Part shown: positions 1 to 64,000 of the stretch, one piece after another | How the letters are laid out: each line of letters opens with the position of its first letter | Position numbering within the stretch: position 1 is the first letter of the stretch | Sequence record: PZ445429.1 | DNA: 64,000 bases | Strand: one strand, 5' to 3' | From: a phage | Notes under the pieces: generated by a model | Seen by the model: the letters and a program-made list of their open reading frames with translations, nothing else | Databases searched by the model: none | Told to the model about the DNA's origin: nothing | Translations under genes and position numbers: made by a program

Positions 1-1531
1 CATAGGAAATGCACCCACCAGAAGCAATAGGAGTAAAGTTAGACTCATAATCAAACTTCACATTTGGAGCAACCTTACGTTCTACATCAAGGTGATGGGA
101 ATTAGTGTAATATCCTTTAGCCAGAATATCTTCATGCTCTGGGAAATACTCACGGTCTAGGCGACAGAAGCGATCACATAGAGATTCAGATGGTGTAGCA
201 TACAGACTATACCCTAATTGAGTCTCTTCCTTCTTCTGATCAGCACGATCACGCATGTATTGTAGCACACGTTGAACGAACTTGATACAAGACTCAGACA
301 TTGTATCTACATCTTTACCAAACATGAGTTGCAACATTTCGTGGCAGCCAATATATCCTAGGGATACAGAAGCACGCTTGTAGAAATGATCAAATACATA
401 TTCATCTGGCCCCAGACGTAATCCAAAGGCTCCTGACATATAGAGGATGGGCGCAGCTTTAGCTTGAATGTATTTTAAGCGATCAACTCTCCACTCCAAT
501 GCTTTTAACGCGGTATCCACACGCAGCTCAAGCAGATCGAAGAATAGATCAATATTTCCTTCCGCTTCGATAGCGATTCGAGGAAGGTTTACGGAAACAA
601 CGCCTAAGTTGTTACGACCAGAAGTTTCACCATCTTCCGCAGCAGCCAGGAATGAACGACAGCCCATAGAGACTTTGTAGCCCCCCGTAACTTCTACAAC
701 CTTATCATAACTGATGTAGTCAGGATACATACGTTCAGCAGTACATTTCATAGCTAACTTCTTGATATCATAGTTAACATCACCAGGTTTCATGTTTACG
801 CCCTCACGCAAAACAAATACCAGTTTAGGGAAGATAGCTGTACGTTTATTGATACCCAAACCATCCATACGTACTTCTAGTATTGCTTTCTGTACAAGAC
901 GTGCTTCCCAAGAAGTTCCTAGACCAAAACCAAAGGTAATAAACGGACTTTGACCATTAGAGTTGAACATCGTATTGATTTCATACTCCAGGCCCTGACA
1001 GGCATCGTAAACTTCTTTCTCAGTCATTTCCGTAGCCATTACAGATGCTTTAGCTTCATCCTTAGTCCAGCGCTTTGCAAACGCATGATTCTTATCATAA
1101 GACTTACGAACATAAGGAGCCAATACTTCATCTAATCGGTCCACAGAAGTACCCCCATATTGATGTGAACTAACCTGAGTGATAATCTGAGCTGTGATAG
1201 CAGCCGCAGTAGTAATAGAGTTTGGTGTACTGATTTCAGCATTACCAACCTTCATACCATTCTTCAACATATCTTCCAAAGCAACCAGGCAACAGTTAGT
1301 CATACCTAACGCAGCGTAATCAGCATCATGGAAGTGAATATCACCAATCATGTGAGCATTTCGAATCTGGATTGGCATTTCTTCCAGAATCAGATATTTA
1401 CTCAATTCCCCTGCAAGCATATCCCTTTGTGTAGGGAAACGTTCTGAGGGCTTATTGGCATTATTAAACAGCAGCTCTTCATCTGCTGAACCTTCGATAA
1501 TTTCTTTGCAGTTTCGAATCAAGGACTGCAT
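1..1531 (-). CDS. nrdD: anaerobic ribonucleoside-triphosphate reductase (class III RNR), N-terminal ~510 codons; 3' end runs off the window
   Basis: Minus-strand translation from ATG at 1531 gives NANKPSERFPTQRD, GDIHFHD, HQYGGT, NLGVVSVNLPRIA, SMGCRSFL, SLGYIG, GYYTNS motifs; frame open to position 1. Confidence 0.85.
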   Translation of the reverse strand, partial: MQSLIRNCKEIIEGSADEELLFNNANKPSERFPTQRDMLAGELSKYLILEEMPIQIRNAHMIGDIHFHDADYAALGMTNCCLVALEDMLKNGMKVGNAEISTPNSITTAAAITAQIITQVSSHQYGGTSVDRLDEVLAPYVRKSYDKNHAFAKRWTKDEAKASVMATEMTEKEVYDACQGLEYEINTMFNSNGQSPFITFGFGLGTSWEARLVQKAILEVRMDGLGINKRTAIFPKLVFVLREGVNMKPGDVNYDIKKLAMKCTAERMYPDYISYDKVVEVTGGYKVSMGCRSFLAAAEDGETSGRNNLGVVSVNLPRIAIEAEGNIDLFFDLLELRVDTALKALEWRVDRLKYIQAKAAPILYMSGAFGLRLGPDEYVFDHFYKRASVSLGYIGCHEMLQLMFGKDVDTMSESCIKFVQRVLQYMRDRADQKKEETQLGYSLYATPSESLCDRFCRLDREYFPEHEDILAKGYYTNSHHLDVERKVAPNVKFDYESNFTPIASGGCISY

Positions 1532-1813
1532 TCCTTTATACTTTAGTTCTTCATTGCGATTCATTATACCCTCCTTCTCTAACTAAGACTACTATTATAA
1601 CTCATTCGAAGGCGGATGTCAACAATATTTTACTATAAAGTTCTGTAACATGATCTGAGTCAAAAAATTTTATTTGCCAACCTCTACTAAAAATAGTATA
1701 ATCACGCATCCGTGTACGCGATATAAAATGATTATCTAGTACCATACATCTCCCAATAAAAGCAAGCAAATTTTTTATTTAAATGCAATATCATAGGCTT
1801 ATTTAAAATTGTA

Positions 1814-1842
1814 GTTGCTTTCTCCCGTATATATTGGTATAA
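1814..1842 (+). promoter_or_regulatory. early promoter, TTGCTT-N17-TATAAT family (phoH)
   Basis: TTGCTT ... GGTATAATA upstream of phoH; divergent nrdD promoter region 1563-1800 is AT-rich. Confidence 0.5.
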
Positions 1843-1916
1843 TATATTTGTAAGTTGATAAACAAGATCTTTTTGTTGATCCTCTGTTAGCGAAGTACAC
1901 TATAGGAGTGTTATTT

Positions 1917-2669
1917 ATGGGAAAAGCACGTCAAAAAAGAGAGAACCGCAATGGTTCAAGAAAGCGTGGCAACAAGTATGAGAGTAACGTAATTCAAGCA
2001 GATTTCTCTGGTGATTACGCCAATCCAGTTGCTAAATCCCTAGTTGGTAAAAACCGTGAGCAAAAATCATATATCAATATGATCAAGAACAACACAGTGA
2101 CTGTGGGTATTGGTGAACCAGGTACTGGTAAAACCTTTATTCCGTCCGTTCTTGCAGCTCAGGAACTCGTAGACATTCACTCAGATATTGAGCAAGTGAT
2201 CCTCGTGCGTCCGAACGAACCTCTAGGTAAATCTCTTGGTATGCTCCCAGGTGATCTGGCAGAAAAGCTAGAGCCTTGGTTGGAACCAATAGCCGATGGC
2301 ATGAAATGGGCAATCGGTGATCACGCCTACAAAGGATATGTCGAACGTCAGAAAATTAAATTCCTGGCTATCGAACATGCCCGTGGCCGAACTTTCAACA
2401 ACTCCTATGTAATTGTCGATGAAGCTCAGAATATCTCCGTTGAAGCAATGATCTGTCTTTTGACCCGTGTAGGACAAGATTGTCGTTTAATTATCTGTGG
2501 AGATATAGCTCAGAAAGACATCAAGGGTGATTCAGGTCTAGCACTTCTTATGGAAGTCTATGAGAAGTACGAAAACTCTCCTTTCTCTATGATCGAACTG
2601 ATCGACAACGTTCGCTCACCAGAGTCTAAAGCATTCTACGATATCTTTAAGGATATGGGGAAGGTGTAA
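1917..2669 (+). CDS. phoH: PhoH-like ATPase
   Basis: Walker A GIGEPGTGKTF, Walker B VIVDEAQN; RBS AGGAG before ATG 1917 (track ORF starts at GTG 1908). Confidence 0.85.
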   Translation: MGKARQKRENRNGSRKRGNKYESNVIQADFSGDYANPVAKSLVGKNREQKSYINMIKNNTVTVGIGEPGTGKTFIPSVLAAQELVDIHSDIEQVILVRPNEPLGKSLGMLPGDLAEKLEPWLEPIADGMKWAIGDHAYKGYVERQKIKFLAIEHARGRTFNNSYVIVDEAQNISVEAMICLLTRVGQDCRLIICGDIAQKDIKGDSGLALLMEVYEKYENSPFSMIELIDNVRSPESKAFYDIFKDMGKV

Positions 2670-2670
2670 T

Positions 2671-2913
2671 ATGGGAAACGTCGTACATCTGCACCGCAAA
2701 ACTAAGATCCACCGTACTTCATTGAGTGCTGCTAATATGATTACACGTAAGGAAGGGGAAGAAAGTCCTAAGACTACCCTAGCGTGGAAAATTGTAGCCT
2801 CTAATCCAAATCGGCCTTTCAACTATAATGAACTGAGTACTTCTATAGACATTCTTATGGCTAAGGAAATACGACAGAAACTAACTGATATGACCGATAA
2901 ACTTAAATGGTAA
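2671..2913 (+). CDS. hypothetical protein (80 aa)
   Basis: ORF directly after phoH, followed by hairpin terminator. Confidence 0.5.
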   Translation: MGNVVHLHRKTKIHRTSLSAANMITRKEGEESPKTTLAWKIVASNPNRPFNYNELSTSIDILMAKEIRQKLTDMTDKLKW

Positions 2914-2919
2914 GACAGA

Positions 2920-2955
2920 CGAGCCTGGGTATGAAAATATCCGGGCTCTTTTTAT
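2920..2955 (+). terminator. rho-independent terminator
   Basis: hairpin GAGCCTGGG...CCGGGCTC then TTTTTAT. Confidence 0.55.
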
Positions 2956-3036
2956 CTGTAAAATTGTACTTGCTAAATGACTGAGAATAAAGTAAACTAT
3001 TTCCTAAATCCTGATAACTACAAAAAGGAAAGCCAA

Positions 3037-5367
3037 ATGAGCCATCGCATCGAAAAAGTAATTAAACGTGACGGTACTGTTCAGGACTTTGCTCCTGAAA
3101 AACTCAATGATTGGGCTGCATGGGCATGTAAAGATACTGACGTAAGTTGGTCTGCCGTAGTTATGGCTGCCCTGAAAAATCTACCCAAAGGTGTTGTAGA
3201 TTCCGATACACTCCAAGATGTGTTAATTAAAGCTGCTGAAGGTCTTATCAAAGACAATCCAGCATATGATACTGTAGCAAAGGAATTACGTCTTGCGCAG
3301 ATGCGTAAACGCCTCTATGATTCCTTCGAACCACCTTCTCTACGTTTCTTCCACGATCATATGGTTCGTGTCGGCGCTTGGGAAGACATGAGTGCATGGA
3401 TTAGCGATGATCAGTTTGACGCTCTGAACCAAGTTATTGATCATGATCGCGATCGTTTATTCACCAGTGGTGGACTGAAACAGTTCTTCGACAAGTATTC
3501 CCGTCGTAATATTGCAACTGGTGAAATTTATGAAACCCCGCAGTTTGCCTACATGGGTATGGCAATGGCGATGCTATCTCAACCTAACTGGACAATTCTC
3601 GATGCAATCGACCTCTACAACGCAATGTCACTCCATAAAATCAACGTGCCGACTCCACCTCTCGTGGGTCTTAGGAGCAGCGACCGCGGTTTTGCTTCTT
3701 GTTGTCTTGTTGATAGTACTGATACCCTCGATTCAATCGACACAGCCGAGCACATCGTCTTCAAAATGGTCGCAGCCAGAGCGGGAATCGGGTATCATCT
3801 TGAAAGCCGATCAATTGCTGATCCGGTGCGAAATGGGGCATTCCCGCATTCCGGAAAACTGCCATATTATCGACACATTGACCGATCAGTAAAAGCTAAC
3901 ACTCAGCAAACCCGTGGTGGTTCTGCTACTGTGTCTTACCCATACTTCGATCCTGAAATCATTCAGTTGATGCAGGTTAAGCAGCAACGTGCTACAGACG
4001 AGAATAAAATCGATAAGATGGATTACTCTCTGAGCTTTAACAACCTTCTGTTAAAACGTTACCTGAAAAATGAAGATATTACGCTAATGTCCTACTTCTA
4101 CGCACCAGAAGTTCATGAAGCGTTTTATGGCGAAGATGAGGCTAAGTTTGAAGAAATCTACGTGGCAGCGGAGAAACGTGTGGCATCTCTTACAAAGATC
4201 GACCACGAAGGAAAAACAATTCCAGCAGCTCCTAGAATCTCTGCAAAAGAAATCCTAGATACTTGGTTACGTATCCGTATGGAAACAGGGCGTATGTATG
4301 CTCATCACATTGGTGAATCTAACCGTCATGGTAACTTCCTTGACCCGATTCGTATGACCAACCTTTGTGTTGAAATTACTCAGCCAACCCGTCCATTCCA
4401 TCACATTACGGAGCTGTATAAGACCCAAGATCAGTTAGACGATATGCGTCCAGAAGATATTGGTGAAGTATCTCTGTGTAACTTAGGTGGTGTTGTACTA
4501 GGTCGTATGGAATCTCTGGCTGAATGGGAGAAAACTTGCTACATTCTTCTGAAATTCGTTGATACAATCATCGAGATTCAGGATTACCCATTCCCAACTA
4601 TGGAGTACACGGCTAAGAAACGTCGTAACGTTGGTATTGGTCTGATGAACGCAGCAGGTGCAATGGCAGCAGAAGGTTTGGCTTACGAAGGTGTTGAAGC
4701 CCGTAACTGGATTCACCGTGAAGCTGAAAAGCTGTCCTACTTCCTACATAAAGCCTCTGTACGTCTGGCTAAAGAACAAGGTGCATGTGACTGGTTTAAT
4801 CGTACTAAGCCTTCGCAAGGAACTCTGGTAATCGACACGTACAAGAAAACTGTTGATGAACTGGTAACTGTAGGTCTAGAAATGGATTGGGAATCTCTGC
4901 GTGCAGATATTCTGAAATATGGTATGCGCAACTCTGTTCTGACTGCTCAGATGCCAGGTGAAAGTTCCTCTGTACTGCTAGGTGTTACTAACTCTATCGA
5001 ACCGCCCCGTAAGATCGTATCTATCAAGGGTAGTGCAGTGAATAAAGTAATTGCAATTGCTCCAGGTGCAACTGATTGGGATACATTAATGAGCTATAAA
5101 CTGGCTTATGATGTAGATCGTATCGAGTGGATCAAATGGGTAGCAACCATGCAGAAATTCTTCAGCCAGTCTATCAGTACGAATATGTACTATGACTACA
5201 CCAAGTTCGAGAATGAAATCATTCCCGGCCCAGTAGTAGTTCGTGACTTTATGACTGCTGTTAAGTACGGTTGGAAAACTTGGTACTACGCTAACTTCAA
5301 CACTGAAAATGGTGGTGGAGCTGGTGAAGAAGCAGCAGGTTGTGCATCAGGTGGTTGTAACCTATAA
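3037..5367 (+). CDS. nrdA: ribonucleoside-diphosphate reductase alpha subunit (class Ia)
   Basis: ATP-cone VIKRDG at N-terminus, catalytic NLCVEI region, C-terminal Cys pair, 776 aa; start moved to ATG 3037 with RBS AAGGAAAG. Confidence 0.95.
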   Translation: MSHRIEKVIKRDGTVQDFAPEKLNDWAAWACKDTDVSWSAVVMAALKNLPKGVVDSDTLQDVLIKAAEGLIKDNPAYDTVAKELRLAQMRKRLYDSFEPPSLRFFHDHMVRVGAWEDMSAWISDDQFDALNQVIDHDRDRLFTSGGLKQFFDKYSRRNIATGEIYETPQFAYMGMAMAMLSQPNWTILDAIDLYNAMSLHKINVPTPPLVGLRSSDRGFASCCLVDSTDTLDSIDTAEHIVFKMVAARAGIGYHLESRSIADPVRNGAFPHSGKLPYYRHIDRSVKANTQQTRGGSATVSYPYFDPEIIQLMQVKQQRATDENKIDKMDYSLSFNNLLLKRYLKNEDITLMSYFYAPEVHEAFYGEDEAKFEEIYVAAEKRVASLTKIDHEGKTIPAAPRISAKEILDTWLRIRMETGRMYAHHIGESNRHGNFLDPIRMTNLCVEITQPTRPFHHITELYKTQDQLDDMRPEDIGEVSLCNLGGVVLGRMESLAEWEKTCYILLKFVDTIIEIQDYPFPTMEYTAKKRRNVGIGLMNAAGAMAAEGLAYEGVEARNWIHREAEKLSYFLHKASVRLAKEQGACDWFNRTKPSQGTLVIDTYKKTVDELVTVGLEMDWESLRADILKYGMRNSVLTAQMPGESSSVLLGVTNSIEPPRKIVSIKGSAVNKVIAIAPGATDWDTLMSYKLAYDVDRIEWIKWVATMQKFFSQSISTNMYYDYTKFENEIIPGPVVVRDFMTAVKYGWKTWYYANFNTENGGGAGEEAAGCASGGCNL

Positions 5368-5376
5368 TAAAAACAA

Positions 5377-5401
5377 GGAGATCTTCGGGTCTCCTTTTTT
5401 C
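5377..5401 (+). terminator. rho-independent terminator after nrdA
   Basis: GGAGATC-TTCG-GGTCTCC then TTTTTTCTTT. Confidence 0.65.
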
Positions 5402-5414
5402 TTTGAAATTTTAC

Positions 5415-5443
5415 TTGCTAATCGCTACCAGATTTGCTATAAT
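5415..5443 (+). promoter_or_regulatory. early promoter TTGCTA-N17-TATAAT (HNH/nrdB unit)
   Basis: exact -35/-10 hexamers with 17-bp spacer. Confidence 0.6.
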
Positions 5444-5467
5444 ATCTCTATATTAAGGAGATATACT

Positions 5468-5986
5468 GTGAAACCTCAACTAACAAAAGAATTTCTAGAG
5501 AAATATCTAGAACTCAGAGAAGATACTCTCTATTGGAAGCCAAGAGAGACTAATAAAGGTGGATTTAATACTAGATTTGCTGGAAAACCTGTAGGAGCCG
5601 TCAATGGAAATGGCTACCTATGCTTCCGACTTAACGTGGAAGGTTATAGATGGGAATTAAGAAATCATGTAGTAATCTTCTGTCTCTATTATGGATATTA
5701 CCCAACTAAGACAGTAGACCATAAAGATACAAATAAACTTAATAACCATCCTTTAAATCTACGAGAATCAACCGATGCTGGTAATGCCCAAAATAGGGGA
5801 GCCGGTAAAAACAATACCCATGGACATAAAAACCTAGAGCCTCTTAGTTCAGGAAACTGGAGGGTTAGGATAACACACAACGGTACTGTTTACAGATCTT
5901 CCGCAATGCCTCTAGAAAAAGCTCTAGAACATAGAGATATTAAACTTAAAGAATTTCATGGCGAATACGCTAATAATGGAGAATAA
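5468..5986 (+). CDS. HNH homing endonuclease (free-standing, between nrdA and nrdB)
   Basis: YYGYYPTKTVDHKDTNKLNNHPLNLRESTDAGNAQNRG HNH motif; own promoter TTGCTA-N17-TATAAT (5415-5443) and RBS AAGGAG before GTG 5468. Confidence 0.75.
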   Translation: MKPQLTKEFLEKYLELREDTLYWKPRETNKGGFNTRFAGKPVGAVNGNGYLCFRLNVEGYRWELRNHVVIFCLYYGYYPTKTVDHKDTNKLNNHPLNLRESTDAGNAQNRGAGKNNTHGHKNLEPLSSGNWRVRITHNGTVYRSSAMPLEKALEHRDIKLKEFHGEYANNGE

Positions 5987-5989
5987 TTA

Positions 5990-7135
5990 ATGACAACCTT
6001 ACTAAATCTGAACTGGAATCCTGATTCTGAAGAGCTATTTCTCGGAGATGCCCTGGGAGTAGCAGACTATGTTCGTGTTGCTCATCCAGAGCTAGAACGA
6101 CTCGCACTATTACAGAGGAGCCAGTTTTGGACTGAAACTGAAATCAGTCTAGAAAGTGACAAAAAGCAATGGCCTAATCTTCCAAGAGAAATACAAGAAA
6201 TCACTCTGCTGAACTTAGCTTGGCAGGTTCAAACAGATTCTTTCATTAGCCGTGCTCCTGAAGCAGCTATTATGCCGCTTGTAAGCCGTCCTGAATTGGA
6301 GGGTATGCTCAAGCAGTGGAGCTACTTCGAAGATCTGCACAGCCGTGCGTATAGTAATATTATTCGTAACGTTCTGACTGATCCAGCAGAATTTATTGAT
6401 TCTGTAACTAAAAACCAAGAAGCATTTGCACGTATCGCAGATTCTGTTGAACTGTTTGATGAATTGTATCTGTTAGGTCAGTATTTCCTTGCAGTACGTG
6501 ATCATCGTGGTGATAATACTTATCCAGAAACTGAGTTCCCTGAAGTTAAACGTGAAACTCAGGCTAAGCTGTTAGATGCTTACTTTGCAATCTACGGTCT
6601 GGAAGCAATGCAGTTCTACGCATCCTTTGCATGTACCTTTGCTCTAGCAGAGAACGATATTCTGCAAGGTATTGCTAAGAACCTGCAATTAATCGCTAAA
6701 GATGAAGCTCTACATACTCAAATGTCTAAAGCTATCATCCAGATTATGTTTCAGCAATTTGATAAAGATCTGGTAGATGAAGCATTAGCTAAAGCACCAA
6801 CACAACTCCTAAAAACTCTGAAAACTGAGATTGAATGGGGTCATTTTATCTTTAAAGGCCGTAGTCTGATTGGTTTGAACGCAGAACTGCTTGAAGAATA
6901 CCTTTACTTTGTAGGACGTAACGCATTTATGCACATTGGTGTAGAATGGCCAAGCCACTTACCTGTAATTACTAAGAACCCTATTCCGTGGATCATGAAC
7001 TGGTTGGATACTACATCTTTACAACCTGCTCCGCAAGAGATTCAGATTGGCGCAGCATATCGTGTAGGTCAAGTCACAGAAACATCTATGGATACTCTGA
7101 AAGATCTTGGCAACGAATTTGAGGGTATGTTCTAA
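5990..7135 (+). CDS. nrdB: ribonucleoside-diphosphate reductase beta subunit
   Basis: 381 aa, di-iron ligand pattern (ENDILQG...EALHTQ), conserved F/Y region. Confidence 0.9.
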   Translation: MTTLLNLNWNPDSEELFLGDALGVADYVRVAHPELERLALLQRSQFWTETEISLESDKKQWPNLPREIQEITLLNLAWQVQTDSFISRAPEAAIMPLVSRPELEGMLKQWSYFEDLHSRAYSNIIRNVLTDPAEFIDSVTKNQEAFARIADSVELFDELYLLGQYFLAVRDHRGDNTYPETEFPEVKRETQAKLLDAYFAIYGLEAMQFYASFACTFALAENDILQGIAKNLQLIAKDEALHTQMSKAIIQIMFQQFDKDLVDEALAKAPTQLLKTLKTEIEWGHFIFKGRSLIGLNAELLEEYLYFVGRNAFMHIGVEWPSHLPVITKNPIPWIMNWLDTTSLQPAPQEIQIGAAYRVGQVTETSMDTLKDLGNEFEGMF

Positions 7136-7665
7136 TGATAGCAGCAATCTATGCAACTGGGCCGAATGGGGAGTTCGGCCTCAATGGTAAACTCCCTTGG
7201 GGTTCTTTCAAAGAAGAACTAGATATCTTCTATGCTACTTTGGATTCTCTAGCACCTGACAATATTATTGTAGGAGCAGGAACTTGGTTAGCATTCCCTG
7301 AGACTCTGCAAAAAAGAATACTAGGAGATTCTGACCTATTTATTTATGCAAATAGACCACTACCTAACTCTGTAGGATCAGCCACACGCATAAGTAATAT
7401 TGGATATAGTCTGCCTGATTTCCTCAAGGAAGAAGTAACTGTAGTATTAGGAGGAGCAACTCTGCTTCTTGAAATGTACGTCAATAATCATCTAGATATG
7501 GCGTATGTATCTACTATTACTTCAGCCACACCATTATCTGCTGATGTACATCTGCATCATCATATTACTTTAACTAATTCAATGGCAACTAGAATGGACT
7601 ATGTGGCAGGACAGAATGCAGATAAAACGCTTTCATTCTTACAAGAATTGGTGATATTTAAATGA
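7135..7665 (+). CDS. frd: dihydrofolate reductase
   Basis: 176 aa, N-terminal [22 protein letters not shown] resembles DHFR I-A-A...G...LPW signature; sits between nrdB and thyA as in T-phages. Confidence 0.7.
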
Positions 7666-8516
7666 AGCAATATATTGAAACTGGAAAACGTATTCTTGAA
7701 GAGGGTGTATGGGTAACGAATCCTAGAACAGGGGTTCGTTGCCTAACCATTATTGATGCAGACTTTACCTTTAACGTAGGAGCAGGAGAACTGCCGCTAG
7801 TAACTACTCGTAAAGCATTTGCTAAACAAGCAATAATGGAAATGATCGGATATCTCCGTGGGTACGACTCAGCAGCACAATTCCGCGCTATTGGTGTTAA
7901 TACATGGAATGCTAATGCAAATGAAAATATTGCCTGGCTAGGTAATCCATTCCGTAAAGGCGAGGATGATATGGGACGAGTCTATGGTGTTCAAGGACGT
8001 CATTGGACTAATTCTGATGGTATGGTATTTGATCAGTTAGCCAAAGTCTATCATAATTTGAAAAGAGGGATTGACGATCGTGGAGAAATTTTAACTTTTT
8101 GGAACCCTGGGGAATTTCGTAAAGGATGCCTACGTCCGTGTATGCATACCCATCAATTCTCTATTTTAGGTGATACACTATACCTAAACTCTTTCCAGAG
8201 GTCTAATGATTTCTTGCTGGGCCAAGTATTTAATATGGTGCAATGCTATGCACTTCTAGCTATTATGGCACAGATTACAGGTCTTAAGCCAGGTATTGCT
8301 CGTCAAAAGATTATTAATCTTCATATCTATGAAGATCAGTATAATGTTCTGATGGAGCACAAGCAATTCGATCGTGAACCTTTTGCACCTCCTACTTTAG
8401 AAATCAATCCAAATATTAGAACTTTGGATGATGTATTAACGTGGGTAAGTAAGGATGATTTTACTGTTCGTGGCTATGAACACCATCCTGCTATTGCATA
8501 TCCATTTACGGTGTAA
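7662..8516 (+). CDS. thyA: thymidylate synthase
   Basis: 284 aa, catalytic RPCMHTHQF and downstream [10 protein letters not shown] regions of ThyA. Confidence 0.8.
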
Positions 8517-8519
8517 CAT

Positions 8520-8873
8520 ATGTTAATTATACTATTATTTGTCATATTCTTTCTAAAACATTTTATGGCCGATTATCCACTCCAAACACCATATATGCTA
8601 AGAAAGACGCATAAAATAGGGTGGAAACTTCCATTATTAACCCATTCGCTAGTACATGCTGGATTAACATTTGCAATTCTAATCCTATTCACATCACCAG
8701 GAATGTCTATAGCTTTAGCTATTATGGAATTAATTCTACACTTTATTATAGATTATTGGAAAGCACAACGCTGTAAATACGCTATAAGCGATGCTAAGTT
8801 TTGGATAGCTTTAGGATTTGATCAGTTACTGCATTATCTGACATACGCCCTAATAATCTTGATTATAATCTAA
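8520..8873 (+). CDS. small membrane protein (117 aa)
   Basis: 3-4 hydrophobic helices; hairpin terminator at ~8880-8896. Confidence 0.5.
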   Translation: MLIILLFVIFFLKHFMADYPLQTPYMLRKTHKIGWKLPLLTHSLVHAGLTFAILILFTSPGMSIALAIMELILHFIIDYWKAQRCKYAISDAKFWIALGFDQLLHYLTYALIILIII

Positions 8874-8971
8874 TTCAAATAGCCCTTCGGGGCTATTATA
8901 TTTAAATTTCATTTGCTTACTGAGTGAAATTCAAATATAATATACTTCTAATTTGACAGAAGGATTTAATA

Positions 8972-9550
8972 ATGACAGCCATAGTAGCATTTAAATATAA
9001 AGATAAAGTATACTTAGCTGGTGATCGTATGGGTTCTAATGGCTATACGAAACTGCTGGTTAAAAATCCGAAAGTATTCAAAATCTCTGATGATTTGTAC
9101 TTCGGATACACTAGTTCCTTCTACATGGGACAATTACTAGAGCATAGCTTTACTGTACCACCACGTTTAGCAGATATTTCTGATGATAAATATTTATATA
9201 CGGAAATAGTACCTAAATTACGTGATATGTTTAACCAGAAAGATTTTGGCGAAAAGAAAAATGAAAAATATGCTGAACCTAATCTGGGACAATTTATTAT
9301 GCTCTACAAAGGAAGAATCTTTATTTTCCAATCTAATGCTTCTATTCTAGAAGTTGAATATGCCGGTGTAGGCTGTGGAGGAGAAGATGTACTTTCCAGT
9401 ATTCGTACAGGTTTAGCTATTGCGGATTGTCGAGCCACAGATTTAGATGTAGATGATATATTTGAAATCATTGATCTGGCTTTTACGCATTGTGCAGATT
9501 ATATGTGTGGTGTATCTTCTCAACATGATGTTTTAGTAATTGGAGAATAA
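8972..9550 (+). CDS. Ntn-hydrolase, HslV/proteasome-beta-like (putative)
   Basis: N-terminal M-TAIVAFKYKDKVYLAGDRMGS parallels HslV TTIVSVRRNGHVVIAGDGQ (Thr1 nucleophile after Met removal); RBS GAAGGA. Confidence 0.4.
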   Translation: MTAIVAFKYKDKVYLAGDRMGSNGYTKLLVKNPKVFKISDDLYFGYTSSFYMGQLLEHSFTVPPRLADISDDKYLYTEIVPKLRDMFNQKDFGEKKNEKYAEPNLGQFIMLYKGRIFIFQSNASILEVEYAGVGCGGEDVLSSIRTGLAIADCRATDLDVDDIFEIIDLAFTHCADYMCGVSSQHDVLVIGE

Positions 9551-9552
9551 AT

Positions 9553-9822
9553 ATGTCTATTCTTTTATCTGCTTTAGAAGCAAAACAAAATACTATTGCT
9601 AGCATTAAAAAGGAAGTAATTGACCTAGAATCACTTATTGCCGTAGAGATTGACAAAGCTATTAAAGATAAAGAATTTAATTGTCACATCCAGGGATTAA
9701 CTGAATACTCAGAAAACGCTAGAAATAGCGTCATGCAAAAACTTAGCAAACTAGGTTATGTTGTAGAAGCTAAGTATGAACAGCGTGAAGGTTTTTGGCT
9801 TGAAATTGATTGGAGCAAATAA
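9553..9822 (+). CDS. hypothetical protein (89 aa)
   Basis: ORF with RBS, no motif recognised. Confidence 0.45.
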   Translation: MSILLSALEAKQNTIASIKKEVIDLESLIAVEIDKAIKDKEFNCHIQGLTEYSENARNSVMQKLSKLGYVVEAKYEQREGFWLEIDWSK

Positions 9823-10298
9823 TGTCGGTTTTCCACATATATACAGATGGTGCATGTAAAGGCAATCCTGGTTTAGGTGCGTGGGGATTCGTTGTCTATA
9901 ATGATAATGATGATCGTATTGGCTCTAAATCTGGCTTCAGCCCTAAAACTACTAATAACGAAATGGAACTTACTGCAATTGTAGAAGTTCTTCGTTGGTC
10001 TACTAAGAAAGATAATCGTCCAGTAATTATCTACACTGATTCTGCTTACTGCAAAAATGGTATGGAAAGCTGGATGTGGTCTTGGCAGAAGAAAGGCTGG
10101 AAGAAGGGAGATGGTGAAACTCCTCTTAATCTAGAACTCTGGCAAGAAGCATTTAAACTAACTCAACAGTATATTAACTTCCATGATACCAATCCAACCT
10201 TTGTTAAGGTTAAAGGTCACTCAGGTATTCGTGGTAATGAAGAAGTTGATGCTCTATGCAATACTGTAATTACTGAGCAAGAACTTGCTGAGATGTAA
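9822..10298 (+). CDS. rnhA: ribonuclease H
   Basis: YTDGACKGNPGLGAWG ... TNNEMELTAIVEVL ... YTDSAYCKNGM ... VKGHSGIRGNEEVDAL matches RNase HI catalytic DEDD pattern; start at ATG 9822 after RBS GGAG. Confidence 0.85.
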   Translation: MSVFHIYTDGACKGNPGLGAWGFVVYNDNDDRIGSKSGFSPKTTNNEMELTAIVEVLRWSTKKDNRPVIIYTDSAYCKNGMESWMWSWQKKGWKKGDGETPLNLELWQEAFKLTQQYINFHDTNPTFVKVKGHSGIRGNEEVDALCNTVITEQELAEM

Positions 10299-10318
10299 TA
10301 AATAATTTAAAAATTCAC

Positions 10319-10347
10319 TTGCTTAAAGCCCTCGAATTTAGTATAAT
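10319..10347 (+). promoter_or_regulatory. early promoter TTGCTT-N17-TATAAT
   Basis: AAAAATTCACTTGCTT ... GTATAATAT. Confidence 0.65.
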
Positions 10348-10374
10348 ATTCGTATTGAAAGTGAGGAGGGCTTT

Positions 10375-10653
10375 ATGCGAATTTACAACTCAAATTCATT
10401 AGGATTTAAACCTTTGAGAAAACGCGCACAATCTCCGCGTCAGATCAGAAAGGCAAATATTGGTGAGCCAGAAACTAGGCTTCCACCACCTCCGGAGCAG
10501 CGTCTAGTTTATCTAGATGAAGAATTAGCCGAAAGGGAACGCAAAGCTCAAGAAGAAATTGAGCGCAAGAAACTGTGTACTGCTCCTGCATATAACAAGG
10601 GTGGTTATCAGTACGTTTCCAGTGAGGAACAAGCTAAGATGATCGGCAGATAA
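10375..10653 (+). CDS. hypothetical protein (92 aa)
   Basis: promoter 10319-10347, RBS GGAGG. Confidence 0.5.
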   Translation: MRIYNSNSLGFKPLRKRAQSPRQIRKANIGEPETRLPPPPEQRLVYLDEELAERERKAQEEIERKKLCTAPAYNKGGYQYVSSEEQAKMIGR

Positions 10654-10669
10654 TTTTTAAAAAATTCAT

Positions 10670-10698
10670 TTGCTAAACGCTTCAAAATTTCGTATAAT
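10670..10698 (+). promoter_or_regulatory. early promoter TTGCTA-N17-TATAAT
   Basis: AAAAATTCATTTGCTA ... CGTATAATAT. Confidence 0.65.
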
Positions 10699-10736
10699 AT
10701 ATCTCATAAATTGATCAACAAAAAGGAAAACAAATA

Positions 10737-11252
10737 ATGGCTAAGCAGAAAAACGCAAAAACTCAGGCAGCTCCGGCAGTTAAAACTTTCGCTCAGACCG
10801 AAGCCAATCGTAAGGCTCGTCTGGAACGTCATCTGCGTAAGCATCCTACTGATGCTCAGGCTCAGACTGCCCTGAAGTCTGCGGCTCCGGTTCGCCAGAA
10901 GCCGAAGGCCAAGAACTCTACTCGCGCAACTGCTAAGCAGGTTGTGTTCATCAAGGGTGAAGGTCATAAGTCTGTACCGGTAACTCTGAGCTTTAACGGC
11001 GGTGCTGAGATGTTCGCCCGCAACGGTATGGCTCTGAAAGACTACGAAAAAGCAGTCAATCAGAAGCGTAAGCCAATGGCTGACGTAATGCGTGAATCCC
11101 GTGGACAGTTTGGCTCCGTTAAACCGAATATTTTCGGTGTAGAGTATAGCCGTGACAACGTTCGCGCTCTGTGCTACGGTATCGGTATTAAGTTTACTGG
11201 TGCTTCTGATCGTAAATCCGCTAAACCTACTCGTAAGCGTAAAGCGAAGTAA
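10737..11252 (+). CDS. lysine/arginine-rich basic protein, E. coli-optimal codon usage (possible abundant nucleic-acid-binding protein)
   Basis: 171 aa, pI strongly basic, CTG/CGT/CCG-rich codons unlike neighbours; promoter 10670-10698; terminator 11259-11276. Confidence 0.6.
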   Translation: MAKQKNAKTQAAPAVKTFAQTEANRKARLERHLRKHPTDAQAQTALKSAAPVRQKPKAKNSTRATAKQVVFIKGEGHKSVPVTLSFNGGAEMFARNGMALKDYEKAVNQKRKPMADVMRESRGQFGSVKPNIFGVEYSRDNVRALCYGIGIKFTGASDRKSAKPTRKRKAK

Positions 11253-11258
11253 TGATTG

Positions 11259-11280
11259 ATGGGGCGAAAGCCCCATATAC
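11259..11280 (+). terminator. hairpin terminator
   Basis: ATGGGG-CGAAA-GCCCCAT. Confidence 0.5.
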
Positions 11281-11313
11281 TAACTCTTTCTCTGACTAAT
11301 TAAGGATATTTTT

Positions 11314-11529
11314 ATGTTCTCTAAGAAACCACGTTCCGTTACTGAAATCGTTGCTTCCTTTACCACTATTACTGATGAACTTCAAGCTCGTATTGAAGCT
11401 GACCAGAAAACTGCTGCTGATATTCAGAAACAGCAGGAAGAACTCGCTCTGAAACTGGCTGAAACCAATAAGAGTGAAAAATCTGCTCAAACTATTAAGG
11501 AAAATATCCTTAAACTGCTGGGCAAGTAA
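11314..11529 (+). CDS. hypothetical coiled-coil protein (71 aa)
   Basis: ORF with RBS AAGGA, terminator 11538-11554. Confidence 0.5.
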   Translation: MFSKKPRSVTEIVASFTTITDELQARIEADQKTAADIQKQQEELALKLAETNKSEKSAQTIKENILKLLGK

Positions 11530-11537
11530 TTTAAATC

Positions 11538-11560
11538 AGGGGGCGAAAGCCCCTCTTATT
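11538..11560 (+). terminator. hairpin terminator
   Basis: AGGGGG-CGAAA-GCCCCT then CTTATTT. Confidence 0.5.
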
Positions 11561-11570
11561 TGGAGAAACT

Positions 11571-11783
11571 ATGCGTAACTTCGTTGCAAAGAATGATTTT
11601 AACCGTGCTAGCACTCACAAGTCTGCTAGAGACTACACTCGTCTTTCTAAACATGAGCTTCTAGAAGAAATCATGGAAGAAAACTGGGATGTTAGTGAAA
11701 ATGGAACAGACCTGTTTGAAGAAGAGGAACTTCCTCTGAAAGACCCCAAACAGTGGGAGTCTATTAAAGAGACAGCTCTTTAA
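11571..11783 (+). CDS. hypothetical acidic protein (70 aa)
   Basis: ORF with RBS GGAGAAAC. Confidence 0.45.
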   Translation: MRNFVAKNDFNRASTHKSARDYTRLSKHELLEEIMEENWDVSENGTDLFEEEELPLKDPKQWESIKETAL

Positions 11784-11813
11784 TAGTTTTCTACAACAAT
11801 AAAGGACATAATT

Positions 11814-12515
11814 ATGAAATTCAAGCCCTTTGGTATGCTGGACATTGAATCTCTAGGTACTCCAGGAAATTGCGGTACTACTCATATTGCAATGCCTTCT
11901 TTCGCTTTTGTAGCGATGCACGGAATTGATAAAGATCCTGATCTGGTATTCGTTACTCTAGACGTTCAAGATCAGCTTAATGCGGGTGCTAAGGTAACTG
12001 CCTCTACTATTGCATTCTGGATGGATCAAGCTAAAAACAGTCCATCTGCGCTCCATATTATGGAGGCTCTAAATGGTCGTAATCCTAAACTGATTGCCTT
12101 CCGTGATGGTAAGCATCACTGCACTAATGACGTAGGCTCTAATTATGCTGCCTTCTCTATGGCTCAGAACATTATGGAATTGTCTCTAGGAGATAATGCT
12201 CTGTATTACGGCAATGGCCCAGAGTTTGATATGACAATCTACTCTGCAAATACGTTCCATGCCGGAACCCATGAAGAAATAGTTCCGTGGAAATTCTGGA
12301 ACTTAGGTAACGTTCGATCTTTCCGTAATCAGTGGATGCAAGCTGGTTATAGCTATAAAGATCTAGAAGCCGAAGGTGCTAGCTGGGCAAAAGCTAAAAT
12401 GGAAAAGATGGACACCATTCGTTATGGAATCTATCCTGTGAAGCATGATCCAGCATTCGATGCTTTAGTTGAAAGTTATTGTGTAGCCGTCATGATCGAA
12501 AAAATCAAAATTTGA
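11814..12515 (+). CDS. hypothetical protein (233 aa)
   Basis: ORF with RBS AAGGA; no motif recognised. Confidence 0.55.
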   Translation: MKFKPFGMLDIESLGTPGNCGTTHIAMPSFAFVAMHGIDKDPDLVFVTLDVQDQLNAGAKVTASTIAFWMDQAKNSPSALHIMEALNGRNPKLIAFRDGKHHCTNDVGSNYAAFSMAQNIMELSLGDNALYYGNGPEFDMTIYSANTFHAGTHEEIVPWKFWNLGNVRSFRNQWMQAGYSYKDLEAEGASWAKAKMEKMDTIRYGIYPVKHDPAFDALVESYCVAVMIEKIKI

Positions 12516-12517
12516 TT

Positions 12518-12546
12518 TGCTTTCAGCTCCAAAATTCTGTATAATA
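12518..12546 (+). promoter_or_regulatory. early promoter TTGCTT-N17-TATAAT
   Basis: family consensus. Confidence 0.6.
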
Positions 12547-12585
12547 TATTCATAAATTTGAGAGAACAACAAAAGGAAAACAATT

Positions 12586-12768
12586 ATGCCAGTATCTAAA
12601 AACGTCCGTAAAAATGGTAAAGTAGCAAAACGTAACCTGGGTCTGCGTCGTATGGCTGAACGTCAGTCCGGCATCCAGAAAATCTTTAACGTACTGAATC
12701 GCGCCAATCCGAATATTGATAACAGTTCTGATACTGTTCTGCGCACTCTGCTCGCAATCGGTCTGTAA
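12586..12768 (+). CDS. small basic protein (60 aa)
   Basis: promoter 12518-12546, RBS AAAGGAAAA, optimal codons. Confidence 0.5.
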   Translation: MPVSKNVRKNGKVAKRNLGLRRMAERQSGIQKIFNVLNRANPNIDNSSDTVLRTLLAIGL

Positions 12769-12822
12769 TAGACCGTTTTTAAAACAAATTCAAATCTCAA
12801 ACTTCATATAAGGAAGCAAATA

Positions 12823-13461
12823 ATGACTACTCGTATCTCTAAAACTCGTGCTCTGGCAACTATCAAGTCTCTGGAAGCTAAAATCCGTAAAGCTACTGAA
12901 CAACAGCTTTTGATTGCTGTTGGTGAAGGTAAAGACAAGAATCAAGTTGTCGTTGGTGCTGCAATCGAAGTAGATGCTCTGTCTACTCGTATTAAAACTG
13001 ATTTCCAGTCTCTGCTGGATATGATGACCCAGCGTGATCATCTGAAAGCAGCGCTGATCAAGAGCAATGCTGAAACTGTTGTAGAGATCGGTTCCCGCTC
13101 TATGACTGTTGCGGAAGCAATCGAAGCTAAGCGTTCTATGGAACTCAAAGCTCAGTTGCTGGCTAACATGCGTAAGCAGTTCCATGCTGCTACTGTTAAG
13201 TTTAACACTCAAAAGGCTCAGTTTGATGCCAAGTATGAGCGTTTGCAGGATACCATGGCTACCCGTGACAAGAAGACTTCCGAGGATGAAGTTAAGATGC
13301 AGCTTAACCTGCTGGAACTCAAGAACACTCCGTTCCTGATCGATCCGCTGGAGCTGGAAAAGCTGATCAAGCAACACGACGAAGAGTACCAGGACTTTGC
13401 AACCAACGTTGACTTTGTTCTGTCTGAGTCCAACGCCTCTACTTTTATCGAAGTAGAGTAA
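12823..13461 (+). CDS. hypothetical coiled-coil protein (212 aa), high-expression codon usage
   Basis: RBS AAGGAAG; CTG/CGT-rich codons. Confidence 0.55.
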   Translation: MTTRISKTRALATIKSLEAKIRKATEQQLLIAVGEGKDKNQVVVGAAIEVDALSTRIKTDFQSLLDMMTQRDHLKAALIKSNAETVVEIGSRSMTVAEAIEAKRSMELKAQLLANMRKQFHAATVKFNTQKAQFDAKYERLQDTMATRDKKTSEDEVKMQLNLLELKNTPFLIDPLELEKLIKQHDEEYQDFATNVDFVLSESNASTFIEVE

Positions 13462-13846
13462 TAATTTAAAAGACTAGTAAATCGGTAGACGAAAGCCCAA
13501 GCATCTTACCTCGCAGCAGCGGTTGAAATACGAGGTTAAATAAGACCGCTGACCATACTATAAAGTATAATCTATTGGAGATTATGTTTATTACATCAGA
13601 CATTTAATCTGACACGTAAAAACAAAAGGTCGTTGGTAGTACCAACACAACTTCAAAGATCAACGCTCAAGTATGAAAGCTGAAAAGTTAAAAGCACTCA
13701 AACTTCTAACCTTCTAAAGCTAAAAGATGCAAAGTATTCGTTGATGATTCAAACCCTAGATCAAAGGTACATGGCTCATAAGATATGGCCTGTGGCGCCT
13801 CTAGGCTGTTTATCGGTTTACTAGTCTCTCAATTTAAAAATGTATT

Positions 13847-13874
13847 TGCTAATTAGTTTAGTTTTCTGTATAAT
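13847..13874 (+). promoter_or_regulatory. early promoter TTGCTA-N16-TATAAT
   Basis: family consensus. Confidence 0.6.
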
Positions 13875-13904
13875 ATATTTTTAAATTGATGAGACGAGGC
13901 TATT

Positions 13905-14222
13905 ATGATTTTTCATATTCTGATTGATGATGTGCGTAACCTTCATGGAATGGACATTATCATTCGAACCCCCGAAGCCGCTGTTGAGTTTCTGAATAAA
14001 ACCGATACCACCGGACATTTCATTTATATGGATAACGATCTGGCTGTAGATGGTATGGAAGGTTATCAAATTCTTCGATTACTCCTAGAATTTGGTCAGA
14101 GACCCAAGAAAGTGGTACTAGTAACCTCGAACCCAGTAGCTAAAGAGACCATGCGTAATGATCTCTTAGACGAAGGGTATCAAGAAAGCCCTAATCGTAT
14201 TGAGTACGATTGGCCGGAGTAA
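13905..14222 (+). CDS. hypothetical protein (105 aa)
   Basis: promoter 13847-13874, RBS GAGG. Confidence 0.5.
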   Translation: MIFHILIDDVRNLHGMDIIIRTPEAAVEFLNKTDTTGHFIYMDNDLAVDGMEGYQILRLLLEFGQRPKKVVLVTSNPVAKETMRNDLLDEGYQESPNRIEYDWPE

Positions 14223-14677
14223 ATAAAATGAAGGCAGCTTTGCTTTTAATAGCTGCCCTAACCTATAGCTTCAATAGTCATGCGACCTACGACTCAAAGC
14301 AGATTGATTGCATTGCAAAAAATATCTACTTCGAAGCACGAGGTGAGGGCACTAAAGGAATGATCGCAGTTGCACAGGTTACTAAAAACCGTGTTAACTC
14401 TGGTACTTTTCCTGATTCTTACTGTAAAGTAGTATATCAGTCTAACCAGTTCTCTTGGGTGGCCAAGAGACCAAAAGTTGATAAAACCGATGAGGCTTGG
14501 CAAGTTGCTAAGAATTTAGCTAGAGTGATATACTACGTTGATTTACCACAAGATCCAACACATGGAGCGTTATACTTCCATAGTGGTAAAGATAAACCGT
14601 ACTGGACAAAGAAGTTTAAGAAAACAACGAAGATTCAAGGCCATACGTTCTACAAGCCTGTGGTTAAGAAAACTTAA
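14210..14677 (+). CDS. secreted cell-wall hydrolase, SleB/Hydrolase_2-like (putative)
   Basis: signal peptide MKAALLLIAALTYSFNSHA; NIYFEARGEG...AVAQVTKNR...YCKVVYQSNQFSW pattern. Confidence 0.5.
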   Translation: MAGVNKMKAALLLIAALTYSFNSHATYDSKQIDCIAKNIYFEARGEGTKGMIAVAQVTKNRVNSGTFPDSYCKVVYQSNQFSWVAKRPKVDKTDEAWQVAKNLARVIYYVDLPQDPTHGALYFHSGKDKPYWTKKFKKTTKIQGHTFYKPVVKKT

Positions 14678-14686
14678 AAATTCGAT

Positions 14687-14714
14687 TGCTTAAAGCCTTA
14701 AATTTCTGTATAAT
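14687..14714 (+). promoter_or_regulatory. early promoter TTGCTT-N16-TATAAT
   Basis: family consensus. Confidence 0.6.
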
Positions 14715-14746
14715 ACTTTCATAAATTAATGAGAGGAAGCGAAATA

Positions 14747-14917
14747 TGAAATCAGTTGTAATTATTGGTGTTAATACTCGTGGTATCCGTACTACGAAAA
14801 CAGTTAAAACTACTAACGTTGCTGAAATTACTACAAACCCTAAGAAGTTTGATTTCGCCAAAGTCTCAGCAGTTATGACAGAACAATCTTTTAACCAAGC
14901 ACTGGGAATTAAATAAT
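14747..14917 (+). CDS. small ORF (56 aa), not in track
   Basis: promoter 14687-14714 and RBS GAGAGGAAG precede ATG 14747. Confidence 0.4.
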
Positions 14918-15359
14918 GGAAGAGAATATTCTAGATGTTTTGCGTAGGGCTTTGCAGGAATCTAAGGTTGATGGTTCTGATAAAGAAGTAGCTAAAAGCT
15001 ACCAGACCATAATCGGAGATCTTCAGCGTGTTGATAAAGACTTCATTACTTCTGAACAGTTTGTATCTTATCTAAAAGCTCAACTGAAAAGCATTAATCA
15101 GACGAAAGCTAAACTTCACGGTCAAGACCTCGATAATTATAGCTTGCAGTCTGCTCAGTATGAATATATACTGAACAAATGGTTACAGCAGTATTTGCCT
15201 CCTCAGCTATCTGATTCTGAGATTCGCAAATACTTTGCAGAATTAGTTAAGTTGAACCCTGGGATTACAAAAGGTATGCTGATGAAAGCGATTAAGGAAG
15301 AGTTTCCTGGTCGTTACGACGGTGGCATTGCTGCTCAGGTTGCTGGCGAATTTAATTAA
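14916..15359 (+). CDS. hypothetical protein (147 aa)
   Basis: ORF overlapping previous stop (ATGA-type coupling). Confidence 0.5.
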   Translation: MEENILDVLRRALQESKVDGSDKEVAKSYQTIIGDLQRVDKDFITSEQFVSYLKAQLKSINQTKAKLHGQDLDNYSLQSAQYEYILNKWLQQYLPPQLSDSEIRKYFAELVKLNPGITKGMLMKAIKEEFPGRYDGGIAAQVAGEFN

Positions 15360-15367
15360 AAATTGAT

Positions 15368-15396
15368 TTGCTAAACGCCTCAAAATTCTGTATAAT
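15368..15396 (+). promoter_or_regulatory. early promoter TTGCTA-N17-TATAAT
   Basis: family consensus. Confidence 0.6.
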
Positions 15397-15402
15397 AGAT
15401 TC

Positions 15403-15885
15403 ATGAAAAGGAAAGAATACCCTACTAAAGAAATACTTGAAAAATATTTTGTAGCTGATCCTGATAATGGGATACTATATAGGAAAACAAAGAAAGGTTT
15501 GAAAGAGTGTTGTGCCAATAATAAGAAATCACATCCAGATGTGGGATTTCAGGGCGACACCTATCAACTGCATGTCTTATTATTTATTATGTACTATGGA
15601 TATAGGCCTGAAGAAGTAGATCATAAGGATACTAATCCTAGAAATAATAGGAAAAATAATCTAAGGGACGCCTCTAGATCGCAAAATAATGCGAATAGAA
15701 ACCAACAATGCAATAATACTTCTGGGTACAAAGGAGTAAGTTGGGAAGGCTCTTCCTGGAGATACCAAGTAAGACATGAAGGAAAAAATTACAGTAAAAG
15801 AGGGTTTAAAACTGCGGAAGAGGCTTTCGAGGCCTCTAAGATATTAAGAGAATCCTTACATAAAGAATTTACTAACTTTGGTTAG
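15403..15885 (+). CDS. HNH homing endonuclease
   Basis: YYGYRPEEVDHKDTNPRNNRKNNLR...GYKGVSW (HNH plus AP2-like DNA-binding motif); promoter 15368-15396. Confidence 0.7.
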   Translation: MKRKEYPTKEILEKYFVADPDNGILYRKTKKGLKECCANNKKSHPDVGFQGDTYQLHVLLFIMYYGYRPEEVDHKDTNPRNNRKNNLRDASRSQNNANRNQQCNNTSGYKGVSWEGSSWRYQVRHEGKNYSKRGFKTAEEAFEASKILRESLHKEFTNFG

Positions 15886-16513
15886 TAATAGTGGGGTGCC
15901 GAAACCACTTATGTAACAACACTGCCGTCCTAGTATAATAGGTATTATTAGGGCTTCACCGCCTGAAGATGTGGGTTCGAGTCCCACGGTCGGAAAGAGT
16001 TGGATAACTGGTGCTTCTAATGGCGAAGCAATCGCAGGCAGTTGCGCACTGCCAAAACCACGCGGTAGTTGGTTCCAGGCTAACCAACCACTCTTGAAAA
16101 GTATATACTATGGTTTTGCTTGTTCAAGAAGCTTCGCATCGAAAATCGGAGGTGCGATTTTATCCGACCGCGTGGAGGACGTCTCTCCGTTAAGTGACGA
16201 AAAGTGGGACGATTCAGGTAGAGCTGGATATGGAACACCTATACATATGCGGAGTGCGCACAAAGCATATTGCGGTGGTACTAAACGAAATTAGGAGTCA
16301 TGACCTGCACAAGTTTAGTATGTCATAACCGATGTACATTCAGTACAAAAACCACTGAAGCTAAGATAGATAGTCACCTTGACTTAAACTGGAAGATATT
16401 GTCTGACGGAAGGGCTGCAGAGCTTAATCTGAGGGGGCTGACCCTACCTACCGTCGGGTATCTTTAAGAGCTTTTATAAGAGTTCTTAAAAATACCTAAC
16501 AAAAGGAATCAAT
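15886..16513 (+). ncRNA. ~630-nt ORF-poor GC-richer segment with tRNA-like T-arm and hairpins (candidate structured RNA)
   Basis: GUGGG-UUCGAGU-CCCAC T-arm at ~15971-15988, hairpin GGCAGUUGCGCACUGCC, long-range complementarity GGUCGG(15990)/CCGACC(16166); only a low-quality 107-aa ORF. Confidence 0.25.
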
Positions 16514-17023
16514 ATGAATCTAGGAACAACTTGTATCTTTGATCATCAAGAAATGTGTTGCCCTCGTATTCTGCATATAGCACACTTCTCCGAACGATTG
16601 ACGCTTGATCAAGCTCGTGAGAAAATGAGTGAGATTACAGGATACAATCTTCGAGAAGGTGAATACTTTAGCGTAGCTTTGGATTATATCGACAATACTC
16701 GTCTTTATCACTTAGTTCAGCTTGGTGAAGAAACTGAGGAAGTAAAAATGGCGAAAGATACATTACGTCGTTATCGCCCTCAGATTCTAGAGCGTACACT
16801 TCGTGGAGAGCCTAGTGATTACTTCTATATGCGTTGCTATGACGCAGATGCTACTCAATATGTTAATCTAAATCGCTTCTATCATGATGTGAATGATTTT
16901 CTGGACAAGAAATATGATGAATTAATCATAGCATCCAAAGCACAACGTGCCGCTAGAAATGCTGAAAAGGCTGCTAAAGAAGCTGTAGAAAGCCAAACTA
17001 AATTGAACGAAATCATTAAGTAA
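16514..17023 (+). CDS. hypothetical protein (169 aa)
   Basis: ORF with RBS AAAGGAA. Confidence 0.5.
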   Translation: MNLGTTCIFDHQEMCCPRILHIAHFSERLTLDQAREKMSEITGYNLREGEYFSVALDYIDNTRLYHLVQLGEETEEVKMAKDTLRRYRPQILERTLRGEPSDYFYMRCYDADATQYVNLNRFYHDVNDFLDKKYDELIIASKAQRAARNAEKAAKEAVESQTKLNEIIK

Positions 17024-17031
17024 TCAACTTT

Positions 17032-17106
17032 CGGGGTGTAGTCTAAAGGAGAGGCAGGAGTCTTCTAAATTCCTTTATGCAGGTTCGAATCCTGTCACCT
17101 CGGCCA
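17032..17106 (+). tRNA. tRNA-Arg (anticodon UCU)
   Basis: cloverleaf by hand: acceptor CGGGGUG/CACCUCG, anticodon loop CUUCUAA, T-loop UUCGAAU, encoded CCA. Confidence 0.7.
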
Positions 17107-17139
17107 ATTTTATTAACTGTAATTAAACAAAGGAAATAT

Positions 17140-18084
17140 ATGTTTACTAAAAACACTAAAGAACTGACTTCTGAGCAAAAAGTAATTCGCACTATCAAAC
17201 GTTGGGGTGTTGGTGCTGTATTTGGTCTTGGCGCTATTATTCTGGCTCTCAATTCCTACACAGTTGTTCAGGATGGTACTGTTAAGACTCAAACCTTCCT
17301 GGGTAAAGTTAGCCCGAACCCTGTACTGCCCGGCTTCCATATTGTTAACCCATTTGCTTCTTTTGATACTTTTAGTACGAAAGATATTTCTATGAAACTG
17401 GATAAACTTCAGGTTCCTAGCCAGGATAAGTTTAAGTCTACTGTTGACATTACCGTTATGTTGCAGTTTGATGGTGCTAAAGCTCCTATGAACCGTGTTA
17501 ACGCAGGTACTCAGGATCAGGCTCTGAACAAGTACGTTGAAGAGAAGATGCTATCTACGATTCGTGAGTTTGGTAAGTCTGTACCAAAAGCACAAGATCT
17601 GTTCGACGCTAAGATTCAGGCTCAACTGCAAACTGCTATTCAGCAAGAAGTAGAAGAGTATGCGCGTCCTTATGGTTACACCGTTAAGCAAGTATTCCTT
17701 CAGGATATTACTCTGCCACCGGTAATCATGGAACAGGTACAGAACACCAAAGTTCGTGAAGAACAAGTTAACGCTGCAAAAGCTGAACTGGCTCGTGTTG
17801 AACAAGAAGCACAGCAGAAAGTTAAGCAAGCTGAGGCAGATCGTTCCGCTCGTGAAAACATGGCAGTAGCTAACGAACGTGACGCAGATGCTAAACTGTA
17901 CGCAGCTAAGAAAGAAGCTGAAGCTAACGCCGCTCTGCAACGTACCATTACTCCTGAAATGATTCGTTGGAAGCAGCTGGAAGTTGAAATGCTTCGTGCT
18001 GAAAAATACCAAGGTGGTGTACCGCAGACTGTTGTTGGTACTGGCTATGATGGTCAAATGATCATGGATATGCGTAACAAGTAA
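17140..18084 (+). CDS. SPFH/band-7 (prohibitin-like) membrane protein
   Basis: N-terminal TM helix then SPFH-like core and long Ala/Glu/Gln-rich coiled coil; start moved to ATG 17140 because track N-terminus overlaps a tRNA. Confidence 0.55.
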   Translation: MFTKNTKELTSEQKVIRTIKRWGVGAVFGLGAIILALNSYTVVQDGTVKTQTFLGKVSPNPVLPGFHIVNPFASFDTFSTKDISMKLDKLQVPSQDKFKSTVDITVMLQFDGAKAPMNRVNAGTQDQALNKYVEEKMLSTIREFGKSVPKAQDLFDAKIQAQLQTAIQQEVEEYARPYGYTVKQVFLQDITLPPVIMEQVQNTKVREEQVNAAKAELARVEQEAQQKVKQAEADRSARENMAVANERDADAKLYAAKKEAEANAALQRTITPEMIRWKQLEVEMLRAEKYQGGVPQTVVGTGYDGQMIMDMRNK

Positions 18085-18107
18085 TAGTTACACGTAATCT
18101 TCGAACC

Positions 18108-18195
18108 AAGCCCGCGTTTCCTCCGAGAGCGCGGGCTTTTCTGTATTTAAGACAAAAGAAAAGCCCCTTACCTTTCGGCAGGGGCTTTGTTTTTG
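18108..18195. terminator. pair of hairpin terminators between convergent SPFH (+) and Q/M-rich (-) genes
   Basis: AAGCCCGCG...CGCGGGCTTTT and AAAAGCCCCTTACCTTTCGGCAGGGGCTTTGTTTTT. Confidence 0.6.
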
Positions 18196-18401
18196 GTTTA
18201 GAACCATATACTCTTGTTACAGCAACCACCCATACGGGAGACCAATCTTGACTGAAAATCTACTCTAGGGGGCAGGATAAGAGTAGGCTTAAAGGCAAAC
18301 GGATTGAACACCGGTATTTGCGTAAACATTGCTGGAGAGCAACAACGTGCTACAGGCATTGGGCAGCATGACGTAGGTTTTCTACAACACATATAAACTC
18401 C

Positions 18402-18821
18402 TTAGGATTTCTCCCCATTTTGCGCTTTTGCAACTTGACTTTGACAGAAACTGTTAAACTTACCCATAAGTGATACAAGTTGCTTTCCATCCTCTGTTTT
18501 AGCGAAGTCTTCGAAAAGGGCTAGAACAGCCTGTCCTTCCGCAGATACCTGCGGTTGTTGGGTTTGTTGAGTCATCTGCTGCTGTGGTTGCATTTGCTGA
18601 GGCATCATCTGCTGAGGCATCATTTGTTGCATTTGCATTTGCGGCTGCATTTGCATCTGGTTGATGTTTCCCTGCGGGTTTTGCAGGGAATTTTGCATTT
18701 GCTGTGCTTCTGCCAATCTCTGTTGCAACTGTTGTAAGTAGGGGTTATCAAGCCCCGGAACGGGCTGCTGGGAGCCCATACTTTGATTAAATCCGTTGTT
18801 CACAAAACCATATTTACTCAT
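18402..18821 (-). CDS. Gln/Met-rich low-complexity protein (139 aa)
   Basis: minus-strand ORF with RBS GGAGGAG; QMQPQMQMQQMMPQQMMPQQ repeats. Confidence 0.5.
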   Translation of the reverse strand: MSKYGFVNNGFNQSMGSQQPVPGLDNPYLQQLQQRLAEAQQMQNSLQNPQGNINQMQMQPQMQMQQMMPQQMMPQQMQPQQQMTQQTQQPQVSAEGQAVLALFEDFAKTEDGKQLVSLMGKFNSFCQSQVAKAQNGEKS

Positions 18822-18843
18822 GATGGGCTCCTCCCCTTAATTA

Positions 18844-19839
18844 TTAAGCCGGCAGTTTAGCCTGCAGACCAGCCAGAGTCTGAGTGATAGCACCAAGACT
18901 TACAGCGATTTGGTTGATTACCTGACCGTTAGCACCACTACCCTGAGCGATAGCTTCACGCAGACGGCATTCGTTCAGTTCGTCCTGAATACGCGCAGTA
19001 GTTACACCAGCGATTGCAGACTGAAGTTCACAGCAGCATTCAGCGATCTGACGTTCCAGAGCGTTCTGGTTAGCACAAGCCTGAGCAGCTACAGCAGCGA
19101 ACTGGTTGTTAGTCTGGATAGACTGAGCAAACATGATCTGAGCGGTATCGAACTTGTCTTGAGCACGTGCGATCTGGTTAGCAGCGAAAGCTTGATCCAT
19201 CTGGCGAGAAAGATCGAACTGACCCTGAATAACGTTACGAGTTTCCTGACAGATCTGGTTGGACAGGTTAGCACCAGTACCGTAGATCGTAGTCAGAAGC
19301 TGTTGAGTACTAGCAGCTTGAGCAGCTCCTACACCATTTACTGCACTCAGAACAGCACCAGTACCCTGATTAGCTTCAGTACGAGTAGTGTTGATTGCAG
19401 CTAGAATACTTGCAGTATCCTGGTTAGAAAGGATCGCGTCCACAGCAGTTCCCTCAGCGGCAACACCAGCACCGCGGCCAAAACCACCGAAACCACCGAA
19501 TCCACCTGTTAATAGAGCACCGATTAAGATAGCTCCGAATAGACCCATACCTTCACCACCGAAAGCACCGTTAGCAACTGCTGGGTAACCACCCATTAGG
19601 CCAGGGAAGCCACTAGTGAATACGTTTACTGGTTCTTGCATTTTATGTTTTCCATGTTTATGACAATGTTCATCATCGTCATCTTCTTCATCATCTTCAT
19701 CGTGTTCACGATGTTCTTTTTCGTAGGCTTTGACCTTCTCCCACTTTTTCTTGTCTGATTCTTCGTGACGACGCAGTTCTGCTGCTACGCCAGCGACCGT
19801 ATCAGGACTCTTAGCTACTTCTTCTGTCATTTTTGACAC
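18844..19839 (-). CDS. His/acidic N-terminus plus glycine-zipper membrane segment protein (331 aa)
   Basis: minus-strand ORF with RBS GGAGGTG; HREHDEDDEEDDDDEHCHKHGKHK then GGFGGFGGFGRGAG then Ala/Gln-rich domain with CCC motif. Confidence 0.55.
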   Translation of the reverse strand: MSKMTEEVAKSPDTVAGVAAELRRHEESDKKKWEKVKAYEKEHREHDEDDEEDDDDEHCHKHGKHKMQEPVNVFTSGFPGLMGGYPAVANGAFGGEGMGLFGAILIGALLTGGFGGFGGFGRGAGVAAEGTAVDAILSNQDTASILAAINTTRTEANQGTGAVLSAVNGVGAAQAASTQQLLTTIYGTGANLSNQICQETRNVIQGQFDLSRQMDQAFAANQIARAQDKFDTAQIMFAQSIQTNNQFAAVAAQACANQNALERQIAECCCELQSAIAGVTTARIQDELNECRLREAIAQGSGANGQVINQIAVSLGAITQTLAGLQAKLPA

Positions 19840-20036
19840 CTCCTAGTATATAGAAAATGTGTGTCTCTTTGATCACTCATCCATAACATATACTTTACAC
19901 TACCCCAGCGAAAATGTCAAGGGGTCTTTAAAAATTGCCCCCGGATTTTTAGTGGGGTAACAATTTCTGGACCTCACCACTCACCTGCTACCCTTAAGTG
20001 CCCTGCGATTTTCCACTAAAAAGTTTAAAAATTCGA

Positions 20037-20065
20037 TTGCTTGAATGCTAAATTCTCTATATAAT
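20037..20065 (+). promoter_or_regulatory. early promoter TTGCTT-N17-TATAAT (nadR-pnuC)
   Basis: family consensus. Confidence 0.6.
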
Positions 20066-20095
20066 ATATTTATAAATTTGAGAGAGGAATCAAAT

Positions 20096-21151
20096 ATGAT
20101 TAAGACTGGTCTAGTAATTGGTAAGTTCGCACCATTAACGCGTGGTCATATTAACCTAATAAACACAGCAGCAACTATGTGTGAACGAGTTATTGTTGTA
20201 GTTAGTCATGATAATCGTTGGCTGGATAAGCAGAACACACGTGATCAGGAAGTATTACAGTTAAAGAATCGACTTCGTTGGTTAGAACAAACTTACGCGG
20301 ATATTGAGCACATTTCGGTAGAGTACATTATTGAAGATGATATTCCTGAATATCCGAATGGTTGGCCGGAATATGCTAGAATCCTTAATGAAAATTACGG
20401 ACATTTGCCTGAGATCACCATTTTCTCTAGCGAACTAGACTATGATGCAGAATATAAGAAATATCTGCCGAAGTTTGGTCATTATATTGTAGATTCTGAT
20501 CGGACTCGTGTTCCAATCTCAGCTACAATGATTCGTAATGATCTTATGAAGTATTGGGAGTTTCTTCCTAGCGTAGTTCGTAAAGATTACGTGCGTAAGG
20601 TTGTAATCATTGGGACTGAAAGCTCGGGAAAGACTACTTTAACAAAATACCTTGCGAAGCTATACAACACTTCGTGGGTAGAAGAATATGGCCGAACGTA
20701 TTGTGAAGTTGATCTAGTTGGTAACGAAAATCTACTTACCAGTGAAGATTATAGTAAAATTGCGTTCAGACACAAAGAGCTAGAGTTTGAAGCAGAACGT
20801 ACTGCAAATAAGATCATGTTTGTGGATACAAATGCTTTTATTACTGAGTTCTACCACAGACTTTATGAACATCGTAAGAATCCTGTGGTTACAGCAATTG
20901 CAAAAGAAGAACATTACGATTTAGTAATTGTTCTAGCGCCTACTGTTAAGTGGGTAGATGATGGTTTACGTATTAACTCCGATCGTTCAATTACTTCTGA
21001 ACTGTTCGAGCAGATGAAGAAAGAATTTCCAAATCAGTTCCCTGAAGGGCGTACTGTTTACATCGACTCCCCGGACTACAAAGTTCGTATGGACGAAGCA
21101 GTAAACGCAGTAGACTGGCTGATTCATCACTTTAACGTTGGAGAGTTTTAA
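20096..21151 (+). CDS. nadR: NadR-like bifunctional NMN adenylyltransferase / ribosylnicotinamide kinase
   Basis: GKFAPLTRGH nucleotidyltransferase (H/T)xGH motif; second P-loop VIIGTESSGKTTL; promoter 20037-20065. Confidence 0.7.
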   Translation: MIKTGLVIGKFAPLTRGHINLINTAATMCERVIVVVSHDNRWLDKQNTRDQEVLQLKNRLRWLEQTYADIEHISVEYIIEDDIPEYPNGWPEYARILNENYGHLPEITIFSSELDYDAEYKKYLPKFGHYIVDSDRTRVPISATMIRNDLMKYWEFLPSVVRKDYVRKVVIIGTESSGKTTLTKYLAKLYNTSWVEEYGRTYCEVDLVGNENLLTSEDYSKIAFRHKELEFEAERTANKIMFVDTNAFITEFYHRLYEHRKNPVVTAIAKEEHYDLVIVLAPTVKWVDDGLRINSDRSITSELFEQMKKEFPNQFPEGRTVYIDSPDYKVRMDEAVNAVDWLIHHFNVGEF

Positions 21152-21152
21152 T

Positions 21153-21830
21153 ATGACTAACTATCTTGTAAATGACTTTAAAAACTGGAAACCTTTGGAA
21201 TATCTGTGGCTGTTTATAGCAGTCGCCTTTATTAGTTTAGCAAACTATAATGGTACAGCTCTAGATTGGGCTACTGCAATAACCAATGTGGTTTGTGTTA
21301 TTCTGGTTGCAAAAGGACGTGTTTCCAACTATATTTGGGGCTTAGTGGGTGTTCTTACATACGGTATTACAGCTTTAAACGCAGATCTTTATGGTAATGC
21401 TGCACTAAACCTGCTATACTACGTTCCTATGCAGTTTTATGGAATGTACTTATGGCATAAAAATAAGCCAAGTAATCTGCCAGATGTTCCAACTAAGGTT
21501 CTGAATAAAGCCCAAGCTCTGCTGACTCTAGGGATTCTAGCAGTAGCTACTTTAGGTTACGGCAGCTTCCTTGCTACTACCGCTGATCCATTCCCAATGC
21601 TTGACGCATTTACTGCGGTTGGTAGTGTGATTGCTATGTGGCTTATGGTCAAACAATATGCTGAACAATGGCTGATTTGGATTGTTATTAACATTGGTAC
21701 TGTGTACATTTGGCTTGTAACTGCTCAATCTACAGGTGCATCTTACGCAATCCTAGCAATGTGGCTAGTATTCTTAGGCAACTCTATTCTTGGAGCTTAT
21801 AAAGGATACTTTGTACGCGTTAACAAATAA
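21153..21830 (+). CDS. pnuC: PnuC-like nicotinamide riboside transporter
   Basis: multi-TM protein, translationally coupled to nadR, WGLVGVLTYGITAL / Trp-rich PnuC-like helices. Confidence 0.6.
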   Translation: MTNYLVNDFKNWKPLEYLWLFIAVAFISLANYNGTALDWATAITNVVCVILVAKGRVSNYIWGLVGVLTYGITALNADLYGNAALNLLYYVPMQFYGMYLWHKNKPSNLPDVPTKVLNKAQALLTLGILAVATLGYGSFLATTADPFPMLDAFTAVGSVIAMWLMVKQYAEQWLIWIVINIGTVYIWLVTAQSTGASYAILAMWLVFLGNSILGAYKGYFVRVNK

Positions 21831-21837
21831 AGTAGTT

Positions 21838-21862
21838 ATAGCCCTCTAAGCGAGGGCTATTA
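21838..21862 (+). terminator. hairpin terminator after pnuC
   Basis: ATAGCCCTC-TAAGC-GAGGGCTAT. Confidence 0.55.
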
Positions 21863-21940
21863 TACAGAAATTTTCACTTGCTTAATATAGAAAATTTCTG
21901 TATAATATATTTATAAATTCGAGAGAGAGAGGAATCAAAC

Positions 21941-22237
21941 ATGAAACGCATTGTACTTGCATTGACTCTAGTATCTACTTCTGTATTTGCTGCTCCGCAA
22001 CAGGAACTTTGTCAAGTTCAGGTTTGTAATAAGTTAGAACGATTTACTTTGGATATTTGGTCACACATTAAAGATAATATGGGTGAACAGTGTTTTGATA
22101 TTGTTCTGCCAAAAGAGCAGGCTGTTCCTGGTGCTGTTCTTAGCTCAGAGTCACGTTGGTGGCAGGGTTCTTCTATCAACCCAACTAAGAAGTCAGTGAC
22201 ACGTATCAAACAGGTATATCAGTGCAATGTTCAGTAA
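21941..22237 (+). CDS. secreted Cys-containing protein (98 aa)
   Basis: signal peptide MKRIVLALTLVSTSVFA; promoter upstream. Confidence 0.5.
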   Translation: MKRIVLALTLVSTSVFAAPQQELCQVQVCNKLERFTLDIWSHIKDNMGEQCFDIVLPKEQAVPGAVLSSESRWWQGSSINPTKKSVTRIKQVYQCNVQ

Positions 22238-22246
22238 AATTTCACT

Positions 22247-22276
22247 TGCTTAATGCCGAAATTTTCTGTATAATAT
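22247..22276 (+). promoter_or_regulatory. early promoter TTGCTT-N17-TATAAT driving the first tRNA block
   Basis: TTTCACTTGCTT ... CTGTATAATAT immediately upstream of tRNA-Ser. Confidence 0.55.
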
Positions 22277-22288
22277 ATTCATAAATTT

Positions 22289-22382
22289 GGAAGATTAACC
22301 CTAAAGGTAAGGGAGCTGTTTGCTAAACAGCCAGTAACTGTGGATACACGGTGTGCCAGTTCGAATCTGGCATCTTCCTCCA
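22289..22382 (+). tRNA. tRNA-Ser (anticodon GCU), type II
   Basis: acceptor GGAAGAU/AUCUUCC, anticodon loop UUGCUAA, long variable arm, T-loop UUCGAAU, CCA. Confidence 0.65.
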
Positions 22383-22387
22383 AATTT

Positions 22388-22465
22388 GGTTCTCAAGCTC
22401 ATTTGGTATGAGCCGTCGCCTCATAAGCGAAAGGTAGGTAGGTTCGAATCCTCCGGGAGCCACCA
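22388..22465 (+). tRNA. tRNA with CAU anticodon (Met, fMet or Ile-lysidine)
   Basis: anticodon loop CUCAUAA; T-loop UUCGAAU; CCA; 17 nt before ORF start 22483. Confidence 0.6.
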
Positions 22466-22482
22466 ATTAATTAGGAGACTAT

Positions 22483-22668
22483 ATGTCTAGATTCTACGAA
22501 ATGAAGAAAGCATTAGAAGAATGTCGGTGTAAGGACTGTCATGGTGGTGGTAGGCAGGATGATGCAGAACCTGGGGATATTTTCTGTAGAGAATGGGAAT
22601 GTCCTACATGTAAAGGTACTGGTATCAACCCTGAATATGCAATTTGTCTAGACATTGAGCGAGGCTAA
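22483..22668 (+). CDS. zinc-ribbon protein (61 aa)
   Basis: CRCKDC ... CPTCKG Cys pairs; RBS AGGAG. Confidence 0.5.
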   Translation: MSRFYEMKKALEECRCKDCHGGGRQDDAEPGDIFCREWECPTCKGTGINPEYAICLDIERG

Positions 22669-23008
22669 GATGGATATTTTTACTACTCCGGCAATAAACC
22701 TTTTAGGTGTTGGCTTGTTCCAAGCTACGGTGTATCGTACTGATGATTCTACTGATGTGGTAACGTTCATCGTACCTGAGTTCTTCCTAGAAAAGTTCTT
22801 TGAAGAGTTTGAGCAGTTCCGTGAAGAACACAATGCTCATTCCGATATGGAAGATCTAGCAGCTATGTTCCCTGTGGTTTACGGCTATATCTTTGAAGGT
22901 AATGGCCTAGATCTTAATAAATCTGAACTCGTTGAACTTAACTGGGGCATCAATTTTGAAGTTGGCTCTCCATTTCCTCGATATTTCCAGGGTTTAGAGA
23001 TTCGATAA
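22655..23008 (+). CDS. hypothetical protein (117 aa)
   Basis: ORF overlapping previous by 14 nt. Confidence 0.5.
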   Translation: MSEAKMDIFTTPAINLLGVGLFQATVYRTDDSTDVVTFIVPEFFLEKFFEEFEQFREEHNAHSDMEDLAAMFPVVYGYIFEGNGLDLNKSELVELNWGINFEVGSPFPRYFQGLEIR

Positions 23009-23016
23009 GATTACAT

Positions 23017-23093
23017 GGGGGTGTAATCGAATTGGCATAGGTACTGGACTTAAAATTCAGGTTTTGTGGGTTCGAATCCCACCACCCCTACCA
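23017..23093 (+). tRNA. tRNA with UAA anticodon (Leu-decoding by anticodon) but short variable loop
   Basis: acceptor GGGGGUG/CACCCCU, anticodon stem CUGGA/UUCAG loop CUUAAAA, T-loop UUCGAAU, discriminator A, CCA. Confidence 0.5.
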
Positions 23094-23244
23094 AATTAAG
23101 GAAATAAAATGAAAGCTAGTAAGAAAGCACTACGTAAATTTATGTACTGTCGTTTTCATAGCATCAAGACTTCAACTAATGGTACGACTTATGATCGCTA
23201 TGATCCTAAGTTTGGCTTACATTCTAAATAACTGGAGAAAACAA

Positions 23245-23451
23245 ATGGCTAATCCTGAAATTACGGCACAGCGCTTTATGCTAAAAGGTATTATTGCTGA
23301 AGCAGGCGTGACACAAGAAGTGGAAGATTTCCATAAGCAGTTCCTAAATATTCTCACTCAAGCCAAAGAGCTAGGAGAGAAAGAACATGGCGCGGCTATT
23401 ATGGCAATCACATTGGTTGGGCTTGATCTGGCAGAAGAATCAGGAGTTTAA
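23245..23451 (+). CDS. hypothetical protein (68 aa)
   Basis: ATG 23245 after RBS GGAGAAAA (track start 23179 lacks RBS). Confidence 0.45.
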   Translation: MANPEITAQRFMLKGIIAEAGVTQEVEDFHKQFLNILTQAKELGEKEHGAAIMAITLVGLDLAEESGV

Positions 23452-23541
23452 CTCCTCCAAGCAGAAATTTTAAAAATGTACTTGCCTTTTGCTTTAAATT
23501 TCTGGTATAATAGTTATATAAATTGATGAAGGAGTTAACGA

Positions 23542-23817
23542 ATGCAAAATCGTGTTATAGCAACTGGTATTGAAAGTGCAATCTGTAAATCCTGGGAAGG
23601 CTGGGAAGGTGAGATTGAATGGCTTTATTTCTACGATGTAGAACTTCTGCCGGAAGTTAAAGCTAAATGTGTTGAAGCTGGCATGGCTCCAGATGCAAAA
23701 GCTGATATTGATATTTCAATGTCTGAACTTAAAGGTCGTGTAATTACTGTTAGTGATGAGGGCGAAGAAGTTTTCGAACTTCCATTCTCCTTAACTGTCA
23801 CTCCTAAGTTCGATTAA
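23542..23817 (+). CDS. hypothetical protein (91 aa)
   Basis: promoter ~23481-23509, RBS GAAGGAG. Confidence 0.5.
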   Translation: MQNRVIATGIESAICKSWEGWEGEIEWLYFYDVELLPEVKAKCVEAGMAPDAKADIDISMSELKGRVITVSDEGEEVFELPFSLTVTPKFD

Positions 23818-24007
23818 CTAATACAGCACTTAGCAAGTTCTTTAAAATTTGACTTGCTCAGTGCCTTAAAACTTGATATAATAGTTATCTAATTTGGAAA
23901 ACATATCTGAATGAGAAGTAACTAAGCGAGTTGCTTTTAGGGGTAAAGTCAGGATTTCCTGAAATATTCCACTTTGAGTTTAACCGACTTACTTTTCATT
24001 CAAATAT

Positions 24008-24088
24008 GGGGGATTGGCTCAGTGGCGACGGCGCCTGGCTGTAGACCGGGTATATCACGCGGAGGTTCGAGTCCTCCATCCCCCACCA
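24008..24088 (+). tRNA. tRNA-Tyr (anticodon GUA), type II
   Basis: acceptor GGGGGAU/AUCCCCC, anticodon loop CUGUAGA, long variable arm, T-loop UUCGAGU, CCA. Confidence 0.6.
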
Positions 24089-24096
24089 AAATTAAT

Positions 24097-24171
24097 GCAC
24101 CTATCGTCTAATGGTTAGGACATCAGGATTTCAATCTGAGAATCGGAGTTCAATTCTCCGTGGGTGTGCCA
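24097..24171 (+). tRNA. tRNA-Glu (anticodon UUC)
   Basis: D-stem GUCU/GGAC, anticodon stem UCAGG/UCUGA loop AUUUCAA, T-loop UUCAAUU, CCA. Confidence 0.55.
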
Positions 24172-24180
24172 ATTAATAAT

Positions 24181-24251
24181 TGGGGTACGCATAGGTTGCT
24201 AGTGGGCCTCCAAAACCCATGAAAAGGTTTCGAATACCTTTACCCCTGCCA
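24181..24251 (+). tRNA. tRNA-Trp (anticodon CCA), compact
   Basis: anticodon loop CUCCAAA, T-stem AAGGU/ACCUU loop UUCGAAU, discriminator G, CCA; U1:U72 and C31:A39 mismatches. Confidence 0.5.
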
Positions 24252-24257
24252 ATATTT

Positions 24258-24332
24258 GCACCTTTAGCTGAGATGGATTAGCGCTTGCCTGAAGAGCTTG
24301 AGAGGTTGGATCGTTACCAACGGGGTGCACCA
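24258..24332 (+). tRNA. tRNA, anticodon unresolved (non-canonical T-loop AUCGUUA)
   Basis: acceptor GCACCUU/GGGGUGC plus CCA; anticodon arm could not be folded cleanly by hand. Confidence 0.35.
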
Positions 24333-24334
24333 AT

Positions 24335-24622
24335 TTGAAGGAGATGCTGATGCATCCTGAAAACTTCTTTATTTACTGTGCGGATAAGTCATTAAAACGC
24401 AGAATTAATAAAGTCTATCATTATCGTGCCAGTCAACAGCCTTATGTTTATGCTTTTGACGGAGATCACATCCCACTAGAACAATTGGCATGTGATTACA
24501 TGGTATTGAAGAACTTTGACGAGACAAAGATCTCAAGCGTTCATAATCGACAGAACCCGTTAACGTGGAAATATAAGAAGAAAAAGAAAGGCATCATATT
24601 TCTGAAAAATGTAGTTGCTTAA
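24335..24622 (+). CDS. hypothetical protein (95 aa)
   Basis: ORF immediately after tRNA block, RBS AAGGAG. Confidence 0.45.
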   Translation: MKEMLMHPENFFIYCADKSLKRRINKVYHYRASQQPYVYAFDGDHIPLEQLACDYMVLKNFDETKISSVHNRQNPLTWKYKKKKKGIIFLKNVVA

Positions 24623-24672
24623 CCACTTAAAGTTCTGTATAATTATTACATAAGTTGAACTGGAGAAGCAAC

Positions 24673-24897
24673 ATGACAGAACAAGAATTGAAAGAACGTA
24701 AGCTGGTAATGCTTCGCTTACTAAACATTTTCTCTGGTATGGATGGTGGTATTGACTTCATTCAACTACGCACTTTTGTAGAAGAAGCAGAAGGCGAGGC
24801 TATCACTAGGATTCTTAAACATATGGGTTTGTTACTAGATGCTGCTAATGTGGCTACTCAATATAAACTCAAAGATTTACCAGAGCGTGTTAAATGA
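24673..24897 (+). CDS. hypothetical protein (74 aa)
   Basis: ATG 24673 after RBS GGAGAAG. Confidence 0.45.
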   Translation: MTEQELKERKLVMLRLLNIFSGMDGGIDFIQLRTFVEEAEGEAITRILKHMGLLLDAANVATQYKLKDLPERVK

Positions 24898-25085
24898 AAA
24901 TGTTAGTTAAATTTAAGTGTTGTGGTTCTGAACATATTTTCACTCGTTATAGAGAGTTTAAGATGTGTGAGTGTGGTAAGTCAGGCTATGATGCTGGAGA
25001 TGGCTTTTATGCTAGATCTTTAGGACATTCTAAAGATCTAGAGTTTACTAATCTCGAAAAGCAAGATAAATCGACCGTTGGCTGA
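24894..25085 (+). CDS. small Cys-rich protein (63 aa)
   Basis: CCGSEH ... CECGKSG; 3' end overlaps start of tRNA-Cys. Confidence 0.4.
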   Translation: MKMLVKFKCCGSEHIFTRYREFKMCECGKSGYDAGDGFYARSLGHSKDLEFTNLEKQDKSTVG

Positions 25086-25147
25086 ATGGCTTAGGCGGAG
25101 GCCTGCAAAACCTCCTTATGTGAGTTCGAATCTCATGCGGTCGTCCA
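25072..25147 (+). tRNA. tRNA-Cys (anticodon GCA)
   Basis: acceptor CGACCGU/GCGGUCG, anticodon loop CUGCAAA, T-loop UUCGAAU, CCA; 5' end overlaps stop of ORF 24894-25085. Confidence 0.6.
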
Positions 25148-25153
25148 AATTTA

Positions 25154-25239
25154 GGGCCGTTGGCTGAATGGTTTAAGCGCCGGACTGTTAATCCGTATCC
25201 GCAAGGATAAAGTAGGTTCGACTCCTACACGGCCCGCCA
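25154..25239 (+). tRNA. type II-like tRNA, simplest fold gives anticodon GUU (Asn) with a 15-nt variable-arm hairpin
   Basis: acceptor GGGCCGU/ACGGCCC, anticodon loop CUGUUAA, variable hairpin AUCC-GCAA-GGAU, T-loop UUCGACU, CCA. Confidence 0.45.
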
Positions 25240-25266
25240 ATTTCATTAACAACTGAGGAAATAGAT

Positions 25267-25452
25267 ATGACAACTCGTGCAATTGCTCGACTAGAAGCTG
25301 ATCGTGATAATCTGATTAATAATATTAAGGTTCGTGGTAATATTATTAAGGCTCTGAAAGCTGAACTTCTTGAAGAACTTCAAGGTCAAGTAGAGCGTCG
25401 TGAAGCTCTAAAAGAGGTTGAGGAAGCTATCGAAAAACTCAAGGCTGAATAA
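25267..25452 (+). CDS. small coiled-coil protein (61 aa)
   Basis: RBS GAGGAAA. Confidence 0.45.
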   Translation: MTTRAIARLEADRDNLINNIKVRGNIIKALKAELLEELQGQVERREALKEVEEAIEKLKAE

Positions 25453-25455
25453 ATT

Positions 25456-26037
25456 ATGCACGGAATATCCTTACCCATTCCAGGGTTTGAGGAGTACTTA
25501 GTAAGTTTGGATGGGTTAGTATTTAGTATCAAATCAAACAAAATACTAACCCCAATAACCAGTAATTACGGATACTTATCTATACGTCTCCATAAAAATG
25601 GTCAACAGAGAAATACCGGTGTACATAGGATTTTAGCATGTGCATTTAAGAAATTACCAAGTCTAGACTCTGAACTAGAAGTTGACCATATTAACACAGA
25701 CATTACTTATTGGGGTCTTAATAACTTACAAGTGCTCACAAAAGAGCAGCATCTAGAAAAGACTTTAAAAGACAAAGGATTTAGTAAACTAAACCATGAT
25801 AATTGTTGTAAGGATTGTGGTAAAGCTATTTCTTTAAAAGCTGAAAAATGTCAGGAGTGCTCTTCACATAAACCAAAAGATATCTCTATAACTAAAGAAA
25901 TAATCGAGGTTACAGTAAGAGAGCTAGGCTGGTCAGGTGCAGGGAGAAAGTTAAGTTATTCAGATAATGGGTTGCGTAAAAGATACACTTCTTTAGGAGG
26001 CAATCCTAAAGAACTTAAAAAGTTAAAGGTACTATAG
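25456..26037 (+). CDS. HNH homing endonuclease with C-terminal zinc ribbon
   Basis: HRILACAF...EVDHINTD...NNLQVLTKEQH HNH core; CKDCGK...CQEC. Confidence 0.65.
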   Translation: MHGISLPIPGFEEYLVSLDGLVFSIKSNKILTPITSNYGYLSIRLHKNGQQRNTGVHRILACAFKKLPSLDSELEVDHINTDITYWGLNNLQVLTKEQHLEKTLKDKGFSKLNHDNCCKDCGKAISLKAEKCQECSSHKPKDISITKEIIEVTVRELGWSGAGRKLSYSDNGLRKRYTSLGGNPKELKKLKVL

Positions 26038-26102
26038 TCTAACGGTTAGGATACTCCCCTGTCACGGGAGAGGTAGGGTTTCGATTACCCTTAGTACCGC
26101 CA
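26028..26102 (+). tRNA. tRNA-Asp (anticodon GUC)
   Basis: acceptor GGUACUA/UAGUACC, anticodon stem CUCCC/GGGAG loop CUGUCAC, T-loop UUCGAUU, CCA. Confidence 0.7.
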
Positions 26103-26108
26103 AATTAT

Positions 26109-26185
26109 ACATCCATAGCTCAATTGGTTAGAGCTACCGCCTCTTAAGCGGTAGGTTCTAGGTTCAAGTCCTAGTGGGTGTACCA
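26109..26185 (+). tRNA. tRNA-Lys (anticodon CUU)
   Basis: anticodon stem ACCGC/GCGGU loop CUCUUAA, T-loop UUCAAGU, CCA. Confidence 0.65.
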
Positions 26186-26267
26186 AACATCAGAGCAGCG
26201 TGATGTACTGCAAAGACCCAAAGTCCGGGGTGGACTTCTTGATTCAAAGGAGCAGGCATTAATTATC

Positions 26268-26389
26268 ATTCTAGCGTGGTGGAGAGGGGACACCAGCTTG
26301 CCGAGGGTAGAAGCTCGTTCGATTCGAGTGAAAGAATGGTTCTCGTAAATCCGCACAAGTGATAGTAGGTTCAAGTCCTACCTAGATTG
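26268..26389 (+). ncRNA. tRNA-like element with ~45-nt insertion (interrupted or degenerate tRNA)
   Basis: terminal helix AUUCUAG/CUAGAUU (6 of 7 bp) encloses 122 nt ending in canonical T-arm GUAGG-UUCAAGU-CCUAC; no CCA. Confidence 0.25.
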
Positions 26390-26398
26390 ACTCATTAT

Positions 26399-26469
26399 GC
26401 GTTCGTAGTTAAAAGGTATAATTTTTGGTTGCCAACCAGAAGTTGAGGGTTCGATTCCCTCCGACCGCA
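26399..26469 (+). tRNA. tRNA-Gly (anticodon GCC), CCA not encoded
   Basis: D-stem GUUA/UAAU, anticodon stem UUUGG/CCAGA loop UUGCCAA, T-loop UUCGAUU; one acceptor mismatch. Confidence 0.5.
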
Positions 26470-26788
26470 CAAAATCTTTGTAGGTCGCGTCACTTATAGT
26501 GGGACTACAGGGTAAACAAGGCGATGAGTTTCCGGCCGGTTCTAGTCGCTGAAAATCCTCCCGACCAGGTAGGTGTAGGTAAACGAAAGTTTACTTATTG
26601 AGTAGGTTCCGATAGATCGGCGGGTCTATTCTGGCGTTTAAGAGAAGTCTCGCAAACTTCTTTGTCAGCCGTGGGGCTTGAACCCTCCAGGTGGCCTACG
26701 CAATAAGTAAATTTATTAAAAATTCATTTGCTATTTTGCTTAATTCTCTGTATAATATATCTTATAAAGTGTTGAGAAGGAAAGCAAA

Positions 26789-26986
26789 ATGAAAAAAGTT
26801 ATGTTACTATCTGTATTCTTACTCACTGGTTGCTTTAAATTTGATTCAACCATTAACAAGGAGTATGAATTTGCAAAAAATTTCTGTGGTGGAGAGAGTA
26901 AAATACAAAACTTCAGTATACACTCTACAATTCCTAGTACCATTTACTGCATAGATGGACGGAATATTAATATTCCACCACAATAA
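26789..26986 (+). CDS. small lipoprotein (65 aa)
   Basis: signal peptide with lipobox LLTGC; promoter ~26730-26758. Confidence 0.5.
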   Translation: MKKVMLLSVFLLTGCFKFDSTINKEYEFAKNFCGGESKIQNFSIHSTIPSTIYCIDGRNINIPPQ

Positions 26987-26995
26987 AAGAATATT

Positions 26996-27072
26996 CTCCG
27001 ATTAGCTCAATTGGCTAGAGTACACCGTTTGGGGCGGTGGGGTTGAAGGTTCGAGTCCTTCATTGGAGACCA
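26996..27072 (+). tRNA. tRNA-Pro (anticodon UGG)
   Basis: anticodon stem CACCG/CGGUG loop UUUGGGG, T-loop UUCGAGU, CCA. Confidence 0.65.
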
Positions 27073-27078
27073 AACAAT

Positions 27079-27156
27079 TGCGGGTTAGATCTTTGGTAGA
27101 GATCGCTAGTCTCATAAGCTAGAAAGAGGTAGGTTCGATTCCTACACCCGCTTCCA
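27079..27156 (+). tRNA. tRNA with CAU anticodon (second copy; Met/fMet/Ile-lysidine)
   Basis: anticodon stem CUAGU/GCUAG loop CUCAUAA, T-loop UUCGAUU, CCA. Confidence 0.6.
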
Positions 27157-27177
27157 ATTTAATAGAAGGATTTCGAA

Positions 27178-27342
27178 ATGAAATTATTTCGTTTAAAAGT
27201 AAGTGATCTACGTTCTAGCAAAGATCGTAAGAAGTATCCACTAGCCCATTACGGTAAAGATGAAAACGAAGTGATGGCGGAATTTGGTATTAATCATCCT
27301 TACTTAAAAGTCTACTCTATTAAAGAAGTCTATGCTAATTAA
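27178..27342 (+). CDS. small ORF (54 aa), not in track
   Basis: RBS AAGGA before ATG 27178. Confidence 0.35.
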   Translation: MKLFRLKVSDLRSSKDRKKYPLAHYGKDENEVMAEFGINHPYLKVYSIKEVYAN

Positions 27343-27805
27343 TAAAGTTTTAGCTGCCTTAAACCTTCCTGATAACTTCATTATAGATGATAAGCTCATA
27401 AGAGCTTATATGAGCAAATATAACGAAATTTCGGGTAAAGAAGGTAAGTTAAAAACTTCAGAGTTTAGATTCTGTTATCGAATGGCAGCCTTAAATCTCT
27501 TAAAGTATAAAAGGGAGCATAAAATACCTATAACGGAAGGTTTTGTATATGTAATTGGTAATCCAGCATGGCCAGGCATGTATAAAATAGGTATGACTAT
27601 AGATGTGAATGAGAGGTTAGCAAGTTATCAAACTTATTCACCTAATAGAGACTACAAGCTATACCATTTCAGATTTTCGTCGGATAAAAGACGTACAGAG
27701 AAAGAATTACATAATCTTCTTAAAGATTATAGAGTATCTGGAGAATGGTTTGAAGTACCTGTACTAGATGCTTTTAAATTATTAGTAGAAAAATTGGATT
27801 GCTAG
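27332..27805 (+). CDS. T5orf172-type (GIY-YIG-like) domain protein, putative homing endonuclease
   Basis: GFVYVIGNPAWPGMYKIGMT ... EWFEV pattern of GIY-YIG-like/T5orf172 family; 3' end overlaps tRNA start. Confidence 0.55.
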   Translation: MLINKVLAALNLPDNFIIDDKLIRAYMSKYNEISGKEGKLKTSEFRFCYRMAALNLLKYKREHKIPITEGFVYVIGNPAWPGMYKIGMTIDVNERLASYQTYSPNRDYKLYHFRFSSDKRRTEKELHNLLKDYRVSGEWFEVPVLDAFKLLVEKLDC

Positions 27806-27873
27806 CTCAACTGGATAAGAGTAGCGGACCTTTAATCCGTCAGTTCTGGGTTCGAATCCCAGGCAATCCACCA
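27796..27873 (+). tRNA. tRNA-Lys (anticodon UUU), C at position 33
   Basis: anticodon stem GCGGA/UCCGU loop CCUUUAA, T-loop UUCGAAU, CCA; 5' end overlaps stop of ORF 27332-27805. Confidence 0.5.
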
Positions 27874-27877
27874 AATT

Positions 27878-27951
27878 GCTCGGTTAGTTTAATGGGAGAA
27901 CCCCGTCTTTACACGGCGGTTGCGATAGTTCGATTCTATCACCGAGTACCA
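27878..27951 (+). tRNA. tRNA-Val (anticodon UAC)
   Basis: anticodon stem CCGUC/GGCGG loop UUUACAC, T-loop UUCGAUU, CCA. Confidence 0.6.
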
Positions 27952-27970
27952 ATTAACTCAAAATAAGGAA

Positions 27971-28330
27971 TTGCAAATGCAATTATCAAGCAAGGTTCAA
28001 GGCTATTTCGGGCATGTAACAATGGAGTTCGCTATCTCTAAAGGTTGGGACTTCGAACAAGATCTAGCTGAGTTCTACAAAGATATTGATCTGAACGTAC
28101 CATACATGGGACTCTCCACTGGTCAAGAGATCACAGAAGGCGATGTGTTCAAGGCAAGTCAAGGTGAGGTAACACCTAGTTTTGCCAAGTTCTGGTTAGG
28201 TATCACACTGAAAGAAGATGCACCAGAGGATGGTGTGGTTATGCAGAGTATGCACTCTGGAAGCTCTGATTACCTTTTCGTTAGTGACGTTAAGGAAATA
28301 CAAGAAATCGCTAAAAATGTACTTGCTTGA
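27971..28330 (+). CDS. hypothetical protein (119 aa)
   Basis: RBS AAGGAA. Confidence 0.5.
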   Translation: MQMQLSSKVQGYFGHVTMEFAISKGWDFEQDLAEFYKDIDLNVPYMGLSTGQEITEGDVFKASQGEVTPSFAKFWLGITLKEDAPEDGVVMQSMHSGSSDYLFVSDVKEIQEIAKNVLA

Positions 28331-28591
28331 TGCTTAATTTCTTGTTATAATATTTATATAAATTGATGAGGAGAAATCCTCATCAAAGTTCACTAAGGTA
28401 TTAGCTCGACCCAGGACTGGCTGCCAAAAAGCACGATCCCTACGACTCGGGAGAAGTTCTAGATTAGTCCACTAGATTCAGCGGCAACTGAATAGTGTAT
28501 CGGGTTTGTGAAGAGCGGTTATCCTCTACTGGCTAATGTCTGAGGGTAATACGCACACCGAGCTAATAGCCTTAGTAAACTTAAAGATTTT

Positions 28592-28665
28592 GGGGATATA
28601 GTTTAATGGTAGAACATCTGCTTTGCACGCAGAAGACGAGGGTTCAACTCCCTCTTTCTCCACCA
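28592..28665 (+). tRNA. tRNA-Ala (anticodon UGC)
   Basis: G3:U70 pair, anticodon stem UCUGC/GCAGA loop UUUGCAC, T-loop UUCAACU, CCA. Confidence 0.6.
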
Positions 28666-28671
28666 AAATTC

Positions 28672-28747
28672 GGGGTCATAGGTTATTTGGTTAAACTTAC
28701 TGCCTTGCAAGCAGTGGAACTCAGTTCAATTCTGAGTGACTCCACCA
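28672..28747 (+). tRNA. tRNA, anticodon UGC by simplest fold (second Ala-like copy)
   Basis: G3:U70 pair, anticodon stem ACUGC/GCAGU loop CUUGCAA, T-loop UUCAAUU, CCA. Confidence 0.45.
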
Positions 28748-28754
28748 AACAAAT

Positions 28755-28835
28755 GGGGATGTGGCGAAATTGGCAGACGCGCTAGATTTAGGTTCTAGTC
28801 TTCGGGTGTGGGTTCGAGTCCCTCCATCCCTACCA
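28755..28835 (+). tRNA. tRNA-Leu (anticodon UAG), type II
   Basis: anticodon stem CUAGA/UCUAG loop UUUAGGU, long variable arm, T-loop UUCGAGU, discriminator A, CCA. Confidence 0.6.
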
Positions 28836-29009
28836 AACATTGGATTAACTCATGATGAAAACTCCTATAACTGATATCTGGTTAGCTGTTAATACATTAA
28901 CTAAAGAGTATGTGTTTATAGAGTATGGTCAGAGGTATGACCAAAAGATGTATAATCTCATACTTCCAGTATCCGCTAATGAAGTTTATGATTTAATCCT
29001 GAGATCTAC

Positions 29010-29101
29010 GGAAGAGCAAATCGATAGGTGACGAAAACCGCTTGGAAAGTGGCTGACTTGTTAAAGCAGGCTTGAGAGTTCGAATCTCTCTTCTTCCGCC
29101 A
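29010..29101 (+). tRNA. tRNA-Ser (anticodon GGA by best fold), type II, 92 nt
   Basis: acceptor GGAAGAG/UUCUUCC, D-stem UCG/CGA, anticodon loop UUGGAAA, ~20-nt variable arm, T-loop UUCGAAU, CCA. Confidence 0.45.
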
Positions 29102-29108
29102 AACAACT

Positions 29109-29198
29109 GGAAGGTAGGACATAGTGGTATGTAACAGGTCTTGAAAACCTGCCCGCTGTAGCGATATGGTGATGGTTCGACTCCATTACCTTCCTCCA
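29109..29198 (+). tRNA. tRNA-Ser (anticodon UGA), type II
   Basis: acceptor GGAAGGU/ACCUUCC, anticodon stem CAGGU/ACCUG loop CUUGAAA, long variable arm, T-loop UUCGACU, CCA. Confidence 0.65.
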
Positions 29199-29214
29199 AC
29201 TAATAAGGAAAAAT

Positions 29215-29550
29215 ATGAGTAGTTATACTAAAATGTATATTGCAGTACTAGATGAAGCACCCGATTATATGGTACCAACTCTAGTTGCTCACTCTGTTTT
29301 AAACGCTCATATTAAGTTTCAGGATGACCCTAGGTATGGGGATTGGCTTGATAATTCTTTTAAGAAAGTAATTCTTAGGGTTAATAAAAAAGAATTTAAA
29401 AAGATCATATCTACCCTAGAGTGTTACGTAGGTTTTGAGCGCACTATCTGTAATGCAGAACCTAGCTGTTTAGTAGTTATGCCTATGAGTTCTGTTGATA
29501 TGCCAAATGTTTTAAAATTTGCTAGACTTTGGAAACCTAAAGATGTTTAG
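29215..29550 (+). CDS. hypothetical protein (111 aa)
   Basis: RBS AAGGAAAAA. Confidence 0.5.
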   Translation: MSSYTKMYIAVLDEAPDYMVPTLVAHSVLNAHIKFQDDPRYGDWLDNSFKKVILRVNKKEFKKIISTLECYVGFERTICNAEPSCLVVMPMSSVDMPNVLKFARLWKPKDV

Positions 29551-29938
29551 CAACTAGTATTCTTGAAGTATGCCGGAATCGGTAGACGGGGCTTCCTAAA
29601 GGGCGTAAGGGGAACATCCACTCCTCATAAGATACCCGAAAACGAGGCTGAGATAAATGGTCTATCTCATGAAGGTTCAAGTCCTTCTGCTTCTTGATAT
29701 TCAATGGCTCAAAGTGTAACGGTGCTATTTGATGTTCTTAGTAAGACTTTCCCGACATGCGTTCGGGAGTAAGCTGCTAAGGCTAGAGTAGAAGAGTTTC
29801 GGAGAGCCGCCACAATTGAGTATTACTAGAGAGCATTCGCAAGAAAGAATCAGGAGAAAGACCTGTGCGCAGAATGACTAACTTTGGTACCTTAGACGGC
29901 CAAATGGAGGACTGATCATCCCCTAATAGTATTCAATT

Positions 29939-30015
29939 GTGGCTATATCATAATTGGTTAATGATCCTGATTGTGAATCAGGCCTATGTGGATTCGAATT
30001 CCACTAGCCACCCCA
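29939..30015 (+). tRNA. tRNA-His (anticodon GUG)
   Basis: acceptor GUGGCUA/UAGCCAC, anticodon stem CCUGA/UCAGG loop UUGUGAA, T-loop UUCGAAU, discriminator C, CCA. Confidence 0.65.
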
Positions 30016-30021
30016 AATATT

Positions 30022-30096
30022 GCGTCCTTATTTCAACGGAAAGAATGTAAAGCTACGAACTTTACGATCGGGGTTCGATTCCCTGAGGATGCACCA
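30022..30096 (+). tRNA. tRNA-Arg (anticodon ACG)
   Basis: anticodon stem UAAAG/CUUUA loop CUACGAA, T-loop UUCGAUU, CCA. Confidence 0.65.
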
Positions 30097-30120
30097 ATTA
30101 ACTTAAACAGGAAATAAAAT

Positions 30121-30321
30121 ATGGCTGATTTCTGCAAAGAATGCTCTATTGATATGTGGGGAAGAGATACTGGTGATCTTTCTGGTCTGATTACAGAAGC
30201 CGAAGTTAAAGAAGGCTATGGTGCCGTTGTAATCTGTGAAGGTTGTGGCATTATCCGTGTTGATCATAATGGTAAACGTCTAGAAGAGCCTGATCCAATC
30301 GCCACGGTTTCTGTAGAATAA
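30121..30321 (+). CDS. small zinc-binding protein (66 aa)
   Basis: CKEC ... CEGC; RBS CAGGAAA. Confidence 0.45.
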   Translation: MADFCKECSIDMWGRDTGDLSGLITEAEVKEGYGAVVICEGCGIIRVDHNGKRLEEPDPIATVSVE

Positions 30322-30329
30322 AAAATTAT

Positions 30330-30405
30330 TGGAGTGTAGCTCAACTGGCAGAGCGACGGTTTCTGACACCGTAGGTTTCTAGTTCGATCCTAGACATTCC
30401 AGCCA
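30330..30405 (+). tRNA. tRNA-Gln (anticodon CUG)
   Basis: anticodon stem ACGGU/ACCGU loop UUCUGAC, T-loop UUCGAUC, discriminator G, CCA. Confidence 0.6.
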
Positions 30406-30411
30406 AACAAT

Positions 30412-30489
30412 TGGGGATTAGCTTAGCTTGGCCTAAAGCTTCGGCCTTTGAAGTCGAGATCATTGGTTCAAATCCAATATCCCCTGCCA
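30412..30489 (+). tRNA. tRNA-Gln (anticodon UUG)
   Basis: D-stem GCUU/AAGC, anticodon stem UCGGC/GUCGA loop CUUUGAA, T-loop UUCAAAU, discriminator G, CCA; U1:U72. Confidence 0.55.
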
Positions 30490-30497
30490 AACAATAA

Positions 30498-30573
30498 GCG
30501 GTTAAGCACACGGGTTGTGCCGCAGGCCTTCCAAGCCCCGCTGAGTAGGGTTCGATTCCCTCTAGCCGCTCCA
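30498..30573 (+). tRNA. tRNA, possibly Gly (anticodon UCC), weak anticodon stem
   Basis: acceptor GCGGUUA/UAGCCGC, candidate loop CUUCCAA, T-loop UUCGAUU, CCA. Confidence 0.4.
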
Positions 30574-30590
30574 ACTTTAAGGAAACATTT

Positions 30591-30812
30591 ATGCACGTTT
30601 TTGAGTTTCGTGATAAAAGTAACAATAAACGAGTTATTGTTATTGGAGAAACATACCTAGCATACGAACAAACTGACGGCTCTGTTATCTTGAATGATGA
30701 GAAAGCAAATTTTAGCTTTTATCCAGAAGAACCTTATGAAGAGTTTCGTACTAAGTTTCTTTTACCAGACTGGCTAGCAGTAGCCGAGCAACTAGAATCC
30801 GAAGATGGCTGA
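30591..30812 (+). CDS. hypothetical protein (73 aa)
   Basis: RBS AAGGAAA. Confidence 0.45.
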   Translation: MHVFEFRDKSNNKRVIVIGETYLAYEQTDGSVILNDEKANFSFYPEEPYEEFRTKFLLPDWLAVAEQLESEDG

Positions 30813-30969
30813 TAACCTGAAACTAAAGGTTGACAAACAAAAGAAACGTGTAGAGATTGAGCTTGGTGACGAACGCCTAGCACTATCCTTCGAGTTTCTT
30901 CAGCAGTTGGCGATGACAGTAATGTCTGATAAGTCTCCTGTATTTGAAAAAGAAATCCCGTTGAAATGA
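30805..30969 (+). CDS. small ORF (54 aa), not in track
   Basis: ATG overlapping previous stop (ATGGCTGA); ends just before tRNA-Thr. Confidence 0.3.
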   Translation: MADNLKLKVDKQKKRVEIELGDERLALSFEFLQQLAMTVMSDKSPVFEKEIPLK

Positions 30970-30979
30970 CGGGTTTATT

Positions 30980-31054
30980 GCTCCTAAAGCATTGCTGGCG
31001 ATGCAGTTGCCTTGTAAGCATCTGAACTGGGTTCGACTCCTGGTGGGAGCACCA
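30980..31054 (+). tRNA. tRNA-Thr (anticodon UGU)
   Basis: D-stem GCAU/AUGC, anticodon loop CUUGUAA, T-loop UUCGACU, CCA. Confidence 0.6.
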
Positions 31055-31128
31055 AATTTAAAAATTCATTTGCCTTCTCTCTTATTTCTTGTTATAATAT
31101 TTATATAAATTAATGAGAGGGAAACCAA

Positions 31129-31422
31129 ATGAAACGTTATCTTTCTGTCGTATTCCAAACGGGTGGTCAACGCTATACTTACGAATTTCCTGAGTCTTGG
31201 AAAATTAAAGAAGGTGATCAAGTTGTTGTATTAACACCTCGTGAAGGCTTCAAAGTAGTAACGGTTAAACAAGTCTTTCCAAAAGATCACGAACCATCTA
31301 AGTCTATTCAGTACAAGATGATTCACGGTCTGGTACGAAAAGTACCTAGAACAGAAGTCGAAGTAGATAAAACTGGGGAAGCTAAATACCAGTATACTTC
31401 TTACTTGGATGAAATGATGTAA
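31129..31422 (+). CDS. hypothetical protein (97 aa)
   Basis: promoter ~31068-31096, RBS GAGAGGGAAA. Confidence 0.5.
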   Translation: MKRYLSVVFQTGGQRYTYEFPESWKIKEGDQVVVLTPREGFKVVTVKQVFPKDHEPSKSIQYKMIHGLVRKVPRTEVEVDKTGEAKYQYTSYLDEMM

Positions 31423-31423
31423 T

Positions 31424-31499
31424 GCTCTGATAGTTCAACAGGTTAGAACAGGCGACCGATAATCGTCAAATCTTGGTTCGATCCCAAGTCGGAGTACCA
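31424..31499 (+). tRNA. tRNA-Ile (anticodon GAU)
   Basis: D-stem GUUC/GAAC, anticodon stem GGCGA/UCGUC loop CCGAUAA, T-loop UUCGAUC, CCA. Confidence 0.55.
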
Positions 31500-31505
31500 A
31501 ATTAT

Positions 31506-31581
31506 AGTTAGTTGGCAGAGTGGTTATGCACCTCCTTCATACGGAGCGACTACAGTGGTTCAACTCCACTACTAACTACCA
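31506..31581 (+). tRNA. tRNA with CAU anticodon (third copy; Met/fMet/Ile-lysidine)
   Basis: acceptor AGUUAGU/ACUAACU, anticodon loop UUCAUAC, T-loop UUCAACU, CCA. Confidence 0.55.
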
Positions 31582-31764
31582 AAGATAAGATCAGGCCTTT
31601 GTGCCAGATCTCTGTGTTTATTAAACTGAATGGGACTATCAATCCACAAGCCGGACTACGAGCGATTATCGGGTATTCACTTAATAAACAGCCTGCCTCC
31701 CAGTTTTTATCTTGCTTCTGGGTTAACAAAAAGCTGAGCCAAATTCTAACATCAGGGAGATCTA

Positions 31765-32133
31765 ATGAAAGCATATCAAAGTCTTAAGTCTGGCGTAATT
31801 AACCTTGTTCATGATAACCAGATCATTCAGCTATATTCTAAAGATGGTGAACTTAAACAAAAGGTTCTAGTTGAAGATCTAGAGGATATCACACCTCATT
31901 TTGACCCTGAGGCCTTCCGCATTGTAGATGTAGAAGTGGTTCCTCAAGTCGAGGGTGGTCAGCACCTAAATGTCAATGTGTTAAGCCGTGATCAGCTTTT
32001 GGATGCACAGAAACATCCTGAAAAATATCCTCAGTTGACCATCCGTGTCTCTGGCTATGCTGTTCGATTTAACGCATTGACGCGTGAACAACAGAACGAC
32101 GTTATTAGTCGTACATTTACTCAGGCGATATAA
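31765..32133 (+). CDS. hypothetical protein (122 aa)
   Basis: RBS GGGAGA. Confidence 0.5.
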
Positions 32134-32214
32134 TGGGGTTTGGATACGATTTCTCCCAGCTACGCAAGGTAGTCGAGCAAACTCCATTTATCTCCCAAGT
32201 TTTAGGAGAAATGT

Positions 32215-32514
32215 GTGGATCGAGCATTAAGACGCCATCACCGGCAACGTGTGAAAAACAATCGCAAGAAGTATTGGACAGTCTTCCCACACGAAGAAAG
32301 TCCTAAGCGGTTAGGCATTATCACTACCACTCCTTGCATCTGTTCTTGTTGGATGTGTGGGAATCCTCGCAAATACTATAAGAATAGTAAAGCAGGCATG
32401 AAAATCTCGGAGATTAAAAAGATGGATGCAATGATTATGGGCATCACCTTTACAGGTGGTATCTCTGATGAATTCGACGGTTTTGTAAATCAGGATATTG
32501 TCGAAATTATCTAA
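32215..32514 (+). CDS. Cys-rich protein (99 aa)
   Basis: GTG start after RBS AGGAG; CICSCWMCG; terminator 32524-32556. An alternative 57-aa frame from ATG 32134 exists. Confidence 0.4.
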   Translation: MDRALRRHHRQRVKNNRKKYWTVFPHEESPKRLGIITTTPCICSCWMCGNPRKYYKNSKAGMKISEIKKMDAMIMGITFTGGISDEFDGFVNQDIVEII

Positions 32515-32523
32515 TTAATAATA

Positions 32524-32560
32524 AACCCCAGCTATTGAATAAGTAGTCTGGGGTTTTCTT
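32524..32560 (+). terminator. rho-independent terminator
   Basis: AACCCCAG...CTGGGGTTTTCTT. Confidence 0.6.
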
Positions 32561-32578
32561 GTATATAGGATTTTCGAA

Positions 32579-32764
32579 ATGAAAATTTTTAAAGTGAACT
32601 ATAGCGGCCTGTGGTTAGGTGGTACAGCTATTGTTGTTGCGGAAACTGCAGAAGAAGCAATCGAACTGGCTAGAAATCATAGAAGTTCTATAGAATTCGA
32701 GAATGTGACAGTAGAAGAACTCCCTAGCAGTGGGGTAGTATACAACGACAACGGAGATTACTAA
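32579..32764 (+). CDS. hypothetical protein (61 aa)
   Basis: short ORF. Confidence 0.4.
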   Translation: MKIFKVNYSGLWLGGTAIVVAETAEEAIELARNHRSSIEFENVTVEELPSSGVVYNDNGDY

Positions 32765-32822
32765 TGTTATATTTTGAAGTTCGTCCACATTAAGTTAATT
32801 TAAAAGACTTAATGGAGGTAAT

Positions 32823-33218
32823 ATGAGCCGTACATATCGTAAACAATCTGGTGATCGTCACTGGCGTGATGCACATCGTTCTACTTATAATTTTCATAGC
32901 ACTAATATCCGTATTCCGTATATCTACACGGATAGGGATGGTAAGCAGTGGAAATATTATCAAGTTCGATCCAATGAAGCATGGGCTAAAACTTGGGATG
33001 AAATTGAGAAGGAGATTCAGGAAAATATCATTCGTAACGAGAAGAAAGATGGGCACTGGTGGGATTCTATTAGTAGAAGTGTTAAGTGGCATTCTAACAA
33101 AATGGTTCGTCAGGGAAACCGTCGTGAACTTCACCGTGTGATGAAAGATCCAGAAAATTACGACTATAATCGTGATCATGACCTGCGTAAGCGTGGGTTA
33201 TGGTGGGTTTATGACTAA
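32823..33218 (+). CDS. basic Trp/His-rich protein (131 aa)
   Basis: RBS GGAGGTAATATG. Confidence 0.5.
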   Translation: MSRTYRKQSGDRHWRDAHRSTYNFHSTNIRIPYIYTDRDGKQWKYYQVRSNEAWAKTWDEIEKEIQENIIRNEKKDGHWWDSISRSVKWHSNKMVRQGNRRELHRVMKDPENYDYNRDHDLRKRGLWWVYD

Positions 33219-33294
33219 TTTCATAAATAATTCATTTGCTAAAACCCTCTCCTTTTGATATAATATTTATATAAATTGATGAGAGGGCTTTGAA

Positions 33295-33567
33295 ATGAAA
33301 GAAGCAGAAATTAATGAAATGGCTAGAATATTCATCGTTTCCTATATGCAAGGCAGTTGCAATAGTTTATTCGAGTCTGCTATAGTATTTCAGGAAATGT
33401 TAGCCGAGAAAGGCGTACATATGGAAGATACTGAAATTGAAGATCTTCTAATGGAAACTTGTAGTAGTGCTGAAGTCTTCCAGTGTGGTAACTGTAATTG
33501 GTGGTGTCCAGAGCATGATCGTTCTGAAGAAGGTTCCTACTGTTCCGATTGTGAAGGAGAAGAATAA
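33295..33567 (+). CDS. Cys-rich protein (90 aa)
   Basis: CGNCNWWC ... CSDC; promoter ~33235-33263. Confidence 0.5.
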   Translation: MKEAEINEMARIFIVSYMQGSCNSLFESAIVFQEMLAEKGVHMEDTEIEDLLMETCSSAEVFQCGNCNWWCPEHDRSEEGSYCSDCEGEE

Positions 33568-33866
33568 TGAATAAGTTTATTATTGCTCTAGTAATTTCAG
33601 CAGTTAGTTTCGGTTCTCTGGCATCTACCAAAGTTTCTATGAAAAATGGTAATGTTAAAGTTCAGCAGAATGGCATTACCACCGAATATGGTAAAGTACG
33701 TGATGTAAAAGAACGTAATGGCAAAGTAGAAATATATACTAATAAAAACTTCTCTACTCCGGCTGTTACTATTAGTAAACGTGGTGAAATCACTACTCAA
33801 CGTACTAATAGTTCTGATTCTTTTACTTGCCGTTATGACTGCGGCTTTGAAGGTGAAGATGAGTAA
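33567..33866 (+). CDS. secreted protein (99 aa)
   Basis: signal peptide MNKFIIALVISAVSFGSLA. Confidence 0.5.
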   Translation: MNKFIIALVISAVSFGSLASTKVSMKNGNVKVQQNGITTEYGKVRDVKERNGKVEIYTNKNFSTPAVTISKRGEITTQRTNSSDSFTCRYDCGFEGEDE

Positions 33867-34278
33867 TTTAGACCCTAGAATTAAACATGCAGTTGAAGAA
33901 ATCCAAGATCAAATCGATGAGGATTTCACTGTTTGGTCAAGATTTGGTAATGGTGAAGGTTGTCAGCTTTATAGCATGAAAATGGGTATCTCGATTGAAC
34001 TTAGTATCAATCCCGAGGGTAACGTAGAAGCCCAACCCATGTTCAGTGTTCCAGGCTTCTCTGGATTTGTTATGGGCATGAAACTATGTCTACCAAATAA
34101 ACATCTTTACCGTGTTATCTGTCAGCTAGAAACAATTAAACATTTCTTGCCAGAAGATAACATTAATGACTACTATCATGAAGTTGTAGCAGCTTACATG
34201 ATGAAAGAACGCAAACGTCGGAGAGCAGAACGTGAAAGAGCTAAATCTCAACAGTCTAGTACAGATTCCAGCAACTGA
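33859..34278 (+). CDS. hypothetical protein (139 aa)
   Basis: ATG 33859 overlapping previous stop. Confidence 0.45.
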   Translation: MSNLDPRIKHAVEEIQDQIDEDFTVWSRFGNGEGCQLYSMKMGISIELSINPEGNVEAQPMFSVPGFSGFVMGMKLCLPNKHLYRVICQLETIKHFLPEDNINDYYHEVVAAYMMKERKRRRAERERAKSQQSSTDSSN

Positions 34279-34528
34279 TGCTGTACTAGACTTCCTCAAG
34301 CAGGAACATATTAAGTTCTGGACTAACTATGCAGAACAGTACGAAGAAACTTCTAGTGCAATAACATTCGCGGATAAACGAATAGCTGAGTATACAGATC
34401 CTAGAGTTAAAAATGGTATGATTACCTTACCACTTTGGGATGTAATGGAAAAGTTTGGTAAAGATTTGTGCCCAGGTTGTATACCATTGTTTGTTACTAT
34501 TCTAATTGACGAAAAGGATCTTAAATGA
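34232..34528 (+). CDS. hypothetical protein (98 aa)
   Basis: GTG start; start uncertain. Confidence 0.35.
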   Translation: MKELNLNSLVQIPATDAVLDFLKQEHIKFWTNYAEQYEETSSAITFADKRIAEYTDPRVKNGMITLPLWDVMEKFGKDLCPGCIPLFVTILIDEKDLK

Positions 34529-34809
34529 TTATCTCTCCATTTGCTTTGTGGTTTGTTATTGGTGCAGTTGTCGCGATTTACAGTCTGATTGATGATCTGT
34601 ATATCTCTAAAAATAAAGATGTTATTCTTTATGTTATAAACAAATATCGTCCGCCAGAATTAGCAGAATTTGACGATGAAAAGATGTTCAAATTCATTAT
34701 GTCAGGTATGCTTATTATGGACACCTTATTCGGGCCAGTAGCTACTTATTTCTTCTTCCGTAAAACTCGTAAGATGAAAAAGTTCCGTGCTGAAATGCAG
34801 AGCAAGTAA
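34525..34809 (+). CDS. membrane protein (94 aa)
   Basis: two TM helices. Confidence 0.45.
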   Translation: MIISPFALWFVIGAVVAIYSLIDDLYISKNKDVILYVINKYRPPELAEFDDEKMFKFIMSGMLIMDTLFGPVATYFFFRKTRKMKKFRAEMQSK

Positions 34810-34925
34810 AGAACTCGCGTAGGACCGAGTTGCGTCACCTGCAACTGTTACGGATAAGGGAGTCGTGCCCCTTAGTGCGGTAAGTGGTGAGTTGGTCGCT
34901 GACCTCAACTTTAACTGGAGATATC

Positions 34926-35273
34926 ATGAGCTTTATTTTATTCATTGTAGCAGCATGGTTTATTATTGGTTTAGGCTATGCTATTGCAGTTATTCGTCAT
35001 CTGGATGAATATTCTGCTGAATGGTTTATTAAGTACCTACGTTTAGACGATCAAGAACACGAGTTCGACAGTGCTGAGGAAAGACAGGCTGTCCAGTCAA
35101 TGACTCCCAAAGAATGCTTGCTTTACATGCGTGTAATTGGTTTCTTTGGACTGTTGGTAGCGGGGCCGCTAGGTCTTACTATTGCTCCCTACAAAGAAGT
35201 TGTTGACGACATTAAACTATGGAGAACCGCTGGATCGCTACGTCGTGCTAGAGAATTAAGTAAACAAGAGTGA
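34926..35273 (+). CDS. membrane protein (115 aa)
   Basis: ATG 34926 after RBS GGAGATATC; TM helices. Confidence 0.45.
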   Translation: MSFILFIVAAWFIIGLGYAIAVIRHLDEYSAEWFIKYLRLDDQEHEFDSAEERQAVQSMTPKECLLYMRVIGFFGLLVAGPLGLTIAPYKEVVDDIKLWRTAGSLRRARELSKQE

Positions 35274-35307
35274 TGATAATCACCTCCTAGCAAGAATAAT
35301 AATGACA

Positions 35308-35343
35308 AAGCCCAGCCTGCAATTTTGCGACTGGGCTATTTTT
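35308..35343 (+). terminator. rho-independent terminator
   Basis: AGCCCAG...CTGGGCTATTTTTG. Confidence 0.6.
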
Positions 35344-35418
35344 GTAATAAAATTTCAGTTGCTCAGATGCCACAAGTATTGTATAATATGTTTATAGATT
35401 GAGGCAAAAGGATAATTT

Positions 35419-36117
35419 ATGAGAATCATTTCAAAGTTCAATGATGTATACGATTTGCAGAATAGTTTATTTGATCCAGATCGTGTCTGGGAGCGTAAAA
35501 CTGAAGAGCTGCTGGTAAAAGTAACTGACGATGTAGAAAAGAATATCGTTCATAATCGTCAGGTGTTTCGTGAGGGTTCCTTATCCTTCCGTGGTGATTT
35601 CGAATACTCAGTAAATCCGCTATTTATTGCAGGTGAAGTTTACTGGTTACATGAGCTGTCCTGCTGGCATCCGGCATTCAGTTTCAAAACGTTCAACATC
35701 GATGCTGTATTTGATAAAATGGAAGAAATGGGATTACATGCCCGTTCTTACTTACTAGATAAGAATCGTGGTGATGTTCGTGAAACCATGCGAGATATGT
35801 TGGTTGAAGCAAAACCTAAAGCAGAACGTATCTTATCTGAACTGCGCGTACCAATTGCGTATGTGAAAGGTATTAAGAAGAACGATAACGATGATGTTCG
35901 TAACTTCGTAATTCAGACAAACATTCGTTTCCACCAGTCAGATATTCCGTGGCAGGAAATTGAAAGTAACTTATACCGTTTACACCAAGTTCTCGAACAG
36001 TATATCTTCGGTGTATTAGGAACTGGTGAGCCTGATATGATTACCGTATCAGATAAAGACAGGTTAGCAGCACATGGATTTGATACAAAAACTTCTTTCA
36101 GGAATATGGCAAGGTAA
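35419..36117 (+). CDS. hypothetical protein (232 aa)
   Basis: promoter ~35355-35383, RBS AAAGGA. Confidence 0.55.
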   Translation: MRIISKFNDVYDLQNSLFDPDRVWERKTEELLVKVTDDVEKNIVHNRQVFREGSLSFRGDFEYSVNPLFIAGEVYWLHELSCWHPAFSFKTFNIDAVFDKMEEMGLHARSYLLDKNRGDVRETMRDMLVEAKPKAERILSELRVPIAYVKGIKKNDNDDVRNFVIQTNIRFHQSDIPWQEIESNLYRLHQVLEQYIFGVLGTGEPDMITVSDKDRLAAHGFDTKTSFRNMAR

Positions 36118-36523
36118 GTGGTATATCCTGGGAGCTGGTCTTGCGATAGGTATCGGATTCGGTGCTTATCATTTAGTAAATAAGGTTGAAACTTTAGCGG
36201 GAGATCTTGCAGTTGCGACTAAAAAGATCTCCACTCTAGAGACTTCTCTTAATAAAGTGAAAACTGAGAGTGAACTTCGTGAGACTCGAATGAATCAGTA
36301 TTTCACAATGAATAATGTTTCGCAAGCAGATCTAGACAAAAAGATTAAGCAGTTAGATAAAGCTCTTAGTCGTCAAGATGTTATCGCTGCAAAGCCTGGA
36401 TTGGTAACATTAATTGCTAAAAAGCAGAATAAAGAGTTCGAGGAAAGATTAGCATGTTTAACTGGAAACTTGGAGTACTGCTCGCAGCCGCAATCACAAT
36501 CACAGGCTGTGCAGAAGAAATAA
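36074..36523 (+). CDS. putative i-spanin-like protein (N-terminal TM + periplasmic coiled coil)
   Basis: 149 aa, TM helix ILGAGLAIGIGFGAYHLV then coiled coil; 3' end overlapped out of frame by a lipoprotein ORF. Confidence 0.4.
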   Translation: MDLIQKLLSGIWQGKWYILGAGLAIGIGFGAYHLVNKVETLAGDLAVATKKISTLETSLNKVKTESELRETRMNQYFTMNNVSQADLDKKIKQLDKALSRQDVIAAKPGLVTLIAKKQNKEFEERLACLTGNLEYCSQPQSQSQAVQKK

Positions 36524-36807
36524 AACCAGAGCCATCTCATGAGTTAAAGCAAGCTCATGTTGACTGGCCTAAAGGACTTCAGCCGTGTAGCTTTGATTTC
36601 AAATTCGAAAAGAAATTAGCTACAAATGGTGAAGATGGCGTAGTAGTTGTTGTACCTTACAAAGATTGGAATGCAAAAGCAAAATGCGAGGAAGCAGTTT
36701 ACTCTTACATTTCACGACTGACCGGTATGGTTTGCTTCTATCGTCAAGATTTACAAGAAAAACGTTGCTTAGTTTACTATCCACCCATTACAAATAGGAA
36801 AGATTAA
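36454..36807 (+). CDS. putative o-spanin-like lipoprotein
   Basis: 117 aa, signal peptide with lipobox ITGC, several Cys; starts inside previous gene in a different frame. Confidence 0.4.
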   Translation: MFNWKLGVLLAAAITITGCAEEIKPEPSHELKQAHVDWPKGLQPCSFDFKFEKKLATNGEDGVVVVVPYKDWNAKAKCEEAVYSYISRLTGMVCFYRQDLQEKRCLVYYPPITNRKD

Positions 36808-37559
36808 TGTCAGTATTAGTCGGTTTACATGGTGAGGCTGGTGCGGGAAAAGATACCGTTGCAGAATTAATGATTGACTGGTGTAATGACACGTTCCCAA
36901 CGTGTTTATCCCGTCGTTACAGTTTTGCTAAACCCGTTTACGAACTTGCATCCGTAATCCTCGGGGTAACTCCAGAGTTTCTGGGAGAGCGCAGGGGAAA
37001 AGAGATTGACCAATGGTTTACGGTCACACAATCTCAATTGGAGCGAGCTAGAGACGTATGGTTTAAGTATGGTATCGATAAGTTTGAGGACTTCTCGTAC
37101 GTTTGGCCGATTTTTGAAGGAAAATACCTTGATCCTCAGCAGTTAATTGGGCAAGCTGATGATGCGCTGTATAGCGTGTTTATCTCCCCAAGAAAAATGC
37201 TACAGCTTGTAGGTACTGAGTTAGGAAGGCAGCTGGTGCATGAACGCATTTGGCTCATAATTCTGGAGCAATCCATCGATAAAGACGACCCAGACGTCGC
37301 AATCGTTACCGATGTGCGTTTCCCCAATGAGGGAGAGCTAATCATGGAAACCAATACTCTAGATATGGATTCCATGCTTATTAAGGTTGAATCTGGTATT
37401 ACTAATAAGTATCGCATCGAGACAGATCATCCGTCTGAAAGCGGTATTCCTGAAAAATACATTTCTCATAAATTTGAGAATACCTTCAACGGACTTGATG
37501 CACTTCGTACCGATGTGTACCACTTCTGTGACTTAGAGCTAGAACCACTAGTTGGATAA
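36807..37559 (+). CDS. dnk: deoxynucleoside monophosphate kinase (putative)
   Basis: P-loop LVGLHGEAGAGKDTVAE at N-terminus, 250 aa. Confidence 0.55.
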   Translation: MSVLVGLHGEAGAGKDTVAELMIDWCNDTFPTCLSRRYSFAKPVYELASVILGVTPEFLGERRGKEIDQWFTVTQSQLERARDVWFKYGIDKFEDFSYVWPIFEGKYLDPQQLIGQADDALYSVFISPRKMLQLVGTELGRQLVHERIWLIILEQSIDKDDPDVAIVTDVRFPNEGELIMETNTLDMDSMLIKVESGITNKYRIETDHPSESGIPEKYISHKFENTFNGLDALRTDVYHFCDLELEPLVG

Positions 37560-37571
37560 TTAAGGATCACT

Positions 37572-38171
37572 ATGACTAATAAGAAAGAAGAAAAGACTAA
37601 CCTGTTTCACACTGTTCGCCAATCTAACGAATATACCTTTTTCTTTGATGAAGAATTAGGCTCACCGGATGAGTATCGTGACCTATCCATGATACTGATG
37701 CAGGCTGGTGAAGATGATGAAATTAATCTGATGATTAATGGGCCTGGTGGTTACGTTGATACTGCTGCACAACTATCTAACTTAATCGCTAACTGTCGTG
37801 GAACGGTTATTGGACACCTGCTCGGTCCTAGTGCTTCTGCTTACTGCACAATCTTCCTGTCTTGCCACGGTTGGGTTGTACATCCACATGCTACGCTTAT
37901 GGGGCATACGTTCTCTGGCGGATTCTGTGAGAAAGGTCAAGAAATCAAGAAAGCCTATGAATCTTACAACCAGTTTGTAGAAGATATGATGCTAGATGTT
38001 TACTTCCCGTTCTTCTCTATTGACGAGATCGAGGACATGGTAAAAGAGAATAAGAATATCTACCTCAACAGCAAAGAAATCAATAAGCGTATTGAAATTT
38101 TGGCGAATTATCGCAAAGAGCAATATAGTAAAGCTCAAGCTCCGCATCCAGAAGAACATGGAGAAGTGTAA
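37572..38171 (+). CDS. ClpP/S14-like peptidase family protein (putative)
   Basis: INGPGGYV (cf. ClpP INSPGG), 199 aa; terminator 38181-38204. Confidence 0.4.
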   Translation: MTNKKEEKTNLFHTVRQSNEYTFFFDEELGSPDEYRDLSMILMQAGEDDEINLMINGPGGYVDTAAQLSNLIANCRGTVIGHLLGPSASAYCTIFLSCHGWVVHPHATLMGHTFSGGFCEKGQEIKKAYESYNQFVEDMMLDVYFPFFSIDEIEDMVKENKNIYLNSKEINKRIEILANYRKEQYSKAQAPHPEEHGEV

Positions 38172-38180
38172 GTAGTTTTA

Positions 38181-38212
38181 AGCCAGAGTTTAACGACTCT
38201 GGCTTTTCTTTT
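38181..38212 (+). terminator. rho-independent terminator
   Basis: AGCCAGAG-TTTAACGAC-TCTGGCTTTTCTTTTG. Confidence 0.6.
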
Positions 38213-38327
38213 GCCTAAAATTCTTCTTGACAACGACAAAAAATTGTGCTCCAGAAGTGATCTTTAAAAACACATTGTAATTTTCCTCTAGAATTAGTAT
38301 AATGGTAATGGTTAGAGGAGGTTACAA

Positions 38328-38984
38328 GTGGAAAAGTTTCTACAACTATTAACGGTACTGCTCCAAGAAGCGAAAGATCCAGCTTCGCTACTAAAACGTC
38401 TGCTAACTATCTTAGTTGCTGTCATTATTTTCTTGTTTGTAAGTAACACTAGCGAGGTGATGTCATTTTTAAAGACTTTCTCCACGTCTGCGGTTTTACA
38501 GGATGTTCAAACCCAAAGGATAGATAACTTTCCTAATGTAGCACGAGAAAAGAGCATGGTTCTTTTCTCTCAGACGGGTGCGGATGCTGTTTTTGTAGTC
38601 AAGTATAAACCCGATGCTATAAACGATTATTCGAACATTATTGCATGGGAAAGCAATGCGCAATTGGATAGGGCTGACTTGGCCGATAAAGCAGTAAACA
38701 AGACGTCTGAACTTTATAGACGTCACCTGGAAGGCTTTAACTATGCTTCGGATTTAAGTGTAAAAGTAAATAAATATATGGGGTCAAATATACCCGCGTT
38801 TAAGAACGTTACTTTTAATTACGTCTACACTTGTCCGTATTTCAACCTAAATAATATCTATGCTGGATACATAGGTATTGCCTGGAAGGATAAACCCGTA
38901 GATACAGCTGACTCGGAACAATTTAATGAGTACTTAACAAAGCTTTGCTCACCGCAGCAAAGATCATTAGGTAGATCTATATGA
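38328..38984 (+). CDS. holin (T5-type, putative)
   Basis: 218 aa, single N-terminal TM, immediately upstream of and overlapping endolysin. Confidence 0.45.
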   Translation: MEKFLQLLTVLLQEAKDPASLLKRLLTILVAVIIFLFVSNTSEVMSFLKTFSTSAVLQDVQTQRIDNFPNVAREKSMVLFSQTGADAVFVVKYKPDAINDYSNIIAWESNAQLDRADLADKAVNKTSELYRRHLEGFNYASDLSVKVNKYMGSNIPAFKNVTFNYVYTCPYFNLNNIYAGYIGIAWKDKPVDTADSEQFNEYLTKLCSPQQRSLGRSI

Positions 38985-39394
38985 GTTTTAAATTTGGTAA
39001 AAATAGCGAAAAACAATTAGCAACTGTTAAGCCCGAGCTACAGAAGGTAGCTCGTAGGGCTTTAGAATTATCTCCATATGATTTCACAATCGTACAGGGT
39101 ATTCGTACAGTAGCACAAAGTGCCCAAAACATTGCTAATGGTACTTCATTTTTGAAAGACCCTAGCAAGAGTAAGCATGTAACTGGAGACGCTATCGATT
39201 TTGCACCATATATTAATGGAAAGATTGATTGGAAAGATCTGGAAGCATTTTGGGCTGTTAAGAAGGCTTTTGAACAAGCCGGTAAGGAACTTGGTGTCAA
39301 ACTTCGTTTTGGTGCCGACTGGAATAGTTCTGGTGATTATCATGATGAGATCGATCGTGGTACTTACGACGGTGGTCACGTAGAATTAGTCTGA
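38981..39394 (+). CDS. endolysin, L-alanyl-D-glutamate peptidase (M15 family)
   Basis: 137 aa, HVTGDAIDF and DGGHVEL zinc-ligand motifs of M15/VanY peptidases; terminator 39404-39427. Confidence 0.6.
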   Translation: MSFKFGKNSEKQLATVKPELQKVARRALELSPYDFTIVQGIRTVAQSAQNIANGTSFLKDPSKSKHVTGDAIDFAPYINGKIDWKDLEAFWAVKKAFEQAGKELGVKLRFGADWNSSGDYHDEIDRGTYDGGHVELV

Positions 39395-39403
39395 TAATAA
39401 ATC

Positions 39404-39430
39404 AAGGCGGGGTAATTCCCGCCTTTTAAA
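39404..39430 (+). terminator. rho-independent terminator after endolysin
   Basis: AAGGCGGG-GTAATT-CCCGCCTTTT. Confidence 0.65.
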
Positions 39431-39469
39431 GCAAAGGGGGCTTTAAAAACTTAATGATAGGAGAAAGCC

Positions 39470-39886
39470 ATGTTTGCAGAACTATTCACCATGATATTAC
39501 TAGGAATATGGAAAATAAGCCTAGTAATTTTCATCTTAATGATAATTCTCACTGTTGTCACACTAGTTACCCAAAATGATACATTAAAGAAAGTCGTTCA
39601 TGGGCTAGAGTATATAATTATGGGCACATTCGGCGTTTGCAAATGCAACTGCCAGAGGAATACGAAATATTGTTGGCTTTGGATGGAGTTAGAGAACTGC
39701 ATCACAGTAGCCCTGGCTGTCTCATTCGGTATGATTCTTATGGCCCTAACTCTAGCATTGATACCACTAATGTTAGCTGGGGGAGTCACGGCTTATTTCA
39801 CCCTTTTCTCCCCTATACTTATGTATTCAATATATCCAATAACTATGTACTTAGTTAGGAAGAGATTCCCACATCAAGCACACTAA
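39470..39886 (+). CDS. membrane protein (138 aa)
   Basis: 3-4 TM helices, Cys cluster. Confidence 0.45.
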   Translation: MFAELFTMILLGIWKISLVIFILMIILTVVTLVTQNDTLKKVVHGLEYIIMGTFGVCKCNCQRNTKYCWLWMELENCITVALAVSFGMILMALTLALIPLMLAGGVTAYFTLFSPILMYSIYPITMYLVRKRFPHQAH

Positions 39887-39961
39887 TATAAAAAAGTAGT
39901 TGACTTTCCGCTGAAATTTTTATATAATATTTGTATAAATTGAATCAGAGGAGTTTCACAA

Positions 39962-40372
39962 ATGTCAGATCGTTACTATACTCAGATGGCTAACCATTAC
40001 AATATGGCTCCGTATGAATTGAACATCGCATTACGTGACCTCGATTCACCAGAGCGTGCAAAACTTGAGAAAAAGGCGGGAATTCGTATGTCTAGCAAGG
40101 GCAAGAAACTTACTCGTATTGACTTAAATACCATGCTAATGGAAGAGCTTGGCGTGAATATTGAAGGTCAGAAGTTGCCTCTCAATGTTCTTGAAACGAT
40201 GCTGGATAAAGTCAAAAAGAAAACCTATAAGAAAGTACAAGTACCGGAAGGCAGGCTAAAAGCCCCTTATCAGGCTGCTGTATCTGAGTGCTTAGGTGCT
40301 ACCTTAGATCTTAGCACTGCAACTGTTAAAGTGATGAAGGCATTTTTGGAGGCCATTAATAAACATGAGTAA
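39962..40372 (+). CDS. hypothetical protein (136 aa)
   Basis: promoter ~39903-39931, RBS GAGGAG. Confidence 0.5.
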   Translation: MSDRYYTQMANHYNMAPYELNIALRDLDSPERAKLEKKAGIRMSSKGKKLTRIDLNTMLMEELGVNIEGQKLPLNVLETMLDKVKKKTYKKVQVPEGRLKAPYQAAVSECLGATLDLSTATVKVMKAFLEAINKHE

Positions 40373-40655
40373 ATTAGTATATCTATTAAAGGGATCTACC
40401 TGCAATCCGTGCAAAATGTTCGAGCCTGTATTCGATAAAGTAGTACAGGACTACAGTCTAGAAGTTCATAAAGAGACTGATAACACAGAACTTATGCAGA
40501 AATTTGGCGTTCGTCAGGTTCCTGTAGTAGTTCTAGCAGATCGTCTCCCTAATGGTCGTGTGGAAGCCAACCACATTCTGATTGGTCGTCAGCTTCGTAA
40601 AGAAACTATGCACGATGCAATCAAAAACTTCCTGGAAGATAATCCAGAAGATTAA
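40365..40655 (+). CDS. thioredoxin/glutaredoxin-like protein
   Basis: CNPC redox motif near N-terminus, 96 aa. Confidence 0.5.
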   Translation: MSKLVYLLKGSTCNPCKMFEPVFDKVVQDYSLEVHKETDNTELMQKFGVRQVPVVVLADRLPNGRVEANHILIGRQLRKETMHDAIKNFLEDNPED

Positions 40656-40661
40656 TAAATC

Positions 40662-40693
40662 CAACCCAGATCTTAGCTGATCTGGGTTTTTAT
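40662..40693 (+). terminator. rho-independent terminator
   Basis: AACCCAGATC-TTAGCT-GATCTGGGTTTTTATT. Confidence 0.65.
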
Positions 40694-40756
40694 TACTTGC
40701 TTTCTGCTAAAAATTTTGATATAATATATGTATAAATTGATGAGAGGAGTATCACA

Positions 40757-41137
40757 TTGAATTACGCATATCTTATAATACATAACAACGTGGTCTGTGG
40801 TACTCGAGCTGTAGAGATGGGAATCACAGAAGAAAAGTATAACTCTTTGTCTAAATCGGAGCAAGAATACTATGTTGAACAGGCTGCTTGGGAATATGCT
40901 GAGGCTTATCCCGAAGAACGTGAAGGCCGTGTTACTATTGTTGTTACTTTGGGACTGGTGGGCTGTGATACCGAAGTTGATACAGATCTAGAAACACTTG
41001 AAGAATGGGAAGAATTGGATATTGCAGAACAAAATGCTATCATCCGTCAATCTTTCTGGGAAGCAGTAGACTGTCACGTTGTCTTTGAGCCAAATGATAC
41101 AGAAGCTGAAAAACACACTAATTGGATGACTCGATAA
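40757..41137 (+). CDS. hypothetical acidic protein (126 aa)
   Basis: TTG start after RBS GAGAGGAG. Confidence 0.4.
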   Translation: MNYAYLIIHNNVVCGTRAVEMGITEEKYNSLSKSEQEYYVEQAAWEYAEAYPEEREGRVTIVVTLGLVGCDTEVDTDLETLEEWEELDIAEQNAIIRQSFWEAVDCHVVFEPNDTEAEKHTNWMTR

Positions 41138-42000
41138 TGAAAAAAGAATTTAACCTGCACGAAATGTTAGTAGTACCAGACGATGTTAACCTGTTCTTCG
41201 TAGGAGATATTCACGGCTGTAATGATATGCTGGAAGGTGCTCTTAAACTAGCAGGATATAAAGAAAAGCGTGACTATGTTGTCTGTGTTGGCGACTTAAT
41301 TGACCGTGGCCCGCAGAACTTACAGGTTCTAGCCAAATTCTTATATAACCCACGCTTCCGCAGCGTTCGTGGCAACCATGATCAGTTTATGATTGCTGGT
41401 GACTACGCCAACTGGATGTATAATGGTGGAATGTGGGCAATGAATGATCTAGATACCGATACAATTAAAGGTATCGCAGAAGATATGGCAGTTAAAATGC
41501 CAGTATTCATGACTGTACTCCATCGTGGCAAGAAATATGGTGTTGTTCATGGTGGAATACCATTCCGATATAAAGATGCGGGATTAGATGTACATACACC
41601 TAATTGGGACGATATTATTGATCATATCGCTGCAAGTGAAAATGATCCTAATGATCATCCTAGTTATTACATTGAGCCATATCTATGGGATCGTGATGTA
41701 ATTCAGGAAATTGGTTTTCATCTGTCTAAGCAAGGTGCAGAGCACCCCTATTTCCAGCGTTATGCAGGATTTAAAGATGAACTGACTGTGGAAGTGCCAG
41801 AAGTTGAAAGTGTAGATTTCGTATTCCATGGTCACACTGGTGTTCCTTACCCAATTCTGTACAAGAACCGTGTTTATCTCGATACTGGCGGTGTTTTCAA
41901 CGGGCAGTTGACGGTTGCGCAACTTAATGATGAAGCCGGTAAAATCATGACATTTACCACAGATAAAAATGATAGCTGTGGTATACAGAGGATTCTATAA
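41137..42000 (+). CDS. Ser/Thr protein phosphatase (PPP-family metallophosphoesterase)
   Basis: GDIHG ... GDLIDRG ... GNHD motifs. Confidence 0.7.
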   Translation: MKKEFNLHEMLVVPDDVNLFFVGDIHGCNDMLEGALKLAGYKEKRDYVVCVGDLIDRGPQNLQVLAKFLYNPRFRSVRGNHDQFMIAGDYANWMYNGGMWAMNDLDTDTIKGIAEDMAVKMPVFMTVLHRGKKYGVVHGGIPFRYKDAGLDVHTPNWDDIIDHIAASENDPNDHPSYYIEPYLWDRDVIQEIGFHLSKQGAEHPYFQRYAGFKDELTVEVPEVESVDFVFHGHTGVPYPILYKNRVYLDTGGVFNGQLTVAQLNDEAGKIMTFTTDKNDSCGIQRIL

Positions 42001-42368
42001 TGGAACGTGAAGAACGTTATGTAGTTATAAAGCTATCTGATATTGAGAAAGCCATAGAATTAGGGCATATCACTCAAAGTAACTTTACTACTTTGGAGCA
42101 TATCTTGTCCAAACTATGGTATAGTCGAGCACAACGTGGTAAAGAGGATCTTAAAACAGTCGTAGTAGAGCATGATTGGCCAGAGTACGAAGAAGTCTGG
42201 AAGATGCTAGAGAATCGTGTTGAATTTGAACAAGCACGACAGGAAGAGATTGACAAAGGCTACCAAGAAGCGAAAGAGCACCATGAGGTTTATGATGAAA
42301 TATTCAAACTTCGTGGTATTAGTAGTTATTATCAGGGTTGGAATAAATATGCGGAGGAAGTTCTGTAA
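42000..42368 (+). CDS. hypothetical protein (122 aa)
   Basis: translationally coupled ORF. Confidence 0.45.
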   Translation: MEREERYVVIKLSDIEKAIELGHITQSNFTTLEHILSKLWYSRAQRGKEDLKTVVVEHDWPEYEEVWKMLENRVEFEQARQEEIDKGYQEAKEHHEVYDEIFKLRGISSYYQGWNKYAEEVL

Positions 42369-42574
42369 TGAAGAGATTACTACTATTATCAGTACTAATA
42401 CTAGCTGGATGTGATTCCTACGACGATAATGTGAGATTTACTGCAGAAGATACAAAACACTTATGTGATGTAGCTGGAGGTGAGCTAGATTATTCCAGTA
42501 TTCAAATTGGACTCACAAAAGGTATATTCTACGATAGTTATACTATTACATCCACATGTGTAAGGAATAAATAA
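42368..42574 (+). CDS. small lipoprotein (68 aa)
   Basis: signal peptide with lipobox LAGC. Confidence 0.45.
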   Translation: MKRLLLLSVLILAGCDSYDDNVRFTAEDTKHLCDVAGGELDYSSIQIGLTKGIFYDSYTITSTCVRNK

Positions 42575-43164
42575 TGAAAGTTAAATTCTGGAGTGAACTC
42601 CACTTAGACCACCCAGGGATTCTTCGTTTTCGCCCCTGGTTTAAGAACATGAAAGAGCACGATGAGTATATCCTAGATACTTTGTCCAAGCACATTGGCA
42701 AGCGTACAAAACTTGTGCTGCTAGGAGATAGTGCCGTGGGGCGAGAAGGGTTGGCCAAGTTGAAGTCGGTTATCCACAACGTGCCTAACCAACTAATTAT
42801 GGGAAACCACGATGCTGAGCGTCAGGGTCTGCATATTAAAGATCTTGTAGACGTTTATGATGATATTCAGGCTCTAGGTAAGCAAACAGGTGGTGGCAAG
42901 AAGTTTTGGCTGTCACATTGTCCATTGCACGAAGCAGAACTTCGTGGTAGGCTAAACATTCACGGACATGTGCACACTAATTCTGTGCGTGACCCACGTT
43001 ATATCAACGTCTCTTTTGAGATGAGCAAGACTCCTATTCCTCTAGAGGATATTGTGTCTGGCAAATTCACAAGCTATGATAAAGTGGTTAACTGCACTAC
43101 TGGTGAAGTACTCCAAATCGATGAAGATGTGGCAGCGGTATTGAGGGGAGATATCAATGTTTGA
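42574..43164 (+). CDS. calcineurin-like metallophosphoesterase
   Basis: GDSAVG ... GNHD ... HGHVH motifs. Confidence 0.55.
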   Translation: MKVKFWSELHLDHPGILRFRPWFKNMKEHDEYILDTLSKHIGKRTKLVLLGDSAVGREGLAKLKSVIHNVPNQLIMGNHDAERQGLHIKDLVDVYDDIQALGKQTGGGKKFWLSHCPLHEAELRGRLNIHGHVHTNSVRDPRYINVSFEMSKTPIPLEDIVSGKFTSYDKVVNCTTGEVLQIDEDVAAVLRGDINV

Positions 43165-43325
43165 TTTTGATGGCATGGCTCGTGAGATATTTATAGCAAT
43201 AGGGATAGTAGTTCTTATCTCTTTCTTTATAGGCCTAGGCTTAGGCCTTTTATTTTAAAACTTCATTTGCTAAAACTCTTAGTTTTCTGTATAATTACTT
43301 TATAAATTGATGAGAAGGAATCAAA

Positions 43326-43757
43326 ATGCAAAAGATTGATAAAGCACTTTTAATCGCAACAGCAGATAAGTTTGAGCAAGTTAAATCTACTTTTAAGGCA
43401 GTCTTTCAGTCCTATGTTCAAGACAAATCGAACCCGATTTCTGAGCGTTTGATGATGTGGGAATGTTTTGCTTGCAATGCTCTGCTAATTTCCGATTATA
43501 AGGGAGAAGTATCTGAGGAATTGCATGAGATCTTTATTAATGAGGATACTCCACGCTATCAGTTAGTGAACTTCCAAGATCTAGCTGAGCAAGTTATTCC
43601 TGATGATCTTTGGGACAAGTATTACGGTGATCCTGAAGAAGATGGTATGGAACCTGAGAAGTGCATCGAACTGATCTGTAAGGATCATACTGAAATTGCT
43701 GAGAAATTTGAGTTAGTATTTGCTTCTGAGTTCTCAGGTTTCGTTAACGATTGGTAA
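43326..43757 (+). CDS. hypothetical acidic protein (143 aa)
   Basis: promoter ~43269-43297. Confidence 0.5.
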   Translation: MQKIDKALLIATADKFEQVKSTFKAVFQSYVQDKSNPISERLMMWECFACNALLISDYKGEVSEELHEIFINEDTPRYQLVNFQDLAEQVIPDDLWDKYYGDPEEDGMEPEKCIELICKDHTEIAEKFELVFASEFSGFVNDW

Positions 43758-43835
43758 GTAAATAAAAAATTCAGTTGCTTTTAGCTTTAAAATTCTGTAT
43801 AATAAGTTCATAAATTAATGAGAGAGGAAATTCTA

Positions 43836-44087
43836 ATGGAAAACATGACTAAAACTGAAATGGCTAACGTTCTGGCAATTCTCCTCGATATGCAGGGTTT
43901 TGAAGGTCAGCTCATGAAGATGTCTATTCCGGCAATGAAAAAGATGTATGATTCTCTGAACAAGAATGCTATGGCATTCAACCTTGCGAAACAAGAAGCA
44001 CGTTTTGCGAAAGAGCATCAGGCAACTGCCGAACGTCGTGCAGCATCTTTTGAGCGTGAAGTTAAGCAACTGAAAGGTAAGAAATAA
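43836..44087 (+). CDS. hypothetical protein (83 aa)
   Basis: ATG 43836 after RBS GAGAGGAAA. Confidence 0.45.
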   Translation: MENMTKTEMANVLAILLDMQGFEGQLMKMSIPAMKKMYDSLNKNAMAFNLAKQEARFAKEHQATAERRAASFEREVKQLKGKK

Positions 44088-44485
44088 TGACTAATGGAAA
44101 ATTCTTACTTGTACTAGGGCTGAATGCCCTAGTCTCCCTAGCTATCACACTCGGTGTTAGTGACCTCATGCTTAATCAGCATGAGAAGAAAGAAGCTCTT
44201 GAACAAGTGTACATTAGCCCGGAAATCAAAGAACAAGCAAAACGTAATAAAATGCTCGCAGAAGCAAACCTTGTGCTTAATCAAGCAGAGTTTGATATAG
44301 CTCTCTCAAAATATTCCGGTGCTGAAGTAAAAGATGCACACGTTATGAAAGACTTGGAAGAAATAAAGCATCAAATTGAAGAGGCCAAAAGATTTTGTAA
44401 ATCAATTGACCAATCTTTAGAAAAAATCACGTTTTATAGAACTATAAGCCCATATATTGAATGTGGCAACGGAGTATTTAAATGA
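44087..44485 (+). CDS. membrane-anchored coiled-coil protein (132 aa)
   Basis: N-terminal TM helix. Confidence 0.45.
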   Translation: MTNGKFLLVLGLNALVSLAITLGVSDLMLNQHEKKEALEQVYISPEIKEQAKRNKMLAEANLVLNQAEFDIALSKYSGAEVKDAHVMKDLEEIKHQIEEAKRFCKSIDQSLEKITFYRTISPYIECGNGVFK

Positions 44486-44763
44486 TTACAGAAATTTTAA
44501 TTGGATTGCTGGTTCTCACGACTTTAGCAGCAATTGGCGGAATCATTGGCATTATTAATGCTAATAAAAATATGGGTAGGATGCGCCTAACCAATGATGG
44601 GCTAGTTAAACGTCTCGTTGAACAGGAAGAAGATATCGAATTAGCACAAAGACGCTCAGATCTTCTTAAAGAAAAGCTAACGAATATTGAAACTCTTGTT
44701 GGTAACACTAAACTTCCTATTAAAGTCCTGCGCGCTCAGGTAATCACGGAGATTAAGAAATGA
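44482..44763 (+). CDS. membrane protein (93 aa)
   Basis: N-terminal TM helix. Confidence 0.45.
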   Translation: MITEILIGLLVLTTLAAIGGIIGIINANKNMGRMRLTNDGLVKRLVEQEEDIELAQRRSDLLKEKLTNIETLVGNTKLPIKVLRAQVITEIKK

Positions 44764-45005
44764 TGTTAATTATCTTAGCTTTTTATCTGGTTATTGTTGG
44801 TGTTCTGGTTACTAAGTATCATACCTGGACCCCGAAGAACGTTGGTAAAGTAGCACTGTTTGTTCTGCCAGTTCCTATCATCATCGTTGCAATGCTGTTC
44901 ACGATGTTGGCCGGTAAAGTGACAAAAACTGACGTTAAACGCATTGTAGACGAACTACAGCAATCTTCTGACATGATCGAGGATATTCTGAAAGATGAAG
45001 CTTAA
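44760..45005 (+). CDS. membrane protein (81 aa)
   Basis: two TM helices. Confidence 0.45.
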   Translation: MMLIILAFYLVIVGVLVTKYHTWTPKNVGKVALFVLPVPIIIVAMLFTMLAGKVTKTDVKRIVDELQQSSDMIEDILKDEA

Positions 45006-45327
45006 TTTTAGTGAATTAACCCTGCTGGACGAGTTTCTAGGTTTTGTTACTGAACGTGGGTTTATTAATGTAGATCCTCAGACACTAGAAGTCTTGCAAT
45101 CCATCCAGAATAAAACTAAAACAGATCTGGAAGACTTATGGCGACCACTTTCTGAGCTAACTCCTCTTAATATGAAAGTGATTGTTAAAAATATTGAAAC
45201 TGGTGAAGAACGTGAGATGGTTCGTAAAGAACTGGCTAATAGTTATTCTCCAGAGTCCCTAGTGATGCATCATGACGATGAACCAGAAACACTTTGGACA
45301 GCCCATTATATTTGGCGTCTGCCTTGA
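44995..45327 (+). CDS. hypothetical protein (110 aa)
   Basis: coupled ORF. Confidence 0.45.
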   Translation: MKLNFSELTLLDEFLGFVTERGFINVDPQTLEVLQSIQNKTKTDLEDLWRPLSELTPLNMKVIVKNIETGEEREMVRKELANSYSPESLVMHHDDEPETLWTAHYIWRLP

Positions 45328-45427
45328 TTGATTTAACAACTGTTACGGCAATCCTAATCTTCGGCTTAGTGGTTGCCGTTTTCATAATCGTTGAGCAGGC
45401 CAAAGTAATACGGAGACTTAAAAATAG

Positions 45428-45628
45428 ATGATTAATTTTTATAACCCTAACTTGCAGAAAGCAACGTGGGATTACTTTATAATTCTACCAGCTTTTATGT
45501 TAAGTTGTGCAATCATTAACATTATGTATCAAGAAGCTGGTTGGACAGTTCAAGATTTCCACATTTCACAAGTTCTTCCTTTCATGTATGAAGGCGTTAT
45601 CGCAGCAATAAATGGAGTTCGTAAATGA
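45428..45628 (+). CDS. small membrane protein (66 aa)
   Basis: TM helix. Confidence 0.4.
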   Translation: MINFYNPNLQKATWDYFIILPAFMLSCAIINIMYQEAGWTVQDFHISQVLPFMYEGVIAAINGVRK

Positions 45629-46092
45629 CAGCACTGCAAAGATTACAGAATTACTGGTTTGATGGCCAATTTAATGATTTATTCATCCAGTTGTTTGTCG
45701 AAACGAACGGACGTTTTAATTACCGCTTCTTTAATACTTTCCATGAGACGAAGTTCTCGCATACAGAGATTAACGCAGCGATTCAAGATCTCACTGGTTC
45801 TAAGGTAATTCCTTATCGTGATGTAGATTTTGCACCTGACTGTTTTGGTTTTGAACTGTTTAAGAAAGCATATAAGTTCGGTAAGTTCGAAGATGCACGA
45901 CATTGGGTTCATGACTTCTGGTATAATACCGATATCGTCCCTAGCCGTGTACTGATCCTCAACTGGATTGCTAAACAACATCCGCCGAAGGCACAATCGG
46001 CATTCCTTCCAACTGATACAGGAAATCTTTACCATGACACAAAAGAAAAATCCAGTGCTAGAGCAGATGAAGCAGTTGGAGAAGCAGATTGA
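45625..46092 (+). CDS. hypothetical protein (155 aa)
   Basis: coupled ORF; 3' end overlaps next gene. Confidence 0.45.
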   Translation: MTALQRLQNYWFDGQFNDLFIQLFVETNGRFNYRFFNTFHETKFSHTEINAAIQDLTGSKVIPYRDVDFAPDCFGFELFKKAYKFGKFEDARHWVHDFWYNTDIVPSRVLILNWIAKQHPPKAQSAFLPTDTGNLYHDTKEKSSARADEAVGEAD

Positions 46093-46417
46093 GGAAGGAA
46101 GCGTTGATGGACAGTCAATTGTCAATCATGCTTTCGATCTTACAGTAGGATGTGCTAATCCGCTGGTGGCAGGTGAAACAGCAGATATTCTTGGGCTTTT
46201 AATGGCAGTTGGCCAGTTAATTGAGATTACCCAAGAAGAGCTAGACAATAATGAAGAAGTAACTGTTCATGATGTTCTCGGTGCTCTAGATCTGATTGTT
46301 AATGCTTACGCTTATAAACGCCGCCACTCAATTGATGAATATCTAGTTTCTCGTGAGATTACTGAATCTCTTCTGGAAACTGCTGATATGGCCTTAAACG
46401 GCAAGCAACTTCACTAA
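46034..46417 (+). CDS. hypothetical acidic protein (127 aa)
   Basis: ATG 46034; terminator 46425-46452. Confidence 0.45.
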   Translation: MTQKKNPVLEQMKQLEKQIEEGSVDGQSIVNHAFDLTVGCANPLVAGETADILGLLMAVGQLIEITQEELDNNEEVTVHDVLGALDLIVNAYAYKRRHSIDEYLVSREITESLLETADMALNGKQLH

Positions 46418-46461
46418 TCCTAGAGGCCAGGACTTAATTGTTCTGGCCTTTCGTGTATACT

Positions 46462-46980
46462 ATGAGAGATAAAATAAACGAATTACTTTATGAGGAAGCA
46501 TTACAGTTTCCCATAAATAGATTCACTAAATCAGATGGATCTATTAATAGAATTAAACTCAAACAACTTCATCCAGACTTCCAGCAAGATGCACTTAATC
46601 TAATCTTTATCAGGAGAGCTGTAGAAGCACATGGTAAGTTCTTTGGATATGAAAGAGTTAAGTATAGAACTATGCAACAGCAGGTTGAGATCTATTGCCC
46701 AGATCACGATGGTTACTTCTTACAAACTGCACGGTCTCACTTAGAAGGACATGGTTGCCGATTATGTGCTCATAAAGTTGTAACACGCTTAACAGAATAT
46801 GGAGTGTATACCGTACCAGCACCTTTCCACAAATTTGTAGTTGACGGTGAGCACATAATTTGGTATAATAAAGATCAAAAGTTAAAACAGGAGTTAAAGA
46901 AAGATGGAGTACGTAGTCTGGTCAAACCCCTTAGCTCTACTATCCCACAAACTGTTCAAGACGACGTGGGGAAGGAATGA
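46462..46980 (+). CDS. Cys/His-rich protein, possible nuclease-like zinc finger
   Basis: CPDHDG ... HLEGHGCRLCAH; next ORF (46904-47191) overlaps in another frame, possible frameshifted single gene. Confidence 0.35.
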   Translation: MRDKINELLYEEALQFPINRFTKSDGSINRIKLKQLHPDFQQDALNLIFIRRAVEAHGKFFGYERVKYRTMQQQVEIYCPDHDGYFLQTARSHLEGHGCRLCAHKVVTRLTEYGVYTVPAPFHKFVVDGEHIIWYNKDQKLKQELKKDGVRSLVKPLSSTIPQTVQDDVGKE

Positions 46981-47191
46981 GATAACTGTTAATGAGAATC
47001 CCCTTAATCATCAACATCCTTTAGTCCCAATTCTCTACAAGATTACTATAAATGGTACAGAATACCTATTAGATGATTTCGGTAAAGAGTTTGTACAAGA
47101 AGCCATAGACGATAATAACGTTTCTATGGGAGAATTAATTAATAGAGCATCTAATTTTGATAAGAGTTGGATGTTAATTTGGAGTAACTAA
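46904..47191 (+). CDS. hypothetical protein (95 aa), possibly downstream part of frameshifted gene
   Basis: overlaps previous ORF by 77 nt in different frame. Confidence 0.3.
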   Translation: MEYVVWSNPLALLSHKLFKTTWGRNEITVNENPLNHQHPLVPILYKITINGTEYLLDDFGKEFVQEAIDDNNVSMGELINRASNFDKSWMLIWSN

Positions 47192-47424
47192 TGGAAATTG
47201 TAGCAAGCGTCTTAGTAGTTATGTTATTCATAGTAATACTTGTATCTTTCGTTATTATGCGTAGAGCCAGAGAATTAGCAGAGGATCTAACAAAGTTACG
47301 TGGCGAGGTGGCTACTCTTAAACTACAGCGTGAATCTCTCAAGCTATTCGTGGCTCAAGGTAGCCTAGAGCATGCACCAGAAGACTTCATCGTATATCTT
47401 AAACGTTACATGGGAATCAAATAA
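47191..47424 (+). CDS. membrane protein (77 aa)
   Basis: N-terminal TM helix. Confidence 0.4.
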   Translation: MEIVASVLVVMLFIVILVSFVIMRRARELAEDLTKLRGEVATLKLQRESLKLFVAQGSLEHAPEDFIVYLKRYMGIK

Positions 47425-47609
47425 TGGAAACATTACTTCTTATATTACTAGGCGTGTCACTCCTGACAATCCTGGGGCTGATACTGATTTGCAGTCGCCT
47501 TAACGTTAAGAATCTAGAATTAAATAGTGAAAATGAAATTCTTAACCGAGAAATTAAACAACATAATATCGCAGCTCGTAAGCTGTTAGATAAACTGGAG
47601 AATAGATAA
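47424..47609 (+). CDS. membrane protein (61 aa)
   Basis: N-terminal TM helix. Confidence 0.4.
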   Translation: METLLLILLGVSLLTILGLILICSRLNVKNLELNSENEILNREIKQHNIAARKLLDKLENR

Positions 47610-48220
47610 TGTTTACACAACAAACCATTAAAGTAGTAGCAGATCATGAACTCGACACATGGGATTACAGCTTTAAAGATCTGACTGCTACAGTACAGTT
47701 TAAATCTATGCAACTGTCGTTTTTGCACACTGATCTTCAAGGTTGCAAGGAATTTCAGGCTAAGCTCATGAATGCTCGTGCTATCTTTGGCACGGCTCGT
47801 ATCCCGGCTGATAATCTGATTAATACACTAATCGATGCTGGATACAAACTCGTGAAGACTGAGGTGAATCGCCCTAGTACTCCAGTGACTATTCGGGATC
47901 CGTGGCAGTCAGGGCCAATCGCAATGCTGAATAATTCTGATAAAAGATTAATGTCGGATATGCACAATGTTCCTTGTGGTGGCGTGGTAAGCAATACGCA
48001 ATCATATAAGTTTGGGGAAGCATCTAGCGTAGACGAGTGGAATAAAGCTGGCGTTGCAATGATGGGCTTTGCAAAAGATCGCGGAGCACAAGAAGACTCC
48101 GGAGTTTCTAGGAACTCATACACAATTCGTTTGAGCAATCCTAGCAAAGAAGGTGAGCTTGAAGAAATGTTAACGAAAGTATTCGAAGCTATTGATGCAG
48201 ATAAGGCTAGAGGTCGTTAA
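47609..48220 (+). CDS. hypothetical protein (203 aa)
   Basis: coupled ORF. Confidence 0.5.
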   Translation: MFTQQTIKVVADHELDTWDYSFKDLTATVQFKSMQLSFLHTDLQGCKEFQAKLMNARAIFGTARIPADNLINTLIDAGYKLVKTEVNRPSTPVTIRDPWQSGPIAMLNNSDKRLMSDMHNVPCGGVVSNTQSYKFGEASSVDEWNKAGVAMMGFAKDRGAQEDSGVSRNSYTIRLSNPSKEGELEEMLTKVFEAIDADKARGR

Positions 48221-49110
48221 TGGGATTTTATAGTAATAGAAAGCCGAAAGGTGTAGTTGGTAAATTCGCGGTGGAAGAGAGACCTTTTCCACCGGTCGAT
48301 GTAGAGAAACTACGTGAACTTCTAGAAATGCTAGAAGGTTGCCATGAACGTTGTTACTCTGAGCTTTCTTTAAACGAGAAACGTGTTGTTGAGATGTTCT
48401 GTATTCGGTCAGCTAGAACAGTTAGAGGTACTTCTCCAAAAGATGAAGTAAAAGAGTACAGAGTTCTTGTGATGCATGCTTGGGCACAACGTTTTGCAGT
48501 TCATTCACTTCAGGAATGGTTTAATCTTCCAGCATATAAAGATTTCCATGTTTATGAAGATGAAGTTATGAATTATAATGAGTTGTACGGTTTGTCATTT
48601 AAAAAGACAGGCTCACCAATGCATGATGCACTCAACTCATTCCCTGATCATTATCTTCCAGTTCGTGAATACAGAGATCGTGAAGGAAATAAACCTTGCT
48701 TCACTATATGGAATAAGTCTAAGACAATATCTGATCTAGATAATTATTGGTTCCGCACAAAAGAAGGATTCCTAGGAACAGAACCTTTACCTAAGGATCT
48801 CAAGCCTATCCTTCCACCTGTGAAACCTAAGCATGAAGTAACGATTGCTATTAATAGAATAATTCTAGGAGCAGATGATCTTACCAAACAAATCGCCGCA
48901 GTTATTGCAGTTCTGTTTGAAGGTACAAAATCTTCTACACGTTATGAGAAGCTAACTGATAACAAATTGCAGATACCTAACGAGTTGTACGAGAGTTCAT
49001 GTAAGATCTATGATAACTTCAGTAAAGTAGATTACCCTGTGAGATCCCTAGGAGAACTCATGGAGTATGCGGAGATGGGGATGAAAGGAAACCTCATGTT
49101 CGATGAATAA
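48220..49110 (+). CDS. hypothetical protein (296 aa); last early-region gene before repeat field
   Basis: coupled ORF, ATGA overlap with previous. Confidence 0.5.
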   Translation: MGFYSNRKPKGVVGKFAVEERPFPPVDVEKLRELLEMLEGCHERCYSELSLNEKRVVEMFCIRSARTVRGTSPKDEVKEYRVLVMHAWAQRFAVHSLQEWFNLPAYKDFHVYEDEVMNYNELYGLSFKKTGSPMHDALNSFPDHYLPVREYRDREGNKPCFTIWNKSKTISDLDNYWFRTKEGFLGTEPLPKDLKPILPPVKPKHEVTIAINRIILGADDLTKQIAAVIAVLFEGTKSSTRYEKLTDNKLQIPNELYESSCKIYDNFSKVDYPVRSLGELMEYAEMGMKGNLMFDE

Positions 49111-49117
49111 ACTCTAC

Positions 49118-49146
49118 TTGACGTTATGATTTCTGCATGTTATAAT
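49118..49146 (+). promoter_or_regulatory. strong sigma70-type promoter TTGACG-N17-TATAAT with no ORF downstream
   Basis: near-consensus hexamers; next 1.5 kb has no credible ORF. Confidence 0.5.
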
Positions 49147-49505
49147 AACTCTATGAAATAACATAGAATAAAGAGATCCACCCGGATACGGATGGTGGAT
49201 GGGAAACTTCTATTTCCCCCGTAGCTCGTCGGAGGGCTAGGGAAATCTTCAGAAGTTTTGTACCATCTCACGCAATTCGTATCCCAGGGGTGGAACATCT
49301 CTCACAATCCTTGAGGATCTTATACTTAAATTAAAGTTAAAACTTTTGACCACATAATTCACATTCAAGATGATACACTTGTTGCCGCCGCTCTTCCTAG
49401 GATGGCACAACACTTTCTAGTAGACTCCTAAGTTTCTAGGAAAACCCTGTCGTATTTGCCCATGTTATAGGGCAGTTTCTCCTGTTCCTAGAAACTCCAG
49501 CAATA

Positions 49506-49577
49506 GGCGGTTTAATACAGGGCGGTTTAATACAGGGCGGTTTAATACAGGGCGGTTATGGGGAGGGCGGTTATTTC
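49506..49577. repeat. 15-bp tandem direct repeat GGGCGGTTTAATACA x3 plus degenerate copies
   Basis: three exact head-to-tail copies followed by GGGCGGTTATG and GGGAGGGCGGTTAT. Confidence 0.8.
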
Positions 49578-49615
49578 TAGACAACATTTTTCCAAAACAC
49601 ATTTCTGGATTTTAC

Positions 49616-50217
49616 TGTCGGATTTGCACACTATGTTTCTAGAAATTTATGGTCGGATTTGCACATTGATAGGAGTCTCCAAAGTTTTTAGGAACACTGA
49701 AAATAGCAGCATTATTTCGGGCCGAAGGCCCGTATTTGCCTGAGTTTTTAGAGCCACAGGAATTTTCACTTGTCAAGCGATTTTGCCCCATTTTGCTAAT
49801 AAAATTTCGCTTTATCTCCACTAATCTCAATTCTAGCCAAAACATCCCACATTATCCCCAAAAACGCAGCAAACCGGTGCTGAAGCACCACCACAGCTGC
49901 ACCCTCCATAGTTCCTCCAAAAAACCTCGTCGGATTCGCACTTCTCCCCAAACTCACACAATCATACACCCTCTCATCGAAGTCACAAAAATCTTGTCGG
50001 TTTTGCACACCTTAACACTTGTCGTATTTGCACATATTCTAGTAAATCCAGCTGGATTGCATCGCAGTTGTGGATTGCTGGAGTTTTTAGGAAAATTCAT
50101 TGTCGGATTCGCACATATAAAAAATATTTCCCATCGGATTTGCACACTACCAAAAATTGTCGGATTCGCACATGCACACTGGCACGTAATCCGTGGGGGC
50201 AAATGTCGGATTTGCAC
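49616..50217. repeat. iteron array: at least 9 dispersed copies of TGTCGGATT(T/C)GCACA
   Basis: copies near 49616, 49651, 49926, 49994, 50019, 50101, 50132, 50158, 50203, mostly same orientation, irregular spacing. Confidence 0.75.
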
Positions 50218-50259
50218 AAAAGCGCAGGGCAAAAATGAAAATGCCCTGCCTGCCGAAAT

Positions 50260-50440
50260 GCGAATGATAATGAGATTGATTAGCATTTGAGAAGTTGAAT
50301 GCGAATGAGAATGATTCGCGTTTAGAAAGAGGAATGAGAATGGTTATCATTTAGAAAGCGGAATGAGAACAGTTATCATTTATAGAGTTGAATGCGAATG
50401 AGTCGCATAATGAGAATGATTCGCGTTTAGAAATGGAAGT
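50260..50440. repeat. GAATGAGAATG-type direct repeat family
   Basis: TTGAATGCGAATGAG...AATGATTCGCGTTTAGAAA twice and GGAATGAGAA(T/C)(G/A)GTTATCATTTA twice. Confidence 0.7.
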
Positions 50441-50460
50441 GAGAAACACTGTTATTTAAG

Positions 50461-50543
50461 TTATCAACAGGTTTATTAACAGCACGATTTGACTTGACAA
50501 AATCCTAGCGATTTTGAGGCGTTATCAACAGACTTATTAACAG
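50461..50543. promoter_or_regulatory. cluster of four DnaA-box-like 9-mers
   Basis: TTATCAACA x2 and TTATTAACA x2 (1-2 mismatches to TTATCCACA). Confidence 0.4.
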
Positions 50544-50550
50544 GTTATTC

Positions 50551-50570
50551 TACTGTATAAATATACAGTA
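50551..50570. promoter_or_regulatory. LexA (SOS) box, near-consensus
   Basis: TACTGTATAAATATACAGTA (consensus TACTGTATATATATACAGTA, 1 mismatch). Confidence 0.55.
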
Positions 50571-50599
50571 TTCCTATACAGTGAATAATTCTAATATAG

Positions 50600-50630
50600 C
50601 TCTAAAACGCTCTGTAACGCATCCTAACGC
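50600..50630. repeat. 31-bp direct-repeat motif TCTAAAACGCTCTGTAACGCAT(C/T)CTAA(C/G)CGC, copy 1
   Basis: second copy at 54886-54916, both preceded by TTATTAACAGG. Confidence 0.6.
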
Positions 50631-50715
50631 GTTTATTTTTGGAGGAGGTATTTTAATAAGGGGAAATTTGTTTGCAGGCAGAAAAGGCGGGGCCGATAGT
50701 TGCGCCCCGTTATTA

Positions 50716-50955
50716 TTAGTCTGCTATGTATTCCTTCTCGTAGTCGTCAAAGATCTGGACGGTTTCGGCTGGCGTATATCCGTATGAATCAAAATGCGTA
50801 CATGTTGAAACTGAATTGATCCACGCCCCTAGCGCCGCCGTACTAGCTCCGCTTTTCTGCATTTCTAAAAATTGCGCATATTGCGCATCAGTTAAATGAT
50901 GCTGCATAATATCGGTTTCTTTACGTTCTACATATCGTAAAATTCTTACAGCCAT
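50716..50955 (-). CDS. pre-early cassette protein (79 aa)
   Basis: minus-strand ORF with RBS AGGAG; last gene of IR-bracketed cassette. Confidence 0.45.
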   Translation of the reverse strand: MAVRILRYVERKETDIMQHHLTDAQYAQFLEMQKSGASTAALGAWINSVSTCTHFDSYGYTPAETVQIFDDYEKEYIAD

Positions 50956-51078
50956 GCCATTGCTCCTAGAATGAGAATGATTATCAATATCATTGTAAAG
51001 CCATTACCAAATCGTAAACGCTGGGAATGTTTCCCAGCGGTATTATTAGATTTATGGCTTTGTGTTTTTCGCCACCAG

Positions 51079-51279
51079 CTATTCACGGTAAACGCTCCAA
51101 CCGTCTAGCTTCCATTCCTCCCCCTTGCGAATATTGAAAAACCAATCATTAAAATTGTAACCATCTTCCGACATGATCACGCCGTTTTCTTTCATGTACA
51201 AAAATTCATCGCTAGTAAAATATTGATTACTAACTTTGAAACCTTGTTTCATTTTTTCTAACGCTTCATCTTTAGTCAT
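51079..51279 (-). CDS. pre-early cassette protein (66 aa)
   Basis: minus-strand ORF, coupled to upstream gene. Confidence 0.45.
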   Translation of the reverse strand: MTKDEALEKMKQGFKVSNQYFTSDEFLYMKENGVIMSEDGYNFNDWFFNIRKGEEWKLDGWSVYRE

Positions 51280-51620
51280 TGCGCCACCTTTCGAAACGCT
51301 GTTTCGATACTTTCAGCGGTTGATTGAATATATGCGCCTTTCATAATCAGGCGCTCTGTACATACTTTGCGGAAAATGTCAATAAATTCATTTTCATTTT
51401 CTGCTACTAATGGCTCACCCATAACCTGTACATCACATGCGCCAAAAGTAAGAAACTGGAAGGCAAGCTCGCGAGCAACAACGGCATTAATCTTATAATG
51501 TGCTTTGCCTTCATAGATATTAACCACGCCTTTATAAACTGGTGAAAGCTGATTTAAATAGCTTGCTAATAATGCCGGACGGCAATTAGTAACAAAACGA
51601 TTACCCTCGTATATAACCAT
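51276..51620 (-). CDS. pre-early cassette protein (114 aa)
   Basis: minus-strand ORF with RBS. Confidence 0.5.
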   Translation of the reverse strand: MVIYEGNRFVTNCRPALLASYLNQLSPVYKGVVNIYEGKAHYKINAVVARELAFQFLTFGACDVQVMGEPLVAENENEFIDIFRKVCTERLIMKGAYIQSTAESIETAFRKVAQ

Positions 51621-51729
51621 TTGTCAAGCTCCTAAAGCTGGGAAAATATCAGGTACATTTTTAAAACAAATGCAGCGAATGAGCAAACAACGCCAACGGT
51701 AGCAAACGCTAGAGCAATATATAAGGATC

Positions 51730-51948
51730 TCATAATACCCCCCGAAAAGCAGCGTAAAAGGTGGCAAAGTGTTTAACCGTTTCGGCTACCAAATTTCCGC
51801 GCTTGTCAAATTTCTTTTCAGTAACACGAAACGCGTTTTTGTTGCGTGCTACATATTCGATTTTACAATCTGGACGCTCAAACGTGTTAACATCCACCAG
51901 CTTAAAACCTTTAGAACGGGCAAGGGAAACATTCTTTAACATTTGCAT
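51730..51948 (-). CDS. pre-early cassette protein (~72 aa)
   Basis: start set at ATG after RBS AGGAG (track ORF 51730-52035 overlaps neighbour). Confidence 0.4.
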   Translation of the reverse strand: MQMLKNVSLARSKGFKLVDVNTFERPDCKIEYVARNKNAFRVTEKKFDKRGNLVAETVKHFATFYAAFRGVL

Positions 51949-51995
51949 GACTCCTAGTAAGGGAATGAGGGGCGAAAGTAACGCCCCGTTATTAT

Positions 51996-52226
51996 TTACA
52001 TTAAAACAATTTTCGCCGCTTGCTTTTTGGTGCAATGTTCTGATTTCAACGTGTCCAGCAAAAATCCGGCGGTTTGCTGGTCAATCTTATCATTATCATA
52101 AAGCGCCTGAATGGTAACATAAGTTTTACCAATCCCAAATTCAGAAACCATCTGATCAATAATCCAGCGATTAGACACCCAACCTTTACCAGTGAAAAGA
52201 GAGTCAGAAGAAGAGAAAGCAACCAT
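51996..52226 (-). CDS. pre-early cassette protein (76 aa)
   Basis: minus-strand ORF with RBS GGAGG. Confidence 0.45.
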   Translation of the reverse strand: MVAFSSSDSLFTGKGWVSNRWIIDQMVSEFGIGKTYVTIQALYDNDKIDQQTAGFLLDTLKSEHCTKKQAAKIVLM

Positions 52227-52333
52227 TTTAACGCCTCCTAGAAATCAGGGAAAATTTTCAATCCACCGTTTCGGTGTAAAGGCATTATAACAAAAAAGGC
52301 CGCCGATTAAGGCGACCTTTACAAAACTTTACA

Positions 52334-52828
52334 TTAGACTATTTCTAATGCTTCCACGCCGAAACAGCGTTTTAGTTCTTTCTGTAAAACGGCATATTCA
52401 CCCCAACGGGAATTATCAGGAATATAAACAAGCTGTTTTAATCGATTTGCATATAATAACGCCTTGTTACCAACTATTTCCGCGCCACCGTGTTTAATAA
52501 TTAGTTTCATAACGGTATTAATAGGATCGCCGCCATTTACATAAGTACCGGACTTACTCAATTGATAATGATAAAGACTCGCATATACATTATCATTTTC
52601 AATCCATTCCCCTGTTTCTTCATTTTCTTCCCCATCGCTACCGAAACGAGAAGCATTATCATATGCGTGTTCGTTTGCGAAAGCGTCCAGATCACAGCCA
52701 GCGGGAACAAAATGTTCTTCCGTCCAGCCCTCCCCACAATAGCCAGTATGACAATCAACTAAAACGATCATATCGTGTTTAGCTTCATTCACACTTTCTA
52801 GCGAAAAGCCATATTTTTCTTCTGACAT
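52334..52828 (-). CDS. pre-early cassette acidic protein (164 aa)
   Basis: minus-strand ORF with RBS GGAGACTAATTATG. Confidence 0.5.
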   Translation of the reverse strand: MSEEKYGFSLESVNEAKHDMIVLVDCHTGYCGEGWTEEHFVPAGCDLDAFANEHAYDNASRFGSDGEENEETGEWIENDNVYASLYHYQLSKSGTYVNGGDPINTVMKLIIKHGGAEIVGNKALLYANRLKQLVYIPDNSRWGEYAVLQKELKRCFGVEALEIV

Positions 52829-52841
52829 AATTAGTCTCCTA

Positions 52842-53150
52842 TTAATTAGTAGGGAAATAAAGAGAATTTGCTACACCGTAAAATCCTTTATTCAAGAAAA
52901 TTACGTCATCACGGACTATTTCATCCATTCCATAATCCAGCAAAGTTTCATCTACAAAAATACATAGCCAGCCATAACCACGATCAAAGAAAGCATGATA
53001 ATTATTCGCGCTTTCTACATGTTCCCATAAAAAGGGACGCCCTTGCTTTTCCCATATAGGAATATTGCTTTGATCGTCCGAATAATTAACATGTGGGCTA
53101 TTCGGCATTTTTTCGGCTAATTGCGCTAACATGATTTGATTTAGTTGCAT
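52842..53150 (-). CDS. pre-early cassette protein (102 aa)
   Basis: minus-strand ORF with RBS AGGAGACTAG. Confidence 0.5.
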   Translation of the reverse strand: MQLNQIMLAQLAEKMPNSPHVNYSDDQSNIPIWEKQGRPFLWEHVESANNYHAFFDRGYGWLCIFVDETLLDYGMDEIVRDDVIFLNKGFYGVANSLYFPTN

Positions 53151-53188
53151 AATAACTAGTCTCCTAACAATTAACAGGGAAATAGTAA

Positions 53189-53208
53189 AGCGGGGAATAA
53201 TCCCCGCT
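53189..53208. terminator. palindrome AGCGGGGAATAATCCCCGCT (family of three) downstream of minus-strand gene
   Basis: perfect GC-rich inverted repeat after stop of 53217-54212. Confidence 0.5.
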
Positions 53209-53216
53209 AGTAATTA

Positions 53217-54212
53217 TTACTCTGTTTCGGCGCTTTGAGTAAAGGTAGAAATGTCAATGCCTTTTACCATTTCATCGATCATTTCCGCAATGTTGAAACT
53301 CTGTACCATTTCCAACATTGCCGCTTCCATTGCCGCGCCTGCTACCGCTTTAGCTTTCGCATTAGTCGGGGCGTACTGGTCAACCGCTACGCTTAACAGG
53401 TTAGCGATCACTACGCGACCGATCGGCGTATCGATATAACCTTTAATCATAAACGGCGCTTTTTTCGCCGCTACTTTTGTGATTTGAATCAGTGCAATTT
53501 TACCCGCTTCCAATTTAGCAGCGTTTACAACGGCGGATTTATTAGCGGCAACGATAGAAGATACTTTAGACATAATATTTCCTTTATTTTCAGTAGTTTG
53601 CGCATTTGCGCTTGAAGTTTGAGATTGTACAGCCTGTTTTGTTACATTGTCAAGCGGTAAAAGTGTAAATCCAGCGTTTGCAACGTTTGATTCATTCCCA
53701 TACTCTAAATAATCGTTAGGGATCAACATGTTACCGCTAGCGCGTTCAAAACACAATACGCCAGTTGTTTCGATTGCGTCACTATCAGCACCTTTATAAC
53801 TGGATGATAATTCACGCCAGATACTAGATAGTAAATCTTCTACATCGCTGGAATTAATACCATTTACGCGAGTAGCGAAAACCATTTCTTTTTCTTGTAC
53901 ATTGTAACCACGGGCAATATAGCTTTTTTCGTCGTGACCTACAATGATAAAATCAATATCGCTTCCCCGCTGATTTCGCATGATGTGATAGTCACGGTTG
54001 TAAAGCACTAGAACGCGGGTAGGGTCTAGTAATTGTGTGAAATCACTTAAACAATAATGAGTATCATTATTATCTAAAATTTCATCGTGAATCTTTTCGA
54101 TAATAGTAGCCGTATGTTGTACGCTTGCCGCACTACTACCATCTAGCAGGTTGCGCAAACTACCCTTAATAATAGTGGCGTTTGCTGGTACTGCAATTCT
54201 TACAGTAGACAT
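53217..54212 (-). CDS. pre-early cassette protein (331 aa), first gene of minus-strand operon
   Basis: RBS GAGGGGGACAAAGAAATG; palindromic terminator downstream at 53189-53208. Confidence 0.55.
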   Translation of the reverse strand: MSTVRIAVPANATIIKGSLRNLLDGSSAASVQHTATIIEKIHDEILDNNDTHYCLSDFTQLLDPTRVLVLYNRDYHIMRNQRGSDIDFIIVGHDEKSYIARGYNVQEKEMVFATRVNGINSSDVEDLLSSIWRELSSSYKGADSDAIETTGVLCFERASGNMLIPNDYLEYGNESNVANAGFTLLPLDNVTKQAVQSQTSSANAQTTENKGNIMSKVSSIVAANKSAVVNAAKLEAGKIALIQITKVAAKKAPFMIKGYIDTPIGRVVIANLLSVAVDQYAPTNAKAKAVAGAAMEAAMLEMVQSFNIAEMIDEMVKGIDISTFTQSAETE

Positions 54213-54460
54213 TTCTTTGTCCCCCTCGTTAATCGGTGAGTGAATGATATAGATAATTGTTCGCTAGGGGCAAGAAAAAAGAAAAGGTTTTTTATTCCTT
54301 GCCTACTGCCTGTTTTTATGATAGCCGCGCGTTTTCTATTTCTAGCTCTCTGTATGCGTACACAAGGCTTTATTATAATAAGGGTAGCAGCGAGAAAACC
54401 GTTTAGAATGCGTTCTAGGCCGCTTAAATTTGATTGCGGTTGTTACTGCTACCATTCTAC

Positions 54461-54480
54461 CCTGTATATTTATACAGTAG
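54461..54480. promoter_or_regulatory. LexA (SOS) box
   Basis: CCTGTATATTTATACAGTAG, CTGT-N8-ACAG core; ~250 bp upstream of minus-strand operon start 54212. Confidence 0.5.
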
Positions 54481-54487
54481 GATAACC

Positions 54488-54569
54488 TGTGAATAAGTCT
54501 GTGGATAAGTCGCCAAAACGTCGCCTATTGCGTCAAGTTATTTTGTGCTGTGGATAACTTTGTGAATAA
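54488..54569. promoter_or_regulatory. cluster of four DnaA-box-like 9-mers
   Basis: TGTGGATAA x2 (perfect complement of TTATCCACA) and TGTGAATAA x2. Confidence 0.5.
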
Positions 54570-54885
54570 CCTAAATGATAGTGGTTCTCACTTAGCCGAT
54601 AGTTTCTTATAGTTATTATTTCTCTTTAATTTATAAGTATATAATATAATATGAAATAGTTAGTTGGCTAATAGGTTTTTAGAGTATTAATAGTCTGCTA
54701 ACTGTTTCGGCTGTTACAATCCACCAGCGTGATTATTATCCTAGCGATTGTTAGTATGCTAACCAATCAATGCACGTCTAAACTTATTTGTCAATGAAAA
54801 ATAACAGCAGAAAATACTTTTTTGAAAAATCAAGTGGATAACTCATTAAATTTCATTTTTGCTTTTTGTATAAGTTATTAACAGG

Positions 54886-54916
54886 GTCTAAAACGCTCTG
54901 TAACGCATTCTAAGCG
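54886..54916. repeat. 31-bp direct-repeat motif, copy 2
   Basis: see copy 1. Confidence 0.6.
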
Positions 54917-55303
54917 CCTCAAAGGAAAAGATAGGCAATCATAAGGGGTACACCGAGAAAACCTCACCACGAGGATTTTAGATTTTGTCAAGTACCCTAG
55001 AGCAGATATAAATGAAAAAATTACTTGCTAAAATGGTTGTTTTGGTGTTATTCGCGCGCCCGTTTCATTAAATTTAGTGCGCCGCTGGACGTGGTGCGGT
55101 GGCGTTTGTCTTTACGTTTCTTTACAAAAATACGCTTGCGCCATTTTCGGGAATAACCTATTATTTATCTCGTAGGACGGCAAGACGGAAACGAAAGGCC
55201 AGACTACAACGGCGGGGAAGTTTACCGCCATGCTCTTTAAAAACTAGGGAACATCTTAAAGCCTATCGGCGGTAAACTTATATAATATAAGGAATCGACG
55301 ATA

Positions 55304-55522
55304 ATGATCAAATCAAAAAACGCTTTAGTGATTAGTGCGAAACCTGCTAGCGCATTAGATAGCAGAACAAAAAATTTGTTGACAGTAGCGCAAAGATCTG
55401 TAAAATACAGATTCAAGCAATACAAGAAAGGCAAGCAACAAGGGCTGGAAATGGTGTGGCGTAATATAATGATTGATTTATATAACTCACATCAAATCGA
55501 AAAAAGTTTAAAAAACGCTTGA
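55304..55522 (+). CDS. small basic protein (72 aa)
   Basis: RBS AAGGAATCGACGATAATG. Confidence 0.4.
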   Translation: MIKSKNALVISAKPASALDSRTKNLLTVAQRSVKYRFKQYKKGKQQGLEMVWRNIMIDLYNSHQIEKSLKNA

Positions 55523-55686
55523 CACGCTAGCCGATAGGTTTTAAGATGTTCCCCGTAGTAACTGCTCTTTAAAAATTTGGATAACGGTAATGTTTAGGCT
55601 AACTCCTAGCGGATTATAATCTAATAGCGTTTCAAAGTATCGAGGCGCTATTGTGGAATAATCCCCAATAAACCGGAGTATTAAAA

Positions 55687-55938
55687 ATGCAAAACGTTAT
55701 TACCGCGCCGAAAGTAGGTCAATCTGTTTTCATTCCTTTTGTAACTAAAACTGATGAATTAACCGGAAAAGCCGAACGTATCAAAGGTGCGGCGCTTGAT
55801 CCTTTCGATAAAATCGAAGCGGTTTACGCGGAAACGGAACGTAGCAACAACGGCAAGCCGATTTATACCGTCCGTGTTAAATCTGGCGACGTTGTAAAGG
55901 TCATTCAGAAAGATGATAAATGGCAAGCTATCGCCTAA
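55687..55938 (+). CDS. hypothetical protein (83 aa)
   Basis: RBS ACCGGAGTATTAAAAATG. Confidence 0.45.
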   Translation: MQNVITAPKVGQSVFIPFVTKTDELTGKAERIKGAALDPFDKIEAVYAETERSNNGKPIYTVRVKSGDVVKVIQKDDKWQAIA

Positions 55939-56163
55939 TAGCTTATTATTAACCCGCGCCTTTAATCGGCGTAAATAAATAAGGCTAGCGCCTCATGTTA
56001 GATTTTCGATATATTAACCATGTAGTGTGAACAATGTTATGGCACACAATTTAAACTTATATGATTAGTGTTACTTTTATATTCCCCTGAAATATGGGGA
56101 ATATATGGATTAACATTAGTTAATCATAATCCCTTAATTAATAATTGAATGGAGTATTAAATT

Positions 56164-56580
56164 ATGTCTAACGTTAAAACCGAAAAAACCGCAAAATTTT
56201 CTTGGAACGAAGAAAACACCGAAAAAGCTGTTTCTATGTATTCTGAAATGGTCGCTAAAAGCGGGATTGAATTTGCAAACAGTGACGGCCTGAAAGAAAT
56301 TGCCGCCGCCGTTGGTGCTGCTAGTCCGGTGTCTGTACGTTCTAAATTGACCAGTGCAAAAGCCTACCAGAAAAGCGACAAGCCGCGTAAAGTTGGCGGC
56401 GGGTCTAGTGTCCGTAAAGCTCACTATGTGCGCGTCATTGCTAAACATGCCATTGATAGCGGCATTGTAAAAGACGCTGACGATCTGGCAAGTCTGGAAA
56501 GTGCAAAACTTGAAACGCTGGAAGCCGTGGCGCAATTGTTAGGCGTAGCGGAGGAAGTGAAACAGGCCGCAGGTGAATAA
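56164..56580 (+). CDS. hypothetical protein (138 aa)
   Basis: RBS GGAGTATTAAATTATG; palindrome terminator 56590-56609. Confidence 0.5.
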   Translation: MSNVKTEKTAKFSWNEENTEKAVSMYSEMVAKSGIEFANSDGLKEIAAAVGAASPVSVRSKLTSAKAYQKSDKPRKVGGGSSVRKAHYVRVIAKHAIDSGIVKDADDLASLESAKLETLEAVAQLLGVAEEVKQAAGE

Positions 56581-56589
56581 ATTTTAATT

Positions 56590-56609
56590 AGCGGGGAATA
56601 TTCCCCGCT
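56590..56609. terminator. palindrome AGCGGGGAATATTCCCCGCT
   Basis: 10 bp after stop of 56164-56580. Confidence 0.5.
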
Positions 56610-56638
56610 ATAATTTCCCTTTGACCGGAGTTATTAAA

Positions 56639-56866
56639 ATGATTTTCTTTCCTAGTGAAGCGTTTATTTTAGGTTTATTTATAGTTGCCGCTATATTTAT
56701 ATTTAATTACGGCAAATATATAATCTCTATTATCGGCATTAATTCAGCTTATGCCGCTGATATGTTTAAACGTCAAGCTAATAAACAAAAATATCTGGCG
56801 ATTATATTTTTAACGCTGGCTATTAGTTGCGGGTTTAGTTCTAGTCTTATGCCAATTCTAGAATAA
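56639..56866 (+). CDS. small membrane protein (75 aa)
   Basis: ATG 56639 after RBS CCGGAGTTATTAAAATG; two TM helices. Confidence 0.4.
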   Translation: MIFFPSEAFILGLFIVAAIFIFNYGKYIISIIGINSAYAADMFKRQANKQKYLAIIFLTLAISCGFSSSLMPILE

Positions 56867-56974
56867 TATTGCAAATTATAACGCCTTTTAAATTGTCCTC
56901 ACTTCAGGCAAGGCGTTATATTTGGCAATATTGCCAGTATTAATATTTATCCCTTTATAGGAGTTGATTTAGTT

Positions 56975-58639
56975 ATGAATATTTCCGCAGAAAAACAAGC
57001 TCAAATTCTGAAAATGGCCGCAGATTTTAACTTCTACGGTAAGCGTTTACGCGCTACTAAATTGGAAGTTTGCGACGATATTTCAAAAGCTGTTTATGAT
57101 ACGCCGAAACATTCAACCGCAATTTGTGACTGGCTGGAAGCAAATAAGCCAGCGAAACCGAAAGCGGCAAAAGCTGAAAAGGCGATTAAAAATGATGATC
57201 GCCCCGAAGCGGCGGGAATTGTTTCTAGTACCGTTGAACAATGGGAAGTTAAATCCGGTCGCCGTTTTATTCTAACGTCGATTCAAAATAATACTTTCCC
57301 GCATAAAAACTTTTTAGCAAGTCTGGAAAAATTCGCTGAATATTGCGGCGCTGAATTGCTGATTAGTAAATTCATTTATAATAAAAATGGATTCCAGAAC
57401 GGGGAAGGGGCAAACGGTATTAAATACGATCCCGCATTTGATAAATATGTTTGTGATAAAAACGTATTTTTAAATAACCGCCGCTTTGCTTTCATGGCTG
57501 AAATTAACGTTTTACCAACGGCAGATTATCCGCTTTCAGGATTCGCAGAAACCGCCACGGCTTTAAATATCGAAGGTCTGGCAATTGGTCACGCAAAAAT
57601 TACCGCTGAAAGTGTTCCCGCGCTTAAAGGTGAAGTAGTGCGCCGTATGTATTCAACCGGAACGGCTACGCTTAAAAACTACATTCAGCAGAAAGCAGGT
57701 CAAAAAGCTGAGGCTTTACATAATTACGGCGCTTTGCTGGTGGAGTTCGACGACGACGGAGAATTTTATTGCCGCCAGCTTGAAACAATGGATGAAAGCG
57801 GAATGTTCTATGATTTGAATGTTTGCGCTATGCCTACCGGATGTTTTGAAACGTCCGATCATGTTCTAGGCTTGCAATATGGCGATATTCACGCCGAAAA
57901 ACTAGATGATGATTGCGCCGTCGCTTCATGGGCTAGTGAAAACAGCTTGCTTGATATTCTTAAACCGAAATATCAATTTATTCATGATGTGCATGATTTT
58001 ACATCCCGCAATCACCATAACCGCGCAAGTGGTGTATTCCTTGCTAAACAATACGCCGCCGGACGTGATAAAGTTATTGATGATCTTATCGATACGGGTC
58101 GCGTATTAGAGTCTATGGAGCGTGATTTCTCTCAAACAATCATTGTGGAATCTAACCATGATTTAGCTCTTTCACGCTGGCTTGATGATCGTAACGCTAA
58201 CATTAAAGATGATCCCGCAAACGCGGAATTGTATCACCGTCTAAACGCTGCGATTTACGCCGCTATTGCTGAAAAGGATGATACCTTTAACGTGCTAGAT
58301 TACGCCTTGCGGAACGTCGCAGGTTGTGAATTTAACGCTATTTTCCTGACTACTGACCAATCATTTAAAATCGCTGGCATTGAATGCGGCGTACATGGTC
58401 ACAATGGCATTAACGGCAGTCGGGGCAATCCTAAGCAGTTTAAAAAGTTGGGACGCCTTAACACTGGTCACACTCACACGGCTAGCATTTACGGCGGCGT
58501 TTATACCGCTGGCGTTGCTGGTAGTCTCGATATGGGTTACAACGTTGGCGCGTCAAGCTGGACGCAAACGCATTTAATTACATATGCAAACGGTCAACGT
58601 ACCTTGATTGATTTCAAAAATGGCAAATTCTTTGCCTAA
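56975..58639 (+). CDS. A1: A1-like pre-early protein with calcineurin-type metallophosphoesterase/nuclease motifs
   Basis: 554 aa (T5 A1 is ~556 aa); GDIHAEKLD, ESNHDL, GHNG, GHTHTA motifs; followed by A2-like and dmp-like genes. Confidence 0.55.
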   Translation: MNISAEKQAQILKMAADFNFYGKRLRATKLEVCDDISKAVYDTPKHSTAICDWLEANKPAKPKAAKAEKAIKNDDRPEAAGIVSSTVEQWEVKSGRRFILTSIQNNTFPHKNFLASLEKFAEYCGAELLISKFIYNKNGFQNGEGANGIKYDPAFDKYVCDKNVFLNNRRFAFMAEINVLPTADYPLSGFAETATALNIEGLAIGHAKITAESVPALKGEVVRRMYSTGTATLKNYIQQKAGQKAEALHNYGALLVEFDDDGEFYCRQLETMDESGMFYDLNVCAMPTGCFETSDHVLGLQYGDIHAEKLDDDCAVASWASENSLLDILKPKYQFIHDVHDFTSRNHHNRASGVFLAKQYAAGRDKVIDDLIDTGRVLESMERDFSQTIIVESNHDLALSRWLDDRNANIKDDPANAELYHRLNAAIYAAIAEKDDTFNVLDYALRNVAGCEFNAIFLTTDQSFKIAGIECGVHGHNGINGSRGNPKQFKKLGRLNTGHTHTASIYGGVYTAGVAGSLDMGYNVGASSWTQTHLITYANGQRTLIDFKNGKFFA

Positions 58640-58651
58640 TTAAATTTAATC

Positions 58652-58671
58652 AGCGGGGAATATTCCCCGCT
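58652..58671. terminator. palindrome AGCGGGGAATATTCCCCGCT
   Basis: 13 bp after stop of A1-like gene. Confidence 0.5.
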
Positions 58672-58714
58672 TATATTCCCGAAAAAGTTAATTAAATAAT
58701 CTGGAGTTTTAAAC

Positions 58715-59107
58715 ATGAAAAACCAAAACATTCCTTTTGATCGCGCTACTTCTTCCATCGTTCTAGTTTATTCTAATGGCGAGCGTTATCACGTTGAATC
58801 GGGTCATATTATTGATGAACTGCTAGACTTTAACGAGGCGCTACAGGTAACAACATTTGCATATATTACCGGTAAAGCGTCAAGCCATACAAAAGCAAAA
58901 GGCGTTTATATTGATACCGTAAAAGAGCAAACTGTTATTATTGACGCTGTAAAATCAGGTCTAGCGTTTGCAGTTGTCGCGCCATGCCCCGCTTGCCTTG
59001 ATAATGCTCTTATGTCTGCAAAGGTCTACACTTGCGCGGGGATTCGTTCCAGCGTATCAGGTGAGGATATTAGTTTTATCGCTGATGCTCTTGCTTTTGG
59101 TCTTTAA
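58715..59107 (+). CDS. A2-like pre-early protein (130 aa)
   Basis: size and position downstream of A1-like gene; hairpin terminator 59121-59147. Confidence 0.3.
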   Translation: MKNQNIPFDRATSSIVLVYSNGERYHVESGHIIDELLDFNEALQVTTFAYITGKASSHTKAKGVYIDTVKEQTVIIDAVKSGLAFAVVAPCPACLDNALMSAKVYTCAGIRSSVSGEDISFIADALAFGL

Positions 59108-59120
59108 TAGCTAACTTATT

Positions 59121-59147
59121 ATTGCCCGCTTATAAATAGCGGGCAAT
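59121..59147 (+). terminator. hairpin terminator after A2-like gene
   Basis: ATTGCCCGCT-TATAAAT-AGCGGGCAAT. Confidence 0.55.
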
Positions 59148-59186
59148 GCTGAATTAACTATACCCTTAAATGGAGAACGTAACAAA

Positions 59187-59921
59187 ATGAATCAAGTTAA
59201 AATGAATATTACCCATAATTTCCCGCATATTTCCCGCGTCATGATTTGGGATCTGGACGGCACAATCATTAATTCTTTCCATCGTGTAGCGCCTTGCTTT
59301 GATGATAACGGGAATTTAAATTTAAATAAGTATTCCCGCGAAGCCTGTAAACATGAATTAATTATGCAGGATTCTTTATTGCCGTTGGTTGAATATATGC
59401 GCCAATGTATGAGTGACGCAAATACATTAAACATTATTTGTACCGCTCGCCTTATGTCTAAAAGCGATTATTTTTATTTACGCAAACAAGGCCTGCGAGG
59501 GCGCGGAAATAGTAATATCCGCGTATTTTCCCGCGATACACTGCATAAATACTTTGAAGCTGATAAGGTTAGCGAAATATACCACAGCAAAGACGCTGTA
59601 TACAAAAGCTATTACTTTGAACTATTTAAACAGCTATATCCGAACGCTGATTTTACGATGATTGATGATCATAAAGGCGTATTATCGGCGGCGGCAAGTG
59701 CTGGGTTCAAAACACTGGACGCCCAAGCCGTTAACGATATCCTATCAATCGGCGTAGCATTGATCGGTGAAACCTTTATTGATGAATCGTTAGATGATGA
59801 TAATGATTATCAATTCCTAGCCGAACGTTTAAAAATGTGTTGGGAAGGTATGACCGAGGAAGAACGCGCGGAATATAGTACCACACCGCAACAATTCATT
59901 GATAAATTAAAAGTTGCATAA
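59187..59921 (+). CDS. dmp: HAD-family 5'-deoxyribonucleotidase (dmp-like)
   Basis: 244 aa; HAD motif I MIWDLDGTIINS; later DD motif. Confidence 0.55.
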   Translation: MNQVKMNITHNFPHISRVMIWDLDGTIINSFHRVAPCFDDNGNLNLNKYSREACKHELIMQDSLLPLVEYMRQCMSDANTLNIICTARLMSKSDYFYLRKQGLRGRGNSNIRVFSRDTLHKYFEADKVSEIYHSKDAVYKSYYFELFKQLYPNADFTMIDDHKGVLSAAASAGFKTLDAQAVNDILSIGVALIGETFIDESLDDDNDYQFLAERLKMCWEGMTEEERAEYSTTPQQFIDKLKVA

Positions 59922-59938
59922 CAATTAAAAATAAAATA

Positions 59939-59976
59939 GTTTCATCCTGTAATTAAAAAATGGTTACAGGATGAAA
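59939..59976. terminator. bidirectional hairpin between dmp-like (+) and HNH (-)
   Basis: TTTCATCCTGTAA-TTAAAAAATGG-TTACAGGATGAAA. Confidence 0.6.
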
Positions 59977-60094
59977 CAGTTAGCATGGTAATAGTAACAC
60001 AGGGGGATTATTAGACTACTAACTATCCCCAGTCCCACTGAGCACATCTGCATGTGTAATCTTATGAAATTTCAAGATTTTCAAATTAGCGCTA

Positions 60095-60568
60095 TTAACC
60101 GTGGTTTGTGAACTCACCACATACTTTCTCACGTGCTTCCCTTATCGCACTTTCAGCTTCCTCAAGACTCTCGAAATAGGCCGAGATAAAATATTTGCCT
60201 TGGTGTCTACCGCGTGCTCTCCACTTCTTACGAGTGTTATCCCAGTATACTCCCTTAACTCCCGAGATATTGTTCTTAGATAGACGCTGATTCGCTAAGT
60301 TCTGCTCATGTGATGCTTTACGAAGATTATTCTTTCTATTATCTAGTCCCTCACAGTTTTTATGGTCTATGAGAGATTCTCCGGGATCTTCTCCGTAGAT
60401 GCACCACCAAGCTAGGCGATGCACTCTAAACTCTCCGAACTGTGGGTGACGATATATGAGATAACCTTCACTTTCCTTAGTATATCCTATAATAGGCAGG
60501 AATCGCCCCGTATCTGGATCGTATGAAAAACTACCAGCTATTTCATCAGGGATTTTCTTAAATATCAT
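60095..60568 (-). CDS. HNH homing endonuclease
   Basis: HRLAWWCIYGEDPGESLIDHKNCEGLDNRKNNLR ... GVKGVYW, paralogous to the 15403 HNH. Confidence 0.7.
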   Translation of the reverse strand: MIFKKIPDEIAGSFSYDPDTGRFLPIIGYTKESEGYLIYRHPQFGEFRVHRLAWWCIYGEDPGESLIDHKNCEGLDNRKNNLRKASHEQNLANQRLSKNNISGVKGVYWDNTRKKWRARGRHQGKYFISAYFESLEEAESAIREAREKVCGEFTNHG

Positions 60569-60810
60569 GAACTTCTCCTATCTACTGGCTTATCTCCCGA
60601 TTCTGACATACGAAACCTCCTCCGCGACGCCCGAGATCCATCAGACCATTCTCGCTCAAACTCCGCACGTTTCTCCGCAAACTTCCGCTCTCTTTCCGAA
60701 AGCTCTCGCGATACTCCCGCAATATATTCACGATGCTTATTAATCGCCCCGAGTGTTCCGAAGATTCCCGCAAGTACCCCGATAATGAAGATAGCTACAA
60801 AACTAAACAT
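60565..60810 (-). CDS. small membrane protein (81 aa)
   Basis: N-terminal TM helix, basic tail. Confidence 0.4.
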   Translation of the reverse strand: MFSFVAIFIIGVLAGIFGTLGAINKHREYIAGVSRELSERERKFAEKRAEFEREWSDGSRASRRRFRMSESGDKPVDRRSS

Positions 60811-60913
60811 TACTTGTCTCCACGCAGCTTACGTTCGATACGAGCTAAGTGGTTATCTAAGATGCACTGCCCTATAATTACCACAACTAGTAAAGCAATA
60901 ATTACTACTTCCA

Positions 60914-61099
60914 TTATAACCACCCCGCCATAGCTGCTAACCAAAAGAGTACAAAGATAAAGAATAACACAGTCCCGAATCCGAAACTATTTATCCAACT
61001 TTCGTACACTTCCCCGCGTCTGTTCTTTCTTCTGTTGTCGTCTGACATCTCTTTGCTTCTCCTGTAGTCTTGGTATTTGGAATACCATAGCAATTGCAT
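60914..61099 (-). CDS. small membrane protein (61 aa)
   Basis: C-terminal TM helix. Confidence 0.35.
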   Translation of the reverse strand: MQLLWYSKYQDYRRSKEMSDDNRRKNRRGEVYESWINSFGFGTVLFFIFVLFWLAAMAGWL

Positions 61100-61376
61100 G
61101 AACCATTATGACTGTCCCGATAAGATCCATTACTTCGTCGAAGCCGGATTCTTCTAGTAAGAAGGATGTTCCATCACGTCTTCTACTGTATCTTCTATGA
61201 CATCTTGAATGATTTCATCAATTGCATCATGTATTGCTTTTTATTCCTGGGATTTATTTCAAAGTTAACAGGTTCCTGAAAGGACTTTTCTTCATCTTGC
61301 ATTGTGTTTGCTACCTGTACCTCATCCCAGAAATAAAAATTTTTGTTTACTTCGAGATCTTTTTACTTTATACTAA

Positions 61377-61643
61377 TTACAAGTGACCAGATTGTTCTAG
61401 TTTAAATTTGCAATCACCATATTTGAGATCAAACTGTGACAAATCCCACCACCCAAACTTAGTGCGTAACTGAGTTTTAGGGAATCGGTAGCCCACAGTA
61501 CGTGCTTCTCTAATATCTAAAGCGTAGTGTTCTTCACCAACATGTCCATAAGACTTCACGTATGCCTTACAGAATGGCTCGGGAGCTGGTACACAACCAG
61601 TCAACACTACTGCTGCAACTACGATAGCTAGTAACTTTTTCAT
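61377..61643 (-). CDS. llp: Llp-like lipoprotein (receptor-blocking lytic-conversion lipoprotein, putative)
   Basis: 88 aa, signal peptide with lipobox LTGC; divergent from adjacent receptor-binding protein gene as for T5 llp/oad. Confidence 0.5.
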   Translation of the reverse strand: MKKLLAIVVAAVVLTGCVPAPEPFCKAYVKSYGHVGEEHYALDIREARTVGYRFPKTQLRTKFGWWDLSQFDLKYGDCKFKLEQSGHL

Positions 61644-61726
61644 AATCGTTCCTCTGTTTAATTTATAAATATATTATAGCAAAATAGAGGGATTTAAGCA
61701 AATACATTTTTAAAGAAGGAGATTGT

Positions 61727-63508
61727 ATGAGTTTTTTCGCAGGAAAATTTAGTGATGGTAAAACTGTATTATCTCTAAACGCTGCTAATGGTGGTGATAC
61801 TGGTGAGCACTATTCTCCAAATACTAATAGTATCTTCCACTCCGATATGCCTTTCGTCCTGGTTGATGGGACTTATGAAGCAGCCCTAGGTAATGCAGGT
61901 AATGGATACTTTGTTACTCAGATGCCTTGGGATATTATAAATATTAAATCCAATGATCCAGGTAGAGTTATATTAACTGCTATTGAGATAAACGGTACTC
62001 ATAGAGGATTCCTCAATGGTACTCAATCTCAGGTTGGCCAGTTCTTATCATTTTTTGAAGACCCACCACGTGCTGGTGCTGAATTATCTGTAACATCTGC
62101 TTTTGCGATCGGGGATAGTTTAGCTCATGGTACTTATATCTATAATGGTGGTCTTGGTCATGAGGAATCTATTGCTAGGCAAGGTTCTGGAGGCAGTTTA
62201 CTACAGTCCTCTGGTTTCCAGATCTTTAGACCTGGTGGTGTTCCTGCTGGTGAAGCCATTGCCAGAGCCTGGAGTCTTATGGGTTTTCCAACTGGTGTCT
62301 CTACTGTTCCTTTAAATGGTGGTAACGCTGATTATTGGGATCCTAACTGGCAGGCGCCTATTGGTTCTGCTGGTAGAGGCCATGATTGGTTTTATGTTTG
62401 TAGTTCTAATATTCGTGGCTTCGCAGGTAAAAAAGGCGTACTACCAGATAACGTAAACATTAACTACCAATCCCCCTCCTTTCCTACTAAAGTATACGTT
62501 TGCAGGGGTTCTACAACTAATATGGCTGCGCAAGCCACTAGAAAGGTATATGTACAGGACTGGTACAACGTTACGCCAACTAAGGTTATTTGGTATGTAC
62601 TAAATCTGCGCTATTCTAATGGTAGTATGGGAGTTTCTGGTAATCCATTTACCGGTTCAGATATCTTAATATCTCCATCTAACTTTACTATTAAAGGTGT
62701 TAGCCTACCAAATACAGGCTATAAATTTATTAACCAGAATGCTTTCGGAAACTTAGGCTATCGCCCTGATATGGAGTATGTTGGTAATAACGCTGCGTAT
62801 ACCGGAGTTTTTGGTGATAATACTGCACGATGTGAATTTATCGGCTCTAGTAATGGCGGATTGTGGTCTCCTGTTAACTATGGGGGTGCAGCTTCTCAAA
62901 TTAGCTTATATAAATTTGGTGTAGGTAAACAATGGTATGTAGATACTAATACCAACTCCATTGGTAATGAACATGGACCTGTATGGAGTCCTAGTACTGT
63001 ACCCCTCAGGTTATTCCCAGGCAACGTTGCAAGTACTTATGTAGGGGATGATATAACTCCATCCTACCCTGGTGCTGGTGACTTCTACACACCTTTGGCC
63101 ACAGTTTGGTTGGGATTACCAAATGCTCACTCTACTGTTATATTAACTACTGAAGTTATTATGGGTAATCTTAATACTGCTGGAATGCCCGTGCGTACTT
63201 ATGGTGGTAGTGCTTGGCAGGTACAAGGTAGACGTCAACAAAGTTATACAGCTGGTGATGGTGTATTCCATCAGATTCTTACTCTGCCACCTGGCTATCT
63301 AGTACCATATCACAGTACAACTTCCTATAGCTATACCCAAACGTGGGCTAGTAGGCCTGATGAGTTTGCTTTCCGTAGGAACGGATATATTTATACTATT
63401 AAAAACCTTGGTAATGGCAACGTTGAATTGGGTGTTATCATTCACGCTGCGGAAGCGGCGGCTGTTTTCTTGCCAAGACTACGTGTAACAGTTCAACGCC
63501 TAACCTAA
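61727..63508 (+). CDS. receptor-binding tail protein (pb5/Oad-like, putative)
   Basis: 593 aa Gly/Asn/Ser/Thr/Tyr-rich beta-type protein adjacent to llp-like gene; RBS AAGGAG. Confidence 0.45.
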
Positions 63509-63518
63509 AGGAGGATAT

Positions 63519-64000
63519 ATGGCAAATGATGTATTAGTTCCCGATCTCATGTCTCCTGAGGGCATGGATGTTATTGAAGCCTATTTACAGTGCAGTAGTG
63601 ATGTTCCTGCCGCCGCTCGTAGTCTTGGAATGTCCGAGATTGCATTTCGTGATATAATGAATCGTGGGGAAGTTAAAAACTATCTCAACGATATCTTTAT
63701 GGAAAGTGGCTTCCGTAATCGTGACCGCTTATTCGGAGTTCTTGATGAAGTTATCAAGCGCAAGTTGGAAGAACTCGAAGAAACTGGCATGGGTTCTGAC
63801 CAGGATATCATGGATATTCTCTGGAAGGCGCACAAGATGAAAATGGAAGAAATGAAAATGATGGTAGAACTGGAGAAAGTGAAGGCAGCAGCCCGTACTC
63901 CAGCTAACCAGACTAACATTCAGAATAATATTATTGCTGGAAGTGGTGACGAAAACTATATGAATCTTATTACCGCTCTAGCAGGAGGAGGTAAGAGATA
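63519..64000 (+). CDS. hypothetical protein with N-terminal helix-turn-helix (possible terminase small subunit); 5' part only
   Basis: RBS AAGGAGG then ATG 63519; frame open to window end. Confidence 0.3.

Follow-up and report, generated by a model that had tools for sequence, protein, structure and literature searches.

The stretch of DNA analysed here, called the window throughout, comprises 64,000 nucleotides of phage record PZ445429.1 and is a T5-like phage genome (Demerecviridae, Epseptimavirus-like) that reads in reverse relative to the T5 map. The region of interest matched 465 phage records, nearly all of them Salmonella or Escherichia T5-like Demerecviridae, with vB_EcoS_Ace and STK8t as the nearest (about 98% identity). 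Early genes on the + strand run up to position 49110 and are followed by non-coding DNA and then by the terminal repeat (TR), which carries A2, A1 and dmp. The TR extends from 49751 to about 60044, its outer end having been located by BLAST of the T5 junction. Beyond this point lie genes for a receptor-blocking lipoprotein (Cor/llp), a receptor-binding protein and the terminase small subunit, that is, the right end of the unique region; since these genes follow directly, the TR has been collapsed in the assembly. At the other side of the non-coding DNA, 8 bp past the stop codon of the last early ORF, a near-consensus sigma-70 promoter with a TG extension (TTGACG-17-TATAAT, 49118-49146, + strand) points into the non-coding region. 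Equivalents, followed by hairpins, were seen in T5 and in Klebsiella, Yersinia and Vibrio relatives, and the promoter may drive a conserved non-coding RNA, for which Rfam gave no match.

The non-coding DNA corresponds to Repeat Region 3 of T5, which has been described as highly repetitive, extending 270 bp past the left terminal repeat and debated as the site of an injection stop signal (bioRxiv 10.1101/866236). The window aligned with T5 9194-10409, and the array that is the subject of this work with approximately T5 10310-10354, between copies 8 and 9 of direct repeat D (DRD). As in T5, the region is non-coding, separates the pre-early genes of the TR from the first early operon and straddles the inner TR boundary; its flanking genes and its DRD repeats align with those of T5, and the DRD family, TGTCGGATTTGCACA, is present. 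Ten repeats of this type, all on the + strand, were found from 49448 to 50218, with starts that include 49448, 49616, 49651 and, for the last one, 50204. An earlier note on this DNA had called them iterons; they are the DRD repeats annotated in T5 at the terminal-repeat junction. By alignment with T5, the repeat to the left of the array (49448-49462) corresponds to DRD copy 9, and the two repeats between the array and the TR boundary (49616-49665) to copies 8 and 7. The left flank of the array, TTCCTAGAAACTCCAGCAAT (49485-49504, + strand), forms a 20-nt inverted repeat with a second arm inside the TR at 50074-50093. The arms are 95% complementary, are separated by 569 nt and bracket the TR boundary, the left arm abutting the array; this arm can additionally pair with 49431-49442.

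Further repeats were observed around this field. DRD-like 15-mers are present at 47715-47729 (2 mismatches) and 47952-47966 (1 mismatch), in early coding sequence, on the + strand and in the orientation of the field. Six copies of a 29-35-bp repeat (AATGAGAATGATT...TTTAGAAAG) occupy 50234-50458 and are followed at 50460-50555 by paired GTTATCAACAG/TTATTAACAG boxes; judged from sequence, these two sets seem to be the counterparts of the T5 DRC/DRE repeats and of the DnaA-type box pairs that have been put forward as the injection stop signal. The DRD core TT(T/C)GCACA is kept as far as the Vibrio T5-like phages (TAGGTTTCGCACA, 3.2 copies at 8913-8954 of Vibrio phage D414). The core TTCGCAC resembles box I of the herpesvirus (HSV) UL9 origin (GTTCGCAC). 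UL9-like binding of the DRD repeats was considered and rejected: the 970-aa helicase of a T5-like phage gave a weak match to PF02399 (E = 5.6e-5), covering only positions 48-197 of the 820-position profile.

Inside the DRD field, a pattern search found three exact head-to-tail copies of the 15-bp unit GGCGGTTTAATACAG (unit A) on the + strand, starting at 49506, 49521 and 49536 (49506-20, 49521-35 and 49536-50). Unit B, GGCGGTTATGGGGAG (49551-49565), a conserved penultimate box, and a terminal box, GGCGGTTATTTCTAG (49566-49580), the most widely conserved element of the array, follow on the same strand and in the same 15-bp phase, and the exact string GGGCGGTTAT is present in both. The earlier note had described a perfect 15-bp triple repeat, GGGCGGTTTAATACA, next to the iteron field. 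The triple repeat is real; in the register given there, however, two copies are exact and the first starts with A (49505), and the array lies inside the TGTCGGATTTGCACA-type field (49448 to 50218) rather than beside it. Tandem Repeats Finder reported 49506-49557 with a period of 15, 3.5 copies, 100% matches and a score of 104. The sole higher score in the window, 112, belonged to a period-29 array at 50303-50400 with 79% matches, and all remaining repeats with 100% matches had 6-9-bp units in 2-2.5 copies and scores of at most 36, so that the claimed scarcity of exact tandem repeats elsewhere in the window holds. The window contains five instances of GGGCGGTT, of which the array contributes four; 0.70 would be expected, and five was reached in none of 100 shuffles. 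The proposed search for the unit elsewhere in the genome thus returned a single GGGCGGTT outside the array in the window, while in the complete 113,314-bp genome of A148 the string GGGCGGTTAT was confined to the array (0.12 expected by chance), which makes one locus per genome.

The inner TR boundary was placed at 49750/49751 (...CCTGAGTTTTTA/GAGCCACAGG...) by homology to T5, Sw2 and phiR2-01. The motif at the boundary, ...CCTGAGTTTTT(A/G)/GA(G/T)CCACA..., marks the identical site in these three phages, whose TR ends there at T5 10139 (record annotation), Sw2 9816 (PhageTerm) and phiR2-01 9901, and the record of vB_EcoS_I14 stops exactly at this site. The last GGCGGTT box starts 184-185 bp outside the boundary in T5, Sw2 and phiR2-01; in the window it starts (49566) 185 bp from 49750/49751, an end placed by homology. 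The array is therefore single-copy DNA and, from the accepted structure of T5 DNA, we infer that in a concatemer it lies just past the cut that makes the right genome end. Two properties of pac/cos-type sites were thus found here, proximity to a physical genome end, by homology with the same three phages, and uniqueness, in the complete A148 genome and in the window. A conserved GC hairpin, GGGCC-GAA-GGCCC (49719-49731, + strand), annotated as a terminator in Sw2, stands 20 bp before the boundary. In Klebsiella phage Sugarland (locus 2139) and Proteus phage Stubb (locus 6416), the PhageTerm-annotated TR ends fall at ...A/GCGCAGG. This is the sequence of a major (7.9%) single-strand nick annotated in T5, and not the boundary motif of T5, Sw2 and phiR2-01, which Sugarland also keeps; in these two records a nick may have been mistaken for the terminus.

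We compared the array across about 50 T5-like loci from GenBank phages, IMG/VR and metagenomes. It was present in all of them, every one ending in ...(A/G/T)GGGAG GGCGGTT ATTT. Three chained boxes were the commonest state (36/50), and the loci scored as two-box mostly had a decayed GGCCGGTT box upstream. T5 itself has three boxes, GGCGGTTTAATACAG GGCGGTTATAGGGAG GGCGGTTATTTCTAG, and no perfect repeat. Unit A (GGCGGTT[T]AATA[C/T]AG) is 14 bp long in many phages and 15 bp in others, and its copy number ranges from one to four, with one copy in Sw2 and T5, two in locus L110, three in the window and vB_EcoS_I14 and four in the metagenome contig L085. Unit B (GGCGGTTATAGGGAG) ranges from one to three copies, being doubled in locus L007 and DT57C and tripled in A148 and GEC_vB_N7. 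Ace, STK8t and Sepoy have flanks 100% identical to those of the window and are 30 bp shorter, leaving one unit A. The copy-number comparison among related isolates that the earlier note had called for therefore gave three copies in the window against one in these phages, and its suggestion of a length-variable locus is borne out by relatives with one, two, three or four copies of unit A, or with one to three of unit B. Such variation among isolates is expected of a phase-variable contingency locus, in which a change of length switches a gene; the tract, however, is covered by no conserved ORF and flanked by no promoter hexamers, as a tract in a reading frame or a promoter spacer would be.

The three perfect copies of the window are absent from its nearest relatives and are therefore evolutionarily young. 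Because phages with 100% identical flanks carry a single unit A, the perfection of the repeat reflects youth and not constraint: two of the three copies are a recent lineage-specific expansion inside an older conserved array. In several lineages (TrudiGerster, locus L107, phiR2-01 and Kenya-K44) an insertion of about 40 nt separates box 1 from box 2; it carries an 8-bp stem (e.g. CTGTCATT...AATGACAG) and could be a small mobile hairpin element. Two of the records used here have unexpected labels. vB_EcoS_I14 (PP892525.1) is classed as Felixounavirus yet has a T5-like junction, and A148 (MG065642.1) is labelled 'Campylobacter phage' yet is an Epseptimavirus; both are likely mislabelled or mixed.

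Conservation was measured on a MAFFT alignment of 42 unique sequences, as the fraction of them that has the base of the window at a given position. The final pair of boxes (AGGGCGGTTAT.GGGAGGGCGGTTATTT) hardly varies among the T5-like loci studied. It opens a highly conserved non-coding block (49549-49830) that also takes in DRD copies 8 and 7, the hairpin, the TR boundary and 80 bp of the TR. Mean conservation in successive segments of this block was 0.956 (the last two boxes, 49549-81; 95.6%), 0.741, 0.948 (the stretch up to the TR boundary, 49698-49750; 94.8%) and 0.917 (the first 80 bp inside the TR; 91.7%). The same measure gave 50.5% for a comparison segment at 49236-49335 and 9.3% for the extra unit A copies of the window (49521-48), and the adjacent protein (48220-49110) is 43.9% identical to its T5 counterpart. 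Degenerate copies do follow the perfect ones, as had been noted, but the emphasis has to be reversed: the 'degenerate' pair is the constrained core (about 96%), whereas the perfect copies, found in about 9% of sequences, are young and dispensable.

The boxes extend to other genera. Klebsiella Sugarlandvirus has two boxes 29 bp apart, the second being GGGGAGGGCGGTTATTT, and the terminal box is also found in Yersinia phiR2-01. In the Proteus Novosibvirus phage Stubb, whose A1 protein shows 42% identity, CAGGGCGGTTATAG is followed 15 nt on by GGGGGGTT in otherwise unalignable DNA. The conserved hairpin/TTGTCAAGC block has the box on one side in Stubb and on the other in T5, so that neither the distance of the box from the presumed cut nor the side on which it lies is universal. 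In the Vibrio T5-like phage the GGCGGTT box is absent, and the junction region has a different 16-bp tandem repeat, AAAAACAGACTACCTCA, in 2.7 copies. A second two-box copy was found inside the TR in NR01, SHSML-45 and loci L083, L092 and L108, where it precedes a TTGCAC-17-TATAAT promoter by 30 nt; this promoter drives an HNH endonuclease gene that is inserted in the DRD field (at about 50050-50130 of the window). At the left terminus the GGCGGTT box is not conserved, T5 having one at +37 and the window none. A motif common to both termini was accordingly discarded: T5 has TAACCGCC 37 bp inside its left end where the window has GGGGGATTATTAG, and the T5 match was treated as chance.

Several simple accounts of the array failed. 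Coding was rejected, as the ORF at 49558-49743 starts at an ATG that is absent in T5 and as units of 14 or 15 bp and 40-nt insertions break the frame. Folding of 49480-49600 as DNA was no better than that of shuffled sequences (z-score -0.63) and Rfam gave no relevant match for the array region, so the array does not look like a structured RNA or a cruciform. The neighbouring ORFs were rejected as sources of a box-binding protein, having neither a Pfam domain nor a functional annotation in PHROGs. By eye, the GGCGGTT box mismatches the DnaA-box consensus of bioRxiv 10.1101/866236 and is not Chi, and the KOPS-like GGGGAGGG of the window reads AGGGAGGG in T5. When viral contigs were scanned with a loose three-box pattern, most hits had no relation to the array and were probably coding repeats whose period is 15 nt; retrieval of loci by protein from viral contigs yielded a single one.

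The above findings suggested that the array is probably a conserved cis-acting protein-binding array on which a young slippage expansion of perfect copies has been superimposed. The GGCGGTT boxes would serve in cis, at a single locus, as head-to-tail sites for a sequence-specific DNA-binding protein; extra copies would arise by replication slippage or by unequal recombination between 15-bp units, and would be tolerated in that they only add sites. We favour this reading because of the invariant 7-11-bp core, the head-to-tail layout, the restriction to one locus per genome, the tolerance of added units and the presence of a different array in a distant lineage; the 16-bp repeat of the Vibrio junction is what would be expected if a site and its binder co-evolve. 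The suggestion of a protein-binding array in the earlier note is thus plausible on the evidence of sequence, with the amendment that the conserved part is the last two boxes and not the perfect copies. Given the 14- or 15-bp spacing of box 1 and the 40-nt insertion before box 2, strict phasing would apply to the last two boxes only.

Which process such an array would serve is a more tentative matter. The array may be a signal by which the concatemer is recognised when the right genome end, 185 bp away, is cut; we lean towards this role, knowing that it could easily be wrong. The last two boxes form the edge of a highly conserved block that spans some 280 bp with the TR boundary at its centre, their distance to that boundary is fixed, and terminase recognition sites typically have repeated boxes close to the cut. 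Three observations weigh against packaging. The box is unchanged in the Klebsiella and Proteus phages, whose terminase small subunit shows only about 51% and 48% identity, respectively, the arrangement in Stubb differs, and the second two-box copy near the HNH promoter points instead to a role in transcription. The terminase small-subunit gene (63520-64000, + strand, truncated where the window stops; the A148 orthologue matches phrog_3802 with E = 3.5e-90) is a candidate partner only; its ORF is named 'putative SciB' in some records, SciB being the T5 nick-less locus. More speculatively, the boxes, DRD repeats and hairpin of the 280-bp block might together form a concatemer signal that is bound by the terminase small subunit and sets the inner end of the TR, a proposal to which we give somewhat less credence. 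If it were true, box number would tune concatemer recognition.

The rival that survives best, although we consider it unlikely, makes the boxes an operator or upstream element bound by a phage or host transcription regulator that controls transcription into or out of the TR junction, for example from the conserved promoter-like block at 49346-49374 or from a leftward promoter. That block precedes the array by about 130 bp, a strong conserved promoter is present at 49118-49146, and the second two-box copy of NR01, SHSML-45, L083, L092 and L108 stands 30 nt upstream of the -35 hexamer of the HNH promoter. The HNH cassette may, however, merely have carried a piece of the array along; no promoter was predicted on either strand at a similar distance from the primary array, and a single box locus in a whole genome would be unusual for a temporal regulator.

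Slightly harder to credit is a part in two-step DNA transfer, in which the boxes would assist the arrest or the resumption of injection, being the first DNA to follow in the second step or else the DNA that occupies the tail or portal during the pause. The array does lie within the repeat region that has been debated as the injection stop signal, and in T5 (~10310-10354) it is about 700 bp past the estimated shear point at 9618. For a tail built of 40 rings, each roughly 40 A (PMC11313276), this is, by our own arithmetic, about the length of DNA that spans tail, connector and tip. This argument from distance is numerology, though, its error being several hundred bp, and the boxes are outside the DNA present in the cell during the pause.

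A third rival, which we regard as very improbable, is that the array is an accessory site of a replication origin made of DRD 'iterons', DnaA boxes and AT-rich DNA. The ingredients are at hand, in the form of at least ten DRD repeats in one orientation, paired DnaA-type boxes nearby (50460-50543) and an AT-rich stretch at about 49320-49345. Replication iterons are nevertheless about 17-22 bp long, helically phased and accompanied by an initiator gene and an AT-rich unwinding element, whereas the array has a period of 14-15 bp and a core of 7-11 bp, and the neighbouring ORFs lack an initiator-like domain. Davison places the T5 origins near the genome centre, and no evidence was found that the DRD field is a replication origin.

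A functionless minisatellite, that is, a slippage-prone tract kept by mutation pressure alone, would account for the recurrent changes in copy number and for the expansion of different units in different lineages, but neutral tracts would decay, whereas across 42 unique sequences the last two boxes show about 96% conservation, and other genera retain them despite unalignable flanks, which leaves this reading with very little probability. Least credible of all is an assembly or sequencing artefact, which the earlier note would have accepted had the repeat been missing or unstructured in other assemblies: the full 151-bp context of the window with its 3x allele is in no record of a 50,697-phage collection, but the 45-bp tract is shorter than ordinary reads, the 3x allele recurs with different flanks in the independent assembly of vB_EcoS_I14, and 2x and 4x alleles exist in L110 and L085.

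These results bear on the stop and restart of T5 DNA transfer and on the creation and duplication of the 10-kb TR, as the cis-acting DNA for both presumably lies within this junction. The box offers a mutable handle: it is present once in each genome, its distance to the genome end is fixed, and it is conserved from Escherichia and Salmonella phages to those of Klebsiella and Proteus. Natural alleles with 2-6 boxes exist for comparison. The tract is also a potential typing marker; near-identical isolates differ in it, so T5-like assemblies will legitimately disagree here.

The array shares its locus with T5 Repeat Region 3, the LTR/unique junction with its DRD, DRA, DRC and DRE repeats and palindromes. 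It is a further repeat family in an already known junction, the region and the DRD repeats having been known before, and is set apart by deep conservation, occurrence at a single locus and natural copy-number alleles. The GGCGGTT boxes are unannotated in the T5 record AY587007 and go without mention in the main text of bioRxiv 10.1101/866236. A full-text literature search with the box and unit sequences returned unrelated primer sequences only; older T5 papers were outside its scope, and an earlier description is possible. With the iterons of plasmids and phages the array shares direct repeats in one orientation, a non-coding location and variable copy number, and it differs from them in its period of 14-15 bp, its core of 7-11 bp and a setting without an adjacent initiator gene or mapped origin.

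Other parallels are found at genome ends. Dunn and Studier reportedly described, in 1983, arrays of short repeats (SRL/SRR) directly internal to the terminal repetition of T7 and T3, and these arrays have been discussed in connection with concatemer processing. In both cases short direct repeats are in unique DNA beside a direct TR and flank the TR in the concatemer. The T7 unit, however, is a heptamer present in many copies in arrays on both sides of a 160-bp repeat, whereas the array described here was seen at a single flank of a repeat of about 10 kb, at 185 bp from its boundary, and no homology connects the two systems. Repeated boxes also make up terminase sites such as the R1-R3 sites of lambda cosB, the hexamers of P1 pac, and pacL and pacR of SPP1. 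T5 differs from these systems in having two different cuts about 10 kb apart and, in Stubb, a box that is placed differently, and the binding of a small subunit is hypothetical here; what it has in common with them is a unique locus with short repeated boxes at most about 200 bp from the cut, and a conserved block of about 280 bp around that cut.

Follow-up and report, generated by a model that had tools for sequence, protein, structure and literature searches.

Co-oriented direct repeat D boxes form a putative protein-binding array across the terminal-repeat junction of a T5-like phage

The window analysed in this study, a 64-kb stretch of phage DNA (sequence record PZ445429.1), comes from a T5-like phage (Demerecviridae, Epseptimavirus-like) and runs in the reverse orientation to the standard T5 map. 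The 1.6-kb region containing the repeats described here matched T5-like genomes (468 records with megablast, 541 with blastn), most closely 'Campylobacter phage A148' (96%), whose record is classified as Epseptimavirus, and next Salmonella and E. coli Epseptimavirus phages at about 93%. This region is flanked by homologues of A1, A2, dmp and T5.018/T5.019, and the repeats lie in non-coding DNA that separates the first early gene from the pre-early genes (Table 1). From the order of the genes (T5.019 and T5.018, then A2, A1, dmp and TerS), it follows that the window has a collapsed-repeat arrangement: it leads from the early genes across the terminal-repeat (TR) junction, contains the repeat once and continues into the unique genes of the right end.

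Table 1 Coordinates of genes, boxes and other features in the window.
Feature	Position	Strand	Sequence	T5 counterpart (start in AY587007)	Remarks
T5.019 homologue	ORF 47609..48220			T5.019	Adjoins box field; homology to T5
Second intragenic box	47715..47729	+	TGTCGTTTTTGCACA		Lineage-specific; present in 2/18 relatives
Intragenic box	47952..47966	+	TGTCGGATATGCACA		In T5.019 homologue
T5.018 homologue	homology match 48283-48831, ORF 48220..49110			T5.018	Homology to T5
Box	49448..49462	+	TGTCGTATTTGCCCA	DRD9 (10397)	Outside TR; conservation 0.60
Box	49616..49630	+	TGTCGGATTTGCACA	DRD8 (10260)	Outside TR; conservation 0.99
Box	49651..49665	+	GGTCGGATTTGCACA	DRD7 (10225)	Ends 85 bp outside TR boundary; conservation 0.95
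GC-rich hairpin	49719..49731	+	GGGCCGAAGGCCC		Just outside TR boundary
Right boundary of long terminal repeat	49750..49751		unique ...CTGAGTTTTTA / GAGCCACAGG... repeat		
Box	49928..49942	+	CGTCGGATTCGCACT		Extra lineage-specific copy, absent from T5; conservation 0.35
Box	49995..50009	+	TGTCGGTTTTGCACA	DRD6 (9881)	Starts 244 bp inside TR
Box	50020..50034	+	TGTCGTATTTGCACA	DRD5 (9856)	
Box	50101..50115	+	TGTCGGATTCGCACA	DRD4 (9775)	
Box	50132..50146	+	CATCGGATTTGCACA	DRD3 (9744)	
Box	50158..50172	+	TGTCGGATTCGCACA	DRD2 (9718)	
Nick-site counterpart	50186..50229	+		'7.9%' major single-strand nick site	T5 annotation; alignment of four T5 nick sites
Box	50204..50218	+	TGTCGGATTTGCACA	DRD1 (9672)	In spacer of T5-type nick site; conservation 0.99
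A2 homologue	56185-56577			A2	Homology to T5
A1 homologue	56975-58636			A1	Homology to T5
dmp homologue	59187-59918			dmp	Homology to T5
TerS homologue	63519-63998			TerS	Homology to T5

Ten copies of a 15-bp box of the form TGTCGGATT(T/C)GCACA lie between 49448 and 50218, all on the plus strand and with irregular start-to-start spacings of 168, 35, 277, 67, 25, 81, 31, 26 and 46 bp. Scanning the 64-kb window with the pattern TGTCGGATTYGCACA, allowing up to two mismatches, returned 13 matches against 0.18 expected, a count that none of 100 shuffles attained. No boxes were gained on the opposite strand of the window by a position-weight scan, which confirmed two more strong plus-strand copies, at 47715 and 47952, inside the ORF of the T5.019 homologue. 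One copy, at 9823, shares bases with the rnh (RNase H) start codon and is probably there by chance. A preceding sequence-only reading of this DNA had described at least nine boxes at 49616–50217, irregularly spaced and mostly in one orientation. The nine boxes are present, far above chance expectation, and the spacing is indeed irregular (steps of 25 to 277 bp), but the last box ends at 50218, a tenth and weaker copy lies upstream at 49448, and the orientation of the field boxes is uniform (10/10). The genome-wide search for the box that it had proposed recovered the field and a few intragenic copies.

The description of the stretch as ORF-free in the same reading is essentially right. Mechanical ORFs are present but lack codon periodicity, with substitution diversity among 14 phages of 0.178/0.185/0.189 at codon positions 1/2/3, compared with 0.154/0.108/0.256 in the real gene next door, and curated T5 records annotate no CDS in the equivalent stretch; coding sequence is rejected. 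The field is also, as had been stated, not a CRISPR array, since a 15-bp unit is too short and spacings of 25–277 bp are too irregular for a structure built of regular repeats of ~28–37 bp and unique spacers of similar length. A structured or known RNA was rejected as well, with no Rfam match better than E = 0.3.

The boxes correspond to an annotated feature of T5. GenBank record AY587007 lists 'direct repeat D' (DRD) copies 1–9, each of 13–15 bp, and the T5 sequence at the annotated coordinates, TGTCGGATTTGCACA / ...TTCGCACA, is the 15-bp box of the window. The spacings of 46, 26, 31, 81 and 25 bp for DRD1–6 and 35 bp for DRD7–8 are equal in the two phages. Given the same sequence, copy order and spacing, the window boxes are T5 direct repeat D copies 1–9, 'Repeat Region 3', in the injection-stop-signal (iss) region, and the repeat itself is therefore an already catalogued feature rather than a discovery. 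Genome strand is also shared with the T5 repeats, as are the site between pre-early and early genes and the location in non-coding DNA at the right end of the TR of a Demerecviridae genome. The window differs in that its phage is Epseptimavirus-like and not a Tequintavirus, in the extra copy at 49928 and the second intragenic copy at 47715, and in the more degenerate sequences of DRD5, DRD6 and DRD9.

RefSeq record NC_005859 labels T5 positions 9140–10149 as 'injection stop signal (iss)'. This label covers the region, and the TR boundary lies inside the field, so the suggestion that the boxes occupy the injection-stop or terminal-repeat boundary of T5-type phages was well placed. A comparison with the T5 injection-stop sequence holds for the region but not for the signal proper, which a preprint assigns to the IRD'-spacer-IRC' and DRE repeats on the TR-internal side of the boxes; the DRD boxes are given no role there. 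Those passages of the preprint that deal with the origin of the DRD description trace it to 1987 work and the 2005 genome paper. Papers of 2023 and 2026 describe functional studies of the repeats of this region as lacking, and a full-text literature search for the box sequence returned no relevant paper.

The right end of T5 DNA reads ...CTGTGGCTC, continuing with TAAAAACTCAG in the left-repeat context, and 8 of the 11 IMG/VR T5-like records that carry both repeats have the same junction to within one or two bases. As the window contains the identical junction sequence, the right boundary of the repeat was placed between 49750 and 49751, in agreement with the PhageTerm boundary of phage Sw2; unique sequence lies to the left, and the repeat extends rightwards from 49751 for about 10.3 kb. 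The boundary falls inside the field, with three boxes outside the repeat and seven inside (six inside in T5); in T5-type records DRD7 is 85 bp and DRD6 244 bp away from it. My1-like contigs repeat this layout of inner array, boundary and outer array, and box positions in Klebsiella-type contigs suggest that the boundary would likewise lie between two sub-arrays, although an exact boundary match failed there. No comparable non-coding array was found at the left repeat boundary. The terminator-like hairpin at 49719–49731, which the annotation of phage Sw2 gives as a terminator, lies together with the boundary in the most conserved block of the region (49703–49810).

Within the repeat, the DRD1 box occupies the spacer of the 7.9% nick site, which has the layout GTAATCC, 11 bases, the 15-bp DRD1 box, AAA and a nick before GCGCAGGG, from which the nick in the window would be expected between 50221 and 50222. 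A pair of boxes in gene D13 lies some 360 nt away from the 64.8% nick of T5. The boxes were nevertheless rejected as part of the nick signal: not even a low-scoring box is present at the 18.5% or the 32.6% nick site, and the nicking enzyme therefore does not need them.

Conservation among 14 phages 56–80% identical to the window is 0.83 in the boxes and 0.69 in the spacers, and that of the flanking coding DNA (0.2–0.5) is far below the values of the box region. DRD1, DRD7 and DRD8 are near-invariant (0.95–0.99), the box at 49448 ranks last in strength and in conservation among the copies with a T5 equivalent, and the DRD7/8 pair recurs at its 35-bp spacing wherever the locus extends far enough. 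Absence from related phages, which had been named beforehand, together with a lack of specific protein binding, as a refutation, was not what we found, the boxes being present and conserved at the equivalent locus. The logo derived from 145 distinct sites is AAA-nnn-[T/C/G][G/A]TCGGATT[T/C]GCACA, with an information content of ~2 bits at TCGGAT and at GCAC, weak positions 1–2 and strong positions 14–15. All 344 boxes scoring ≥17 on about 35 T5-like contigs are co-oriented within their locus, and in T5, A148 and Vibrio phage Achelous the single orientation holds for the entire genome. For a dispersed, strand-biased motif of the Chi or KOPS type, however, there are only 3–5 loci per genome, and counting independent loci gives p ~0.03 by our own estimate. 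Clusters of exact matches in IMG/VR were confined to T5-like contigs of 103–123 kb, with single matches elsewhere at chance level.

Scans of the complete T5 and A148 genomes gave no more than three or four loci with boxes, and these share one strand. Besides the field and the box in T5.019, there is a tandem pair in D13 (the gene for an SbcC-like recombination nuclease subunit) and, in A148, a copy at the start of rnh. The T5.019 box at 47952 is kept in all 18 distinct relatives and forms an island of conservation, with a diversity of 0.04 at its core compared with 0.31–0.38 in its flanks. The D13 pair is antisense to its gene and encodes NVQILQVQIRQ, with a third-codon-position diversity of 0.028 against a gene mean of 0.126 (rank 14 of 247 windows). 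Vibrio T5-like phages (Ermolyevavirinae), whose D13 is ~40% identical, also carry two boxes in this gene, TGTCGGTTTTGNGCT, no more than about 15 codons away from the T5 pair in the alignment, but these encode TKPKTD and NKLKTD in a reading frame unlike that of the T5 pair. Boxes held in the same place with different frames and residues argue for selection on the D13 pair as DNA rather than as protein. The pair is missing from three other divergent D13 loci, including a My1-like one.

The Vibrio phages carry further copies. Achelous carries eight boxes on a single strand, three of field type (TCGGATTYGCACC) at the corresponding non-coding junction and five variants in its replication module. 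In Vibrio phage phi 3, four boxes spaced 25–29 bp apart lie essentially within the 79 bp that separate the DNA polymerase gene from its neighbour, the gene upstream of the helicase gene. Box copies within the genes of the Vibrio replication modules are antisense to them.

We hold, with moderate confidence, that the feature combines DRD identity with a putative protein-binding array tied to the repeat junction. The boxes would be recognition sites, lined up with one polarity in non-coding DNA, for a sequence-specific DNA-binding protein that the phage itself most probably encodes. The array straddles the right-hand edge of the ~10-kb repeat, beside the injection-stop region. We infer that this protein would read the 13-bp core TCGGATTYGCACA. 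Two functions had been offered by the sequence-only reading, a field for a phage DNA-binding protein and origin iterons; we also favour the first and place the second lower. Conservation did not serve to pick out the reader protein, as the candidates A2, TerS, D5 and T5.108 are alike in this respect, each 41–48% identical between T5 and Achelous. For the function of the array, we rank packaging first, restart of DNA transfer by A2 second and replication iterons third.

The packaging model, which heads this ranking as a tentative proposal, regards the array as a recognition field for terminus formation and packaging initiation. The small terminase subunit or a partner would bind boxes on both sides of the concatemer cut site, a cut between the sub-arrays would make the right genome end, and packaging would then run leftwards into the repeat. 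A start at the right end is proposed because the left end, injected first, is assumed to be packaged last; this direction of T5 packaging is our own inference rather than a cited result, which weakens the model. Boxes are found on both sides of the right-end cut, three outside and seven inside, their polarity suits a one-way process, the left repeat boundary is without a comparable array, and nothing in the region is better conserved than the boundary block.

Terminase recognition arrays that flank the cut are known from P1 (pac hexamers), SPP1 (pacL/pacR) and lambda (cosB), and the SRL/SRR repeat arrays of T7 adjoin the T7 terminal repeat. The DRD field resembles these arrays in having short repeats on both sides of the site at which ends are made and in being polar and non-coding. 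It is, however, far longer, spanning 770 bp where typical terminase recognition sites are smaller, its boxes lie 85–470 bp from the cut rather than next to it, the terminase genes are distant, and extra DRD copies are present elsewhere in the genome. Packaging also leaves unexplained the conserved intragenic copies (the T5.019 box and the D13 pair) and the four-box array of phi 3 between polymerase and helicase genes, and the geometry of the sub-arrays may be simple inheritance, since the junction sequences are homologous in all lineages compared.

Slightly less probable, in our view, is a role in restarting second-step transfer, in which a dimer of A2, with A1, would bind the DRD boxes just distal to the first-step stop and either ratchet or pull in the rest of the genome or direct an A1/A2 cut, as in Davison's model. 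A2 is an essential pre-early DNA-binding dimer without a known target, which recommends it as a reader of the boxes. It is encoded in the window together with A1, it co-occurs with the boxes from E. coli phages to Vibrio phages, and one-way entry of DNA could account for a polar array. The field lies in or adjoining the annotated iss and starts just past the estimated shear point of first-step transfer (T5 9618, compared with 9672 for DRD1). If that estimate is right, however, the boxes would still be outside the cytoplasm during the pause. The asymmetric conservation of the box, weak at positions 1–2 and strong at positions 14–15, is moreover a poor fit to the site of a symmetric dimer, and neither the copies in D13 and the replication module nor the repeat boundary within the array is explained by A2 binding.

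More doubtful than either is a replication element, in which the boxes would be origin iterons or would control an origin or the polarity of forks. Their reader would be a replication protein of the phage, for instance the UL9-like helicase D2/T5.108 or D5, and nearby AT-rich repeats and DnaA-type boxes would complete an oriC-like layout. Origin iterons with auxiliary arrays, consisting of direct repeats of 15–22 bp, are known from P1 (oriR/incA), R6K and pSC101. The DRD field shares with them irregular direct repeats, here of 15 bp, beside AT-rich repeats (29–35 bp, 50234–50458), a putative unwinding region, and paired DnaA-type boxes (50460–50543), with extra arrays at a distance. Co-oriented boxes in the Vibrio replication module, including the phi 3 array, and the conservation of the D13 pair in two subfamilies in different reading frames are also in favour of replication, as is the UL9-like T5.108 (Pfam Herpes_ori_bp, E = 1.3e-7), which has been proposed as initiator, its sites not being known. 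Unlike the P1, R6K and pSC101 iterons, the DRD field has no adjacent initiator gene, the T5.108 homologue being absent from the window and T5.108 lying 49 kb away in T5; a search for iterons upstream of the T5.108 gene found none. Multiple T5 origins have been seen by electron microscopy, and such work, in the form in which Davison relays it, maps origins near the genome centre. The Vibrio variants have, in addition, lost the DnaA-like half of the box.

A resemblance to the herpes UL9 origin box, which we take to be GTTCGCAC, did not hold up as support for a T5.108 reader. TTCGCAC is shared with the DRD box, but GTTCGCAC occurs at chance frequency (2–3 per genome), and an exact CGTTCGCAC that precedes the UL9-like helicase gene of T5 and A148 by ~260 bp is missing near that gene in Achelous. 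For both reasons, we treat the resemblance as a coincidence.

The box had been said not to match the DnaA consensus, which is true of exact matches for nine of the ten field boxes. However, its 3' nine bases, ATTTGCACA, agree with TTWTNCACA at eight of nine positions, an approach made by only 1.7% of random 15-mers, and some variants, including TTTTGCACA, the 3' 9-mer of DRD6 at 49995, match it exactly; the main box forms carry one mismatch (ATTTGCACA) or two (ATTCGCACA). The boxes could accordingly be viewed as weak host DnaA sites that would extend the iss cluster and tether entering DNA to membrane-bound DnaA, or titrate DnaA. They cluster with, and share the orientation of, the DnaA-type pairs at 50460–50543, and Davison's model invokes DnaA for the iss region. 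We nevertheless consider this explanation very improbable. In contrast to the DnaA boxes of oriC, DRD boxes have six further conserved bases outside the 9-mer, among which TCGG carries 1.6–2.0 bits per position and is conserved as strongly as GCAC. The invariant T4 of the DnaA box is replaced by C in about a quarter of distinct box sequences, which thereby have two mismatches, and the Vibrio variants TGTCGGTTTTGNGCT keep TGTCGGWTTTG while losing the DnaA-like CACA, with three mismatches to the DnaA box. The equal conservation of the TCGG half and the loss of the DnaA-like part in Vibrio phages make a phage-encoded reader more likely than DnaA.

Least probable of all is that no protein reads the boxes in DNA, and that the repeat acts in RNA (for example, as a protein sponge), is coding or is selfish repeat debris: a near-consensus sigma-70 promoter at 49118–49146 (11/12 plus TG) does point into the region, with all field boxes sense to it, but there is no Rfam match, and the terminator-like hairpin comes before the majority of the boxes. 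Copies in D13 and in the Vibrio replication module run antisense to their genes, the substitution pattern lacks codon periodicity, and box positions and spacings are conserved across genera.

To return to an array read in DNA by a putative phage protein, DRD may tentatively be regarded as a genome-wide polar signal of the whole Demerecviridae, and not only as a local feature of the injection-stop region. We suggest this because co-orientation is strict in phages of E. coli, Salmonella, Klebsiella and Vibrio, and because the D13 copies occupy the same place in two subfamilies with different residues and frames. Such a signal would govern a one-way DNA transaction, which could be the initiation of packaging, rolling-circle replication in a set direction or the motor that drives second-step transfer.

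The position of the TR boundary inside the field, the polarity of the boxes and the conserved intragenic copies go beyond the existing record of these repeats. How T5 stops and restarts the injection of its DNA and how it makes its 10-kb terminal repeats are questions that are decades old, and recent papers (2020–2026) leave the repeats of this region without a tested function. The sharper description obtained here, comprising a 13-bp core, strict polarity, a repeat boundary that falls within the array, conserved copies in genes and evidence that speaks against a DnaA reader, narrows the experiments that bear on them: one defined DRD oligonucleotide (AAATCTTGTCGGATTTGCACA) could serve as bait for the binding protein, and a few box deletions would separate roles in injection, packaging and replication.

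A two-part pattern is common to the four major nick sites annotated in T5 (NC_005859 positions 9748, 22336, 39746 and 78573), in which CAYNYGTAAY... is followed by 27-29 bases and then by the nick before GCGCRGG. Among these four sites, only the 7.9% site carries a box of the DRD field (the co-oriented 15-bp direct repeats D) in its spacer; its counterpart in the window is at 50186-50229. The same composite is present in the Vibrio phage Achelous at ~120470-120515, where GTAATC, a box pair and CAG precede GCGCAGG. Two further repeat families accompany the field (see table). The terminal-repeat boundary (49750|49751) falls inside one copy of the dispersed repeat AGTTTYTAGRAA, the one at 49743; a related sequence, AGTTTCTAGGAGA, stands immediately before the nick of T5 at 22336. 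The tandem repeat GGCGGTTTAATACAG differs in copy number among phages, with alignment conservation of 0.07-0.2 at 49508-49537.

Sequence elements in the DRD field and elsewhere in the window (window coordinates)
Feature	Position	Strand	Details
Sigma-70 promoter, near-consensus	49118-49146	+	TTGACG, 17 bases, TATAAT with TG; 11/12
Second dispersed repeat	49431, 49485 (inverted), 49683, 49743, 50082		AGTTTYTAGRAA
15-bp tandem repeat	49491-49580		GGCGGTTTAATACAG; 3 full copies plus degenerate ones
Inverted partner of the DnaA boxes	50460-50543	+	variants TTATCAACA, TTATTAACA
LexA/SOS box, near-perfect	50551-50570		TACTGTATAAATATACAGTA; 1 mismatch to consensus
LexA/SOS box, weaker copy	54460-54479		3 mismatches; in second repeat region
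Consensus DnaA boxes (n=4)	54488-54569	-	pairs 54488/54500 and 54549/54561
Fur-box-like sequences	50973-50991, 54053-54071, 59793-59817, 9897-9915		matches to GATAATGATAATCATTATC, ≤3 mismatches

The sigma-70 promoter lies immediately after the last early gene, is directed into the non-coding region and is kept in T5; Rfam returned no match. Members of each DnaA box pair are separated by 3 bp, the set being equivalent to IRC-spacer-IRD of T5, and the pairs together with their inverted partner form an arrangement that agrees with Davison's account of T5-like phages. The stronger LexA/SOS box, for which no match of this quality is expected by chance, is the same element as T5 'palindrome D', which lies next to the pairs of DnaA-type boxes.

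In the databases, the window's closest relative is MG065642.1, an UNVERIFIED, unannotated record deposited as 'Campylobacter phage A148', whose genome is typically T5-like and of Epseptimavirus type; the Campylobacter host label is doubtful. An exact herpes UL9 Box-I core, CGTTCGCAC (T5 NC_005859 59280-59288; A148 MG065642 94139), precedes T5.108, the gene for the UL9-like helicase, by ~260 bp. Site and flanks are conserved between the two phages, and the site is absent from the equivalent place in the Vibrio phage Achelous. Its presence upstream of T5.108 is probably a coincidence.

Fur-box-like sequences (≤3 mismatches to GATAATGATAATCATTATC) gave 7 matches against 0.03 expected, of which that at 59793, within the coding sequence of dmp, may be coincidental. 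The 29-35 bp repeats AATGAGAATGATT... at 50234-50458, adjoining the field, also resemble degenerate Fur boxes. The Fur-box-like sequences in the window are noteworthy because FhuA, the receptor used by T5, is iron-regulated.

Follow-up and report, generated by a model that had tools for sequence, protein, structure and literature searches.

The DNA analyzed here (the window) is a 64,000-nucleotide (nt) stretch, sequence record PZ445429.1, of a T5-like Salmonella phage, presented in reverse reading direction. Between 49.5 and 54.6 kb, two inverted-repeat arms enclose a variable, dispensable pre-early host-takeover cassette. The features of the region are, from left to right:

49500..50436, no strand: non-coding injection-stop-signal repeat region, adjoining the left arm (repeat search; T5 annotation)
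50437..50568, no strand: left arm, on the injection-stop-signal side; homologue of T5 IRD'-spacer-IRC' (T5 9332-9462; repeat search and alignment)
50461..50542, plus: two pairs of variant DnaA boxes, each with 3 bp between its boxes: TTATCAACA at 50461, TTATTAACA at 50473, TTATCAACA at 50522 and TTATTAACA at 50534 (regex scan)
50551..50570, no strand: predicted LexA (SOS) box of the left arm, TACTGTATAAATATACAGTA, inner end; 25.8 bits; equals T5 "palindrome D"
50601..50627, plus: T5 "IRB"-type repeat TCTAAAACGCTCTGTAACGCATCCTAA (repeat search)
50677..50709, minus: terminator-like hairpin, CGGGGC, 10-nt loop, GCCCCG, then a T-rich run (direct reading)
50716-50955, minus: 79 aa, last cassette gene (ORF list)
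50946-51086, minus: 46 aa (ORF list; tblastn conservation)
51079-51279, minus: 66 aa (ORF list)
51276-51620, minus: 114 aa (ORF list; tblastn match to T5)
51730-51942, minus: 70 aa, by homology a T5.015-type Ung-dependent nicking endonuclease (phrog_4227; tblastn match to T5)
51996-52226, minus: 76 aa (ORF list; tblastn match to T5)
52334-52828, minus: 164 aa (ORF list)
52842-53150, minus: 102 aa (ORF list)
53217..54212, minus: 331 aa, first cassette gene, DUF7566 (PF24450, E 1e-136; phrog_4263)
54244..54273, minus: predicted sigma-70 cassette promoter, TTGCCC, 18 nt, TATCAT (promoter scan), ~190 bp inside the right LexA box
54460..54479, no strand: predicted LexA (SOS) box of the right arm, CCCTGTATATTTATACAGTA, inner end; 23.0 bits
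54462..54593, no strand: right arm, on the A2 side, within the divergent control region; homologue of T5 IRC-spacer-IRD (T5 6022-6152)
54488..54569, minus: two pairs of consensus DnaA boxes TTATNCACA, at 54488, 54500, 54549 and 54561 (regex scan; direct reading)

The strand and span of the cassette (54212 down to 50716) are those given by the first-pass annotation, which had counted eight genes where we count nine open reading frames (ORFs). Eight match PHROG families, and the ninth, encoding 46 aa, is conserved in relatives. The 331-, 76-, 70- and 114-aa proteins match T5 by tblastn, so that the cassette holds homologues of T5 genes 011, 013, 015 and 016. The resemblance of the 331-aa protein to T5 gene 011 lies in its C terminus; gene 011 expressed alone is toxic, according to a published report, and homologues of the 331-aa gene stand first in the cassette of Klebsiella, Pectobacterium and Proteus phages. 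The predicted cassette promoter matches the putative promoter T5P4 of T5 in position. At the other end, the terminator-like hairpin starts 7 nt past the stop codon of the last gene; it is absent from the output of the terminator scanner because its 10-nt loop is too long for the scanner's rule. The atypical GC content previously attributed to this segment was not found: GC is 0.395-0.396 at 50-54 kb and 0.35-0.47 (mostly 0.38-0.42) elsewhere. Only the GC skew changes sign in the cassette, as expected from its minus-strand genes.

The arms form the strongest inverted repeat found by repeat search in the 49.5- to 55.5-kb interval, at 132 nt each, 77% complementary and 3893 nt apart. The repeat had been placed at 50461-50570 and 54461-54570, which is correct as to its existence, and as to an inner 47 bp with three differing positions in the alignment, but falls about 24 nt short at each outer end. 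Against T5 9381-9548, annotated as iss, the left arm shows 89.9% identity, and a four-way alignment of the window arms with the T5 arms has a mean column identity of 79%. GenBank record AY587007 annotates both T5 repeats, IRC-spacer-IRD and IRD'-spacer-IRC', as well as palindrome D. The arms have A2 and A1 on their right and the DRD and DRC repeats on their left, and the window has what characterizes the first-step-transfer repeat of T5: an inverted pair of ~131 bp, homology to T5, DnaA pairs and an enclosed cassette. Homology and synteny with T5 and 527 other records thus identify the arms as the window phage's copies of the T5 first-step-transfer inverted repeat. The first-pass annotation had left a choice between a lineage-specific insertion and a conserved element of the pre-early region that had not been explained functionally; since the arms occur in 527 phage records, align with the T5 arms and occupy the same position throughout the family, the former falls away and the latter stands.

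The non-coding region beside the left arm contains nine copies of TGTCGGATTTGCACA (T5 "DRD"), AATGAGAATGATT-type repeats and a 15-nt tandem repeat, and its counterpart in phage S114 is labelled "similar to DNA injection stop signal." Further IRB-type copies were found at 54400-54425 (inverted) and 54887-54916, and the same motif accompanies the boxes of T5, KEY, Riker, DU_PP_V, Stubb and Vibrio D414. The T5-like 131-bp repeat, with its eight DnaA boxes and its location at the injection stop signal, was described by Davison in a bioRxiv preprint (10.1101/866236). A 2026 paper calls the T5 transfer-stop mechanism poorly understood, and the stop-signal features that it lists are repeats, palindromes and DnaA boxes only. 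A part for the arms in stopping DNA transfer is hypothetical, even for T5.

The motif quality of the palindromes at the inner ends is plain. CTGT-N8-ACAG occurs at two sites only in the 64 kb, 50553-50568 and 54462-54477. With a LexA weight matrix compiled for this analysis from 30 E. coli sites, which themselves span 12.2-24.4 bits, the left box (25.8) exceeds every site of the matrix and the next-best site in the window reaches 13.9 bits, in agreement with the earlier call of a near-consensus LexA box at the inner end of each arm. The sites thus have the sequence features of LexA operators, namely CTGT-N8-ACAG, an AT-rich center and scores at the level of E. coli sites. The left box is identical to T5 9330-9349 and agrees at 19 of 20 positions with the textbook LexA consensus. 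Across the phage boxes, the CTGT and ACAG ends are near-invariant and the center is variable, with CTGG and CCAG as the tolerated variants; genuine E. coli SOS boxes tolerate the same variants. Among 38 unique T5-like arm segments, the perfect CTGT-N8-ACAG is kept in 32, while the two adjoining DnaA boxes are at consensus in only 17 and 26. Palindrome D of T5 and its partner therefore appear to be near-consensus SOS boxes, apparently unreported as far as the searchable literature goes; we found no paper there naming LexA in connection with T5. Against a LexA reading, the exact 16-mer CTGTATAAATATACAG is preserved even at positions where LexA would accept substitutions, which may point to a further constraint or to some other reader.

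All four DnaA boxes of the right (A2-side) arm are at consensus, and all four of the left (iss-side) arm deviate by one or two mismatches. The first-pass annotation was right about four DnaA-box-like 9-mers per arm but had put them all at the outer end: in each arm, one pair directly adjoins the LexA box and the other lies near the outer end. Each arm can be read as a module of ~130 bp in which a predicted high-affinity LexA operator comes first, then two DnaA boxes separated by 3 bp and, beyond a spacer, another such DnaA-box pair. The same paired DnaA-box arrangement has been reported for T5-like phages (10.1101/866236). From these motifs, we infer that LexA and DnaA would bind the arms.

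The composite of LexA box and DnaA-box pair was present in 9/9 Demerecviridae pre-early regions examined. At a threshold of at least 16 bits, the pre-early regions of T5, Klebsiella Riker, Pectobacterium DU_PP_V, Enterobacter KKP_3711, Erwinia KEY, Proteus Stubb and Vibrio D414 each have 2-3 LexA-matrix sites, and that of Vibrio PG07 has one; shuffled pre-early regions average at most 0.13 sites and never have more than one. In PG07 (A1 identity 32.5%), TGTGGATAA-ctg-TGTGGATAA comes 8 nt after the box, the layout seen in T5, and DnaA boxes adjoin the LexA boxes in Proteus Stubb and Vibrio D414 as well. By these matches, the predicted LexA and DnaA box module is conserved across the family, reaching the Vibrio phages.

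LexA operators overlap or abut promoters, and here the modules depart from the pattern. In the promoter scan, no strong predicted promoter overlaps either LexA box: the nearest lie 190-900 bp off, the cassette promoter ~190 bp away and plus-strand promoters ~900 bp away, at 55379 and 55519. On this ground, a classical promoter-operator role for the modules would be denied, and with it the SOS control region, in the sense of a classical operator, that had been suggested for the segment. A transcriptional reading would have LexA and DnaA tune the divergent pre-early operons, or an unrecognized antisense promoter, according to SOS state, so that SOS-induced cells would express the host-takeover cassette differently. 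It draws on the operator-quality scores, on the A2-side box, which in the window, T5, KEY and Proteus Stubb falls within the divergent control region, and on a weak promoter-like site, TATACA-16-AATAAT (50562-50589), that overlaps the left box. There is also a precedent in E. coli uvrB, where LexA and DnaA sites are reported to control one promoter region jointly (PMC6015884). However, in the direction of cassette transcription the terminator comes before the left box, and the promoter-like hexamers beside the boxes are conserved neither between the arms nor between phages. We regard such operators as unlikely.

Another candidate is a phage protein that reads the palindrome, as the operator of a dimeric A2 or as an A1/A2 cleavage site, in which case the site would only look like an SOS box. 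Indeed, Davison counts PalD among candidate A1/A2 cleavage palindromes, A2 is described in the literature as a conserved, essential DNA-binding protein needed for transfer restart, and the center of the 16-mer is under tighter conservation than recognition by LexA alone would call for. Yet A2 is only ~41-43% identical in Proteus and Vibrio phages while the site is unchanged, which fits a near-invariant gammaproteobacterial reader better. The tolerated variants (CTGG, CCAG and a variable center) track the degeneracy of LexA, and a random 20-bp palindrome would score 25 bits with a probability of only ~1e-5. Moreover, the structure model of A2 consists of helices only, and a structural comparison gave no significant match (LexA came 34th, with E 6.5). 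A phage-encoded reader thus seems improbable.

The arms bracket a block of variable gene content, and the whole block is found in two orientations. By tblastn, the gene order 331-102-164-114 is mirrored on the opposite strand in Riker, DU_PP_V and IME260- and My1-like contigs, so that the cassette is mirror-inverted in two lineages, Sugarlandvirus and My1/DU_PP_V. The opposite cassette transcription of Type 2 and Type 3 appears to be this inversion, although the sources found do not describe it so. In the A1 tree, Type 1 and Type 3 group in 200/200 bootstraps and Type 2 and Type 3 in 0/200, a grouping that requires at least two inversion events. These comparisons establish cassette inversions within the family, as judged by gene order and phylogeny. 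Since each module is an inverted copy of the other, recombination between the two would flip the whole cassette, and probably did so at least twice in the family.

The first-pass proposal of an invertible cassette therefore holds on the evolutionary scale, in two lineages, but not as a switch. The two orientations are seen between genera only and are fixed within each lineage; a synthetic inverted junction had no contiguous match among 458 matching records of close relatives (0/458). Neither the nine cassette ORFs nor four neighbors in the A2/A1 operon (the 83-aa T5p007 homologue, A2, A1 and a 130-aa protein) have a recombinase domain. That the cassette actively inverts or moves, using the repeats as recombination sites, is accordingly very improbable, and active switching is largely refuted. 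A transposon or other mobile cassette, as had also been proposed, was rejected: the nine ORFs have no transposase domain, and the location is constant in all relatives. Another reading, in which the repeats survive as a structural relic or work as a cruciform or hairpin and the protein-box matches are coincidence, is scarcely credible: single-stranded arms do fold a little more stably than shuffles (z -2.3 to -2.6) and the palindrome by itself forms a hairpin of -4.6 kcal/mol, but this hairpin is weak, the arms are 3.9 kb apart, and the box matches are far above chance and persist in phages without the long inverted repeat.

With somewhat better than even confidence, we instead read the arms as cis-acting LexA/DnaA modules that bracket the cassette and serve as anchors or boundaries on the first-step-transfer DNA, without a classical operator role. 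The divergent control region beside the A2/A1 operon holds one module, and the other stands just before the injection stop signal. Both would offer host LexA and DnaA a landing pad on the first-step-transfer DNA, and could form nucleoprotein anchors or boundaries on the paused DNA, the complex being responsive to SOS state through LexA occupancy. Against such anchors, LexA is not, to our knowledge, known as a DNA anchor or as membrane-associated. Moreover, a T5 mutant that lacks the span from hegG to gene 017 is viable and forms small plaques (the text gives no exact deletion ends), and since this deletion spans the A2-side arm, at least that arm appears dispensable in the laboratory. Reading the arms as anchors would extend Davison's DnaA model of the injection stop, and a role for the modules in pausing or releasing DNA transfer is speculative. 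More tentatively still, and as a possibility that we would not press, the composite landing pad could make LexA an unrecognized component of the injection pause, with loss of LexA helping to time release or the pre-early programme. As A1 begins destroying host DNA, LexA would be cleaved, and this could time either event. If so, a strictly virulent phage would use the SOS repressor non-transcriptionally.

How T5 stops after 8% of its DNA has entered, and how entry restarts, has been a question since the 1960s. The repeat itself was already known, along with its DnaA boxes and its place beside the injection stop. What the present comparison adds is that the best-conserved element of the repeat, from Escherichia to Vibrio phages, is a top-grade predicted LexA operator fused to a DnaA-box pair. 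Its recognition points to a second concrete host factor and makes the stop question testable with standard tools. Repeated inversion may be one reason why a symmetric pair of modules persists around fast-changing host-takeover genes.

The closest known system is T5 itself, whose IRC-spacer-IRD and IRD'-spacer-IRC' are the same element: homologous, placed between the A2/A1 operon and the injection-stop repeats, with two DnaA pairs per arm and a variable cassette. The differences are that the sources found neither call the inner-end palindrome a LexA site nor describe the opposite cassette transcription of Type 2 and Type 3 phages as an inversion, and that in the window phage the DnaA boxes are all at consensus in the A2-side arm and all off consensus in the iss-side arm. 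The invertible segments of Mu, P1 and Salmonella Hin likewise have inverted repeats around a gene block in two orientations. Those systems, however, use short sites of ~26-34 bp and a dedicated serine recombinase and switch within a population, whereas the phage cassette has no recombinase and keeps one orientation per lineage. With the E. coli SOS boxes of tisAB, umuDC, sulA and recA, the phage sites share CTGT-N8-ACAG and CTGTAT half-sites, and they score as high as the best chromosomal boxes or higher. Unlike those boxes, they have no recognizable promoter overlap, belong to a strictly virulent phage and are paired with DnaA boxes, and their binding of LexA is predicted. E. coli uvrB also has LexA and DnaA sites in one short non-coding region, but there the sites overlap promoters and regulate a repair gene (PMC6015884), while the phage module is duplicated, inverted and promoterless. 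Closely spaced, phased DnaA boxes recall oriC and datA, a comparison also made by Davison, but according to the same source T5 replication origins map near the genome center (10.1101/866236), and the LexA box of the phage module has no counterpart at those loci. Finally, the LexA-controlled promoters of temperate phages such as GIL01 (PMC4551915) are lysis-lysogeny switches with operators on promoters, whereas T5-like phages are virulent and their sites lie off promoters; what the two would have in common is the use of the host SOS repressor by a phage genome.

The 49.4-55.6 kb segment matches 537 phage records by megablast, mostly T5-like phages of Salmonella, Escherichia and Klebsiella at 90-96% identity, and the matched part lies at approximately 4.6-10.6 kb in genomes deposited in the T5 orientation. 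The A1 protein encoded at 56975-58639 is 100% identical to A1 of Salmonella phage KKP 3953. Match position and A1 identity together indicate that the window is an Epseptimavirus-like genome, reversed relative to the T5 map. Positions 50-59 kb make up the pre-early region of first-step transfer (FST); its T5 counterpart is located within the terminal repeat. The features discussed here are as follows.

50437-50568, left arm of the inverted repeat (injection stop signal side), from the repeat search
50551-50570, LexA-like box, inner end of the left arm
50716-54212, minus strand, pre-early gene cassette
54460-54479, LexA-like box, inner end of the right arm
54462-54593, right arm of the inverted repeat (A2 side), from the repeat search
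59187-59921, 244-aa ORF at the dmp position of relatives
61727-63508, 593-aa ORF, among other minus- and plus-strand genes past the 244-aa ORF

Across 59187-64000, genes continue beyond the 244-aa ORF and no genome end is reached within the window; in the source assembly the terminal repeat seems to have been collapsed, or the sequence circularly permuted (compare Erwinia phage KEY). As a separate matter, near-identical T5-like sequences have been deposited as Campylobacter and Listeria phages, and T5-like proteins also appear under the names Brucella melitensis, Enterococcus faecalis and Citrobacter freundii; these labels probably reflect contamination or mislabelling.

The inverted repeat proposed in the first-pass annotation is the best repeat of the region, at 132 nt and 77% complementary. 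Both arms are present, but the limits first given were about 24 nt short at the outer ends; the observation that the inner 47 bp differ at 3 positions is correct by alignment. Four DnaA-type boxes per arm are arranged as two pairs; the right arm has only consensus boxes and the left arm only variant ones. In alignment, the window arms have 79% mean column identity with those of T5, whose annotation (GenBank AY587007) assigns 6022-6152 to inverted repeats C and D and 9332-9462 to D' and C'; "palindrome D" occupies 9330-9349, ahead of the injection stop signal repeats. Davison (bioRxiv 10.1101/866236) described the 131-bp inverted repeat as conserved in 25 T5-like phages, carrying eight boxes, DnaA or variant DnaA, grouped in pairs at 3-bp spacing, and enclosing a highly variable coding region, and hypothesized that membrane-bound DnaA grips both repeats, halting injection. 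A 2023 paper on BF23 and a 2026 PNAS paper echo this view, both stating that experiments are lacking. The repeat and its DnaA boxes were therefore known before, as was the repeat's lack of an explanation; the finding is real, and ordinary in the sense that this element is already documented for T5. The suggestion of a conserved pre-early feature without functional explanation was therefore the right one, and a lineage-specific insertion is rejected because the same element is found in T5 and its T5-like relatives. The mobile-cassette reading fails on the database matches and the domain searches of the cassette. Nor is the base composition atypical, as had been claimed: GC content is 0.395, no different from elsewhere in the window, and the change is confined to the skew.

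The arms fold only weakly, and a cruciform or hairpin signal was dropped as a candidate. No Rfam match to a non-coding RNA was found across 49-56.5 kb, even at E 0.1. The arm spacers contain a -35-like CTTGAC (50494-50499 and 54535-54540) that is invariant in 4/4 aligned arms from the window and T5, is without a matching -10 downstream, and is missing from the Proteus phage Stubb arm. Three to four copies of a 15-nt tandem repeat, GGCGGTTTAATACAG, lie at the outer margin of the injection-stop repeats (49506-49580); the T5 annotation examined has no name for this repeat.

The motif CTGT-N8-ACAG occurs at exactly two sites in the 64 kb, one per arm and always at its inner end. With a LexA weight matrix built from 30 Escherichia coli operators (Lewis 1994; Fernandez de Henestrosa 2000), the boxes score 25.8 and 23.0 bits, compared with 24.4 for the best E. 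coli site and 13.9 for the next best site in the window. The identical 16-mer is found at both T5 arms, where "palindrome D" reads TACTGTATAAATATACAGTA. This palindrome agrees at 19 of 20 positions with the textbook SOS consensus. The probability that a random 20-bp palindrome reaches at least 25 bits is approximately 1e-5.

For a wider view of conservation, IMG/VR was scanned with an anchor on the neighboring DnaA pair, leaving the LexA box itself free to vary. In every T5-like arm the box was found four bases past the anchor (3 nt before the 20-mer start), and perfect CTGT-N8-ACAG was kept in 32 of 38 unique T5-like arm segments; the two adjacent DnaA boxes match consensus in just 17 and 26 of the 38. 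Strong LexA-like boxes also occur in distant relatives.

LexA-like boxes in the comparison loci
Klebsiella phage Riker: two strong boxes
Erwinia phage KEY: two boxes, both perfect
Pectobacterium phage DU_PP_V: three strong boxes
Enterobacter phage KKP_3711: three strong boxes
Proteus phage Stubb: three strong boxes (A1 42% identical)
Vibrio phage D414: three strong boxes (A1 34% identical)
Vibrio phage PG07: one box (A1 32.5% identical)

Dinucleotide shuffles, run on the eight loci other than PG07, yielded between 0 and 0.13 sites scoring 16 bits or more in each locus, with a maximum of one. Across loci the motif hardly changes at its ends and varies at its centre, and the end changes tolerated in the phage boxes, CTGG and CCAG, are changes known from genuine SOS boxes. 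No long inverted repeats were found in the Proteus and Vibrio phages, though the boxes persist there. In PG07, 8 nt after the box, TGTGGATAA-ctg-TGTGGATAA reproduces the T5 layout, and in Stubb and D414 DnaA boxes adjoin the LexA-like boxes, though without the long inverted repeat. These layouts identify the conserved unit as a composite of LexA box and DnaA-box pair, which predates the long inverted repeat. At the sequence level, the LexA boxes of the first-pass annotation are strongly supported. "LexA" and "SOS" are absent from the Davison text (10.1101/866236), and we found no paper linking LexA with T5-like phages, though the older T5 literature could still contain one; this putative LexA element, conserved throughout the family, appears to be unreported.

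Other elements lie in these regions. Extra high-scoring LexA-like boxes occur outside the arms, within annotated cassette coding sequence, in the KKP_3711 locus (8826-8845, 22.8 bits) and the Stubb locus (7015-7034, 19.0 bits). In the D414 locus, two fits to the sigma-54 promoter pattern TTGGCACG-N4-TTGC (approximately 11336-11352 and 11971-11987) directly adjoin LexA-like boxes in the pre-early control region; none was seen in the arms of the window. A TAGAATGCG.TCTAGG.CG motif of the T5 "IRB" type is present at 50601-50627, 54400-54425 and 54887-54916, and near LexA-like boxes also in T5, KEY, Riker and even the Proteus and Vibrio phages Stubb and D414; this motif is a candidate for a third conserved element of the module that binds protein.

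The arms enclose an accessory pre-early gene cassette. Nine minus-strand ORFs occupy 50716-54212, and eight of the nine match PHROG families. The 331-aa product is a DUF7566 protein related to T5 gene 011, the 70-aa product is a homologue of T5.015, an Ung-dependent nicking endonuclease, and the 114-aa product is homologous to the T5 protein that AY587007 annotates as ORF016; the others include several small proteins without known function. A 66-aa protein (51079-51279, minus strand) has a weak match to the Tad2-like domain of Thoeris anti-defence (PF11195, 17.8 bits against a cut-off of 25) and might be an anti-defence sponge. In T5, genes 011, 013 and 015 are each toxic if expressed alone, and a deletion running from hegG to 017 still leaves a viable phage, which forms small plaques. 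Since that span, which is named by genes only, includes the A2-side arm, T5 can probably do without this arm under laboratory conditions.

When every locus is set with A2 on the plus strand, in the window, T5, KKP_3711, KEY and Stubb the DUF7566 gene is on the minus strand and adjoins the A2-side arm; in Riker, DU_PP_V and IME260-like and My1-like contigs it is on the plus strand and adjoins the iss-side (injection stop signal) arm, and the genes after it follow in mirrored order. The A1 neighbour-joining tree joins Type 1 with Type 3 in 200/200 bootstraps and never joins Types 2 and 3, a topology that, by parsimony on this single gene, requires at least two inversions. A synthetic flipped junction had no contiguous match among 458 records, and domain searches of the cassette ORFs revealed no recombinase. 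The inversion looks like rare recombination between the repeats, not a switch. The inner flanks share the same IRB-like motif, whose variants follow orientation unclearly (KEY resembles Riker on one side); they were therefore abandoned as a guide to the breakpoints, whose positions are narrowed down only to the stretches that separate the arms from the outermost genes.

What might the boxes do? One main rival reading is that the palindrome is recognized by phage A2, or by A1 and A2 together. Scans of A2 gave no Pfam or PDB sequence match, and its all-helical model (pLDDT 83) retrieved nothing below E 0.8 with Foldseek, results that do not count against this reading. The other main rival, that the boxes are sites of true transcriptional control, has to accommodate their placement: a promoter scan and reading by eye found no strong or conserved promoter overlapping the boxes, the cassette promoter is approximately 190 bp inside the right box, and the cassette terminator separates the left box from the cassette genes, all of which argues against a classical operator. 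A candidate sequence for the T5 promoter P_H207 matched none of the loci.

FST DNA enters the cell ahead of any phage protein synthesis, and LexA is an abundant host protein whose motif is common to Gammaproteobacteria. From this early entry, the top-quality sites and the abundance of LexA, we infer that host LexA and DnaA would occupy the modules on DNA entry. LexA could then, speculatively, help pause transfer, insulate the stop region from transcription, or report SOS state. The LexA reading gives a testable lead on an old question, the injection stop of T5-like phages. LexA/DnaA nucleoprotein complexes would form at both cassette ends, extending Davison's anchoring model, and such complexes would fit the second FST band, of roughly 5.8 kb, that Davison cites from Rhoades (10.1101/866236).

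Follow-up and report, generated by a model that had tools for sequence, protein, structure and literature searches.

The DNA that a virulent T5-like phage first sends into its host carries two copies of a 20-bp palindrome that reads as an SOS box of Escherichia coli. From the comparisons described below, we consider, with a probability of about 0.6, that selection has acted on LexA binding in both palindromes and that the functional unit is a composite module, in which the LexA sites are combined with DnaA sites. The palindrome, the inverted repeat to which it belongs and the DnaA boxes are already known. What is new is the presence of SOS boxes in an unusual context, i.e., in a virulent phage, away from promoters, fused to DnaA boxes and at the injection-stop region. 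Neither LexA nor SOS is mentioned by Davison 2020, and no link between LexA and T5, the T5-like phages or Tequintavirus was found in the literature searched. In the publications consulted, which run up to 2026, the stop signal is described with its DnaA boxes, palindromes and repeats and never with LexA, an earlier remark being possible in Wang 2005, Heusterspreute 1987 or Davison 2015.

The two boxes and the inverted repeat that carries them

The analysed sequence (the window, i.e., the whole 64-kb stretch of phage DNA) belongs to a T5-like Epseptimavirus with 92-96% identity to Klebsiella phage 150049, to the Salmonella phages S114 and S126, and to EPS7. The phage is virulent, as the original prediction assumed when it spoke of a strictly lytic T5-like phage. 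Its placement of the boxes in pre-early, first-step-transfer DNA is likewise confirmed by the annotations of S114 and T5, from which the gene map in Table 1 was made; the orientation of the window is opposite to that of the T5 map.

Box 1, at 50551-50570, agrees with the E. coli LexA consensus TACTGTATATATATACAGTA in 19 of its 20 positions, so that the single mismatch ascribed to it in advance is verified. Box 2 agrees with the consensus in 17 of 20 positions, i.e., with three mismatches, and has an intact CTGT-N8-ACAG core. The string originally quoted for box 2 is indeed found at 54461-54480, core included, but its register was wrong, the proper 20-bp box being the one given in Table 1.

The strength of the boxes was evaluated with a symmetrised weight matrix for 31 E. 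coli SOS boxes, the site list being an approximate one after Lewis 1994 and Fernandez de Henestrosa 2000. With this matrix box 1 scores 25.6 bits and box 2 scores 22.4 bits, while the runner-up 20-mer in the window scores 13.6 bits. The E. coli training sites span 12.1 to 23.7 bits, which means that box 1 exceeds all 31 of them. When the window is dinucleotide-shuffled 300 times, the mean of the maximal score is 12.8 bits and the largest maximum is 19.8 bits, and the analytic per-position probability is about 1e-10 for box 1 and about 1e-8 for box 2. The question of chance density, which was raised together with the original prediction, is thereby answered: the window holds no 20-mer comparable to the two boxes. 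As copies that belong to a single inverted repeat, they should not be counted as two separate events. Across the whole of T5 (112 kb when one terminal repeat is included), scores above 18 bits occur only at the two homologous sites, and the next-best scores, 15.6 and 15.1 bits, fall within the portal and DNA polymerase genes.

If only the bare core is considered, a chance match or a functionless neutral relic might be imagined: CTGT-N8-ACAG is found 2 times where 0.8 is expected, and 19 of 100 shuffles contain at least two, so that its frequency is about what chance predicts and not significant. The full-length scores, the shuffles, the genome-wide uniqueness and the conservation from E. coli to Vibrio phages nevertheless effectively refute this reading, the probability of which we regard as negligible.

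Two minor observations concern other LexA-like sequences. The 15.6-bit site at T5 105308-105327 (CACTGGACAAGCCTACAGTA) is kept in many T5-like phages about 8.3-10.4 kb downstream of the A1 start (e.g., at 16729 in locus L007); since it lies inside the T5 portal gene, its conservation is probably coding-driven. At its right end, box 1 is overlapped by an extra ACAGT half-site, TACAGTATTCCTATACAGTG (50564-50583, 12.0 bits), so that ATACAGT occurs twice, 13 nt apart; the half-site is only moderately conserved, and T5 has ACGCAGTG in this place.

The boxes form the inner tips of two inverted-repeat arms of 132 nt each, which are 77% complementary. The positions and the gene order are as in T5, the arm lengths nearly so, and the element is homologous to the IRD/IRD' element of that phage, with which it shares the 20-mer, a repeat of 131-132 nt, four DnaA-type boxes per arm and the map position. 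The 20-mer of box 1 is identical to T5 9330-9349, annotated as 'palindrome D', and the T5 homologue of box 2 is CACTGTATAAATATACAGGG at 6135-6154, the tip of IRD. The IRD/IRD' repeat, with eight DnaA-type boxes, is conserved among T5-like phages (Davison 2020). In T5, palindrome D is followed after about 290 bp by the calculated shear point at 9618, and after about 330 bp by the 7.9% nick (Davison; T5 record). In earlier descriptions of T5 the palindrome was left without an explanation or was taken for a possible target of a nuclease, whereas it is here identified as a LexA-like site.

Both boxes had been placed about 250 bp upstream of the start of the minus-strand operon. This is right for box 2, as the operon starts at 54212, and wrong for box 1, which borders the injection-stop repeat region beyond the 3' end of the same operon. 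The ORFs of the operon belong to DUF7566 and to PHROGs of unknown function. The likely terminator hairpin between the operon and box 1 is absent from the output of the terminator scan because its T-run is short.

Table 1. [quoted passage not shown]
Feature	Position	Strand	Remark
Early genes T5p022 to p018	~46-49.1 kb	+	S114/T5 annotation
Injection-stop-signal repeat region	49400-50436		Repeats; annotated in S114 as 'similar to DNA injection stop signal'
Inverted-repeat arm 1	50437-50568	+	Homologue of T5 IRD'spacerIRC'; proximal to injection-stop signal
Four DnaA-like boxes, two pairs	50461-50542	+	TTATCAACA at 50461 and 50522; TTATTAACA at 50473 and 50534
LexA-like box 1	50551-50570		TACTGTATAAATATACAGTA
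CTAAAACGCTCTGTAACGC motif	50601-50633	+	AACGC three times at 10-bp period (50606, 50616, 50626); 30 nt from box 1
Likely operon terminator	50688-50709	-	G+C-rich hairpin, then CCTTTTC; sequence reading; between last ORF and box 1
Variable pre-early accessory operon	50716-54212	-	T5p014- to T5p010-like ORFs; a LexA-like box on either side
Divergent intergenic region	54.2-55.3 kb
Promoter-like site of the operon, TTGCCC-18-TATCAT	54244-54273	-	Homologue of the putative promoter P4 of T5; box 2 at a distance of ~190 bp
Inverted, diverged copy of CTAAAACGCTCTGTAACGC motif	54400-54425	-	35 nt from box 2
LexA-like box 2	54460-54479		CCCTGTATATTTATACAGTA; minus strand TACTGTATAAATATACAGGG
Inverted-repeat arm 2	54462-54593	-	Homologue of T5 IRCspacerIRD; in divergent pre-early intergenic region
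Four consensus DnaA boxes	54488-54569	-	TGTGAATAA at 54488 and 54561; TGTGGATAA at 54500 and 54549
Second direct copy of CTAAAACGCTCTGTAACGC motif	54887-54913	+	96% identical to 50601-50627
p008 (hdi), p007, A2, p005, A1	A2 56164-56580; A1 56975-58639	+

No other part of the first-step region varies as much as the accessory operon. Among relatives, the distance between the two arms ranges from about 1.6 to 7.8 kb, and the non-coding arms are much better conserved than the genes that they enclose.

DnaA boxes and conservation among T5-like phages

The neighbourhood of LexA and DnaA boxes, which was part of the original prediction, is present in both arms in the same form, with four DnaA-type boxes per arm and a gap of 8 nt to the LexA-like box. 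In arm 1 each of the four is one mismatch away from the consensus, and the last of them ends 8 nt before box 1. In arm 2 the first DnaA box begins 8 nt past box 2, and the boxes of this arm make up four of the six consensus DnaA boxes of the 64-kb window. Each arm has two pairs, the members of which are 3 nt apart, as Davison describes for T5. The spacing to the LexA-like palindrome is also preserved among relatives: an outward-facing DnaA-like 9-mer lies exactly 8 nt away in 65 of 80 distinct strong LexA-like sites, and 7-9 nt away in 71.

The CTAAAACGCTCTGTAACGC motif, copies of which are found close to both boxes (Table 1), may be a third protein-binding component of the module, and in distant T5-like phages, those of Vibrio and Pectobacterium among them, a related motif, cgcttacagagcgttttag, stands directly beside a LexA-like box that lies upstream of A2. 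A search for the composite element outside the T5-like phages gave one short, irrelevant plasmid match, and none was found in 5,426 E. coli genomes.

Conservation was evaluated in 63 IMG/VR loci, anchored on the conserved A1 protein, together with named phages. Strong boxes are found in nearly every sampled T5-like lineage with an adequate upstream flank, over A1 identities from 99% down to about 31% and including Klebsiella, Pectobacterium and Vibrio phages. The stop-proximal copy, which corresponds to box 1, is near-universal, and several Vibrio-type lineages keep only this copy at full strength. Four loci have no strong match. One of them, the Vibrio-type L064, has DnaA boxes and A2, and its LexA-like boxes are weakened (16.5 and 11.2 bits). 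The other three (L055, L067 and L069) are metagenomic. In a flank-anchored alignment of 32 distinct enteric T5-like phages, box 1 ranks first in conservation among the 301 windows of 20 nt that lie within 150 nt on either side, while box 2 has rank 25 of 301; the whole repeat is strongly conserved as well.

To our knowledge, the hosts of T5-like phages are all Gammaproteobacteria, which have one common LexA motif. Host tracking, in the sense of another palindrome beside the DnaA boxes, was considered and set aside: only the three box-less metagenomic loci came up, and they are uninformative in this respect because they also have neither DnaA-box clusters nor a convincing A2.

The pattern of variation is informative about the constraint. 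The N8 centre of the palindrome varies (ATAAATAT, ATATTTAT, ATATCCAT and ATAAATAA occur), while the CTGT and ACAG arms are kept, and in several lineages CTGT is replaced by CTGG, which is the commonest variant of real SOS boxes. The flank-aligned boxes show 18 distinct substitutions, the mean cost of which is 1.14 bits, compared with 3.54 bits for all possible changes, and out of 20,000 random substitution sets none is as low as 1.14 bits. As judged from these alignments, the substitutions are shown to avoid the positions that are critical for LexA and to follow its recognition profile. LexA binding that harmed the phage would be lost by one change in CTG or CAG, and these letters have been kept from coliphages to vibriophages; from this follows that LexA binding is probably under selection.

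One may ask whether the palindrome is instead structural DNA, i.e., an AT-rich sequence that extrudes as a cruciform or hairpin in the injection-stop region without any sequence-specific protein. This region is packed with palindromes and repeats that have long been suspected of acting through secondary structure. The variants, however, are single and uncompensated, with no covariation that would preserve the symmetry, which argues against a hairpin constraint. Furthermore, the exact CTGT and ACAG letters are kept over very large evolutionary distances, although any palindrome would serve the structural purpose, and the second copy is far from the stop point. We therefore hold a purely structural role to be very unlikely.

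A phage protein as the true ligand of the palindrome is a more serious alternative, though still, in our estimate, a rather improbable one. The protein could be A2, the A1/A2 nuclease of Davison's 'restriction-site' model or a virion protein, and the likeness to a LexA site would then be incidental or a case of mimicry. A2, the only conserved pre-early DNA-binding protein, is common to all box-bearing lineages, although its DNA binding is itself a prediction, and PalD is among the candidate cleavage palindromes of Davison 2020. A pre-early protein of the T5-like Salmonella phage JSS1, JSS1_004, is reported to give ChIP-seq signals at two host promoters with SOS boxes, those of recA and lexA, recA being down-regulated (PMC12345140); this protein may connect first-step-transfer functions with the SOS system in a second way. 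The central positions of the palindrome are also more conserved than LexA requires: positions 7-9 and 12-14 have about 1.3-1.45 bits in phage sites and about 0.6-0.8 bits in host sites, a comparison that is biased by the weight-matrix selection of the phage set. This extra conservation could reflect selection for maximal affinity or a second ligand.

Against such a ligand stands, first of all, the per-position probability of about 1e-10 for an accidental 19-of-20 match to the host consensus, and also the substitution pattern, which fits the E. coli LexA matrix. A2 shows no LexA-like fold; it was rejected as a LexA-like protein, having no Pfam domain, no sequence match in the PDB and a Myb/GcrA-like helical domain rather than the winged helix of LexA type. 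Moreover, it is established that the cell contains LexA ahead of every phage protein, and LexA would bind to sites of this kind in any case, and the neighbouring sites belong to another host protein, DnaA. Binding of host LexA is for these reasons preferred here.

Some natural variants of the boxes may be recorded separately, the weakened ones counting against a selected LexA site. S114 (locus L001) has a weakened box 1 at 3969-3988 (TACTATAT, with CTAT, 18.1 bits), and the arm 2 boxes of L021, L024, L026 and L035 are weakened to CCTTGT or TCTTGT (16.5-17.7 bits). The two central bases flip between AA and TT (50558-50563 and 54467-54472; L007-L049) among close relatives, for instance L014 and L015, and also between the two arms. 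These flips, which are neutral for LexA, suggest gene conversion between the arms or inversion of the palindrome.

Promoters and SOS control

The most familiar role for LexA boxes would be that of classic SOS operators, at which LexA represses pre-early transcription of the T5p010-p014-like genes, of the A2-A1 operon or of both, so that expression goes up only in SOS-induced cells or after phage-driven breakdown of the host DNA. Box 2 is situated among the divergent pre-early promoters, with about 250 bp between it and the start codon of the operon, and in three relatives (L050, L051 and L058) the box abuts a TTGAC(A/T) hexamer. At box 1 there is a weak promoter-like site, TATACA-16-AATAAT (50562-50589), the first hexamer of which lies inside the box.

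A closer look at these sites gives another picture. The site at 50562-50589 matches in only 9 of 12 positions, and its downstream flank is not conserved in the Klebsiella-type relatives. The TTGACA hexamers beside the boxes have no acceptable -10 sequence at 16-18 nt, better candidates being found about 100 bp further away. A consensus scan found no strong sigma-70-like promoter over either box in the window, or in distant relatives, and the best promoter-like sites in both are 100-200 bp from the boxes. Finally, the near-universal box 1 is downstream of the 3' end of the operon and has no gene to control. Neither box thus overlaps a good promoter, and classic SOS repression is not supported; we judge it unlikely. 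The missing promoter overlap also counts against the LexA reading as such, because it is what a LexA operator would normally be expected to have.

This also affects the proposal, made in the original prediction, that host LexA gates transcription or replication. Gating of transcription finds no support in the positions, as the promoter-like site of the operon is about 190 bp away from box 2. Gating of replication is unsupported as well, since the T5 origins are near the centre of the genome and first-step DNA carries none of the replication genes (Davison). The core of the proposal, an action of host LexA and DnaA on the DNA that enters the cell first, is, on the other hand, strengthened by the conservation data and is plausible.

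Two further searches in the same region may be mentioned. A LexA-repressed small RNA, which would extend from the site at 50562-50589 across the AACGC repeats into a hairpin (50616-50633), was rejected, as Klebsiella-type and Vibrio relatives lack the flank with the putative -10 sequence, and Rfam gave no match for the candidate RNA at the box 1 region. A fuzzy and noisy search with strings of the T5 promoters PN25, PN26 and PD/E20 did not map any of them to the terminal repeat.

The boxes may be compared with known LexA-controlled elements. The SOS boxes of Gammaproteobacteria (such as dinD, umuDC, sulA, recN and the colicin genes) have the same 20-bp palindrome, TACTGT-N8-ACAGTA; the phage boxes score at or above the best of these operators and show the same tolerated variants, i.e., CTGG and a variable AT-rich centre. 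Host operators, however, overlap or adjoin the promoter that they repress, while the phage boxes do not. Unlike host operators, the phage boxes are set at a fixed distance of 8 nt from DnaA-box pairs, their two copies are inverted with 3.9 kb between them, and the genome that carries them is that of a virulent phage.

LexA also controls mobile elements, such as CTXphi at PrstA, Bacillus phage GIL01 at P1 (with gp7), coliphage 186 at tum, the antirepressors of the Gifsy phages and the colicin operons. All these elements resemble the present one in that they carry operators for host LexA, by which the element is coupled to the SOS state. The difference is that they are temperate phages or plasmids, in which LexA at promoters times induction, whereas here the phage is virulent and the boxes are off-promoter.

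A possible role of LexA and DnaA on the first DNA to enter the cell

If promoter occlusion is set aside, what could LexA do at these sites? An E. coli cell has of the order of a thousand LexA molecules, and consensus-like boxes are bound with sub-nanomolar affinity. From this abundance and affinity follows that LexA should occupy the boxes once the DNA has entered, and its dimers would do so within seconds, before any phage protein has been made. Together with DnaA, LexA would then build a nucleoprotein complex on the first-step-transfer DNA at the inner tips of IRD and IRD', and the complex at box 1, the near-universal copy, would have the last pre-early terminator on one side and the pause point of the transfer on the other. 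This position of box 1, the lack of a promoter at either copy and the maximal strength of the sites together speak for an architectural role rather than repression. LexA could act as a barrier or an anchor in connection with the injection pause, in a way that is sensitive to the SOS state of the host and does not involve promoter occlusion. That the boxes have a specific role in the injection pause is a tentative suggestion from their sequence and position, less probable than the selection for LexA binding as such.

The arrest of T5 transfer after 8% of the genome, and its restart minutes later, has been a question since the 1960s. A 2026 paper still calls the stop/restart mechanism poorly understood, and a 2023 paper notes that experimental studies on the role of the DnaA boxes are lacking. 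LexA now becomes the second specific and purifiable host protein to consider at the stop region, for which host mutants in lexA and recA exist. A stronger version of the suggestion is that LexA and DnaA are a physical part of the injection-stop/restart switch, and that LexA, clamped to palindrome D on the inner side of the stop point and about 300 bp away from it, helps to hold or insulate the paused DNA; this we regard as quite unlikely. Were it true, it would be a non-transcriptional, mechanical use of the SOS repressor by a virulent phage.

An obligatory gate, in which LexA must be cleaved before second-step transfer, was considered and is disfavoured. T5 forms plaques on E. coli XL-1 Blue, which is recA1 (PMC8108384), and LexA cleavage is therefore not obligatory for T5 growth.

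A strictly virulent phage that keeps SOS boxes, with LexA sites that are not at promoters, would be unusual. If LexA occupancy affects the pause, SOS-inducing antibiotics could alter infection by this group of phages, which is in wide use for the biocontrol of Salmonella, E. coli and Klebsiella.

The arrangement of the DnaA boxes invites comparison with oriC-type arrays, which likewise have oriented DnaA-box pairs with fixed spacing in two opposed arrays. In contrast to oriC, the phage arrays are 3.9 kb apart, are flanked by LexA boxes and lie on DNA that is not a replication origin (Davison).

The layout of the surrounding DNA has some features of its own. A very AT-rich stretch at 54600-54700 adjoins the DnaA boxes of arm 2 and resembles an unwinding element. 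The injection-stop repeats at 49506-50458 include three tandem copies of GGCGGTTTAATACAG (49506-49565), at least seven distinct copies of TGTCGGATTTGCAC-type repeats (49611-50221) and six iteron-like repeats of AATGAGAATGATTCGC type (50234-50458), and together with the DnaA boxes they give the region a layout like that of an iteron plasmid origin.
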